A stretch of 64,000 nucleotides of DNA from Geosiphon pyriformis uo1 (lineage: Eukaryota > Fungi > Glomeromycota). The stretch covers positions 243,156 to 307,155 of the forward strand of contig JAAOMT010000375.1 of assembly GCA_016748015.1 (NCBI GenBank), given 5' to 3'. The translations under genes were made by a program, and so were the position numbers. The notes beneath the pieces are model-generated. The model did not search any database. It had not been told where the DNA came from and saw only the letters and a program-made list of their open reading frames with translations. Shown piece by piece: positions 1-64,000 of the stretch (position 1 is its first letter; every line of letters starts with the position of its first letter).

Positions 1-3000
1 TACTGGATGTTCTCTGCCATCTGGTTCTCTCTGAGATAATACTGCTCCCAATGCTTGGCCGGATCCATCAGCAGTAATGATGAATGGTTTGCTGTGATTT
101 GGATAAATTAGTACTGAAGCTTGAATGAGCTTTCTTTTCAAAATATCAAAAGCTTCTTGTTGACTTTCTGCCCATTCATATTTGGTATTCTTGGTTTGCA
201 GTTGGTTAAGTGGCTGCACTATTTTGGAAAAGTTCTTAATAAAACATCAATAGTAGCTGGCAAATCCCAAGAATGATTTCAGTTCTGTCATATTAGTCAG
301 TACTAGAAAGTTTTTTACTATCTCTATTTTCTCTGAATCTGTTTTGATGCCATCTTTGCTGACTATGTGTCCCAAGAATTTTAGCTCTGTCTTGCCAAAG
401 AAGCACTTTGTTGCATTTAACTTTAGTCCTGCTCTTCTTAGCCTTTCGAACACTTGTTGAAGATGATGAAGATGATCATCAAATGTTTTTGAGAATACAT
501 TGGTGTTATTCAAGTATACAACTACTGATTTCTACAATAAGCCAGTATAGACAATTTCCATTAGCCATTGGAAAGTGACTGGTGCATTGGTTAAACCAAA
601 TGTCATTACTTCAAATTCAAAATTCCTTTCTCTTGTAGTGAATGTTGTCTTCTCTTTGTTGGCTAAATTTATGGCTACTTGCCAGTAACCACTATCTAAG
701 TCTAACATTGAGAACCATTTGTTTTCGCCAAAAGCATTGAATAATTCCTGTATCTGTGAAGTTGGATAGCTGTCTCCATAAGTTACACCATTGAATTTTC
801 TGTAGTCTACACAAAATCAGATCTTTCCATTCTTCTTACAGACAAGTACTACTGGTGATGACCATGAGCTCATTAATGGCTGAATTAGCCTATTATCAAG
901 CATTCAGTTTATCTCTTGACAAATAATTTCATGGCTGGCTGGTGGCACTCTGTATGCCCTTTGTTTAATTGGCATTACATCTTTAGTCTTGATCTGATGC
1001 TGGATAATATTAGTTCAGCCAAACTCATTTTTGCTGGCAAAGATATTATTGAACTGGTTAAGCAACATCTTGAGTTGCATACATTGGAGTGGATCTAAGT
1101 TTTTCATGTTTATTTGTTTCAATTGTTCTAGTTGAAACAAATAACATTCACTTTGTCTGTATATTGTTTGTGATGTGATATTGACATATCCACAAAGTTG
1201 TGGAAAATCTGGAATGGGGTTTGGTGGTTGATTCTCCATTTCAGTGTTTAAGTATTCAATAATGGTTCTAGCTGGTATTTCTATGACATTTCCTGTATTG
1301 TTGTAGATGGGAATTTTGATGTGGCTGTAATCTTTGGCTGGTATGTGGAGATTGATGAGTCCAACTTCTCCTAATTCACAAAGACTGGCTTCTGCTTCAA
1401 AAATTTGTGCTTGGTCTTTTTCCTTCCTTTCTATTGTTAGCATATACTGGTTATATGGTGAAATGGAAATAGCTTGACTGGTTGAGATAATTTCTCTTTG
1501 GCCAACAATTTCTTCCTCTGCCATATTAACTGGTACATCTATTCTACCCATTGATCCAAATCCCTGTATTTCTCTCACTGTTATTCCTAATTCCTCCCTC
1601 TTTTCCACTAATACCAACTGAGCTACTCTAACCAGAGACAGGAATATTGCCTGTGCTATCTTTTTGTTGGGCTCTATTATATAAACTTTTTCTGAGTCAT
1701 TTTGTAGTATAGCAATAATATTTCCTACATATCCCGCATCAATTATTCCTCCTCTTATATTAATTCCTCTTTTTGTTAAACTATTTCTAGATGCTAATTG
1801 AACCATTGTTGTTGCCGGAATTTCTAGTGCTACTTTCAGATCAATGCAGGTACATGAATGTGGTTCTAATTTGATGACCTCTTTTTCTGAATACCTCAGA
1901 TCAAACCCTGCATCAGTATCATGTGCACGTTCTGGCATAATACCTTCTCCATTGTCACTATACCATTTTAATTCTTGTTTCTTGGAAAGATCTGGTAGTG
2001 TAATGTATTATTCATAGTTTAAATTGGAGTTTGAATCGTCTTTGTTGTTATTGCCATTTTAAACAGAACTGGAACCAGTGTTTTTGTCATCGTCATCGAA
2101 GTCTGGATCGTGATTGATCAGCAATTCTGATTCCAATGCACAGCTGCTGATTGGTTTTTCTTCTTCAAAGATTGTGTAGATCATGCATGATGGTAGATTG
2201 TAAATGAGATCACAATCATCACAATATTCAAAGTCACTGGAAATTAAACAATGGTGACACAGTCTTGTATTTAACTGTACTAGCCATTGTTCTTGCTCTT
2301 TTCTAGTGGGTGCCAAGTTTTGGTAGTGTTCATGGAACTCTTCTGGTTCCAGAAAATTTATGACTGGCTCTACATCTCAGTCAAGCTTGATGGATTCTGG
2401 TGGATTGTTTTTAATTGTCCTGATTTCTTCTGGCAACACGCCTTCAATTTTGGCAATTGCCATCCACCATAATTCATTGTTATTGTGTGGACAACTGTCC
2501 AATTGCTATACAGCTTTTCTTCAGGCAGCTTTTATGGGTGTTCTTTTCTCGACCCAGTTACTGATAAGGATCGTGTATTGGCAGAATACATCATATGTTC
2601 CTCCTCTCCCCAGAATGTCATTCCATATTCCTTCGTCAAGAAAAGTTTCTCCACAGGCTATACATGGTGTATTATCCCATTTTCCCACTTATTTTGGTTT
2701 TCCAAAACGTTCGACATGGCATGAGCAGCAATAGAACTTGGTTGCCATCTGATATTTTTTATTGTCACCACAGCATGCACCCATTGATGACAATTTCTTA
2801 CCACAATCAATGCATATCAGTTTGGGTTGGCGATAGGTCGATGATTGTTGTTGACTATAGGTGTATGAAATATAAGTGTTGTTGGCTTGAGTGTTTTCTT
2901 TTTCCCTCTCTTTCCCTTTTTCTTTTTCTTCTTTCCATTCTTAACTCAATGGTTCTTCTTGTTCATTGTCAGTTCAGGTCAAATTGTCTGTTTTCCAGAT

Positions 3001-5901
3001 CAGTTCCTCTTTTTGCTTTTCCTTAGGGTTGTCATTTCATGAGAGTATCAATGGTAGTTTGTTGTGGTTGGCATCAGCCCAGGAGACTTGATAAGCTTCC
3101 CAGGTAGGTTTCTCTTTCTCCTCCTCCAGTTCAATCAATAGTTTCTCTTTTGGAGGAGTCTTGAAATGGCCACACGTGGCTGGTACACGTATGTGTCAGT
3201 CCTGATATGTTAGCTGGAGTTTCTGGGTGTTCCAGTCTAATGTCACATTGACTTTGGATAGCCAGTCATTACCAACAAGAGCTTGGTATTGAGTGGCTTC
3301 CATCACTAGAACTTTAATGGGAGTCATAATGCTATTGACTTTGAAAGAGAAGTCGTCAATTTTGCCAATTGGAGTTTTGGTTGCTCCATTGGCTGTGATG
3401 ATTCTGGTGCTGACAGCTTGATTAACTTGGTGACCTAATTGATCCATGAATTGTCATGTAATGATGCTGTCTGCTGAACCACTGTCAAGAATCAATTTGA
3501 TGAATTGTCCCTCGACTTTGACATCAGTGTACATCACAGTGATTGGTTTGGCTTCAAGAGCAGCTTCACTAAATAATGACGTTGTAGTTGTTTTCTCAAA
3601 TTCAAATGGGAATATAGCAGCCAAAGACTTGTCTTCGGTGATGGTAGCAGATGGGATATTACTGGTGAGTGGTTGTTTTTGGGTGAATGCCGAGTTATTG
3701 GTTGAGGTGTCTTCTGAGGTGACCAGGAGACTTAAATAGTTCTGGGAATTCAGGTTCTGGGGTTGACCAGCACCTGAATTCTACTGGTGTAATCCAGATG
3801 GTTGCTGTGAAGAACTGGGGATTGGTTGATGGACTACTATCACTGATCTCCAGCTCTGTTGAGTTATTTTCAGTCTTTGAGTTCCATTGGGTGCTAAGCT
3901 TTGGGGTGGTGTTTGGATTTGTTGGGGTTGATAAATTATTTGTGGCTGTGGTTGTTGATAAATTACTTGTGGCTGTGGTTGATAGATTGGAGCTTGATAC
4001 ACCAGAGATTGATAGACTAATGACTGTATCACTGGTAGGTAAGTGGGTTGGTTTTGATTTGGGTACTGATTTGGAGTTTGAAACCAGCAATTGGGGTTTC
4101 GATATTGATTTCCCAATTGTTGGTTATTTAAACACTGGCAACAGTCAATTTGAATATGTCCTTGTTTACCACAATAGTAGCAGATACACGTTTTCTGTTG
4201 CCACTGTTAATTGGTTGATGAAGATGGACATGGTTGATTTTGGGCACAATTAGAGTTTCCTTGATTATTGCGTCATTGTGGAGACTGATAAATGGCGTGA
4301 TTGTCAGCTAAATATCCTTCCAATCTCTTATTAATTGATTCACTGAACTTCTCCAATTTGGAATCCACTTCAGATGATCTGTTTATTACTAGATTAATGG
4401 CTTGGGCATGGTTAGCCTTTGATTTAGTGGATTCAAAATCTCTGGTGCATGTGACTGTGTCTTGAAGAGTGCCTGGATGCAATGGACGTACATGTTGCAA
4501 GATGCTACTGCGCAGGCCACAGATAAACTGGTTGAGTATCTGTGGGGCTGTGAAATAGTTGGCATCAATTGCTTGAATTTGGTGCAGGTTTCGATGGAAG
4601 TGTCCCAGGTAAGTGGTGACCACTTCAGTTTCTCTTTGTTTCATGGTGGTAAATGTATTGACTAGGCAATTAATGCTGTTATTGTTGCTGAAGTATCTTA
4701 AAAATTCTATTTTAAAGGCATTGAAATCTTGTGGTTTATTAACCAAGCTCTGATACCATGAATTGGTGGTATTCTTGAGAAAGTAGGGAATGACTTGTAT
4801 TGCTCAGGTGTCATTCCATCCATTGGCTGCGATGGCCTTTTCTACATCATTCAGTCATACTTGAGTGTCATCCTCTTCACCAGTAAAGTTGTCAAGTTTT
4901 GCAATTGGTGCGTAGGCCATTGGATCTAAGTTAGGTGGTTGTGGTGGCTGTTGAAGCAGTTGTTGTTGTACTGGTTATTGGGGTGGTAGTTGAAGTGGCT
5001 GTTATATAAGTTTGGCTATGGGATTAATCAGCAGTTGATCGATGATGATTACCAGAGGTAAGTTTTGCTAATTAATTAATTCGGAGTTTGGATTGTTCTG
5101 TCTTTGATGATTTGGAGTTTCAATTTCCGAATTTTCTAGATTTAGATTTTGCTGAGTTTGAAAATTCAGGGTTTCAATTTCTGGGTTTTCAGTAATCGGG
5201 TGCTGGTAAGTGAATTCTTGATCCTCTGATTCTTCTTCCTCTTTTTCTGATTCTGCTGCTTCCCACGGATCAGAGATTCCAAAATCTGGTGGAGGTGATG
5301 GTGATCAAAGTCCTGATGGGGTTGATGATCGTGAATTAAATCCCTCAAAGTATTCACTATATGGTCTTAATAATTCTGTTTTCCTTTGTCTACTTTGAAA
5401 TGGGAATTGTCCAAATGCTGATGTTGCAGTTGATGGGAATGCATCTGTTGATGATATGTTGATGGTGCTTCCAGGTGTATAGTAGTAGAATAAATTGCTT
5501 GGGAATTCAATTCTGTTTTTCTTCCAAGTAGGTGGCTGTATTTTTCTGGGTGTTACTGCTGGTGTTTGTAGTTTTCCCTTGCCTTTACTAGCATATGTAA
5601 TTGGATATTTTTGTTGAGTGTGGTGTTCAATTTCTTTGTTGATTTCAGTAATGATGGATGCAAAATTATAATTTGTTGGCAGGTTGGTGTTTTGAATTAA
5701 CTCCTTATAGAAAGTTTCTCTTGCTAATTCAGTATTCACTAGTGTTCCTAATAAAGAGAAAATCTTTTCATTGATGTAGAAATTGAAGACTAATTCGGCG
5801 AATATATGATTGTGGTTTAATTCCAAGTATTGACAATAGTGTTGAAATAAGAATTTTGCGAATTCTAAATGGTTTGCTCCTATATTTTCTGATTCTGCCA
5901 C
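1..5901 (-). pseudogene. Element A ORF1 polyprotein (N-terminal extension, Gag, aspartic protease, Cys-rich domain, dUTPase, RT, start of RNase H), broken by nonsense changes only
   Basis: Gag MAYAPIAKLDNFTGEEDD, protease IKLILDSGSADS, dUTPase ERAHDTDAGFDLRY / LASRNSL / GIIDAGYVG / IAQAIF / QGFGSMG, RT KCFFGKTELKFLGHIVS...SFLGFASYY. Confidence 0.93.
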
Positions 5902-5944
5902 TTTTGGATGGTGTTTGTTAGTGCTGGTTCTCTGTAGGATTATA

Positions 5945-5961
5945 CCTCACAGGAAGCACCA
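5945..5961 (-). promoter_or_regulatory. Primer-binding site of element A
   Basis: TGGTGCTTCCTGTGAGG begins 2 nt after the LTR end; TGG pairs with tRNA CCA. Near-identical in E (24555-24571), decayed in C, D, H. Primer tRNA not identifiable by eye because TG may be decayed CG. Confidence 0.8.
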
Positions 5962-5963
5962 AA

Positions 5964-6860
5964 TGTTACAGGTAATTATTTCTGCTGTTGAATTAAATAA
6001 CAAACCCATAACTTGGTGCTCAAAAGCTACTTCTGTTAATGATGTTCTGCAAGTATTATATCTGAAGGTTTTGATGAAGTCTTTTGTATAACAAACAGAG
6101 ATTCAATAGTGTTGATAGTAGATATATCCTTCCAAGAGTTTTCCCAATTTCTTTCTCAGCGTGGTGGCCAGATTTAGTCTGGCAGTTATGCTCTTCTGGT
6201 AAGCTATCCAATAATATATAAAATCCTACCCTTATTTCTGGGTCTTTTACTAGGCTATTCTTGACATCAATAACTCAGTGCTTAATCTTTTACTCAATTA
6301 GTATACAACAACAAAAAATCAAAAAAGAAAGAAAATAAAATAAAGAAAATAAAAATAAAGAAAATAAAAATAAAGAAAATAGAGAAATTAAACCAAGGCA
6401 ATTTGGTATGTTAGTATCTCATCAATAGCCATAATCAAGAGCTATTGTTCCAGTGTGGTTAAGTATCAATTACTATCAACACTTCATGTTGATAGTAGAG
6501 AGTAGATTGAGATATAAAATAATTATTTATTTGATAATTGGGAATTAGAAGGTTGCTTAGATTAAATCTAAACTGAGAGATCTGTCTTTTCTGCTTCTAA
6601 TCCTGCTGCTATATATACATAATTGAGATTCCTCAATTCTTCGATTCTTTATGACAAGAATCCTGGAATTCTTGGAATCCTGCAATTCCTTTGAAAAGAA
6701 TTCTGGAATTCTGGAATCCTGTGATTCTTCGTCGAGGAATCCTGAAATTCCTGGAATCTTGCAATTCTTGAGAGAAATTCTGGAATTCCACATTTACTAT
6801 GCCTACTTTTAATTGGCTACTACTCATGCTAATATATTTCCTATATTTCTATGAGTAACA
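5964..6860 (-). repeat. 5' LTR of element A
   Basis: Terminal inverted hexamers, CCAAT box, GAATTC/GGAATCC tandem array 6625-6790, TATATATA at ~6610-6617; homologous to LTRs at 15279, 24574, 42526. Confidence 0.9.
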
Positions 6861-9800
6861 GTGATAAACCTTTGTATTCTCCTAATGATAAATGCAAGTC
6901 TTGCCTAATCTATTACAAAGATTGGAAGCCTATTAGTTTAATATTCAGAGAAAAACTAAAAAAAGTACAGAAGTCTTTTAAGAATAAACCATCTGAAATC
7001 TAATTACTAGTTGTAGAACAAAGAAAATCTTTCCTTAAAGAAAGAAAAGTGGACATTGAATATCTGTTGGCTAGGAATAGCCCAGTTATCTCAAAAGAAG
7101 ATAATACCTCTAGATGAACCCATGTAATACAACACATCATTACCATAAAAGAAATTTGTTCTATCCATTTGAAGCCTTATCAATCTAATCAACACAATAA
7201 TGAGTTTATCAAGAAAGAAATAAACTGGATAAAAGATCTTGGATTCATACAAAAAACCAAAAATAAATGAGCTTTTCCAGTTGTAGTAATATTCAAAAAA
7301 GGTGGAACTCTATGCTTCTGTGTTAACTATTGTCAATTAAATGCCATCACTATAAGAGACATGTACTTACTCCTCAAAATTAATGCAATGCTAGATAAAT
7401 TCAATGGTGCTGCTTTCTTCTCAACCATTGACTTAACTGCTGAATTTTGGCAAGTAAAAATGGATCCAGAAAGCAGAAAAAAAACTGTTTTCATTACAAA
7501 GTATGGCACCTATGAATTCACAGTCATGCTTTTTGGTCTCACCAATGCCCTTCCCACTTTTCAATGCCTAATGGACAAAGTATTTGAATCAGTAAAAGAA
7601 AACTTTGTTCTGGTCTACTTAGATAACATAATGGTCTATTCAAAAACCTGAGATAAACATCTTGAACATTTACAGAAGGTTTTTGACCTGCTTAGAAATG
7701 CTAGTCTTAAGATCAACCCAATCAAATCTTTTTTTGGACACCAATCTACCCAATTCCTTAGTCATTTTATTACAAAAGATGGGAATCTTTCCTGACCCAG
7801 CTAAAGTTAAAAAAGTTCAAAACATTAGACAACCAATGAATGTTCCTGAACTATGTTCTTTCCTTGGTTTGGTCTTTTACTATTACAAATTTATTAAAGA
7901 TTTCTCCAAAATCGTCTTTTCTTTTGATTAGCTACTCAGAAAAAATGTTAATTATTACTGGGGCACTCATCAACAAAAAGCTTTTGAAATTCTGAAGGAA
8001 AAACTTGTTACTAAACCAATTCTCAAGCAATCTGATCTGAATTAACTTTTTATCTTCCATACTAATACATCTGACTATAGACTTGGTGCTGTCCTTTTAC
8101 AAAAAAATAAAAATGACAGAAAACATGCCATAATATATGCCAGTAAATTTCTCACACCAATAGAAAAGAACTATTTAGTTACTGAACAAGAATATTTAGT
8201 AGTAGTTTGGGCTACTAGTTACTGGGATCAATATCTTTTTGATACAAAATTCTTAGTGATAACAGATCATCAAGCTTTGGTTTGGCTGTACAATAAAAAG
8301 AAGCTGGAACACAAATGAATAACTTACTAGATACTCCACTTGGATGAATTTGACTATGATATTTAATACCACAAAAGAGCAAATCATCAAAATGTTGATG
8401 CTCTCTTTAGACTTATCATCCAGTAATAGTACAATCTCTTAAACCAAACCAACTTAATTATTAGTAACTCCTTCATAAACAAACATGATAATGGACTTGA
8501 ACAACTACTCTGCCTTAATAGAATTTTTGGGTAAAGAACAATACCCACCAGAATACACTTGACAGCAAAGAGAACATTTGCGCAAACAATCAAATTTCTA
8601 TTTGATCCACCAGAACCAATTATATAAAAGAAACAAAAAAGATTCTAATTGTCACCAAAAAGTTATTAGATTTGAAAAAAGAAAAATTGTAATATACAAC
8701 ATGTACATTAACTCATTAATTAGACACTTTTGAAAAACAAAAACAATTCAGAAAACTTTAACTTGTTATTATTGGTCTATCTTGAGAAAAGACATTGCTA
8801 AATACATCAAAACCTGTGACATCTGCCAAAAAAAAGGTAAACCCAATCACAAAGAAGATATCCATCCAATATTTGTTGGTCAACCATTTAACAGAATTGG
8901 TATAGATGTTGTTGGATCTTTAATAATAACTTCTGATGGCAACAAATACATTATCACAGCTACTAACTATCTTACAAAGTAGGTAGAAGCAAGAGCCACT
9001 CTAGACCAAACAGCAGTCTCAATAACCAATTTCATTTATGAAGATATTATTTGCCATTATGGCTGCTTTAAAAAACTCTTATCTGATAAAAGAAGAGCTT
9101 TTTTCAGTACACTGGTTAAAGAACTTTGTAGAAAAATAAGAATACATCATAAACTTTTCTCCCTTTATCACCCCCAAACAAATGGTCTAGTAGATCATTT
9201 TAATAGAACACTATGTGAAACCCTAGCCAAAACCAGTAAAGAAACAAACTTATAAGACAAAGTACTGCCTTCAGCTTTGTTTGCTTATAGAACTGTAAAT
9301 CATGATATAACAAGTTATGAATCTTTTTATCTGCTCTATAGATGCATAGCAATACTACCAATAGAAACTAATATTAAGACAATGCCCTTTGAAGAAATCA
9401 CAATAGAAAATTACAAAGATATTTTGCAAAAAAAACTTGGTACTATTTTTAACTCCTTAGTAGAAACACAAATAATTGCTTTTGAAAAGATAAAACAGTT
9501 CCAAGAAAAGCTTAAGAAAAAAAAAACTTATAAAACACTTTCTTTAAGTGTTGGTAACTTGGTACTAGAATACTGTTTAGACAGAGACAATGTCAATATG
9601 ATAAATTCTCTAACCGATGGAAAAGACTCTTTTTAGTCAACAAAGTTTTGAACAATGGTTCTTATATTTTTCAAGATCAATCCAAAACAATTTTCAATAA
9701 TTGTCTTGTTCATGGTACACGACTTAAAAAATATTATAAATGACCTGATTGGTTGCCTGTTGTAGTAATACTAATTCAAATAATCAACAAAAATTGAGTA

Positions 9801-10996
9801 TAAATAAATACACTATTTCCAAAACTGAGGTATTTTCAATCAACATAAACAATTATTTTCTGGATTAAAACATTTAAAACACTTTTTATACTCTTCATGA
9901 GTATTGAATCAAAAACTATCCAAATGCTACTCTGACTATTGGAAAACAAACCACCATAACTGATAACAATAGAACACATACTGTTATTAGACCAAAAAAA
10001 ACTACTATCAGAAAAGAAAAAATTGGTAGCAAAATGAATAAATATCTGTTGGAAAGTATAACAGCAGTTATACTTCTATCTTCTAGTACAATTGAAAAAA
10101 CACTCCAAGAAATTTTATCTATAGACAAAAACTTGTCATATAGAAGACAATTAGAGCTCTATGGTCGTCTTGGTGAAATTATAGAGGATATGAAACTCAT
10201 AAAGAAAACAACTTCAGAGATACAGACAGAAATTTTGGGCATTATATGGTTAGATGTTTCAAGAGTTTTAACTATTGCTAAAAAAGTCAAAACTCTAATA
10301 CAAAGATTTGGTCTCTTGGATACAAAACTTATTTTGCCTTAAGTGTTATATATCCTATCCACAAAAAACTTCAACAAACTAGTTAGCTTTGAGTTAGATA
10401 AAACCCTTCAAATAGATTACACTATAAATAGCTTGATTTTGCCAGAGCTCAATCTCTTTGGAAAAGATAATGTTATGATTAAAACTTATACTTCTTATTA
10501 ATTATCACATGTATTAACCACTGATGTCATATAAATTAGCCACTCTATTTTTAGAAAGTAATCATTGACTTGATTATTGACCACTTTTGATAACTATATA
10601 AGCAATGAATCTCTTAGTTGTAAAAAAGTATGTCAGAAATCAAAGAAAAAAAGAAATAAAATAACAATTTTCATTTTAATCATTCTCTTATTACTAATTT
10701 CTTTTTTCTTATCTTCAAGTATCCAAACATCTTAGAATAAAAAATTACTTGTTGGTTATTCTTTACACTTTTTCTGAAATGTGTAATTGCAGCATTTGAA
10801 GATTATTAAATAAAATGTGACTGAAGAGTACATCTGATACCTGATATTGAATTCTAAGAGCACCAATATGAGACATAGAATTATACCAGTATGTGATCAT
10901 TTGTTGACAGTACAGATTATTCTTTTACCTTCAGATTTCTGGTTATCTTTAGAAAAGTACAGCAACTAAGATATTTTATAAAACTGATCTTACACA
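6861..10996 (+). mobile_element. Degenerate Ty3/Gypsy element B (3' half: RT-RNase H, integrase, ORF3, PPT, 3' LTR ~10471-10996); interrupted by A, inserted in C
   Basis: RT FSTIDLTAEFWQV...YEFTVMLFGLTNA...VYLDNI; RNase H ends NVDALFRLIIQ* at 8426; integrase CDICQK...GIDVVG...SPYHPQTNGLV; GAGCTCAAT-purine tract then TGTTATG at 10471. The right LTR end is approximate. Confidence 0.85.
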
Positions 10997-12466
10997 TTGA
11001 ATCCATACTCATTCAATTGATTCTTTAAAGTTGAATTCCTTTTGATTTCTTTCATTATTCTACAATCTTGTTTTTCTTTGCTATCTGTTAGCTTGTTACT
11101 TTAATCTGTAACATTATATTTGATGATGCTTTTAGGTGTATAATAATATAATAAATTAGCAAATAAATCAACTTTTTGTTTCTTTCAAGTGGGTAATTGT
11201 ATTTGCTTTGAGATTCCTGCTGGTATTTGCAATCTTTCTTTTCCTTTGTCAGCAAAAGTGATAAAAAATCTTTGTTTAGTGTATTTTTCAATTTTTCTGT
11301 TTATTTTTGTGATTATTGATGCAAATAGATAATTCTGTGACAGTGTGATGTTTTGAAGTAATTCACCAAAAAAATTGTTAAAAGCAGATTCTGAATCTTC
11401 TTGGCCTTTCAAGTAATATATAATTTTTTTGTTGATATAGCAATTAAAAGCTAATTCTGCTGGCCAATTATTACTTGTCAGTTTAAGATTAAAGTAATAG
11501 TATTAAAATAAAAATTTTGCAAATCCCAAGTGATTGGTTTCTGTTACTTCTGATTCTGTTACTGTTATGGATGGTATTGTTAATGTTAGTTTTTTGTTGG
11601 ATTATATTTTACAGAGATTACCAAATATTACAGGTGATTATTTGGGGTCTCAAAACAAATAACAAATCTGTAACTTGGTGCTTAATAGTTGATGCAATTG
11701 ATATTATCTAAAAGTTTTGGTATTTGAAAGTTTTGGTGGAGTCTTTTATATAATGGACAAAAATTCAATGGTTGTTTTATCTGTAGCTTTCTGGAATTGC
11801 AATTCTGTCTAATTTTTTTTTTTAGTGTGGTGGCCAGTTTATTCTGGCAGTTGTGTTTTTTTAATAAGTTATTCTTAATTTCCAAGTTCTTTACCCTTGT
11901 TTTATAGTTCTTTTACCAGACTATTCTTGACATCAATAACTTAATACTTAATCTTTTTAATTAGTTAGTAAGTCAACACAACAAAAAAAAAAAAAACTAA
12001 AAAAAAAAAAAAAATAAGTCAATGCAAGTAAGTTAGTATTCTGTTAATAACCATGATCAAGAGCTATTGTTTTAGTGTGATTAAAAATTAGATCTTATTA
12101 ACATGTAATGTTAATAGTAGAAAGAGTAATTTAGATGGTAATAGTTATTTTATTAATATTAATAATTTTATTCTGGGAAATTTGTCTTTTTTACTTTTAA
12201 TGCTTTTGCTATATATATATAATTTGGGTATTATAAAATTGCTCACATTTCCAAGCAATGTGCTATAATTTTTTAAACAATATTCACATTGCTAAGCAAT
12301 GTGTTCTAATTTTCTAACATTGCTTTATATTGCTAAACAATGTGCCATAATTTTCTAACAATGCTTCACATTGCTAAGCAATGTACTTATGTGTTAACTA
12401 CTATTCTCCTATTGGTTTATCTGTTTTTTCTACTATTTTTCTTGTATACTTTTTTTATAAGTAATA
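10997..12466 (-). mobile_element. Element C remnant: 5' LTR 11626-12466, decayed PBS, start of ORF1
   Basis: LTR R/U5 homologous to A/E; ORF fragment FASIITKINRKIEKYTKQRF..DKGKERLQ matches A's FASIITEINKEIEHHTQQKY..SKGKGKLQ; right end abuts D's ORF3 mid-motif. Confidence 0.8.
12244..12385. repeat. ~41-bp tandem repeat (about 4 units) with near-palindromic core CACATTGCTAAGCAATGTG in the U3 of LTR C
   Basis: Cores visible at ~12244, 12285, 12326 and 12367. Confidence 0.85.
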
Positions 12467-15278
12467 CTGTGTATTTGTTATTTGTTCTATGTTGTTAACT
12501 ATAATAAACTTTAGTAAACTGCTTAATAATATTACTAGACAACATTTGAATACTGAATACAATTAGTATATTATCTTGTAGTATAGCATTAGATTATTTT
12601 TTCTAACAAATTTTTCTACTTGTTTTAGGATTTTTTTGTTAAATGTTCATTTATTGGTATCTAAATATGGTGTTTGTAGATCAAGTTTTTTACCAATTTT
12701 AAAAAACCAGTATATTAATAAAAGTTTTTTTTTCTATGTTTTGGAGGTTTCCAATGTCTATTTTTTTGTTACTGGTTTTAAGATTAATCTACTTAAAGTT
12801 TTCCTGATTTTATTAAGCTTTGCCTAACACATATTTTTTTTTTCTCTTAATTGTTTGTAGAAATAAAAATGATTAGTTCTAATTAAACTTTTGTTTACTT
12901 TTTTCTTGTGCAAATTTTTGTATTATATCTTTTTTTTATCAATTATAAATTTTATTTGTGTTGTAAATTGTTGAATTGATTCAAATAGTTATTTTGAAAG
13001 TCTTAAAATTTGATTTAAAAAATTTATGTTAAGAGTTTTATTATCTTCTTTCTGTTGTTTTAATCTTTATATATACTTAAATTTTTTCAATTTAAATTAT
13101 CATATGTTAACTACATTTTGATAATAATAATTGGTTTTAAATTTTGTGATATATCTTTTGGTCTGATTAATAAAATTTGTGTTTTTAGTTAAGGTATAAA
13201 TAATGATAATTTTTGGTTAATATAATAAATTTTCAGTTGATTTTTATGTACTACTTTCTTTAAAATTTTGTTCTTTAATTGTAATTTGTAAGCTCTATTG
13301 CTTAAAACTTTGTGTATGTGAAATGGTCCATTCCATTTTAGATTAAACTTTCCACTTTACTGTTTTTTAGTTTTAGTATAATATAATAATATTCTGTTTT
13401 CAATTTTGAATTCAACTAGTTGGTCAAATAAATAATTGTCATATTTTTTTTGTTGTTTCTAAGTGTTATTAATATTGTTAGCTGTTGTTTTATAATTGTT
13501 TTTTAATGTTTTATAAGCTGATATGTTTTTTAGTATAAGATAGCTTTAGAATTTTCTTTAATAATTGTTTTTGTTGAAAAAAAAAGTATTTTTTATTCAA
13601 TAAATAAAGTGGCTTTTCTTCTATAAACTAGTTTAAATAATATAAACTGAATAGTATTTTGCTTCAGTGTTTAGTATACAAATAATACAAAAAGTATAAA
13701 TAAATTATATTCTTGTGTATTTTTATAGCTTATTTTTGCTAATGCTTTACACAATGTTTGGTTAAATCTTTCTACCATTTTGTTTATTTGTGAGTAATAT
13801 AGTAAGAATAATAATCACTTTATTTCAAATTGTTGGTTTAGTTTAGCTAATATACTATTGACAAAATGAATTCTTTGGTTAGATAATAATTCTTTTAGGC
13901 ATTTATGTTGGCAAATCAAATCTTAATGCACAAATTTGGCTACTGTTTAATGTCAATTACTGGAATAGTTCTGACTTTAAGCTATTTAATAAAATAATTT
14001 ACAGTTACAATAATATAATAATTTTCTTTGAATGTAATTAAGAGAAAACCAACCAAATCAATTTTAATTTTATTAAATAAATTTTCAATTAAAATGAATT
14101 AAAGTGGTTTTATAGTTCTGGCTCTTTTTTTTTGTTGACATGAATTATAATTGATAATATACTCAAAAATATTTTTATATATTATTGATTAATAATATAG
14201 ATTTATTGTTTTTTTTAAAATAGTGTTTTTTTGAAGTGTCTTATAATTGGATCAAAGTACATATTATATAAAACAGTTTTTTTTTATTGTTTTTTATAAC
14301 ATGTTGTGAAGTAGTGCAGTTTTGGCATTCTTGATAGTATAGTTGGTTGTTCTGAATAAAGTAATTGCAAACTTGTTTTTATATAATACTTTGTTCTTAT
14401 TAAAATAATTTTTTTTTGAATTGCAGTGTTGATAAATATTAGTGTAATTACTGGTAGATAGTTGTATTCATAAGTTTGGGATTAGATTTGTATTATTCTC
14501 AACAAACTGTTAGCATTGATATTCTTGGCTTTTTTTTTATAATATACTTTATATGAGAACTATTGTAAATAAGTATTTTATTATACATATTTTTTTTCTA
14601 GTTATAACTTGTTGAGTAATTAAATGAGTTTTTTGTAATCTGTATATAAATTAAATAATTAGTAAAGGTAATGTTTCCAATTTTGTACTGCTTAGTAAAT
14701 AGTAAAATATTTCAAATTTGTCATATTGTATATTTTCTATAGGATGGCTTTTAGTGTATTTTTTAAAACATTTATAGCAATAATATAACATTTATTAAAG
14801 TCTGAATAAATCAATATTAGTGTTTTTATTAAGTATTGCTTAAGATAATCAAAAGTCTTTTATTGTTTTTTTTTATAGGTACAGAACATATTTTAATAAC
14901 AGATAATAGAATGGTTTTATAATATCTAAAAAACCTCTAACAAATTTATAATAATATTCAACCAATCTTAGAAATCTTTTTAGTTCTTATAAATTGGTTG
15001 GAATTGAAAAGTTCTTGACTTTTTTTATTTTGTTTGAATCTGGTTTTACTTTATTTTTTTCTATTATGTGTTCCAGAAATTTTAGTTCAATCTTTTCAAA
15101 AAAGTATTTATCTAAGTTAAGCTTTAATCTAACACTCTGTAGATAATTAAAACTTGTTGAAAGTGAAGCAAATAGTTATTGAATATTTTAGAAAATATAT
15201 TGGTATTGTTTAAGTATAATATAACTGATTTTTAGAGAATTTTTTTATACATAACATTTATAAGACATTGGAAGATAG

Positions 15279-16107
15279 TGTTACAAGTGATTTTTTGGGG
15301 TCTCAATCAAATAACAAACTCATAACTTGGTGTTAAAAGTTATTTGCATTGATGTTATTAATCTGAAAGTTTTGTATCTGAAGGTTTCAGTTTTGAGTTT
15401 TTTGTATAATGGACAGAGATTCAATAGTTGTTTTATCTATAGCTTCCCAAAATCGCAATTCTGTCAATTTTTTTCTCAGCATAATGGCCAGCAATCCTCT
15501 AGTAAGTATTCCGTATTTTCTGTACGTGTCCTACCCTCTCGCAGGAGTCTTTTACCAGGCAATCTTTGATATTAGTAATCTAGCACTTTATTCAACCAAT
15601 TAGTGCACAACAATAATATCAAAATAAAATAAAGAAAAAAAATAAAAGAAAATCATAAATAAGCCAAGGCAATTTTGCAAGTCAGTATCTCATCAATAGC
15701 CGTGATCAAGTGCTATTGTTTCAGTATATTTAAGTATCAATTACTATCAACATGGAGTGTTGATAGTGGAATTTAGGTTTGAGATACCAAATAGTTATTT
15801 ATTGTGTTTGGAAGGTTGTCTAGATGAAATCTAAACTTGAAGATCTCCTTTTTTAGTTTCTAATACTACTGCTATATATACATAATTGAGATTCCTCAAT
15901 TTCTCAATTCTTCACAACAGAAATCCTGGAATTTCTGGAATCCTGCAATTTCTTTGAAAGGAATCCTGTAATTCCTCATGAGAATCCTGTAATTCCTGAA
16001 ATCCTGCAATTCCTGAAAGAAATTCTGGAATTTCACATTTACTACGTCTACTTCTGATTGGCTAATAACTATGCTAATATATATTCCCTATATTTCTATA
16101 AGTAATA
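15279..16107 (-). repeat. 3' LTR of element E
   Basis: Collinear with 24574-25418; differs by transitions and a ~17-bp loss in the GAATTC array. Confidence 0.95.
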
Positions 16108-16120
16108 TTATTCCTTCCTT

Positions 16121-16780
16121 TTAATATTGAGCTCCATTGAAATCTAACTCTGTTAATTCCCCTTCTTAAAGTATTTCCTGAATTTTATTTTCGAGAATTA
16201 CTTGTGTTATTTGAGTCTGTAATTCTTTAAATTGAGTGTTAGTGATCTTTCCTAATTGATTACTGGTAACCATGTCTATTGCTTTGTTAAGTAAAATTTC
16301 TGGTCAATCCTGAAATGCTGTGTGTATTTGGTATATGGCTCAGGCCTGTGTGAATAAGTTGTTTTTTCTTACAAAATGTTCTAATTGTTGTAGTATTCTG
16401 GTGTCAAATAATCACTTTGTTTTATCCATATATAGATTTTGGATATTCATGTATTGTCCCAAGTAAAAATAACAATAGTTTCTTGGAAATTGTTGTATCC
16501 ACCAATTCCAAGTTTCTTTAGTCAACTCTTAGTATAGTGACTCTTTTGTCGACTCTTTTATTGCTAATTTTACTTTCGCCATGATTTTGTCAATGGTATT
16601 TTCTGTTTTCTTTTGTGTTCTATGTGGCGATGTCTTTCTAGTGTCTTGATATCAGATGGTTTGTTGATTAATTGTAATTTCCATCTCTTGGTGTTAAATC
16701 AATTAAAAGAGTTGTTGTGCTAGTGAGTAGATGTTGTCTGTAATTTCCATTTTTCTGATATTTTTTGTCACATCTACCAT
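16121..16780 (-). pseudogene. Element E ORF3, ~219 aa, unknown function
   Basis: Hand translation in one frame from ATG 16780 to TAA 16121: MVDVTKNIRKMEITDNIYSLAQQLF...WNWWIQQFPRNYCYFYLGQY...HFVRKNNLFTQA*AIYQIHTAF...VTSNQLGKITNTQFKELQ...ELDFNGAQY*; internal stops all reachable by C>T/G>A. Confidence 0.8.
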
Positions 16781-16804
16781 GTCTTTATATATTCTTTTGA
16801 TAGA

Positions 16805-18186
16805 TTAATTAATGTGTTGTTGTCAATAATAATAATTGGTTCCAGATCTCATGGAATCTCTTCTGGTTGGACTAGTATCTTCTGTACTCCTAATTGTGGA
16901 ATATTACTGATGGATAGTGGTATGATGTTGTGGTATGGTTTCAGTCGATCTCCATGTGCTGCTTTGGTTAAAATTTTGTTATTCAGTCTTAATTTGTAAG
17001 CTCTATTCCCTAGAATTTCTTCTATGTGAAATGGTTCATCTCATTTGGAGTCGAATTTTCCACTCCATTGTTTTTTCACTTTGATACAATGTAAGAGTAC
17101 TTTGTCTCCAATCTTGAATTCAACTGGTTTGTCTGGTAGTTAATTATCATGTCTTTCTTTCTGTTTCTCTTGTAACTTTTGTATATTATTAGCTGCTTTT
17201 TTTTGTTTGTTTTCCAATGTTTTTATTAAGTCATATGTTCTTCTTAACAATGTCTCTTGGAAATTTTCTTTTGTTATTGATTCAGTTAAATATATGTTAA
17301 CTTCTATCTCAACTGATAATGTTGATGTTCTACCGTATATCAATTTAAATAGTGTTGCTTGTATGGTGTCTTGCTTCATTGTCCGATAAGCAAATAATAT
17401 TGATGGTATAAACAAATCCCATTTGTCCTGGTTTTTTTGGCTGAGTTTTGCTATTGCTTCACACAATATTCTATTAAATCTTTCAACTAATCCATTGGTT
17501 TGTGGATGGTATGGTGATAATAGTAATCTCTTAATTCTGAATCTTTGGCTTAGTTTTGCTAATGTTCTATTCACAAAATGAGTTCCTTGGTCTGATAATA
17601 ATTCTTTTGAACATTCATGTTGACAAATCAGATCTTGATGGACGAATTCAGCAATGGATTCTGCATCTGTTCTTTGAATTGCTTTGGCTTCTGGCCATTT
17701 AGTAAAATAGTTTATGGCTATTGCAATATATCTGTTGCCTCTGCTGGTAATTGTCAATGGTCCGACTAAATTAATTCCAATGTAGTCAAATAGTTGTCCC
17801 ACTTTGATTGGTCTTAATAGTTTGCTGGGTCTTGTTCCTCCTCTTCTTTGACAAGCATCACAATTTTGCACATATTAAATGATGTCTGGATACATCAATA
17901 GTTAATAGTATCTCTTTCTGGTTCTTTCTATGGTTGTTTTTTTATGAAAATGTCTTGCAGTTGAATCTGAGTGCATGTTGAACAGTATTGTCTTTTTTTC
18001 TGGTTCTGTAATTACTCTGGTTGGTTGATCTAAATCTTTTCTATTTTTCTGATAAAGTATATTTTGGTAAGTGATAAAATATTTGGATTGTTGTTTGATC
18101 TTCTTTTGTTCTGGTTGAGATAATTTTTTTTTGAACTGTTGAGTATCTATATAATGTTGAAGTTGTTGATATTTTTGTGTGTTCAT
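16805..18186 (-). pseudogene. Element E integrase (stand-alone ORF2)
   Basis: MNTQKYQQLQHYI start; H-H-C-C finger (MHSDSTARHF...CDACQ), core GINLVG...SDQGTHF...PQTNGLVERFN; no chromodomain visible. Confidence 0.9.
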
Positions 18187-18247
18187 CTTTTGTTATATTT
18201 TCGTGAGTATTGTTTTGGTTTTGTTATATTTTTGGATTAAAATGTTC

Positions 18248-21200
18248 TTAGATTTGTCTCATTTGCGACAAACTGTCAACATTTCCGTTGGCTTTTCCCT
18301 TTTTATAATGTATGGTATAAGTATATGGTACAAGTGCCATTTTCTATCTTGACTGTCTTCCATCTCCAAATTCTTGTTTTTGGAGTGATGTTAATTCTTT
18401 GTGATCTGTGTACACCTCAAACTTTTGGCTCAAGTATTTTTTCCATTTCATAACTGCCCAATAGATTGCTAGATGTTCTAATTCTGATGTTCCATAGTTC
18501 TTTTCGGCTGAAGTCAAACCTTGGCTGGTATATGCAACTGGATGTTCTCTTTCATCCAATTCTCTCTGAGATAGTACTGCTCTCAATGCTTGACCTAATG
18601 CATTGGTAGTAATGATGAATAGTTTACTATAATCTGGATATATTAGTACTGGAGCTTGAATGAGCTTTCTTCTTAGAGTGTCAAAAGCTTTTTGTTGAGT
18701 TTTGGTCCATTCATATTTCACATTCTTGGTTTGGAGATGATTGAGTGGCTGAGCTATCTTTGAAAAGTTCTTAATAAAGCGTCAATAATAGCTAGCAAAT
18801 TCCAAGAATAATTTCAGCTCAGTTATGTTAGTTGGTATTGGAAAGTTCTTTACTATTTTTATTTTCTCTGAATCTGTTTTTATGCCATCTTTACTAACTA
18901 TGTGTTCCAAGAATTTTAGTTCTGTTTTGCCGAAAAAACACTTTGTTGCATTTAATTTTAATTCTGCTCATCATAGTCTTTCGAACACTTGTTGGAGATA
19001 ATATAGATGATCATCGAATGTTTTTAAGAACACATTGATGTCATCCAAGTATACAACTACTGATTTCCACAATAAGCCAGTGTACACAATTTCCATTAGC
19101 CGTTGGAATGTAGCTGAAGCATTGGTTAAGCCGAATGGCATAACTTCAAACTCAAAGTTTCTCTTTCTTGTGGTGAATGCCGTTTTTTCTTTGTCAGCTG
19201 AATCCATGGCTACTTGCCAGTAACCACTATCTAAGTCTAATGTTGAAAACCATTTGTTTTCACCAAAAGCGTCGAATAGTTTTTGTATTTATGGAGTTGG
19301 ATAGCTGTCTCTATAAGTTACACCATTGAGTTTCTTGTAGTTTATACAAAATTAGATTTTTCCATTCTTCTTATGGATGAGTACTACTGGTAATGACTAT
19401 GGGCTTATTGATAGCTGAATTAACCCATTGTTAAGCATTTGGTTGATCTTTTGATGAATGATTTCATGGCTGGCTGGTGGTACCCTGTATGCTCACTGTT
19501 TGATTGGTATTACATCTCCAGTCTTGATCTGATGCTGGATAATATCAGTTCTGCCAAATTCGTTTTCACTGGCAAAGATGTCATTGAAATTATTGAGTAA
19601 CATCTTTAGTTGTATCTGTTGAAGTGTGTCTAGATTTTCTATGTTTATTCATTCCAATTGTTCTGGCTGTAACAGATAACATTTGTTTTATCTGTAAATG
19701 GTTTATAATGTAATGTCCACATATTCACAAAGCTGTAGAAAATCTGAAATGCTGCTTGATGCTTGATCTTTAATTTCTGTGGTTAAATATTCGAGAGTAG
19801 TTCCTTCTGGTATCTCTACAACATTTCTGGTGTTGTTGTAGATGGAAATTTTGATATGATTATGGCTCTTGGCTGGTATGTGTAGATTGATAAGTCCAAT
19901 TTCTCCTGATTCACAAAGGGTCACTTCCGCTTCAAAAATCTGTTCTTGCTCCTTCTCTCTTCTTTCTATTATTAACATGTATCAGCTATATGGTGGAATA
20001 GAAATTGTTTAACCAGTTGAAATAATTTCTCCTTGGCCAATAATTTTTTCCTTTACTATATTGACTGGTATATTTATTCTACCTGTGGATTCAAATCCTT
20101 GTATCCCTCTTGCTGTTATTCCTAATTCTTTTTTGTTTCCCACTAACACTAATTGAACTACTTTAACCAAAGGCAGGAATATTGCCTGTGCTATTTTTTT
20201 ATTTGGCTCTATAATATAGGTCTTTTCTGAGTCATTTTGTAGCATGGCAATAATATTTCCTACATATCCTGTGTCAATTATTCCTTCTCTTATATTTATT
20301 CCTCTTTTTGCTAGACTACTTCTAGATGCTAATTGAATTATTGTTGTTGTTGGAATTTCTAAGACTATTTTGAGATTTATGCAAGTGTGTGAATGTGGTT
20401 CCAATTTGATGGCATCTTTTTCTGGATACCTTAGATCAAACCCAACATCGGTATCATGCATGCATTCTGGCATAATATCTTCATTATTATCGCTAAACCA
20501 TTTAAGTTTCTGTTCTTTGGTGAGGTCAGGAAGTACAATATATTTTTCATAGTTTGGATCGGGGTTTAAATCTGAGTTGGAATCGTTGTCATTGTTCTCG
20601 CCATATTGGATGGAATTGAAACTGGTGTTTTTGTCATCATTGTTGTCAGAGTTTGAATTGAGATTAAAAATTGATTCTGATTCTGATGCACAGCTGCTAA
20701 TTGGTTCTTCTTCCTCTGGGATTGTGTAGATCATGCATAGTGGCGGATTGTAAATGAAGTCACACTCATTACAATATTGGAAGTCACATGGAATCAAACA
20801 ATGGTCACATAGTCGAGTGTTTATTTCTTTTAAGCATTGCTTTTGCTCTTCTCTCGTGGATGCTAAATTCTAATAGTGTTCATGGAATTCTTCTGGGCTG
20901 TTTTCTAAGTCAATAAAGGCATCCAAGTTGAGAACAAAAACAATGTCTGTTGGTTCTGGAGGGTTATTTTTGATCTCTAGAATTTCACTGAATAAAGCAC
21001 CTTCTACTTTGGCATTGGTCATTCGCCAGATCTTGTTCTTGTCATGTAGATAACCGTCTAGACAGGATATAGCTCGGTGCCATGCTGCTGTAATGGGTGT
21101 ACCACAACTCATCCAATTGTTAATAAGGATCATGTATTGGCACAAAGCATTGCACATTCCTCCTCGACCAAGAATGTCATTCCACATTCCTTCATTGAGT

Positions 21201-24200
21201 AATTGTTTGCTGCAAGCGAGACATGGTTTATTGTCCCATTTGCCTTGTTATTTTGGATAGCCATATTGTTCTCTATGGCATGGCTTGCAGTAATAATGGG
21301 TTCGAATCCAGTGGTTTTCATCTGGTGTGATCCAGACTTCCATGGAAGAAAGTTTCTTCTCACAGTCTTTGCATTTTAGTGAGACGTATGGTAATTGTGG
21401 CAGTGGCTCATAGATGGAGTACAAACTTGTTCAGCCACTGGTGACTTGGTGAGTGTTAGTGGTTGGTTCAGGTGACTTCTCTTCTTTTTCTTTCCCTTTC
21501 TCCTCCCAGTTTATTGTTGGCATTAGTTCACTTTTATTGTTGTTAGTCTAAGAGTCGATGGTAGCTTCCCAGATAGGTTCTTTTCTTTGCTTTTCCTTTC
21601 CATTATTGTTGTTGTTGTCCTAGGCGAGTATTGGCAGTAGTTTGTTGTGATCGATGTCTGCTCACGAGACTTGGTATGCTTCCCAAATGGGTTTCTCTTT
21701 TTCCTTTTCTAGCTCTATTAATAGTTTCTTTCTTAAAGGAGCTTTGAAGTGACTATACATTGCTGGTATTCGCGTGTGTTGACCATTCTGGCTGAGTACT
21801 AATTCTTGAGTCATCCAATCAAGCATGGCATTGGTTTTTGGATAGCCAGTCATTACCAACTAACACTTGGTATTGGGTGGCTTTCATTACCAGAACTTTG
21901 ATGAGTACTATAATGTTATTGACTTTAATTGGAAAGTCATTGATTTCACCAATTGGGGTTTTGGTGGCTCCATCTGCGGTGATAATCCTGGCACTGGCAG
22001 TGCGATCAACTTAGTAACTTAATTGATCCATGAGTTGTTGTGTGATAATGCTGCCTGCTGAACCACTGTCAAGGATTAAATTGATGGAATGGCCATCAAC
22101 CTTGGCATCAGTGTACATGATTGTGATTGGTTTCTCTTCAAGTGCTGCTCCACTGAATAATGGTGTATCTGATAGTTCCTCAAGTTCGAATAGAAAGATG
22201 GCATTCAAAGATTCATTTTTGGTGATTGTAGCAAGTGGTATATTATTGGTAGGTGGTTGTTGTTGTTTGATTTTCTGATTGCTAAAGATGGCATCTTCTG
22301 GAATCACCAGAAGGCTTAAATAGTGTTGGGAATTTGGGTTTTGGATGGAACCAGTGCCCAAATTCCACTGACAAGATCCTGATTGTTGGTGAAAAGAGCT
22401 GGAGATTGGTTGATGTACAACTATCACCAATCTCTAGTTTTGGGTGATCTTTGATCTTGGGTTTCCTGATGTCATTTGAGCTGGGTTTGCTGATGGTGTT
22501 TGAATGATGGGTGTTTAATAGATTGCTGGTGGCTGCAGTTAATATATTACTTGTGGCTGCACCTAATAAATTACTTGTGGCAGCAGTTGATAAACTGGTG
22601 GTTGATAAATTGGTTGGTGCATTATAGACAAATAAGTGAGTTGATATTGGTCTTGATTCGGGTAATGGTTCAAAGTCTGGAACTGGCAATTGGGGTTTCT
22701 ATATTGATTTTCTGATCATGAATTGCTATAAGTATGGCAGTTGGCTTTAATGTGTCCTTGTTTATCACAGTTGTGGCAGATGCACATCTCTGGCTGTCAT
22801 GACTGATTGGATAATGACAATAGACATGACTGATTTTGGAAATGATTTGCATTTCCCTGATTGTTATGCCATTGAGGAGATTAATAAATCGTGCAATTGT
22901 CAGCTAAGTATTCCTCTAATTTCTGATTAATTGAATCACTGAATTGCTTCAATTTGGAATCCAATTCAGATGATCCATTCATTGCTAGATTCACAGCTTG
23001 AGCATAATTAGCTTCTAGTTCAGCTGCTTCAAAATCTTTGGCATATGTGATTGCGGTTGGAAGGTCTACTGGGTGCATTGGACATACTCATTGTAGAATA
23101 CTATTGTGCAATCCTCTAATAAATTGATTTAAAATCTGTGGCACTGTGAAATAGTCGGCTTGGATGGCTTGTATTTGGCATAAATTTCTATGGAAGCATC
23201 CCAAGTAGGTAGTGACTGCTTCAGTGTCTCTTTGTCTAATCATTGTAAAGGTGTTGGCTAATTTGTTGATACTATTATTGTTGCTAAAGTACTGCAAGAA
23301 TTCAGTTTTAAATCCATTAAAATTTTGGGTTTTGATAGTGAAACTTTGATACCATGCATCAGCGGTATCCTGGAGAAAGTAAGAGATCACTTTCATTACT
23401 TTAGCATTATCCCAATTATTGGCTGTAATGGCTTTGGCTACATTATTTAACCAGACTTGAGCATTGTCTTTTTCACCATTGAATTTGTCAAGTTTTGCAA
23501 TAGGTGTGTAAGCCATTTATTGTTGCTGTGGTGGTAGAAATTGTTGTTGTTATTGGGGCAGTACTGGTGGCAGTTATTGATTTTGTTGGTTCGGTGGTTG
23601 GATGGACTGGTCAATTGGTTCAACAGATGGTTGATTGATGACAATAACTGGAGGTAAGTATTGATTAATTACTTTGGAGTTTGGATTGTTCTAATTTGGT
23701 GGGGTTTGAATATTCAGAGTGTCGTTTTCCGAATTGTCTAAATTGGGCTGGGTTTGAAAGTTTGGGGTTTCAATTTTCGGGTTTTCTAGGATCGGGTTTT
23801 GGTAAGTAAATTCTTGATTCTCAGATTCTTCTTCCTCTTCTACTTCTTGTTTTCTTTCTGATTCAGTAATTTCCCAAGAACTCACAATTCCAAAATTCAG
23901 TTGAGGTGGTGGTGATCGAAATCCTGATGGCATCAGTGATTGAGATTTAAATCCTTCAAAATACTTGCCATATGGTTCTAGTAGATTCTCTTTTCTTTGT
24001 TTACTTTAAAATAGGAAATGTCCAGATGCTGATGTTGCATTTAATGTGGACGTGTCTGTTGATGATATATTGATGGCACTTCTAGGGGTATAGTGATAGA
24101 ATGGGTTGTTTGGGGATTCAACTCTAGTTTTTTTCTAAGTGGGTGGTTGTATCCTTTAAGATGTTACTACTGGTGTTTGTAGTTTTTCTTTGCCTTTACT

Positions 24201-24512
24201 TGTGTAAGTAATTGGGTATCTTTGTTGTATGTGGTGTTCAATTTCTTTGTTGATCTCAGTGATGATGGATGCGAAATTATGATTTGTAAGTAGGCTGGTG
24301 TTTTGAATTAATTTGTTGTAAAAAGTTTCTTTCATTGATTCAATATTCACAGATGTTCCCAACAGATAGACAATCTTTTTATTAATGTAGAAATTGAAAG
24401 CTGATTCTGCTAATATGTGATTATGGGTTAATCTCAAATGTTGACAGTAATGTTAAAATAAAGATTTTGCAAATCCTAGATGGTTTGCTTCGACATTTTC
24501 TGATTCTGCCAC
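18248..24512 (-). pseudogene. Element E ORF1 polyprotein (extension-Gag-protease-Cys domain-dUTPase-RT-RNase H)
   Basis: ILDSGSAG protease, dUTPase motifs 20080-20476, RT VVYLDDINV, RNase H ends NVDSLSQMRQI* at 18248; one frameshift near 21840. Confidence 0.93.
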
Positions 24513-24573
24513 TTTTGAATAGAGTTGTTGGTACTGGTTTTCTGTAGAATTATACCTCACAGAGAGCACCAAA

Positions 24574-25418
24574 TGTTACAAGTCATTCTTTGGAGTCTCA
24601 ATCAAATAACAAACCCGTAACTTGGTGTTAAAAGTTATTTGTGTTGATGTTATTAATCTAAAGATTTTGTATCTGAAGGTTTTGGTTTTGAGTTTTTTGT
24701 ATAATAAACAGAGATTCAATTGTTGTTTTATCCATAACTTCCCAGAATTGCAATTCTGTCAATTTTTCTCTTAGTGTAATGGCCGGCAATCTTCTGGTAA
24801 GTATTCTGTATCTTTTGTATGTGTCCTACCCTCTCGCAGGGGTCTTTTACCAGGCAATCTTTGATGTCAGTAATCTAGCACTTTATTTAACCAATTAGTG
24901 CACAACAATAAAATCAAAATAAAATAAAGAAAAGAAATAAAAAAAAATTATAAATAAGCCAAGGTGATTTTGCAAGTCAATATCCCATCAATAGCCGTGA
25001 TCAAGAGCTATTGTTCCAGTGTGTTTAAGTATCAATTACTATCAACATGGAGTGTTGATAGTGGAATTTAGGTTTGAGATACCAAATAGTTATTTATTGT
25101 GTTTGAAAGGTTGTATAGATGAAATCTAAACTTGAAGGTCTCCTTTTTCAGCTTCTAATACTACTGCTATATATACATAATTGAGATTCTTCAATTCCTC
25201 AATTCTTCACAACAGGAATTCTGGAATTTCTGGAATCCTGCAATTCCTTTGAAAGGAATTTTGGAATTCTGGAATCCTGTGATTCCTTATGAGAATTCTG
25301 TAATTTCTAGAATCCTGTAATTTTTAAGAGGAATCCTGGAATTCCACATTTACTATGTCTACTTCTGATTGGCTAATAACTATGCTAATATATATTCCCT
25401 ATATTTCTATAAGTAACA
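24574..25418 (-). repeat. 5' LTR of element E
   Basis: TGTTAC...GTAACA, AGCCAATCAG CCAAT box, GAATTC array, TATA box, followed by PBS. Confidence 0.95.
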
Positions 25419-26502
25419 ATAGCTAAGACATTGTAAAGTTCAAAGAGCATTACATTAAATTTGAAATTTCTGTTTTGCATGGTAAATGCTATTTTTTTTT
25501 TGTTTTTGGGATCTATTTCGATTTGTTAATATCTACTGATTAAGTTTAAGAAAAAGAATTATTTTTTATTTCTTAAGTTATCTAAAATTTTCTAAATAAG
25601 AGAGATTAGGTAGCTATCTTTTTAAATAATGCTGTTAAGTTTTCAATAGTCTACACAAAACTGTATTTTTCTATTTTTTTTAGTGACCAATACTATTGAG
25701 GAAAACTAAAAGCTTAATAATTTTTTGATTAATCTGTTATTTAACATTGTTACAGTTCAAGAATTTAATAAAAATTATAAATAATATAAATTAGCCAATC
25801 ATAAAATAGCACAGTGTTATGGTTTAAGAATTTAGCAAAAAGAATCATAAAAATAATACAAACTATTCAATCATAATATAGCACAGTAATAATCTTAAAA
25901 AGGTAATGATTAACATAGTAGCAAACACCATCTCGCGATAGTGGCAAGCACCAGTTCACAATAGCAGCAAACACCAGGTTGAAATATTAAAAAGAAAGTA
26001 TTACAATGTGTTTTCTCATAGAACTACAAACATGTATATATACAGTAGTTTTAATATTGGGAAATAATCAATCAAGTAATAAAAATCATAACTTATCAAG
26101 CAATAGNNNNNNNNNNNNNNNNNNNNNNNNNNNNNNNNNNNNNNNNNNNNNNNNNNNNNNNNNNNNNNNNNNNNNNNNNNATAGCCTCAGAGAAGACCCC
26201 AAACAGTGGGTAGATTTCAGTTCAGCCTTTGAAAAGGAGTACATAAACACACACAACAATTAAGAATTAAAGAATAACTTACATCGCAACAGTAAAAAAA
26301 AGCCTTCAGTGTAACAGTGACATTATCACACAAATAGAATTGAGGAACTCACAAAAGACTGATTGCAATTAAAACGGGATATCAGCAATTAAATATAACA
26401 AGAAAACCATTCCATAACATTTGGTGAACCCTATGAAAAAAGAAAATCAAAAAAGAAAATAATAATTAGCAATAATTCATTGCTAAAAAGGAAAAGACAA
26501 AA

Positions 26503-29500
26503 GTGGTAACAAAAACCCCTAATCTTACTGTTCTTGAATTCTGCCATGCTATTTACACACAAAATCAAAGTGATCTTGGATTAACAGAAGGGTGTTGTCC
26601 AGCAGAATCTGTCCTCACTTATTATATCAATGCCAGAATAAATTATCATATAGAAAAGGAAGAAGAACCACACGACGCAAAACTTGGATTGTATAGAGAA
26701 TTATCACAATACACTACAAAAAAAGTAGCAGTAATAGCCACAACTATTGTCAAAATCCATTGAGAAATTGAGCAATACACCAACAAAAATTTTCCAATAT
26801 CCACAGGAAACACTAGGAAACATGCCAACAAAACCAAAGAAAATTTAGAAACTAATCAGAAAAGTAACCAGCAAAAACTAGGAACACCAGCTCAAACGCC
26901 AAAGAAAACTGTCACTCAATCAATAAAAAAACAACGTATTTATTCACCAGAAGATAAATCATACCATTTTTCACCAGAAAATAAGATACAAATTCTATTA
27001 GGAGCTGCATCATTATCAACATCAACTCCACAAATGCCAAGAACTCCTAGTTATACTGATAAAATTAAACAACGTAACTGGGGAGACATACCAATTACAG
27101 AAGGATATTCATCATTATTCCAAAACCCTCTTTTTCAGCCAAAATTTAGAACGGGTTTAAAAACCGTGAAGAGGAGTCTGAATTGGAATCCAAAAAAGAG
27201 ACCAGCAAAAAAACAATCACAAGACCAGTTACTGGAACAAGCAGCCAGTTCAAAAACCAAGAAACTTGTGATCAAGAGGAAGAACTGGATATAAAAGAAG
27301 CCACCTTTAGAAACGCTCAAGGAAATATTATCTCACCTCCTCTTAGACCAATAAACTCACCAGCAGAAAATGGCAACAAAATGACCACACCATACATTGC
27401 AAGACTAACAGATTTCTTAGAAGAGGAAGAAGAAACGGACATGCACACATGGCTCAGAGAAACACAAAAAGCCATCCAGGCAAATAACTGGAACGACCAA
27501 AGAGCAATTCAAATATTACCTTTCTTCCTGAAAGGCACAGCCAACTCGTGATATCAAAGCCTGGAAACAAAACCCACGAGCTTTGCCGAATTTAAAAATG
27601 CACTTCTGAAATATTTTAGCGACCCAAACGCCGTAATCCAACTACAGAATGAATTCAATACTATCAAGCAAAATACTGGTAAAACTGTCACCCAATACCT
27701 TGCTCGATTCAATCGAATTCGCCGTTAGATTGAAGTGATTGAACAAGAATACTATACTGATTCTTAGGTTTTAAATCAGTTTATTAGAGAATTAAAAAGC
27801 AGCATTTTAGGAAGAGTACGCCCTGCCCACCCTAATTCCTTACCAGAAGCCGTTACGCTCACCAGAGTCCTTGAATCGGCTAAGAAAGAAGCTAATCATA
27901 GTCAAATGGTTAACATGGTAATGGAAAAAAATAAGACAGAAACATTAAAAAAAAGAGTAACACAATTAGGAGAGGAACTCTCTAAGAAAATAAAAAGTTA
28001 CCTCATCCCAGATCTGAGAAAAAATACATACCAACCACTCCAAAGACGCAGCCAGGAAGTCAGTAACAGTCGAAATAATTGCTCGTTGTGTCAGAAATTC
28101 AGAACAGAAACGCGTGCCTGCCATTTTTGCAAATGTGTAGGACATTTGATTAGTCAATGTCGAATGCAAATGATGCAAAAAGCATGCAAAAATAATTACT
28201 ACGCGCCACTCCAAATGCCCAGAAACCAGTACATGCCAATACCATGCCAATATCCCACCATATATCAAAATCAAGGAGCTTATCAGCAACAGTCCATGAT
28301 AGCCAACCCAAATTGGCATCCCGAGGCCTGAAATCAGTCCATGTAGAACCAGAATGTGTTGGTCCAGAGGAATTCAAACTGCACTGGAACCAATCAGCAA
28401 ACCAATCCAAACTACCAAAATTATCAACAAACTTACCTTAATATACCAGAAAACCTGATTATCGGAAACAATAATGGTAAAAACATAAACAGAACCAAGA
28501 ATTCCTCCAAATTGAGCCAGACAATACCATTAGCAATTGCCACCAAAGATAGCAGCCTTACAGCTATTTTTCCTTTTGAATTAGAGGAAAACGAGGCTAT
28601 GTTCAGTAGAGCAGCATTGGACAAAAAATGCCCAATCACTGCTATATATACAGAAGCCACTGTAAACAATACCCCAATTAAACTTATCTTAGACAGCGGA
28701 TCCGCTAGAAGCATTGTAACACTTCAACTAGTAAACCAACTGGGTTTCAAAGTTGATTGTGCCACAACGTCCCAAATCATAACAGCCGATGGAAGTACAA
28801 AGCTGCCTCATGGCAAAATCGACTCATTTCCTTTCAAAATTAATGACATAGTAATACTTACAAAAGTATTAGTAATGAACGCTACACAATATCAAGTGTT
28901 AGTAGGGAATAACTGGCTAACAAAAGCCAATGCCACTCTAGACTGGACCACCCAAGAGCTTCTGATCAATTATAATGGCCACCAGGCCAAAATTCCAGCC
29001 ACTTGTGGCCACTTCCAAAAACTCAGCACCAACCAAAGACCTACCTTCGAATTTGAGGAAAATCCAGCACTACCAGCCATCAAAATCTATTAGCTCTCTT
29101 GGGCTGATGACCAAAGAACAGGACTACCAGCCATACCAATGTGGACCAGCAAAGAAAGATCCGAATGGAACCAGGTAAGTTCACAAAGAAACCACCAGTG
29201 ACGCAAACCAAAGCTAGAATGCTCAGTTTGCAAAAAGAAACTCTCGTCTATGACTGCGTGCAGCACACCAGATGAAGACCCAAGAAACCCCACCCACTAC
29301 TATTGTAACCGTTGTAACAAAAAAAAATACAGTTACCCAGAAAGACACAGAAAATGAGACGAGGAACCGTGCCTTGCTTGTGGAGAACCATTACCAAGAG
29401 GGTGCGACTGGAATGACATACCAGACAGAGAAAGAACGTGTGATACAACTTGCCAATACATGATCCTTATCTGTGACTGAGTAAGAGGAGGAACGCCGTT

Positions 29501-32209
29501 CGAAGCAGCGTTCAACAGAGCATTAAAAAGACTACAGCACTACCCACACGACAAAGACGAACTGTACAATACCGCACAAGCCAAAGTAAGAGGAGGAACC
29601 ACCGAAGAAATACGACGTTGGAAAGAGTCAGCCGAAGTAGCCAATGAAGTCACCAGCTACAACATGTTTGACCCAGTGGACGAATTCCAGGACTACTACC
29701 AACAACTATGTCCCACTCGACAAGAGCAAGAACAATACTTCGCCCAAATCAACACTTACCTTTGCGAAAACTGTCTCATCCTGTGCCAAAATTAGTGCTG
29801 TGAAGAGTATCAAGACGAAAGAGACTTAGAAAAAAAAATGGAAATTGAGAATCAGCAGTCTTAAAATCAATCAATAAATCAATAAGACTCACTTGACAGT
29901 CCCGAGTCAGAAAAATTTGTAGCCTATACCAACCTAGAACAGGTGACCGACATCCAATACTTTGACAACGGGCACTTAAGAATAATACCCGAAAGAGCCT
30001 ATCCAACCAACGCCAGATTCGATCTACATTATCCGAAAGACCAATCCACAACGTTACCACCCAGGAGCATCACCAAAATTGACCTAAAAATAGTGGTTAA
30101 AATTTTGTCAGGAATAATGGTTCAAATGGCGTCATGATCAAGCCTTGCAAAAAAAGGAATAAGCATTTAAGAAGGAGTAATTGACTCTGAATACACTGGA
30201 AATTTAATGGTTTTGCTACAGAACAATTCAGAAAAGCCTTATACCATTGAATCTAAGAAAAAGATTGCACAAGCAATTTTCCTACCATTGGTAAAAATTG
30301 GGAAATTTGTGCCAGTGAAAAATCGTGAGAAATTGTCACAAACAATGAGAGGAACTTTTGGTTTCAGATCGACAGAAAAATGAATTGAAGTGAATTTCAC
30401 TAAAACAATAAAGGAAAAAGGTGAAGTAATTAAAAATGAGTGGTTCATCACACTCCTACCATATGGAAAATCAGAAATAAGAATAAAAAGAACAATTAAA
30501 GAAAAAGACCTAATATTTGAGCCCTATCCAGAAACTTGCCAACAGTTTCTCATAGGACTTACTAACCTTTTTATTCCAGCTAATAAAGCTCAATGGATAA
30601 AAATTTCTATCGCAAACACCACAGAAGAACCTGTCTACATTCTGGAAGATACATTATTGGATACCTCAGAACGGAGCTAGAAAACGTGTCAACACCACAA
30701 GAAATTCTAAATTTCCCAGAAATCGCCCTCTACTGTGAACTCACTTCAATAAATTGGCAACAACTGTTAGAATGCTATCAATTTACACCAGAAGAATTGG
30801 CCAAATTAAACATTGGAACAATGGATCCTGACCAACAGTGACAATTAAAAGCATTAATTTTAAAATACTCTGATATATTTTCAAGAAATGGCAAATTTGG
30901 AAGAACCAACTTGGTTCAACACCAAATCTCCACTGGAGATGCCAGATCTGAAAAACAATGCACTTACCGTGTCCCACCAATGGAGCATAATTTTATCAGA
31001 GAAGAAGTCCAAAACATGTTGGAAAAAGGAATAATACAACTATCAATGAGCCCATGGTCCTCACCAGTTGTTTTAGTAAAGAAAAAGAACGGAAAAATTA
31101 GATTTTGCGTCAACTATTGCAAACTAAACAGCAAAACAACCAAAGACTCATACCCAATACTGTTAATTGACGAAATTTTCGATGTTTTTGGAGGAGCAAA
31201 ATGGTTTTCTACACTGGACTTAACCAATGAGTACTGGCAAGTGGAAATGGACCCAAAGGACAGGCATAAAACAGCATTCACAACACAAAATAGCAATTTT
31301 GAATTCAATATAATGTCATTTGGATTAACAAACACTCCCGCGACATTCCAAAGACTAATGGATGTAATTTACTCTGGAATTCTGTGACAATCCATTGTTG
31401 TCTACTTGGATGATACAAATGTTTTCTCATCAAAATTCACGGATTATCTCCAACATTTACAACAAGTTTTTGAGAGATTGAAACACGCTGGACTTAAACT
31501 AAATCTAGAAAAATGTTTCTTTGAGAAATATGAACTAGCATTTTTAGAACATGTAGTTAGAAAAGATGGAATAAAACCAGATCCATCAAAAATAGACAAA
31601 GTGAAAAATTTTCCAGTACCTCGAAACATTTCAGAAGTTAGAAGCTTTTTAAGACTCGCATCTTACTACCACTGCTTTGTAGAAAACTTTTCAAACATTG
31701 CCAAACCCCTTAGTTACCTACTATCTAAAAATGTGAAGTTTGAATGGACTGAAGCACAACAAAAAGCTTTTGAATACCTTAGACAAAAGCTCATTGAATC
31801 ACCAATAATGATCTATCCAAATTTCAACAAGAAATTCATTTTGGCCACAGATGCCTCTGAAACTGGACTTGGAGCCATTCTGTCACAAAAAAATGATAAT
31901 GGAAGAGAATATGTAATCGCTTATGCCAGCAGAAGTCTCAGTATGGCAGAACAAAACTATGCAGCACATGAACTTGAATGCTTAGCAGTAGTCTGGAGTT
32001 GTGTTTATTTTGACACATATTTTTGGTACCAATCCTTTGAGATTACGACAGATCATAGAGGTCTGGTCTGGTTAAATAACAAGAAAGCACTAAAAAAAAA
32101 ATACGCCAAATGGTCACAAATGTTAACACCATACGATTATATTATCAAATACAAAGAAGGTACCAAAAATGCTAATGCCAACTGTTTGTCAAGAATGAGA
32201 CACACATAA
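26503..32209 (+). pseudogene. Element G ORF1 polyprotein (extension-Gag with CCHC knuckle-protease-Cys domain-dUTPase-RT-RNase H)
   Basis: CHFCKCVGHLISQC knuckle, LILDSGS protease, PERAYPTNARFDL / IAQAIF dUTPase, VVYLDDT RT, TDASETGLGAIL / ELECLAV / TTDH RNase H; ends NANCLSRMRHT*. Confidence 0.93.
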
Positions 32210-32238
32210 AAATCACCAACCCACCCGCCACAACAACA

Positions 32239-33618
32239 ATGAACAACCACCTTTACAAAAATCTCAGCCAATACTTGGAAACACTACAAATAGATGAAGA
32301 AATGCCAGTAAAAGAGCTAATTAAGCTCCAAAAATTAGCAAAACACTATTTCATTCAAAATCACATACTTTATTACCAGAATTGACAAAATCCAGATAAT
32401 CCATTAAGAGTTATAACCACAGATGAAAAAGAAACTATCTTATTTAACATGCACTCAGATATTCATTCAGGCCACTTTGGAAAAACAGCAACCATCCAAT
32501 GTGCAACTAGCCATTACTATTGGCCAAAAATAAGTTCAGACATAATCCAATACATAAAAAATTGTGACCCATGCCAACAAAGAGGAGGAGCAAAAACAAC
32601 GGAATTATTAAGACCAATAAAAGTTGGACAGCCATTTGACAGAATCGGAATTGATTTAGTTGGACCCTTACCAATAACAACAAGAAACAACCATTATATT
32701 GCAGTAGCCATGGACTATCTTACCAAATGGCCAGAAGCTAGAGCTATTAAAACAGCTGATGCTATTTCCGTAGCTCAATTCGTACATAAAGACTTAATTT
32801 GCCAACATAAATATCCACAAGAATTGCTATCAGATCAAGGCACACACTTCGTAAACAGCACCTTAAAAGAACTTAGCCAAAAATTTGGAATCAAGCAACT
32901 ACTGTCATCATCATACCACCCTCAAACAAATAGATTAGTTAAAAGATTTAATCACACATTATGCAAATCACTGGCGAAAATTAGTAATGAACATGAAAAA
33001 GAATGGGATTTGTTCATACCAGCAGTACTACTAGCATATAGAACAATAAAACAAGATACTACACAATTTACACTGTTTGAACTAGTTTATGGAAGAAAAG
33101 CCACATTACCAGTTAAACTTACTATTCCAACTTATCCAAATGACACTATCACAGAAGCAACATTCCAGGAAACACTACTTAGAAGAACATACGAATTAAT
33201 GGGAACTTTAGAAAACAAAAAAAGAAAAGCAGCACAAAATATTAAACAATCACAAGAACAACAAAAAGTGAGACATGATAACCAGTTATCAGATAATATA
33301 ATTAGCTACAAAATTGGAGATAAAATATTGTTGCATTGTACAAAAATGGAAAAACAGTGGAGTGGAAAATTTGATCACAAGTGGGATGGATCATTTTATA
33401 TTCACGAAATACTTGGAAATGGAGCATACAAGCTAAGACTAGATGATAAAATATTAAGAAAAGCAGCACATGGTAACCGGCTAAAATTCTATTACAGTAA
33501 ACCAGTAATAACAACAAAAACACCCAGAATTGGAACACAATTACCTTTAATTCTACCAGAACAAATTCCACGAGATTTAGAACCAATAGTTTTAATTGAA
33601 CATTATTCGAAAAGATAA
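32239..33618 (+). pseudogene. Element G integrase (stand-alone ORF2, one internal stop at ~32383)
   Basis: ATG 32239 MNNHLYKNLSQYL in frame with the 389-aa ORF; HSDIHSGH..CDPCQ, GIDLVGP, SDQG, KWDGSF (GPF/Y-like). Confidence 0.92.
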
Positions 33619-33660
33619 TTAATCTTAGATCACAGCAAAAATGATTTAACAACCATAAAA

Positions 33661-34106
33661 ATGCATGCAAAAGATTCCAAAATAGCAGTCAAAATTAAAA
33701 CAATGATACTTATTCCAGAAAACATCAACAATATAACTCAACAATNNNNNNNNNNNNNNNNNNNNNNNNNNNNNNNNNNNNNNNNNNNNNNNNNNNNNNN
33801 NNNNNNNNNNNNNNNNNNNNNNNNNNNNNNNNNNNNNNNNNNNNNNNNNNNNNNNNNNNNNNNNNNNNNNNNNNNNNNNNNNNNNNNNNNNNNNNNNNNN
33901 NNNNNNNNNNNNNNNNNNNNNNNNNNNNNNNNNNNNNNNNNNNNNNNNNNACCATGAACATAATAACAACCAACAGTATTGGACGACTTACCAACTCGCA
34001 ATTTTAAGAATTACAACAACAAATTAATAACACAGTATTGAACCACTATAGTAACTTAGAATTTAATGAAGAAATTAACTTCGATTTCAACAGAGCTCAA
34101 TCTTGA
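33661..34106 (+). pseudogene. Element G ORF3 (middle lost in N gap)
   Basis: N-terminal MILIPENINNITQQ and C-terminal IITTNSIGRLTNSQF*ELQQQI...FDFNRAQS* align to E ORF3. Confidence 0.7.
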
Positions 34107-37100
34107 AAGGAGGGGATAATGTTATGGTTTAAGAATTTAGCAAAAAGAATTATAAAAATAATACAAACTATTCAATCATAATATAGCACAGTAATAATCT
34201 TAGAAATATAATGATTAACATAGTAGCAAACACCATCTTGCAATAGTGGCAAGCACCAGTTTACAATAGCAGCCAACACCAACTGGTAATAGCAGCAAAC
34301 ACCAGGTTGAAATATTAAAAAGAAAGTATTACAATGTGTTTTCTTGTAGAACTACAAACATGTATATATACAGTAGTTTTAATATTGGGAAATAATCAAT
34401 CAAGTAATAAAAATCATAACTTATCAAGCAATAGATCCAATTTTATCCAACAAACTCTACTTTAAAATCATACTTTCAAATTAAATATCCCAAAAAACCT
34501 TTAAAATCAAAAAGAAATGAAAAAGAATATTTAAAACTGAACTATCACAACCCAAAGTATTAAGAAACTTACTTGTATTATTTATTGAATGAAACTATCA
34601 TTCATCAACTGAATTCTTTGGAAGAATAATCCTTGATCAAGATTATTCACATTGTTACTAATTGATAAAAGCTTTATTGTAAGAATTAGAAAAGCACTAA
34701 AGACCATTAACATTCTGTGTTTCTAGATTAGAAAAACACATCAGGCAATTACAAGGATAGCCTCAGAGAAGATCCCAAACAGTGGGTAGATTTCAGTTCA
34801 GCCTTTGAAAAGGAGTACATAAACACACACAACAATCAAGAATTGAAGAATAACTTACATCACAACAGTAAAAAAAAAGCCTTTAGTGTAACAGTAACAT
34901 TATCACACAAATAGAATTGAGAAACTCATGAAAGACTGATTGCAATTAAAATGGGATATCAGCAATTAAATATAACAAGAAAACCATCCCATAACAACAG
35001 CAACAATTTATAAAAAAAAATGATTTACAAATAACAGCAAGCACTATTTTACAATAGCAGCAAGCACTATTATGCAATAGCAGCAAGCATTATTTAGAAA
35101 TAATGGAAATAGAGTATTACAAGACATTATTTTGTAAAACAATAATTATATATATATACAATAGTTTTTAATAATAAAAAAAAACAGCTTCAACTTGAAG
35201 CAACAAATATCTAAATAAAATCTTATTCAAAAAGAATTAATAAAAAAATAATAAATTGAATAAACATTACAATTACAAGATTAACAATAGAATTTACATA
35301 CCCTCTTTAGTGAATGAAACTATTATTCCATCTTTAAACCCTTTAGAAGAATAATCTCTGATCAAGATTATTCACATGGTTACTAATTAAATTGAAAAAG
35401 CTTTATTATATACTTAAGAAAATTGCAAAAAGGCCATTAACATTCTGTGTTTCTAGATTAGAGAAACACATTAGACAATTGTAAGGAAAGCCTTAGAGAA
35501 GACCCCAAACAGTGGGTAGATTTCAAATTAGCCTCTGGAAAGAAGTACACAACATATAAAGACAACTAGAATTAAAAAGAAGATTTACATCACAATATCA
35601 AGAGAAAATCTTCAGTAGATTATTATTAATATTTAACACATAAAAATTGAGGAACTCACAAGAGACTAATTGCAATTAAAATAGGAGATCAACAATTAAA
35701 ATATACCAAGAAAACACTCCTATAACAACATCTATTGTACTTTCTGTTTAATCAGATTGTTATCTGCTGAAGTTACTCAATAAGTCTATTGTTTAATAGA
35801 TTTGGTATCTTCCATGTTGATTTAACGTTTTATAATATCAGTGCATCCAAATTCGTTTTTATTGACAAAAATATTAGCATATTGGTTTAAGAGAACTTTA
35901 AATTACATTTGTTGTAAAGTACTTAAGTTTTTCTGGTATAATTTAGTAATTTTTTTTGGTGTAAACAGGTAGTTTTCTTTTAGCAAGCTCTATATTTATA
36001 AGATAATATCACAAAATAAAAACAATTGTGCAAAGTTTAGAATAAGCTGGAGTTTTTTAAGATTTTGAATGTTTGGAAAAATAAAACCAACAAAAATCTT
36101 TTTGGAAATCTTAATAATTTTTTCAATAAGATTGTAGATAAGAATTTTAAAGTGTTTATAAGTTTTGACAAATATATATAGATTAATAACATTAGCTAGA
36201 GAACAAATTTCTAGATTAGCTTTGAATAATAAAGCTTGATTCTAAATTTTTTGATCTACTTTTAAAATATACTGTTAATATAAAAGAATAGAAATGATTA
36301 TATCAATATAGATAAGTTCTATCTTATCACTATTAGTTTCTACAAAATTAACTGGTATATTTTTTTTTTTACTTAATCTAAACTTTTTAATTTCTTGAGC
36401 AGTAAAGCTTAATTTTTTACATGTAATAATTGAGGTTAATTGTGGTATTTTTATAAAAGGCAAAAAAATAGCTTGGACAATTTTTCTTGTAATTTAATTA
36501 TATAAGATTTATTAAAATTGTTTTATAATATTATAATAATATTTTCATATATTTTGCATTAATAATTCCTTTTTTTACATCAATTTTTTTTTTTGCAAAA
36601 CTAGACTAGAATGCAATTTGGACTTTAGTGCTAACAGAAATTTTTAAAGCTATTTTGAGATTTATTTTTACAAAAAAATAGAGTGCTATAACTATAGAAG
36701 ATTGTTTAGAGTATTTTAAATTAAATTCAGCATTATTTTTATGTGCTTTTTTAGAACATATTTTTTTATTGTCATTACTATACTATTTTAATTCCAATTT
36801 CTTAAAGAGATCAGAATAGATAAGATATTGTTTTATTTTGGTAGCTTTACTTGGTTTTTAAAATAACATGTTTTTAGCTATGAGCTCATATTTTTCTTTG
36901 TATTTTAGTAGTTTAAGAATAGGATATATTGTTTTTAAGAGTGGATTAAACAAGAGATTACATTTATCACAATACTAAAAATGACAAGAAATCAAGTAAT
37001 AATCACACAATTTTGTATTAAAGTCCACTAATTTCTGTTTTTGTTTTTTTTAGATAAAAACAAGTTTTTAATATTGGTCTTAAAATGCCTTAAAATTATT

Positions 37101-37138
37101 TATAAATAGGTTATCTATTTTTTTGATGATTACTAAAA

Positions 37139-39458
37139 AAAAAATTAATAAACTTTATATAAAAAAAACAAAACTTTTTGTCTCCTTAATTTTATGACCA
37201 TGACCAGAGCAAAGAGTAAAAGAGCTGCACCTAATATCTGTCCTAAGATATCTAATAAAATTTCAACCAGAGGAGCTCTCTCTGTTGTAGAAGCAACTAG
37301 GCAAAACGTTTTAGAAGCCTTTCCCCTACCCAGTAATCGTGATAAGCTGCCTTTGGTAGCCACTGAAGCAACTTTCTCATCTTTGGCTGGTTTTTCACCA
37401 GTCAAAGTCCCCTTAAAGAGACACACCTGGATTAGTTCCAGTGTTGCCTCCACCCCAACCAAAAGCCCAAAAGTTTTTAATAATAAACCAGTGAATAAGC
37501 TGGTCTTCCTCTCTATAGATTCAACACCTGGTGCTTCTAGTACCACCTCTTCAAAAAAAATGGTCAAAAAAACCAGAAGTTCAGAAAAGTGGGGGCAGTC
37601 GCTTGCCTCTGCTATTGTTATACCGAACTCCTTTGTGGTTCCCAATGAGATCTTAGATAAGATCTCCATAGCATCATCCAGCACGTCATCCAAGATGGGC
37701 CAAGATCAACCACTGGCTGTGTTGCCAAATGTGGTGTCTTCTAACAGATCATTGCTGGTTTTAGAAGCAAAACAATCTTTTTCTGTTGGGTCACCTGTTC
37801 TTGGGAACTGGGCTGATCAAATAGAAACTGATTCATCTCCTTTTTTAGTTTCTGGTGCTACTTCTGGTGGTGCTTGGGAAACTATTACTAGTCGTCAAAG
37901 ATTTGCTGGGTGGGTGGCCTCCACTCTGGTATCTGGTGCTACTTTTAGGATCAAATTGGCTTATGTTAAGGCTGTTTTTCAGTCTGTGCATGGTTTCTTG
38001 AGTGCTAAATCTATTTCAAAAGACAATGTGAAGCTTTTCTGTGTGGAGTTTGCTTCTTAACAATCTTTGGAAGCTACATTTCTGGTTGAGCTTACAAGCT
38101 CTGTTCATTTGACCACTCTCAAAATTGCCAAGTCTTTGGTGGTTTCTGAATCTGGTTCCTCTTCTGCTGCTGTTGTGCTGCATGATGTGCTTTTGGGTGT
38201 GTCTGCTGCTGACGTTAAGTTGGCTCTCAGTGTGTTTGGTAGTGTTGCTCGTGTTGTGCTGAAGCCTGCTAACATTTGGCAGTACATGGTGGTTTATTTT
38301 GAAAAGTTGAACTCTGCTGTGTTTGCCTTGAAGCATTGGTCAGTTTTGATGGGCAAGGATAGTGTTAGAATCCTCCCTTTGGTGAATCAAAATGAGACTA
38401 TTTTGTCTTATGATAAGTTTAAGGCCAAATTGGTCAACCTTCCCCCTGGTTGTACTGCCTTTAAAATCAGTGATATAATTTCTCAGATTGGTGGTCAAAC
38501 ATGTTTCATCCCTTGTTTTCCTGATTTTGGTCATTGTTTCTGGTTTGCTTTAGTTATATTTGACTTTCAAGACAATTTGAATTTTGTTGTAGTCAAGACT
38601 AGTACTCTAAGGAAATGCCGTATTTGGTGAGAAACTCCTGGCTGCTGGCACTGCTTTAGGTGTCAAGAAATGGGCCATCTGATCATGGATTGCAAGATTT
38701 CCCCACCTCCCACTCCCAAGGTTCCCAAGGTTTTCAAGTCTTGTTTTGTGGGTTCTGCTTTATATGCCAAGACTGCTGCTCCTTCTGGTCTCTCTGAGTT
38801 TCCTCCTTTGGTGGCTTCTTTGGCTGCTTCTGTTGCTGATCCTGCTGTTGGTTCTAGATTGGACTCTTTGGAAAAACAAATTTCGGATTTGGCTGCTCTG
38901 GTTAGGTCTATTGTTGAGTCTGTTGGTTCTTTAGTTGCTTTGGTGTCTCGTTTTCTTGATAATAATGCTGCTAAAACTGTTTAGGTTGAGAAGGATCTCA
39001 TTTCTATGAAGAGTGCTGCTAACAATTTTTCTAACCTCTTGGTTGGGGTCTCCAAGAACATTGCTTGTCTTAGATCTGAGGTTGACTTTGGTAATATGGA
39101 TTATGATGGTATGCTGGCTGCTAAGCCTTCCTTTTTAAGTGAGAACACTATTGAGCATGTTATTGCTTTGTGACATATGTCTGGTGCTGAGACCAGAGGC
39201 AATATTGAGTCTACTAGATTGTTTCTTAGTGAGTTTATTTTTGATTCTAGGAATCTGAATAGTATCATTGAGAGAATTCATGGGTTGGGATTATTTCCAC
39301 CTACTTTTGATTTAGCGTAGTGAGTCCTTGATTGGGCCAAGTGTCTGATCACGTGTAGAAAATGCATGATTTATGCCTATAATGTAATTCCTTATATGGT
39401 ATCATAGTTTTAGGTAGTATTTGGGTTTCGCTCATTAAAATATAATAAAAAAAAAAAA
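37139..39458 (+). mobile_element. Non-LTR, ORF1-only retroposon with poly(A) tail and ~10-bp TSD, inserted in D
   Basis: ATTACTAAAA at 37129-37138 and 39459-39468; AATAAA plus A-run 39444-39459; higher GC than the flanks; D's Cys-domain reading resumes across it. Confidence 0.8.
37194..39320 (+). pseudogene. LINE ORF1p-like protein, ~708 codons, four in-frame stops and no frameshift
   Basis: ORF-track pieces 37194, 38067, 38670 share a frame that continues to TAG 39320; RRM-like segments (VKAVFQSVHGF..FCVEFAS; ALSVFGSV..MVVYFEK; KLVNLPPG..FALVIFD), CCHC knuckle CFRCQEMGHLIMDC 38652-38693, coiled-coil-like RLDSLEKQISDLAALV. Confidence 0.8.
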
Positions 39459-42400
39459 ATTACTAAAACATTTTTTATGACATGTATTTTCTTAATTATT
39501 GCACTTTTCTATTTTGTTGTGGCTATTTTCCAAATTTTTATTATTATTATAAGAGTATAAATCTAGTTAGTTTATTGCTTGATTATAAGTGATGGTAAAA
39601 GAAGTTTTTTTTTAGGCCAAATTGTTAATTAAAATAGTGTACTGGCAAGATTTGTTATATGTTTTTTCTCTGTCAAGAACATTATTCCATAATTTTTTAT
39701 TTGATAAAATTTTGCTACATGTAAAGCATAATATATTGTTCTATTTGCCTTGTCATTTTGGTTGTTCAAATTGTTTTAATACACAAAATTAGCAATAATA
39801 TCTGGTAACAGTAGGCCATACTTTATTATTTCTAACACAGGTGTTCATAGAAGATAACTTCTTTTTATAATTGACACAAATTAATTTTAAGAATTAATAT
39901 AGTTGATTTTGTTAGTTCAGGATTAGATAGATTAATAATGATTTCTGGAGTTTTTTATCAGTCTTTTTTTTACTTTTTTTTTCTATATGAGAGATAATAG
40001 TAGTTTTGTCTTAAAATTATCAGGCCAAGAAACTTGATAGATTTCCAAGGTTAACTGAATAGATTTTTTGAATTCAATTAAGAGTTGTTTTGAGACTGCT
40101 GTTTTAAAGTATTCACATATAATAAGTACTTTAGCATGTTGTTTTTTAAAAGTAATCTAAAGTTCTTGTGTATTCCAGTCCAGCATGACATAGGTTTTAG
40201 ATAGCCAATTTTTTCCAACTAGTGCTTGTTATTAAGTGACTTTTATAACAAGTACTTTTATTGAGATTTGAATATTATTGATTTTGAAAAAAAATTATTA
40301 ATTTCTTTTATCAGTGTTTTGGTATTCCTATTCATAATAATTATTTTAGTAGTGGCTGTACAATTTACTTAGTAATCTAATTAATTCATAAGTTGTTTTG
40401 TAATTATGCTGTTTGCAAATTTACTATTAAGTATTAATTTAATGTTTATTTGTTTTACTTTAATATTGATATATTGTTATAATTGGTTTATTCTAATTAA
40501 TAACAACTTTACTAAAAAAATCAACTATGTTTAGACTGTCAATATTGAATGAAAATATGATGATTAAAATATTATTTTCAATAATTGTGGCAAAAAAAAT
40601 TATTTTAGAGATTTGATTAGTGTTTTGAAAAGAAAAATTGGTAATTGTAGCTACATTTTTTCTTTTCAAAAATGTAGCATTACCAAAATTCAAAGTCTTT
40701 ATAAAACCAAAATAGGAGGTCTGGTTTGGGTATTCAGTTTGTACTGAACAGAGTAGTATGTTGTTATAATTTGTTGAACAAAATAGTTTATTGTTGGATT
40801 ATATCTAATGTTTACTGTTGTTTTATTATTCTTGATTATAGTCAATGGCTTAGAATCTAGAGTTGTCATATATTAAAGCTTGGTACTAAGATGTTGTTTG
40901 TGTTATTGTTTGTAAAAACTAATAATAAATCAAAAATAGTTGAGATAAGTACTGTAATTGTGAATATTGTGACAAAAAATATTGGAATTCTATAACTTGA
41001 GAATATTTTGGTTGTAATTAATATTGATTTCTTCAGTTTTGATCAGCTAGTTTTTTTTTGTAATCTCTTATAATATGTCTGAATTTTTAGCAATAATAAT
41101 AATTACAGAGATCTAATTTTTAGAATTGTTGTTATTGTAGTCAATTTTGCTCTTGTTAATAGTAACTAAAGTTATTTTTACATTATGATAGTTAATATAT
41201 TTTAGAGTTTTTTACTAAGAATTTTTCAATTTTTTGAGTTAATTTTTTACTTAATTAAATAAGCTTAGCACTAATATTTAATGTTTTTTTTATGGCTAAG
41301 TTAACAGCTTGGGTATAATTGGCTTCTTGCTCTGCTAATTCAAAATCACAAACAAGTATTATGGTTTTTTGTAAGCTATAAAGATAACAGAATCTAATAA
41401 ATCAAAAGATATTACTTCTTAATTCTTTAATAAATTGGTTAAAAATTTGTTTAATGGTGTAGTAATCTTTTTTAATTACTTGAATTTAACAAAAAATTTG
41501 ATTAAATTATTTAAGATAAGTAATTACTGCTTTATGATCTTTTTGTTTTATTATACTAAACTAATTTTATAGCTTAATAAACATATTAAAATTGCAAAAG
41601 TATTGTAGAAAAGTAAATTTAAAAGCAGCAAAGTCAATTGGTTTCTTCTTGAAACTTTGGTATCATAAGTTTATAGTTTCTGTTAAAAAAAACAGTAAGA
41701 CTTAGATTGTTCTGGTTTCATCATAATTATTGGCTCTAATTGCTTTTTTGGCTTTTATAATCTAGGTATATGCATTTTTTTCTTTATCAGAGAATTTTTT
41801 CAGTTTGACAATGTCTCTATAAGCCATAATTTAAGTGATAAAAATTGGTTTAATTGTTAATAAAAAAGATATAAACAAAAATATATTTGGTTGCTTTGTT
41901 AAATTTACTACTGATTGTTTCTCTTTATTAATATAACCAATAGGTTATAGAATAGCTGATTTATCTAAAAGTAGAGTAGTTAATTTGTTAAGAAATGTTG
42001 TTAACAGTTATGCCTAAAAAAAGTGCTTCTATTGGATTTATTGGCTGCTGAAGTAAGATTTCCAAACAATAATCTATATTCTCTTAGGAATTTGGTTCAG
42101 AAATTTTGGTTATAATTCCAAGAGTATAGGGTTTTAGGAGTTTCTGGAGTTTTTAATTGTATTTCAATAAATTAATTAAATAGAATTTTATTTTCAAGTG
42201 TCTGGTAGTATAAAAGAGTAGTTGATGAGAGAAGTCTTAATTTTTTGTTAACTATAAATCAAATACTCTTTTGTATGGCTGGTGTATTTTTGTTTTTAGA
42301 TTCGGATTTTTTGAAATTAGGTCTTGATAGTTGTCTTTTTTTTTATTTGAAAATACTGTTTGTTAGTATATTCCTGGATTTTTTAATCAATTATTAGAAG

Positions 42401-42525
42401 AGTCTTAATTATTGCTTATGTAATAGTTGAAATTAAGTATGTTAGTAATTTTTAATAAATTTGTTTTTCAAGTTTTCTTGTGTTTGTTGTTTAGTCTAGT
42501 AAATAGTCAATTTTGATGTGTATGT

Positions 42526-43384
42526 TATTATTTATAAAAATTAGAAATTATAATAATAGATAAAATAGCCAATTAAAAATAAGTATAGTAAAAAAAAAAT
42601 TCTAAAATTCTTTTTAAAAAATTGCAAGATTCCAAAATTCCAGAATTTTTTTTGGGAAATTGTAAGATTCCAAAATTCCAGAATTTCAGAATTCCTGTTA
42701 AAAAAATTGAAGAATTTCAAAAATCTTATATAACATAAATTATGTATATATAGCAAAAGTATTAAAAACAGAAAAAAAATTTAATAGAGTTCAGATTAGT
42801 TCAAAACAACAATACTTTTTTCTTCAAAAAATAGTTTTTTATAACTTAAAATAGAATTATACTTATATTAATAAAACATCTATTATCACCTAAATTTATA
42901 TTATTATTACTTGATTAAAAAATATTAATCTATTTCACATTATTAATATTTTATGTTAATAGAATCCAATACTTAACTATACTAAACTAATAGCTCTTAA
43001 TTATGACTATTGATGAAATACTAATTTCTTATTTTTTTTTCTTATTTTTTTTTGTTTTGTTTCTTTGTTGTTTATTAATTGATTAAAAAAATTAAGCACT
43101 AAGTATTTAATATCAAGAATAGTCTAGTAAAAGACCTGGAAACAAAAATAAAAAACTTAAAAATAGCTTATCAAAAAAACACAACTGTTAAAATAAACCA
43201 GCCACTATGCTGAAAAAAAAATTCACAAAAAAAACTATTAATTGAATTTTTGTTCATTATACAAAAGACTTAACCAAAATCTTCAAACTCCAAAATCTTT
43301 AAAGATTACTATTATTAACAGTTATTAAGTACCAAGTTATAAGTTTGTTATTTGTTTCAACTTTCTAAATAATTACTTATAATA
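42526..43384 (+). repeat. Decayed solo LTR of the A/E type, probable TSD ATGT/ATAT
   Basis: CCAAT, GAATTC-type array 42600-42720, TATA, shared U5 end ACCAAGTTA..TTTGTTATTTG. Confidence 0.8.
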
Positions 43385-44578
43385 ATATAGTAATAAAAAT
43401 TATTTTCTGCAGTAACAGTTTCTAATAATATTTTTAAGTTTTTTCTAAAGTATCAAAATAATACTTTTTTATATAGTGAATAATTTTTTTTTATAATTTC
43501 AATAGTCATTACTTTTGTAAATTTTTGGGGTGTTTTGTTTTTGTAAATTTTATAATCTTACAAAAAGCACCAAATATTATGAGTAAATTTGATGAGATAT
43601 TGTAGTAATGTTTAATGCTCTAAATTTAGATAAAAAGAGCTTAAAGATTTTTATTCTAGATATTTAAAATAAATTGTTGATATTAGTCTCTAAAGATTTC
43701 TTACTAATTTTACTCATAGAGTTCTTTGGTTATAAGACACAAAAAAGTGTTTTGGCTGTTTGTGGCTTAAATATGTGGACTATTTTCTTTGAGCTAGTTG
43801 AGTACAGTTATTAAGATCTGATGGTGTTTTTTTATCATTCTAATAAATTAACAAGATAATATTAATATTTAATTCTAAAGAGGGCTTTTTTCTTTTATTA
43901 AGCTATCATGAAGTCTATTTCTAAACAGTTGATTTTACAATATTATCACTCTACAAAATAAAAAAATAAAAATAAAAAATAAAAAAATAAAAAATAAAAA
44001 ATAAAAATAAAAATAAAAGAAAATTAGTTTTGTTAATTGTCATAATCAAGAGTAATCAATTTAAATCATTATTGTTTAAGACAGTTTTATGTTAAAAGCA
44101 TCTGGTTAAAAACAAAGATATAAAAATAATTAGTTCTAGTTAAATACAAAATTCATAAATTATGTATAAGTAAGTTTAAATTTCAAATAGTTTTTTATTT
44201 TTAGTAATATAGATATATAAGTAAGATAAATCTAACAGATATAAGTAAAAAAATATTTTTTTTTATCTGTCTGTTTTTTTTTTATTACTAAAATTATTTG
44301 TTTTTATACATATTTCTAATTTTATAAGATTGTTTTTAAATGTTTGTTATTATTAGTTATTACTTGCTATTTTTGTTGTTGCTTTATTCTTTTATATTAT
44401 AATTAGTTATTTTATATTATGGCTAGTTATTCTGTGCTATCTCATATTATTGTGTATTATTTTGAGTTATAATATATTATTTTGTATTATTTTGTATTAT
44501 TACATTTTTCTAAGTTATTATGTTTTTAATCATGTTTTTTTCAATATTTTTCAGATTGGTTTTTTTACTCAAATAACA

Positions 44579-46938
44579 TCAGTAAAAAGTTTTTTTTTTA
44601 TTAGCCAATTAAAAAAATCAAAGTTTTGATATTTGAGGTATTTTTTATTATTATTTCTAATAATTTTAATTATTTATTTTAATTTTTACAAATATTATTA
44701 CTATTATTATAATATTGTGTATTACATAAAATCTTGGCTTTTTTACAATTATAATAATTAGTTCTTCAAGTTTTTTTATAACTGTATTGATAACTTGTTA
44801 TTTTTTTTTGATTTTAGCATAAAATTATTTTATATAAAAATAAAAATATTTGGTATTTTTTATAATTTTAGAAAATTAATAGTTTTATTTAATATTAATT
44901 CTATTATATAATAAGAATTTTTTAATATTTTGACTTGTATTTCAATTTATATAAATTTTCATTAATATTTTTAATTACTTTACAAATAAAAAGCTTTTTA
45001 TTAATACTTAAATAATCAATTTTTGAAATTCCAATTTGCATAAAATCTGCATTTTTACACAGCATTTTTTTTGTATTACTTTAACATTATTAATATATTG
45101 ATTGCAAACAATTTGGTGTATTTTATGATGGTTAAATAAATTAGTAATATTGTTTAATATATTATTTTGGTTATTATTATTTTATTAAAAAATATAAGAT
45201 TAATACAAAATAATATTATACAATACAAATAATAAAAAACATTATCTTATTTCTTGAAATTATAATAGAAAAAACACAAAAGTTATTAGAATAAGTACTA
45301 ATATTTTTTAAGAGATTACTTGATTTTTTTTCAATATTATTTACTATGTTATATTATTGCTGCTGGTTATTTTGTCATTTATTATTTTGTTACTACTCCT
45401 AATTATTTTGTTACTAGTTATTTTGTTGCTGTTATTGATTATTTTGTCACTTATTATTTTGTTGTTATTACTGGTTATTTTGTCATCTATTATTTTGTTG
45501 CTGCTGCTAATTATTTTGTTACATATTATTTTGTTGCATATTATTTTGTTGTTACTGCTAATTATTTTGTTACTTATTATTTTATTGCTGTTGCTGGTTA
45601 TTTGTCATTAGTTATTTTATTGCTATTGCTAATTATTTTGTTGCTGTAATCTGTCTTGCTGCTAATTACTATTACTTTTGATTTTTTGTTAGATTAGCTT
45701 TTTATCAGCTGGTTTTACATTTAAGTTATTAAAAAAATTTTTTTCTTACATAATTAATTGTTCAAAAAAGAACTTAAAAAAAAATAATTTATATAAAGTT
45801 TTCTTCTAAATACTATTTAATAAAGTAAAAAGCCAGTAATTGCAAAGACTTTTATATTTATTATATCTAAACATAAAAATAAATTAATTATTATTTAAAT
45901 AATTCAACCAATATAAAAATAATGTTTTTTGTATATTATTCAATATAAATCATGTGATTAATTATTAATTTTTTTATTTTTTATCTATGTTGAAAGTTTT
46001 TATTAAAGTATATTATTTACTTGTTTGATTAATTTTTAAAATTAAAAATGTCTTGGATATTTATTTATAATACAAATAATTGGCCATATTTTTGCCAATT
46101 TTTTGATTATATTAGCCATAAACTTTTTTTTATTATCAGTTTAAAGAATAATTAAAAATCCAAATATGATAAAAAGTTGAAAAAAAAGCTTGCTACTTCT
46201 TTTGTTTCTTTAGAAAAAAAAGCCATAATTCAAAAAAATTTTGTAAAAAAATTTTAAGCATAATAAATATATTTGTATATTAATCAAGTCTATTTGTAAA
46301 TAACACATAAAGTTTTTTGCTAAAATCGAATTTGTAGTTATTAGTTAAGCTAAAAATTATTACATAATATATCTAGTACAATAAAAACAAAACTGTTACT
46401 AAATTTTCAGACATTTAAGTATATTTATCTTTAATCTATAAATAAAAAATTATTAGTATCTATTTATATAAAAAATTAAATTAATATTATATACTATGTT
46501 ATAAGTTTTGTTTATTTCTTTATGTTTTATTTTTAAATAAAATTTACATAGTTTTTTATATAATTTTTTTTTTAAACAAATTGGTTTTTTTGTTTTTTTA
46601 AAATAAAGTATATTTTGTTTTCTAACTTGTGCAATATAAAAGGTAGTACATACTTAATACTTTAATTCTAAATTAAAGTTTTCTCTTTTAGAAGTATTTT
46701 TTAATATTTTAATGTATTGGTTTATGTAATCTTGAAAAAACAAAGTTTTGGCTCATTTTTTTCACTTCTAGCTAATAAATAGTTTTTAAAAAAATCAGAA
46801 AATGTTTCTTAAGTAAGCCATTCATAATTTATTGATAATAAATAGTGTTAAAAAGCCATAAAAAAATGCATCAAATATCAAAACTTTGTTTTTTTTAATT
46901 GGTTAATAAAAGAAAAACTTTTTATTAACTAATTAACC
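44579..46938. mobile_element. Decayed DNA transposon-like element with long terminal inverted repeats
   Basis: 44579-44648 is the reverse complement (with transitions) of ~46860-46928; the right copy ends ...CTAATTAACC, the left tip appears cut by D's LTR. No transposase recognised. Confidence 0.55.
45340..45670. repeat. Compound tandem repeat of TTATTTTGT(T/C)(GCT)n units
   Basis: Repeated ttattttgttgctgctgctaa / ttattttgtcactta units; the minus strand would read as a decayed QQQQN-type low-complexity peptide. Confidence 0.8.
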
Positions 46939-47730
46939 AAATAATGTAATTATTTATGTTGATTCAAAATTAATACAGTGTTGAATTAATAATTTTAAAT
47001 TAACTCAAATTGAATTAAAATTACAAATCAACCTAAATTCTGTTCCAATTCATGACATATATAATAACTTTATTGTAATTAATATAATTAATAAAAAAAC
47101 ATATTTAATTAAAAAAATTACAAAATTTTATTTTCAAGATTATTTTATATTTATTTATTTTATTTAACATTTAAATTATAAACAATTATAATATTACTTA
47201 TAAAATAATTGTTTTTTCTTAAATTTTTATATTTTAAAATATTGAAAGTAAATTTTTAAAATTATTAATTATTTTAGCTTACCTTAATTCCCAATTTTTT
47301 ATCAGATAAAACAGCATCTTGTAATATACATAATTTAGGGAATCATTTCATAAGTTAATTTTATTATGTGCAGATCAAAGTTGCTGAAGTAAGAACACTC
47401 TACTGTGGCTGTCGATCAAGATCATGATAAAAACATTGAAATCAGAAATAAGCTTGCGAATAAATAAAGATTGGTGTATATATATTCGTTTAGATAATAC
47501 TCATTGGTACTATCTAATTCCCCGATCACATGTGGTTTCTTGCAATTTTCAATTCTTTTGCTAGATGAAAATAAAAAAATATCGGAATGTGAATGCGGCT
47601 GTGGTAGTGGAGATGTCAGTGATGGCGGTTTTAGAGATTGTTAATGATTTTAATGGTGAATGGGGTGTGAATTGGTGTATATGTATATAGATATAAAAAA
47701 GTATATTTTCTAAAGTTCTTGGATCTTTCT

Positions 47731-49050
47731 CTAAGCTTCCTCTTTTGCTTCAATCGTTTCTTCGTCTTTGACAACTTCGGGTTTTTCAGCTAAAAAATTG
47801 ATGGAAAAAACGCGAGAATCGAATGATCAGAACTTGAGCATTCATTTCAAAAGTTGACCTGATTTAATCATTGAATTTCCAACAAAAATCACGATACGAA
47901 CAGTTATCTTGCATGTCTGACGTCCAAAGAGTTAAATTATCCCTCAATAGTTGCATGATTAGCGTCGAGTCTTTATAGCTTTCTTCACTAAGAGTATCCA
48001 ACTCGGCGATCGCGTCGTCAAATGCTTGTTTGGCCAAATGACAAGCACGATCAGGTGAATTAAGGATTTCATAGTAGAACACTGAAAAGTTTAACGCTAG
48101 TCCAAGACGAATTGGATGAGTAGGTGCGAGTTCAGTGACAGCGACTTCACTAGCAGCTTTGTATGCATCCAATGATTTATCAGCCGACTCTTTACGCTTA
48201 TCACCAGTGGCAAATTCAGCGAGATACCTATGATAATCCCCTTTCCTGTTTATATAAAAATAGATAAGTATCCCAGTTTATAATAAGAGTCAAGACACCA
48301 GAAAAAAAGGTTCAAAAAATCCAAGTTGTACATACATTTTATGATAAAATACTTTTGATTCTCCAGTAGCAGCTGAAGGAATCAAATGTTTATCCAATAC
48401 CTCAAGAATATCCTCACATATTTTGGCCAACTCCGCCTCAATCTTTGTACGATACTCTTTAATGAAACCGACCTGAACCTCATTGCCCTTTGCGTCTTCT
48501 TTCTGTTCGATCGAGGAGACAATACGCCAAGAGGCACGTCGTGCACCAATCACATTTTTATACGCCACCGAAAGCAAATTGCGTTCTTCCACGGTAAGTT
48601 CTTGATCACTAGAGGCGACTTGCTTCATATTCTCGACCATTTCTTCAAGAGATTATTGAGAATAAAATGTAATTAACAATAAGTTTGATCACGGGAATTT
48701 ACAATTGACTCAAGATACTGTGTGATTCATGGATCTGACACTGTGTATTTTCCTTTGAAATTTATAAACCGTTTCACGGTTACCAACAAATTGGTTAATT
48801 TATCCCTTTTAAATCTTTCACTTTGATGGGGCTTGCAAAAAAGACACTAAAAAGTTTACAAAACTTTTCTTTTGTGAATCCGGATGTTAAAGATGATTCA
48901 CATTTTGCTGATTTATGGGTTTCCTTCGCAAAGACCCATTCTAACTTCAAGTAAGACCACTTTTAGAAACCTACCTTCATAACGCTCAGCTTGTTCGGCA
49001 AGCTTAGCAAGATAAACATAATCTTCGCGTGATTGAGCTTCGACTGGCAT
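47731..49050 (-). CDS. BMH1: 14-3-3 protein, 261 aa; exons 48975-49050, 48336-48642, 47902-48245, 47731-47789
   Basis: [85 protein letters not shown]; GT-AG introns give a 786-nt frame. Confidence 0.97.
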
Positions 49051-50142
49051 TTTTTGAAGATAAAAGTTGTTTTGGGGAAGGTAGAATAATAAAACTCAAA
49101 GTTTTACTCTAAAGTCTTTTGGTGAGAATAGTTTTAAATTTTAACTTTTCAGAAAAGTGAGGTATAAAAAAAATTTTGTATAGAATATGAATATCTGATA
49201 AATCAGACTGGAAAAAAAAGAATTGATTTTTGAGATATCAATAAAATAAGACTTGGTTTAAAGACTACCTTAACGAAGCTATACCTTTCTATGTATCAGT
49301 AAACTTGTGCGCAGAGCGGGTTGGAGAGTTGGATGAGTAGGTGGTGGAGATGGTTATACTACTATATAATGGAATGAAAATAATGAATATCTTTTTAATA
49401 GATATATTCCCAGATATCTGATATCCTGTAGTTTGAGAGCGACAAGAACCAAACAAATTTATTCGCGCCTAATGCTCGCTCATCCTGATGCTTGCGTATC
49501 GTTTCCCCGTATGTGTAGCGAAACACAAAGGAGGAATTCTTTTTTAGTTATTAGATATTTGCCCGCTGAATATCATTATGATGGTCTTGTGAAACACTTA
49601 TTAAACAAATCATCCTTTTCGTAGCATGATATATAATAATACGAGTGATAACTCACACTGCTATTTACGGGTATAATCATCAGCTGATAGATGGGACTTG
49701 ACCAATGAAAAAATGCTGTCCTTGGGTCTGGAGCCCCAAAAATCGAATACTAATTTCTGAATAAATCAGATGACGCCATTGTTAACCAATTACAAAGTAG
49801 CTTTGGGTAGAATAAGTTGGGTAACCCCAAAATTCAAAGGGGAACTATTTTCTGGACCAATTATCTTAAGATTCATCGCTGAGATCGCCTGTTTGCAGGA
49901 TGAGTGCGCCTGGATCAACATTATGCTTGCTGCCAACTTAATTGGTTCTTTAGTCAACTTCTCAAGCATTTACTAATCCATTGATTGTGCATCTGAATTC
50001 ATTAATGGATTAGCCGCTATCACAAATGATTAAACATTAGGAAGTCGGAGCGTGAACCCGTCATCAAACCCTACATTGACTGAGCATCATGCCCAAGGGT
50101 TGCTTGATTAACCTTTTAATTAAATTGGACTATGCATCACCA

Positions 50143-52224
50143 TTAAAATACGATAGCTGTTCTCTTTGATATCTTATTAAGGGAATTACGGCGAATACCT
50201 TCCGCTTCACCACTCCATAAGCCAGCCAAAATAATAAAATGGCAAAATAATAATAAGGTAGAACTTTCTGTTGTGGCTGGATATACATTCCAACAATATT
50301 CTATAGTTGCAATCAACATTAATCTGTAGTTATCAATTGATTGAATTTGGGGTTGTCAAATCAAATACTATGAGTTAGAAATTCAAAGAAGAGCAAAATG
50401 TCTGGACCAAAATTTAACCAAATTACCTAGAGAGTATAGGAATTTTGGTACAATGCCACAGAAGAAAGGGCAACCCGTGAAAATACCACGAATAGAATTG
50501 GTAATGTAATGTACGGGAAAAAACAATCCCAATAAAATTGCTAGATAACATCAAAGTCGTGACATCTAGTCAGGTTGAAAAGGAGGGATAAGGATTCAAT
50601 GGGATGATTCTTCAGTTGTTTCAGAATAATAATACAAAAAAAAAATCAAAGAGCTTACGATCAGGCGTGATAGAATGAACTTTTTCAAGTGATCGAAGAT
50701 GTGGAACAAAGCCATTTTTTAGAACGGCGAATACACCGTTTTCAGCACTATTGCCGACGAGAAATTAATGTTAGAAAAAACTGAGATTAAAGAGTAAGAA
50801 GTGAAATGTAAAAAAATAAAATATTTGTCTACTCACCGACACCATCGTCCAAATAAGAATGCTACCAAAACCCAAATGTGTCCGGCAATAAGAAATTTTG
50901 CTAATCCTTCACTAATAAAAGTATCGGGATCCAAAAATTTCCAGTTGACCGTCCATTTATAAATAAAAGTTCGAGAAAATTCAAAAGCACGAGAAAAATA
51001 AGAATATGGATTATTCAATAAAAATGGTAAAGCTATGGTTACCTGGATTGAAAAAAAGGTCAGTTTAAGAAATTCAAGTTCGGAAGAAGATATATATACG
51101 CTAATAATCGTTCCCTCACTTGAATTGAGATAATGAGCAAAAGATTGAAAAGCGTCTTCCATGCACCAACGGATTTAAATACGAGTAATCCGAAAGCGGG
51201 AAAGAAAAGTAAAACATTCATTTTTATCGATAACCCCAAACTTTGAAGATCCATAGATTCGAGAATGAATGAGTAATTGATACCAGAAAGCATTCCCAAA
51301 AACATAATATGTGAAAATAAAAAACCTATAAAACACGCAAGCCAACTTCCATCTTTGATTAATCATGCAAAAAATGCATACATATATAAATGCCATTGCA
51401 ACCGTATCGTTAAACAATCTCAACGCGTAGATGGAATGAAGCCTTTTTGACAAGCAAATAGTTATCAAAACATAAGGTCTTAACTGATAAAATAATTAGA
51501 GATGTCAAAATTCTTGATAGTAGAGATCTCATATTAGGAATAGTGCGAACAATCATTTCATCACGAACCTGCTCTGATTTACTGTAGATTCCAAATACAA
51601 TCAAAAGGGTGAACAAATACAAAGCAGCAAAAATATACTGGCCTGTACGGACATCTAACCCTCCTGATGTGATATAATATAATGCTGAGTAAACATATAA
51701 AAAACCCGCAGGATATCTACCAAAAGAGAAATTATAGGTGTGAATTTGAAAAATTAAAGTTCGTCAAGGGTAATTTCGGAAATATTTAAGATACTCTGTA
51801 TTTGAAAATAATATTGAAAATGAAGTGTAACAAACACTAATGGGCCAGTATCACCATTTATTTTCGTATAATCGCGTTCGCCCTGCAGATATCCCGAGAC
51901 TTCTTGCATGTAAGCACGCCAATCGATTTCAGTGTCTATTGTAATAAACTACCGTGATTAAAAGCCATGACTTTGTTTTATCGGAAGCTCAATAGATCTT
52001 TGGGAAAAGAAGTTCAAACATACCAAAGACTTACATGCCACATATTTTATTATTAAGAAATTCAAGAAAACCTCGCTAAAGAAAAGTAACCCTGCGGTAT
52101 ACCAAAAATAAGAAGGATCGAATAAAAGAGATCGAATTAGACTAAGGGTGGATTGCAAAGGGGACTTTTGTAAAGTAACTTTTCCATTAGAAGGTTCCTT
52201 TAGATTCTCAACCGAATTCAACAT
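50143..52224 (-). CDS. ALG3: Dol-P-Man:Man5GlcNAc2-PP-Dol alpha-1,3-mannosyltransferase (multi-exon; start codon approximate)
   Basis: [76 protein letters not shown] motifs in order across short GT-AG introns. Confidence 0.93.
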
Positions 52225-52416
52225 TTTAAAATTTAAAATGAAATTGAGCAGGTCATCAATATTCTCATTATGTATCAGCAACTGTATTAATCACGTGATA
52301 ATACAATCCTTATTAAACTTATCAAAAATTCGTAAATAGAGAATCGGCGATATATGTAAATTTTAGGAATTCCTTTGTAGGCGTGACTTATTTTCTCAAT
52401 GTATAATTCACGAAAT
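52225..52416. promoter_or_regulatory. Putative bidirectional promoter ALG3/UBC7 with palindromic TCACGTGA (52291-52298)
   Basis: Start codons are 192 bp apart, head to head; 8-bp E-box palindrome between them. Confidence 0.55.
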
Positions 52417-53328
52417 ATGGCGTCGACCGCCTTAAAGCGGTTGATGACTGAGTATAAAGGTAAGCTTTCTAATCATGGAATTGAAGAACCTTGAAATTTT
52501 CTGTGATTTCAAATATTTATAATCTATTACTCCTTATAATCCCTTTGATTCCAGAGCTTACGTTGAACGCCCCCGAAGGCATCACGGCTGGTATTTTCTG
52601 CTTAGTTTCAATCCTTGAAGAGTATTTCTGGTCTTTTCTCTGCATTTCACCTCCCAATTATTCATGCTCTATTGACAGGACCTATAACCGAAGACTCATT
52701 TTTTGAGTGGGAGGCTCTGATTGCGTATGTCGTTACTCTATTCTCCATTCTTAAACTTTTTTTCTATTATTCCTAATCTTTTTATCTTAGAGGTCCAGAA
52801 GGAACACCTTATGAAGGAGGTATATTCCCCGCTGTTTTGCGTTTCCCCACAGATTATCCTTTATCTCCACCTACAATGAAGTTCACCTGTGAAATGTTTC
52901 ATCCAAATGGTATTTTTTGGGAATCTCTTTTGAATTCATGCTCTAAAGCTCTTCAAAGTTTGAATGTTTTTTTATCTCATTTTGTGAAAAGTCTACCCTG
53001 ACGGATTAGTCTGTATATCAATCTTACATCCTCCCGGCGATGATCCAAACATGTATGAAAGTTCATCGGAACGTTGGTCGCCTGTCCAAAGTGTTGAAAA
53101 GATTTTGTTGAGTGTTGTTAGTATGCTGGCGGAACCAAATGATGAGAGTGGTGCCAATATCGAGGCTTGTGTATGTGTGGATTTTGGAACCTGATTGTTT
53201 TCATCATAAGGAATTACTATTAATAAAAATATACTGATTGCATTTTCAAACAGAAAATTTGGAGAACAGATCGTGACGGGTTCAACAAGATTGTAAGGAG
53301 TAACGTGAGAAAAACTCTGGGATTATAG
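52417..53328 (+). CDS. UBC7: Ubiquitin-conjugating enzyme E2 Ubc7/UBE2G2, 165 aa; exons 52417-52459, 52555-52590, 52679-52724, 52791-52909, 52992-53170, 53254-53328
   Basis: [75 protein letters not shown] (Ubc7 acidic loop); spliced length 498 nt. Confidence 0.97.
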
Positions 53329-54544
53329 ATTGTTGCTAACTGAACTTGGTATATACCGGTAAAATATGGAAGATGGAAACCAGGGGATAATAAACTGGGT
53401 AAGTTATTTAAATAGTTTCGAATGTTTTTTAGCCATTATCAGATTTGTTTGGTTGTAATTTGAACCGAGTCGCGGAATGAAATTACTATGTTAATTTTAC
53501 TGTTATGTATTCCACACATTAATAAAATTTTGTTGGGATCGTTATCCTTTTGTGTTGATAAGATATTTAGCTCACAATTTGCCAATTGATTTGGAAGGTA
53601 GAATTTCAAAGGGTCAAGTCGATAAATCAATATATTGCCCAATCGCCTTTTCGGCGTTGATACAAATCATTTTGAAATTAGAATAGGGTTTCAATTTTAC
53701 TTTTATTTATATTTTCATCTGACTTGACCAAAAATGCGGAATTGCTTCAGTATGATTCGCAAAGACTGAGAATATGTAATGTTATTTTAATTTAAACAAT
53801 CACTAAAAAAATTCTCTGGTCTAAAATTAATGCCCCCTTCTTAAAAATATCTATCGAAAACTCAAAAAAATTTGTTCAACACCCAAAGAATGCTTTGGTG
53901 GTAAATAAAATCGAAAATCCAAAGCAATTTTGAAAATCGGTAAAAAGAGAAAAGAAAAAAGATAACAATAAACATCAATTTCAATTTCAAGTTGTCATTA
54001 TTTTGCTAAGTTATTTTTATTAGATTGTGTATATATTGTTTAAAAAATATATTGGCTTTTCACCAAATTGATAAATCAAAATTAAAAAAACAATAATTGT
54101 TACAAATTTTAAAAAACAAATATAAATTTTTTTTTTCAATTACCAAAAGTTTTAAAAATCTGAGATTTAAAAAGCTATAAATCATACTTATTTAAAAAGT
54201 TTTATATAAATAATAATTAAATTAGAAATTAGAAACAAACTAAGAACTCTAAAACTAAATGTGATTCAAGTGCTTTTTACATGTAATCAGTTACTTAAGC
54301 CAGTTCAGGTTATGCTATGTTAATGTAACAAAAAAAAACTTACTCAAAGCCAACATCTTTTGAATTACATCAAACAATTTAATATTATAAAAAATCAATC
54401 TAATCAGTTATTTGACTGTTTTTAAGAGATCAGTTTTAATATTATTAGGTTCATGCATTCAGTAAGACATTAAGTTAGAAAATGTATCATTATTAATGCT
54501 AATTAGAAAATTCAAATCACCAGATATGTTAACAATATTCATTG

Positions 54545-55699
54545 TTACTAGTAGAATTTTAGCTATTAATTAGCATAAAATTATCTTTATAATTTCTATT
54601 ATTAATTAACATATATTAATATTATTTCAATTATTACTTATTATTTAATCAAATTATTAAATATTACTATTTAATTAATAACTTGATTTGTACAATAGAA
54701 ATTAAAATGATCAAATTACACAATATTCTAAACTATATAATATTTAAAAATTTACCAAAATTTGTAAAAAATTTGCCAAAATAATAAATAAAATAATTAA
54801 TAGTTTATTGAAATAACTTGTAGCTTACTGAAATATATCTTTAGTTTGTTTAAATTATAGCAAAAAGAAAAGTTTAAGTTCATAAACTAATATTACAATA
54901 AAATATATATAAAAAAAGCTTTTCTTTTCAAAAAAATGTATCTTTCTTTAGAATTATTTTACTATAGATATCTTGTTTTAAATTTATCTTTATTAATATA
55001 ATTCAAAATAATATAATTTAAAAACCAATTCTTGAAATTAATTATACTTGACATTCTTCAAATCCTAACTAATGTTTTAAAATTGACTAGCTACCAATTT
55101 TAGTAATTTGTTAGTAACTTTAGGCCTGGTATTATCAGTAAAATTTTAGTTATTAACTAGCATAAAATTACTCTTATAATTTTTATTATTAATTAGTATA
55201 TATTAATATCATTTTAAATTACTACTTATTATTTAATTAAATTATCAAATATTACTATTTAATTAATAACCCAATTTATACAATAGAAAGTAGAATAATC
55301 AAATTACATAATACTCTAAACTATGTAATATTTAAGAATTTGCCAAAATAATAAATAATTTACCAAAATAGTTAATAGTTTATTGAAATAACTTGTATTT
55401 TATTAAAATATATCTTTAATTCATCAAAATTATAGCAAAGAAGAAAGTTCAAATTCATAGACTAGTACTACAACAAATTGTATAAAAAAAGAGCTTTTTT
55501 CTTTGAGGAAATATATTTTATCTTACTCAAAATCATCTTAATTTACATTAATTAGCTTTATAAAAAGTAATAAAAATCAAATACTTAAAAACCAAATTTC
55601 TTAACTATTTACACTTAAAATTTTCCAAAACTCAACTAATATTTTTGAAATTGATTAACTATTAATTTCAGTAATTTATTAGTAACTTCAGACCTGGAC
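54545..55699. repeat. Two diverged tandem copies of a ~575-bp AT-rich unit
   Basis: 54551.. matches 55138..; both copies end TTAGTAACTT(T/C)AG(G/A)CCTGG (55129, 55697). Confidence 0.8.
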
Positions 55700-57142
55700 C
55701 AGAAAATAATTCTCTTAACAAAATTTTATTTTTTTAACATTTTTTTTATTTTTTTTTCTTATTATAATCATTAAAGTAATCTATAAATGAAATTTTTGTA
55801 AAAAAATTGACTTTTACCACAAAGTAACTATACATTTTAGTAAACTTCTAAACAAGCAATTTCTGGAAAAAAGTTGATATTTACTACAATGTAACTATCC
55901 AAAATAACTGGCACAGAATTGATCATTTTACTTATAAGTTCAACAGTTTAAATTATAAGAAATAATTTGAAAATAAATTCAGTTATTAAAGATTTACTAG
56001 CTTCCAAAAAACGTAAATTCACAGTGAACAGACATTAACAACATTCAAAAAAAGAGACCCAAAACCTCCAGTAATATTTGGTACTCTTTTATAGAAATAA
56101 CACAGCAATAAAAACTTCAAAGTGGTGACTGCATTAAACATAACAACTTTAGAGTACTATCAATCAATTTATATTCACTGTAAACAACAATTTGAAATCT
56201 GAAAAAAAATTACAGTCTTTAAGAAAATATTTTTCTAATACATCAAAAATCGAATTAACAAATATTTTTTTGGAGACTACAATATTACAAAAATCAAACA
56301 AAATCTTCTTGAAAATATTATTTACTACTTAAATGAAGACTCGAAAAACATTAGTGCTGATAATTGTGTTACTTATTTTGAAGAACTTAATTATAATATT
56401 ATTATATTCTGCAAAGAAAAGTATCTTATAAACTCATAATTTATTCTTAAACTTGAGTTTGAATTTGAAACAAGCAGCAAAAATAAACAGAAAAATACAT
56501 GACCAATTCACATAATATCTAACATATCAAAGACAACCTTTCAATATTTGCAGATATCAGAACAAAAAACTAGTTCTAAATTACCATTTTCAATTACATT
56601 CTTTTTAGTTTTACTTACTCAAGCCCAAATTCACTATTCAACTGTTTTTTAAGACCAGAAAATTTTACATTACCAAAAAATCCAATATAACAGCCTAAAC
56701 AAATTTTTATTAATACCAATTTTTTTGATTTTCTAGCAGAAAACCAAAGCAATCACTTCAATAACAACAAAAACATTTCTGAATTCACAGAAAAAAAAAC
56801 TACTGAAAACAAAAACACAAAAGACATAACAACTACTTATATTGTAAAAATTACTAAATTCACAGAAAAAAATACTGACACCAGTCTATAAGAATGGCTT
56901 GACAAAATCCAAAAAGCAGAAAATGCAAATAAATGGAATGCAGCAAGAATGTTAAAAGCAATCTTATACTTTCTTTAAAAAACAACAGAAAAATGGTTTG
57001 AAAACTTGACTAAATCTTTTGAAAACTGGCAAGTATTCAAAGATGCTTTCTTAGAACAATTTACTGACAACAATATCTTTATTACTTTCTGAAATTGCTT
57101 TTGCAATATTAAACAAGAATCATTTGAAACTATTATGACCTA

Positions 57143-57749
57143 CAGAAAGTGTTCAAAAGTTTTCAAACAAACTTTGAAGTAATATTCTATATGTTTGAAT
57201 AATTAGAAAAACATAAGTTTATTATTAAATTAAGTTGGTTAATTATTTAATTACATGTTTTTTATTTTTTAAACATGCATGTATAATGTTTTTTCACAAT
57301 ATACATAATTAATTTTATTTATACTCATTTTTTTATAAAAATAAAATGTAATGCACATATAAGATTTTTTTGTCATTTTTATTAAAATAAAATAAAAGTA
57401 AAAAAAAGAATTAATGATTGCTCAATGTAATATTATATGCTTATTACAACAGTATAGCAAAAAATATTGTAATATTATTAACATAATTAATTGTAGCTTA
57501 ACAACAGTTTTAAATATAATAAAACAATTTAAAGAAACTAGTTCAATTAATTCAAGATCATATTTAGGACATCTATGATTATTTACTTACCAAAAATATT
57601 GTCAACTTAAATGTTTAGTAACACTTAATAAAAAAATTAAAAAAATTACTATAAAATTATAAATATGTTGTTTATTTTGTTTTATTTTATAAAAAAATAA
57701 ATATTATTGTTAAATAAAATCTTGTTTGGAAACTTTTAAACACTTTTTG
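57143..57749. mobile_element. Tc1/mariner-type MITE, ~28-bp TIRs, TA duplication
   Basis: TA|CAGAAAGTGTTCAAAAGTTTTCAAACAA ... TTGTTTGGAAACTTTTAAACACTTTTTG|TA; excision restores H gag IMTYLGRFNKL. Confidence 0.88.
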
Positions 57750-58097
57750 TATCTTGGGAGATTCAACAAACTTTTTTAACAAATTTGATAATTGAAAACC
57801 AATATTTATTACTCCAATACCCAGATTTTGGATCAGTTTATTGCAAGATTAAAAAACAAACTTATTAAGAAAGTTTGACTATATGCTCCAGAAAATTTAG
57901 CCACTACTATTTAATATGCTAAAGTCTATGAAATGACAATAAAAAAAGCTAATCATACCAAATTTGTAAATCTTGCAATTGGAAAAACCAGCTTAGCAGT
58001 TAAAGAGAAAATTGATTAATTAACAAAGAAAGTCAAAAATTATTTTACCAACCAACAACAACAGCAACAACAAAGATATTAGCCATTTTAATAATAC

Positions 58098-58952
58098 TAT
58101 TACTTATAGAAAAATACAAGAAAAAAAATAGAAAAAACAAATAAAAAAATAGACTAATAAAAAAATAAGACTTAGCAAGTAAGCACAATATTAGAAAATT
58201 ATAACATATTACTCAACAATAAGCATATTGTCAATAAATTATGGCACACTACTTAATAAGCATATTATCAGAAAAAATAAGACATATTGTTCAAAAAAAT
58301 ATGAGATTTAATATAACATAAATTATATATATAATAAAAGTATTAAAAGCAGAAAAAGTAATTCCAAGAAAATTCAATAGAGTTTATATTAATTTAGAAC
58401 AATATCTTTCTTTTAAAAGGTAGTTTTCTACAACTTAAAGTGAAATTATTCTTATATTAATAAAATTATACATTATCATTAAATTAATATTATTATTATT
58501 TGATTAAGAATATTAATTATTTTTACTATTATTAACATTCTATGTTGATAAAATCTAATACTTAATTACACTAAAACAATAGCTCTTGATTATAACTATT
58601 AACAGAATACTAATTTTTTATTTTTTTTTTATTTTTTTTATTTTCTTTTGTTTTATTTTTTTGTTGTTTACTAATTGATTAAAAGGAATTAAGTACATAA
58701 AAAACTTAAAAATAAGAATAGAAATTTAAAAATAGCTTATCAGAAAGACATGACTATCAGAATAAATTGGCTATTATACTAAAAAAAAATTCACAAAAGA
58801 AGCCATCAATTAAATCTCTGTTTATTATATAAAAGATTCAACCAAAATTTTCAGACTTCAAAACCTTCAAAAATTACCAACATCATCAACTATTGAGCAC
58901 CAAGTTACAGATTTGTTATTTGTTTTAATACTTCAAATAATCACTTATAACA
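58098..58952 (+). repeat. Solo LTR (C-like), TSD ATAC
   Basis: TATTAC...ATAACA ends, ATAC at 58094-58097 and 58953-58956, R/U5 homologous to A/C/E. Confidence 0.88.
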
Positions 58953-61900
58953 ATACAATTAAAATAACTACACATTATTACTAAACAACCAATTTTAAAG
59001 TTGTTATTATTGTGAAATTTCTGAACACTGAAAATAAGATTGCCAAAAAATACAATGAGATTAATAGCAAAGAAATAATTAATATTATTTTTAATCTTAA
59101 CAATTTTATTACCAATCTCTATTATCAGCTTATTATTTATCAAGACTCTAATATTAAAATAATTACTATCAATATGTTTTACAATCTATTCAATAATAGT
59201 ATCAACAATTATCTGTTTAACAATATTAAATACCTGCTTAAAAATTGATCCAACCAAACTAATTTACACCACAAAATTGGTTTTTTAACAATAATCAATC
59301 CAATCTTAACAATCAATTAATTTCCTGAAATCCGGCTTAGTAAAAGCTTATATATTATCACACTTAATCCAGTTATCTTACAATACCAGAAGAATTGAAT
59401 TTTTAACAAATTGTACTTTTTGAAAATAAAGCTACAGCACCAAAATTAAATCATTTTAACAATACTATCTTATCAGTTCAAATTGCCTAAAATGCTAATC
59501 TTTTAGATATATTTCTATTTGAATTTGAAATCAACAAATCATTATCTCTATTTAGTAATACAGCAGTTAATGAACAAAAAACAATTACAGTAATGTATAC
59601 CAAAGCTAAAATTGAAAAAAAACCAATTTGAGTAATCCTAAACAATTCATCTGCTGGTAGTATCATTACTTATCAATTAATGCAACAGCTTTAATGAACT
59701 GTTGACAAATTTGCCCAAATAGTTATTGTCATCATAAATGATATAAAAAAGATTTCAGTAAGAAAAATTAACAACTTCCTCTTTATTATTAATAAAATTG
59801 TTATTTTAATTAAAGTTTTTGTTATGAATGCATCCCAATATCAAGCTTTTATTGAAAACAATTGGCTTTTCAAAGCCAATACAAACTTAGACTGGAAAAC
59901 ACAAAAATTAAAAATTTTATATAAAAAACAATATACTTAAGTACCTATTATCTGTGATACTTTTAACAAACAATTTAAAAAAGCTCTAATATTTAAATTT
60001 AAAGAAAAGAAAAAAATACCAATTACCAAAACATACATGGCTTTTGAATTAACATCTAATTGGGCCAAAAAAACAGAGTAAAAAATCTTTGAAAAAACCA
60101 GAAAATGAAACATTGTTTGATATTTTACATTAAAACCTTAAAAACAACTATTTTATATCTTACTTAAATGTAAAGATTACAACAAAAAACTTTTATTAAT
60201 AAAAGCATGCATATTTTCAGAAAAAGAATATGAAACATGTATCTGCTATTTTGTAAAACATGCTATAAAAAACAATTTGAATATTCTAAATAAAGTGAAA
60301 AATAGAACAACATTTCTTGTCTTACATGTAAAAAAATACTATCAGAAAAATACAATTGGATTGATATTGTAATAAAAAAAGAAGTCTGTGATCAAATCTG
60401 TCAATATGTACTTTTAATTGCAGAAAAAGTAAAAAGAAAAACCTCTTTTGATGCAGCATATAACAGTGCTCTCAATAAACTTTACTATTATTTATATGAT
60501 ATTAAAATAATCTATAAACTGGTCATAATTTTAATTAATGAAGAAATCCAAAAAAATGTACACCAAATAAAAGAAGCAGAATATATTAAATATACAATAG
60601 AATTAACTGAATTTAATTATGAAGATAAAGTAAAAACATATTACCAGATTACAAGTTATGTTTATTTAACTAAAGAAGCTTAAATTTAATAATTAGAGCA
60701 AATAAACATTTAACTATATAAAGAATATACTATGTTTTATAATGACCAATAGTGTTCAGAATACTATGCAATTAGTATTTACCTGTTCAATAAAAACAAT
60801 AAATATAAAATCAAATTTGGAATATTTGAACCAAAAAAAGAAATTGTAACAACTCTAATATATTTCACTAAAAATCAGTCTGCCATATAACTTCAATTCT
60901 TTGACAACAATGAACAAAAAATAAGACCTAAAAAAGCCCACAAAATAGATGCTGGATATAATTTACAATATTCAGAAAAAGATACTTTGGTTTTTTAACA
61001 AAAATTCTTAATAAAAATCAACTTAAAAGTTGCTTTCAAAATCTTATCAGAAGCAATGATTTAAATTGCTTCCTGATTATTATTAGCAAGCAAAAAAATT
61101 AATGTTAAAAGAAGAATCATAAATGCAAGATATACTGAAGACATCACAATTTTGTTACAAAATAAAACTAATAAATTATTCAGAATTGAGCATGCTGAAA
61201 AAATTGCTTAAGCAATCTACCTATTCTTAATTAACATTTCAGAATTACAATCAGTTAACAACAGAGAACAATTAGGAAAAAGCAAAAGAGAAACCCAAGA
61301 TTTTGGTTCAATTAAATGATTTACAGTCTCAGTAAACATAGCTCTTAATGCACAAATTAAATTTTACTAGATTTTTCAACTTCCTTAATCAATTATTATT
61401 TTACTTTTTGAAGAATATTACAAAATCTATACTTGTTTAAAGTCTACTATTACTTAACAAATTTTTGAGTCAAATAAACAAATCTGTTTAAAGCATAAAA
61501 TTTTAATCTTAAATGGTTATATTTTAAAAGGAATAAAAAAATTTTGAGTTATATTTTACAATCTTAATAACTATCTTATTATTTTATTAAATAAATTAGA
61601 AATTAAAATCATACATAGCAACATCTTCCAAAATAAAACCTCTTAGATTGTTTCTAATTTCATTGAAATTGTGAAACATATCTTACTTTCAAATCCAAAT
61701 ATTACTTCTACTACTAAAAACTACTATATTTTGGAAGAAAAACTCTTTTAAATCAACATAAATCTCTTGAAATCCCAACAGCAAAGACAATTAAAACAGT
61801 TAATTGTCAAATATGCTAATATATTTGCCAAAAATAATAATAATTTTGAAAAAACTAATATTGTGTAGCATCAGATCTACATAGAAGATGCTTTACTAAA

Positions 61901-64000
61901 ATGTTAATAAGTCTACCAAGTTTTATCTGCTAGTTACCAATTTATCAGAAAAAAAAGTCAACAAATACTTAATAATAGTTTTATTTAACTATCAAAAAGC
62001 TTTTGGTTTTACCAATAGTTTTTGTAAAAAAAAAAATGGCAAAATCAGATTTTGTGTAAACTATCAATAACTGAATAGTATTATAATTAGAAATATCTAT
62101 TTACTACTAAAAATTGACAACATGCTAGATGCTTTAGAAAAAGCCAAGTTTTTTTCAACTTTAGACTTGAAAAGTAAATACTGGCAAGTTTAAATAAATT
62201 CCAAAAACCATCTCAAAACAGTATTTACTACTCAAAAAAAAAATTACGAATTCAATATAATGCTTTTTAAACTCTGTAATATACCAGCAATATTTCAAAG
62301 ACTTATAAATATTGTTTATAAAGAACTCTTATGGCAATCAGTAGTTATTTACTTAAACAATACTAATATATACTTTTCTAGTTTTAAAGTCTATTTGATT
62401 CATCTGTAAGAAGTTTTTTAATAATTACAAAAAGCAGAATTAAAATTGAACATTAAAAAGTATCATTTTGGAAAAACAAATTTGATTTTGCTTGAACATA
62501 TTGTCAGCAAAGATAGAATCCAATCCAATTCAAAAACAATTAGTGTTGTTAAAAATTTTCAAATTCTCTAAAATATTACAGAACTAAGAAAATTTATAAG
62601 ATTAGTCTTTTATTACCAAAAGTTCATCAAAAAATTCTCCAAAATTGCCAAACCACTCAATCATCTAATTAACAAAAATGTAAAATATCAATGAACATCA
62701 GTTTAATAACAAGCATTTGATACTCTTAAAGAAAAACTTATTATAATTCCAATTTTCACTTATTCAGATTTTAGTAAAAAGGTTTAATTAGTCACTAATG
62801 CTTCAATATAGTTTTTGGTATTATTCTATCATAATTGAATAATAACACTAATAAATAAGTAATTGTCTATATTAGTAAAACACTCAAACCAACTAAACTC
62901 AAATATAAATTTACTGAATTAGAAGCAGCAGTTATTATTTGAACTTTAAAATACTTTTAACAATATCTTCAAAATGTATTTCAATTTAATATTATTACAA
63001 ATAATATTAGCCTTAAATGGCTTAACAAAAAAAACTTTAAACTTAATACCAAACAATCTTGATGATCTGATTTTCTAGCAGACTACAAATATATTGTTTA
63101 TTACAAACCAGGCAAATTGTATACAAATGTAGATAGTCTCTCCAAAATGAGACAGGATTAGAATTAACACTAATAAACCATCAACCCAACAAAAATTAAC
63201 AAATAAAAATAGATCCCAAAAACTATAATAATATAAAAACTATTTGAAGACTTTCAAAATACCAGAAAATTGGTTTTTAGCCAAGAAATACCAATTACAA
63301 TACCAATCTAAACAATATTTTCTGTATCACAACAAAATTTATTATCAAACCACCAAAACTCAACAAATTTACTTAGATTAATTCAACAAAATAAAAAAAC
63401 AAGCTTATATAATATGTACACAGATTTTTTATCAAAACATCTAGAAAAAAACAATACAATACAAAGAACATTAAAACATTATTTTTGGTTTTACATATAT
63501 CAAAATATTTAATAGTATATAGAATTATATAATAGTTGTCAAAAAAAAGAAGGAACTCAACTTACTGAACTCTTAAATCTAATCAAAGTTGAACAATTTT
63601 TTGACAGAATAAGAATCAATTTAGTCAAACCACTACCTATTATCACTCAAGAAAACTGTTATATCACTATTACAATAGACTATTTTACTAAATAATCTAA
63701 AGTCAGAGTTATTTAATAAGCAGATACAAAATCAGTAGCAAATTTCATATATGAAAACATTATTTGTAAACACAAATATCCAATTGAACTTTTATCTAAC
63801 CAAAAAACATATTTTATAAACAACATAATACAAGAAATTTGTAAACAATTTAATGTTAAAAGACTTTTATTGTTATTTTATTACCTATATACAAATAGAC
63901 TTATAGAATGATTCAATTGAATATTATGTGAATTACTAGCCAAAGTTTTAACCAATTTTGAGTAGAAATAGGATATTTTTATTTTATTAGTATTACTAAC

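Follow-up and report, generated by a model that had tools for sequence, protein, structure and literature searches.

Ty3/Gypsy elements and retroviruses bring integrase (IN) into the particle by releasing it from Gag-Pol. A 64,000-nt stretch of the genome of Geosiphon pyriformis uo1 (contig JAAOMT010000375.1, positions 243,156 to 307,155; hereafter the window) carries five elements, B, D, E, G and H, in which Pol stops after RNase H (RH) and IN restarts downstream, raising the question of whether IN is a separate gene in these elements and how it would then be made. All five stop-spacer-start junctions of the original prediction were confirmed in the window sequence (Table 1), and the stop, expected 3-4 codons past the RH end motif, was found 4 codons past it in each element.

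Table 1. Features of element G, and junctions and ORF-X copies of the other elements, in window coordinates
Feature	Position	Strand	Evidence or remark
Element G 5′ LTR	25815..26419	+	TG...CA ends with an 8-bp terminal inverted repeat; interrupted by an N gap at 26107-26180
Element G gag region, stop-interrupted	26476..28331	+	CCHC zinc knuckle in 27768-28331, from sequence
Element G aspartic protease	28347..29093	+	PF13975, E 8e-11
Element G dUTPase fragment, between protease and RT	30171..30383	+	PF00692, E 8e-12
Element G RT-RNase H	30587..32209	+	PF00078, PF17917, PF17919
Element G junction	TAA 32207-32209, spacer 32210..32238 (29 nt), ATG 32239	+	sequence
Element G integrase, own ORF	32239..33618	+	PF17921, PF00665
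Element G ORF-X remnant	33660..34119	+	N gap 33746-33950; reaches polypurine tract
Element G 3′ LTR	34120..34996	+	followed by ACAG
Element B junction	8424..8493: TAA 8424-8426, 58-nt spacer, ATG 8485	+	sequence
Element D junction	14469..14484: TAA 14484-14482, 10-nt spacer, ATG 14471	-	sequence
Element E junction	18184..18250: TAA 18250-18248, 61-nt spacer, ATG 18186	-	sequence
Element H junction	63159..63211: TAG 63159-63161, 47-nt spacer, ATA 63209 at start position	+	sequence
Element E ORF-X, decayed	16196..16750	-	tblastn with L001 ORF-X: 28% over 199 aa, E 9e-9
Element D ORF-X, decayed	12464..12715	-	tblastn, E 0.001

Element G is flanked by a 4-bp target-site duplication (ACAG, before the 5′ LTR and after the 3′ LTR) and has a TGG primer-binding site 2 nt downstream of its 5′ LTR. 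Its gag region gave no Pfam match, and one piece of it (27396-27542) matches gag of a relative, L023. The IN comprises an N-terminal YPYY-type helix, an H2C2 motif, a DDE core and an SH3/GPY-F-type tail; a Geosiphon gene model, P0213, begins at the same first Met, with 85 of 88 residues identical. The ORF-X remnant of element G is weakly indicated, by an HMM score of 3.8 and by C-terminal residues resembling ORF-X of L001 and L017.

The window copies are decayed (CpG observed/expected 0.33). The 540 RT-RH codons of element G contain just two internal stops and its 459 IN codons a single one (32383-32385), so few that five stops at one same codon are not explained by random decay. DNA identity among D, E, G and H is 63-70%, and B is unalignable. 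Pooled, the five spacers (205 nt) hold 159 A+C, 6 G and no ATG, and that of element G, also A/C-rich and without AUG, lacks AG as well. Element B has a further in-frame ATG at 8491, from which IN would begin with MD..., as is usual in the family. The spacer lengths modulo 3 are 1, 1, 1, 2 and 2; the claim that a spacer is never a multiple of 3 thus holds in the window but not generally, 8 of 37 junctions being in frame.

These 37 junctions, the four of window elements with ATG and 33 of metagenome relatives, have spacers ranging between -11 and 727 nt, with every frame represented. From the 80 loci, seven fused ones, one canonical one (L070, with a frameshift inside IN) and 16 without a usable IN start were removed before counting, as was L010, a frameshifted near-copy of L013; the near-duplicates L009, L063 and L079 were left out of some counts, L049 also out of the TATA, splice and folding tests, and element H, with its ATA, out of the ATG statistics. 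For L039 the true spacer is 76 nt, the value of 562 being an artefact of a broken Pol. All 33 scored metagenome relatives having an IN start codon are split between Pol and IN, and both genes are unbroken in seven loci (Pol at least 430 aa, IN at least 390 aa), two of them with terminal repeats. Of the 47 closest Pol proteins, 46 have no IN. A conserved first Met is shared by 95 of 120 stand-alone IN proteins; it lies about five residues ahead of the YPYY-type helix, at a place that a protease-cleaved linker occupies in fused relatives. These unbroken split relatives, conserved starts and Pols ending at RH bear out IN as a separate gene across a large set of Ty3/Gypsy elements from soil fungi, the decayed window copies among them, and no continuous RH-IN frame was found in the core lineage. 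The layout is LTR-gag-pol(PR-[dUTPase]-RT-RH)-IN-ORF-X-LTR, and the complete relatives L005 and L038 keep the domain order gag, PR, RT, RH, IN. No relative of the IN was found among the viral contigs searched.

In its ends and domains element G is a Ty3/Gypsy element: its LTRs have TG...CA termini, its duplication falls within the 4-6 bp of this group, its RT, RH and IN are of the corresponding type (Table 1), and the best solved-structure match of the IN is that of Ty3 Gag-Pol (E 8e-52). Its nearest neighbours, in trees built without a Copia/BEL outgroup, are fused Gypsy polyproteins. Since IN lies outside Pol, rather than within it for release by the protease, the elements were classed as a Ty3/Gypsy variant and not as a typical member. 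They are not chromoviruses, no chromodomain (PF00385) being present in the IN of element G or in the 120 closest INs. Gmr1-like elements carry IN upstream of RT and were excluded by its location downstream of RH here. Troyka, with CG...CG ends and a 3-bp duplication (PMC12440569), was excluded by the TG...CA ends and 4 bp of element G, and Ginger1 by the position of IN between LTRs behind RT-RH. A single origin of the split is possible: in AU testing on 45 rows, the best tree placed 19 split elements together in a core clade (p-AU 0.86), whereas a grouping of the 23 split rows that left out the four near fused rows gave p-AU 0.024 and p-SH 0.12. Both values come from fast searches, which did not rank the free tree first.

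The nearest fused relatives in both the IN and the joined trees are L064, P0162 and P0195, with YPYY integrases, which we take to be plant non-chromovirus (Athila/Tat-like) elements from their plant source names and the look of their sequences. Unlike the split elements they have an uninterrupted RH-linker-IN frame, and the start region of the separate IN is homologous to theirs (E 8e-9 for L064). The YPYY integrases are described as including Athila/Tat and Gypsy-1-I_RO (PMC2836005). Ty3 and DGLT-A share with our elements the TG...CA LTRs, target-site duplication, primer-binding site, polypurine tract and gag-PR-RT-RH-IN order; in elements of the yeast Ty3 and Dictyostelium DGLT-A type, however, IN is reported to be cut from Pol (PMC5911963, PMC3248453), whereas here Pol stops at RH, and IN, with an AUG of its own, is followed by an additional ORF-X. 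Ginger1, likened here by description alone, has a free-standing Gypsy-type integrase with YPYY, H2C2, DDE and GPY/F (PMC2836005), but it is bounded by terminal inverted repeats, lacks RT and bears OTU/Ulp1 tails, whereas the split IN lies inside an LTR element. No description of a separate IN ORF in Ty3/Gypsy elements was found in the papers searched; reference collections such as Repbase or GyDB may contain one, Gypsy-1-I_RO being the foremost candidate.

Independent expression of IN, for which the original prediction had left three mechanisms open, was supported, and the comparative data favour reinitiation. Judged from sequence, IN in these elements is probably made by termination-reinitiation on the full-length RNA. 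Once translation of Pol, or of a filler ORF, has ended, ribosomes would restart at the IN AUG, either at an overlapping stop-start or, in the window elements, after scanning a short, unstructured, AUG-free spacer; IN output would be low relative to Pol. Overlaps of exactly -1, -4, -8 or -11 (UAAUG/AUGA-type) occur in 13 of 34 non-hairpin loci, although not at the window's own junctions, and 27 of the 34 have spacings within 100 nt. UAAUG and AUGA are overlaps named for termination-reinitiation (PMC10275272). Spacers of 3-100 nt hold 3 AUG versus 10.3 in shuffles (P 0.004), whereas long ones are not AUG-poor (36 versus 41) and all spacers pooled give P 0.10, the 100-nt split, like the relay thresholds and the TATA window used below, having been set post hoc on data already inspected. 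A filler ORF of 44-85 aa ends on the IN AUG in three of eight long-spacer families (0.16 expected; 0 of 3000 shuffles) and likewise in four loci without visible Pol (L024, L049, L054 and L068), L024 having two consecutive AUGA overlaps.

Several observations weigh against reinitiation. The filler ORF is missing in the other five long-spacer families (L004, L020, L038, L065 and L072; 163-727 nt). A UGGGA motif upstream of the stop characterizes the calicivirus TURBS; it precedes the Pol stop at 1 of 34 junctions, against 1-6 of 33-34 in the controls, and no folding signal was detected there (mean z -0.08 to +0.55). Both absences count against reinitiation, since viral reinitiation following long ORFs usually requires an upstream element according to PMC10275272. 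AUG-poor, A/C-rich sequence is also compatible with a short 5′ UTR. Among known systems, the non-LTR elements SART1 and LINE-1, the hypovirus CHV1, the victorivirus HvV190S and caliciviruses have UAAUG/AUGA overlaps in common with the split elements, and in LINE-1 a long ORF is followed by a 63-nt spacer, which sets a precedent (PMC5972666); none of them is an LTR element or concerns integrase, and unlike in them the coupling distance here varies widely inside one lineage.

The strongest competitor, which we nevertheless hold unlikely, is a subgenomic IN mRNA from a TATA-less internal promoter in RH or the spacer. The lineage does appear to use internal promoters, a TATA box lying 39-60 nt upstream of ORF-X in 7 of 14 cases (0.9 expected), and AUG triplets stay scarce over a distance of about 60-100 nt before the IN AUG; some such route is needed where long spacers have no filler ORFs, and TATA-like words lie 121 nt (E) and 70 nt (D) upstream. 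Before IN, however, there is no TATA excess (5 of 52 versus 3.0 expected, P 0.18), and upstream ORFs ending exactly on the IN AUG are left unexplained. ORF-X itself is a new ORF with no match in Pfam or, with Foldseek, in PDB and viral models; the best VIA-align Z was 4.8 and Atlas matches were under 0.9. This unmatched predicted structure does not establish a new fold, and ORF-X as a reinitiation activator or IN partner gained no support.

Internal ribosome entry, with the A/C-rich spacer or a hairpin recruiting ribosomes without Pol translation, seems improbable. It draws on a newly noticed, strongly covarying hairpin of about 40 nt ahead of the IN AUG in one subclade, with 96% of cells paired and both partners changed in 6 of 12 pairs. 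In 8 of 14 loci only 4 nt separate the hairpin from the AUG, where it would hinder plain scanning and so speaks against reinitiation too, and the hairpin loci, spaced at 62-190 nt, never use overlaps. The IRESs known to us are far larger, however, the hairpin is missing from the window and from 64 of 80 loci, and overlapping stop-starts require no entry site. The best match in the window reached 16 bits at the wrong place, and neither the viral contigs nor Rfam (15 loci, E <= 5) gave a match over the motif. Were IN made by reinitiation, the hairpin, conserved in its subclade, would influence initiation or serve as a site to which IN or Gag binds.

Splicing of a leader, or of Pol, to an acceptor just upstream of IN is more doubtful still. 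Foamy-virus Pol and env genes are expressed via spliced RNA, and in three Glomeromycota gene models IN is joined to Pol or Gag. These models lose the RH end and/or the IN N-terminus and look like predicted-intron bridges; they truncate RH before its last catalytic motif, and their joints differ. Nor was an acceptor signal found that would fuse the two genes: YAG occurs in 33 of 45 loci versus 36 shuffled, branch point plus YAG in 6 versus 9.9, and 13 of 51 loci, including G and E, have no YAG from the last upstream AUG to the IN AUG. Least credible of all, and already argued against in the original prediction, is that frameshifting or readthrough joins Pol and IN, or that the stops are decay of a formerly continuous Pol. 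The window copies are decayed, in element G no stop interrupts the IN frame over 31 nt spanning the end of Pol, and a shift is possible at 12 of 37 junctions and a single readthrough at 3, but the IN frame has an additional stop at the other 22, a slippery heptamer occurs at only 3 of the 12, all three frames are seen, unbroken elements are split too, and a conserved first Met would be needless.

If IN is made by reinitiation, separately from Pol, it must reach the virus-like particle without riding on the Gag-Pol polyprotein. Foamy-virus Pol, hepadnavirus P and caulimovirus Pol are replication enzymes that are synthesized independently of Gag and enter the particle by binding RNA or Gag; in these the whole Pol is separate, foamy-virus IN is still cut from Pol, and hepadnaviruses and caulimoviruses have no IN. 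By analogy, free IN might bind its own RNA or Gag in cis while being made and so join the replication complex. A widespread, apparently functional lineage without the Gag-Pol link would imply that IN is recruited by a different route and that the Pol:IN ratio is naturally tunable. The lineage supplies dozens of naturally occurring junctions, with overlaps, A/C spacers, hairpins or relay ORFs, that lend themselves to testing reinitiation in fungi, reinitiation after long ORFs being so far a matter of a few viruses and two non-LTR elements. The split also accounts for the numerous 'stand-alone integrase' genes and spurious introns annotated in arbuscular mycorrhizal genomes; the genome of this species is reported as 41.2% LTR sequence (PMC11952901). 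Tentatively, these elements may represent an undescribed, Mucoromycota-wide LTR lineage organized as a eukaryotic operon, with Pol, passenger genes and IN chained by stop-start coupling, IN recruited without Gag-Pol, and, in one subclade, a new structured RNA at the IN AUG serving as initiation control or integrase-capture site. If so, a free-standing YPYY integrase in an LTR element would be a missing intermediate towards Ginger1 DNA transposons.

The stop-spacer-ATG layout described by the original prediction was borne out, with exact coordinates, at five junctions in the window. In the decayed Ty3/Gypsy LTR retrotransposon copies B, D, E, G and H, the Pol stop always falls four codons past the RNase H end motif, and the integrase start codon is ATG in B, D, E and G and ATA in H. 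The five spacers (10-61 nt) lack ATG and total 205 nt, of which 6 are G. Element G is a whole but decayed LTR element; a Geosiphon pyriformis gene model shares its starting Met with the G integrase (85/88 residues identical) and also matches the LTR of G (87-95%), which makes this fungus the probable host. The window has a CpG observed/expected ratio of 0.33 and an excess of TpG, as expected under methylation-driven decay. The lineage shows the structural features tested for Ty3/Gypsy but lacks the canonical Pol-integrase fusion, its integrase being separate.

That the integrase is a separate gene is supported by stand-alone integrases, integrase-less Pols and DNA loci. The best 120 protein matches to the G integrase are 373-464 aa long, and 95 of them begin with M-[DENS]-x2-3-[YFL]. 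Since this search was unable to return long fusions, longer proteins were searched separately. Among 100 such matches, the top three are Cetraspora and Rhizophagus gene models without the RNase H end motif or without the integrase start, two further ones are Geosiphon chimeric models, and the genuine fusions show at most 38% identity to the G integrase over at least half of the query. On the Pol side, 35 of the best 47 RT-RNase H relatives stop no more than 13 residues from the RNase H motif, an integrase-less tail of 79-303 aa is present in 8, 3 have no motif match and one, a plant element, is fused. The hosts named are Rhizophagus irregularis and R. clarus. In Rhizopus delemar, a Gag-Pol also ends three residues past the motif and shares its tail with split locus L072.

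At the DNA level, we used the best 80 of 332 confirmed metagenome loci, from 9 of the 64 parts of the metagenome set. A conserved integrase ATG is present in 56, 16 lack a usable start, 7 are continuous from RNase H to integrase (31-35% identity) and one has the canonical layout with its integrase frameshifted. The Pol stop was scorable in 33 of the 56 ATG-bearing loci, and all 33 are split; seven split loci are unbroken (Pol at least 430 aa, integrase at least 390 aa), and L005 and L038 are whole split elements with terminal repeats. The split integrase is real and, judged by these sequence comparisons, inherited. A literature search, with supplements, Repbase and GyDB outside its scope, found no description of it, and the available text of PMC10508981, 10.64898/2026.05.21.726589, PMC5911963, PMC11952901, 10.1101/2021.03.30.436303, PMC3248453 and PMC2699053 does not report it; in PMC12440569, Troyka elements have CG...CG ends and a 3-bp target-site duplication, unlike G.

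In the RT-RNase H tree (FastTree, 96 rows), a 48-row branch with support 99 holds 21 of the 22 DNA-split rows together with two fused ones; in the integrase tree (95 rows), every one of the 55 split rows falls in a 60-row branch with support 97, alongside five fused rows, four of them plant-like. In the best tree of the joined alignment, 19 split elements, among them the window copies, form a core. A single origin for all split rows is doubtful (p-AU 0.024, rough searches). The RT versus integrase phylogeny that had been proposed gave agreement, G and E grouping with L001 by both domains, and therefore no sign of integrase capture from outside. A fused, GC-rich single-ORF element in L060 adjoins the split lineage in all trees, and is a candidate sister lineage or re-fusion.

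As for other routes to a separate integrase, a TATA-less promoter is possible. A TATA promoter driving a separate integrase RNA was not seen: TATA occurs upstream of integrase in 5/52 cases (3.0 expected), whereas the identical test does detect a promoter for ORF-X, an extra ORF downstream of integrase (7/14 versus 0.9 expected). Supply from a spliced RNA finds no support, with YAG in 33/45 against 36 when shuffled and no AG at all in the G spacer. Recoding is excluded as a general route, since over 37 junctions (33 metagenome loci and 4 window elements) spacers range from -11 to 727 nt, the three frames hold 8, 13 and 16, and the integrase frame carries an additional stop in 22, so that the claim against readthrough or one fixed frameshift held; a shift is possible in 12 (3 with a slippery heptamer) and readthrough in 3. 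The first Met of integrase lies about 5 residues ahead of a helix whose homologue in fused integrases is the YPYY region (E 8e-9, L064), a motif described in the available part of PMC2836005, and the stop, spacer and ATG occupy the linker position of fused relatives.

Three signals point to integrase translation being coupled to upstream translation, with termination-reinitiation as the favoured mechanism. Exact -1, -4, -8 or -11 overlaps (UAAUG, AUGA, AUGnnUAA) occur in 13 of the 34 loci outside a subclade with a hairpin before the integrase AUG, and in 27 of the 34 an upstream stop lies within 100 nt of that AUG. UAAUG and AUGA appear as classic reinitiation overlaps in the available text of PMC10275272; in that of PMC5972666, UAAUG is the overlap used by SART1, and LINE-1 has a spacer of 63 nt, which the window spacers resemble. 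Spacers of 3-100 nt, a cut-off set post hoc, contain 3 AUGs versus 10.3 when shuffled (P 0.004); longer spacers are not depleted (36 versus 41), and depletion pooled over all spacers is not significant. A 44-85-aa ORF terminates on the integrase AUG in 3 of 8 long-spacer families (0.16 expected, 0/3000 shuffles, thresholds post hoc), bridging ORFs do likewise in L024, L049, L054 and L068, and in L024 two AUGA overlaps chain a kinase-like ORF to one for an Mrr-type nuclease and the latter to integrase. For such ORFs, a subgenomic or spliced RNA would give no reason. Against coupling, five long-spacer families are unexplained by filler ORFs, and tests for reinitiation signals found neither a UGGGA motif at the junctions nor structure upstream of the Pol stop.

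The hairpin subclade shares, in 14 loci, a 35-37-nt motif in which GUGAAAGC-n-nAAG precedes a hairpin (CAnnGUGA loop), with a basal helix as closure; the motif stops 4 nt ahead of the AUG in 8/14. Across 13 aligned copies, 96% of cells are paired and 6/12 pairs are changed on both sides (0/500 shuffles, a figure inflated by relatedness). A model of the motif matches 16/80 loci, including the 13 on which it was trained, and these fall mostly in one branch of the integrase tree; the motif has no Rfam match and is absent from the window. The hairpin may act in initiation control or as a protein-binding site. In this clade, Pol extends beyond RNase H by 285-315 aa; this tail is acidic, contains Cys and His, and matches nothing in Pfam.

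ORF-X is conserved (~145 aa; 515 clusters at 50% identity), overlaps the polypurine tract at its 3' end and occurs in Rhizophagus and Gigaspora models; in the window it is decayed in E and D and faint in G and B. Its predicted structure is all-helical (pLDDT 92.5), with no convincing family match for sequence or fold. A TATA box often lies 39-60 nt upstream, formed in L012 from the integrase stop codon. Two passenger genes are linked by AUGA overlaps: one encodes a domain resembling P-loop kinases, with weak matches to thymidylate/deoxynucleoside kinases, which is fused to Pol in two proteins, and the other an Mrr-type nuclease (PF13156, E 5e-9). The Gag-Pol joint varies across the lineage, from a short overlap with a slippery-type word to a single in-frame stop or one ORF (L013).

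Coordinates of features in the window and in related loci (L) and proteins (P)
Feature	Position	Remarks
Element G LTRs	25815-26419 and 34120-34996	TG...CA ends; flanking ACAG duplication
Element G gene content		gag with zinc knuckle, protease, dUTPase, RT, RNase H, integrase
N gaps inside element G	26107-26180, 33746-33950	
dUTPase between protease and RT, five window elements	30171-30383 (+); 1749-1552, 20287-20084, 36487-36365 (-); 61116-61310 (+)	
T-rich degenerate tandem repeat	45349-45659	15-36-nt units
ORF-X	L014:1596-2039 and relatives; window 16750-16196 (-), 12715-12464 (-), 33660-34119 (+), about 9990-10470 (+)	
Hairpin examples	L007:3299-3334; L013:4465-4499; L014:296-330	and 13 other loci
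Pol tail, hairpin clade	L013:3494-4438; L007:2417-3271	
Passenger genes, RNase H-integrase interval	L024:3-1237; proteins P0236, P0265	
Gag-Pol joint, short overlap	L005:3132-3147; L027:2898-2919	TTTAAAC/TTTAAAA
Gag-Pol joint, single in-frame stop	L038:3360	
Fused single-ORF element	L060:1174-6438	

The free integrase may reach the cDNA by binding its own RNA or Gag in cis, a proposal made by analogy with foamy-virus Pol, hepadnavirus P and LINE-1. Mutant Ty1 integrase is complementable by other Ty1 copies, according to the available text of PMC7459421; there the complementing integrase still derives from Gag-Pol.
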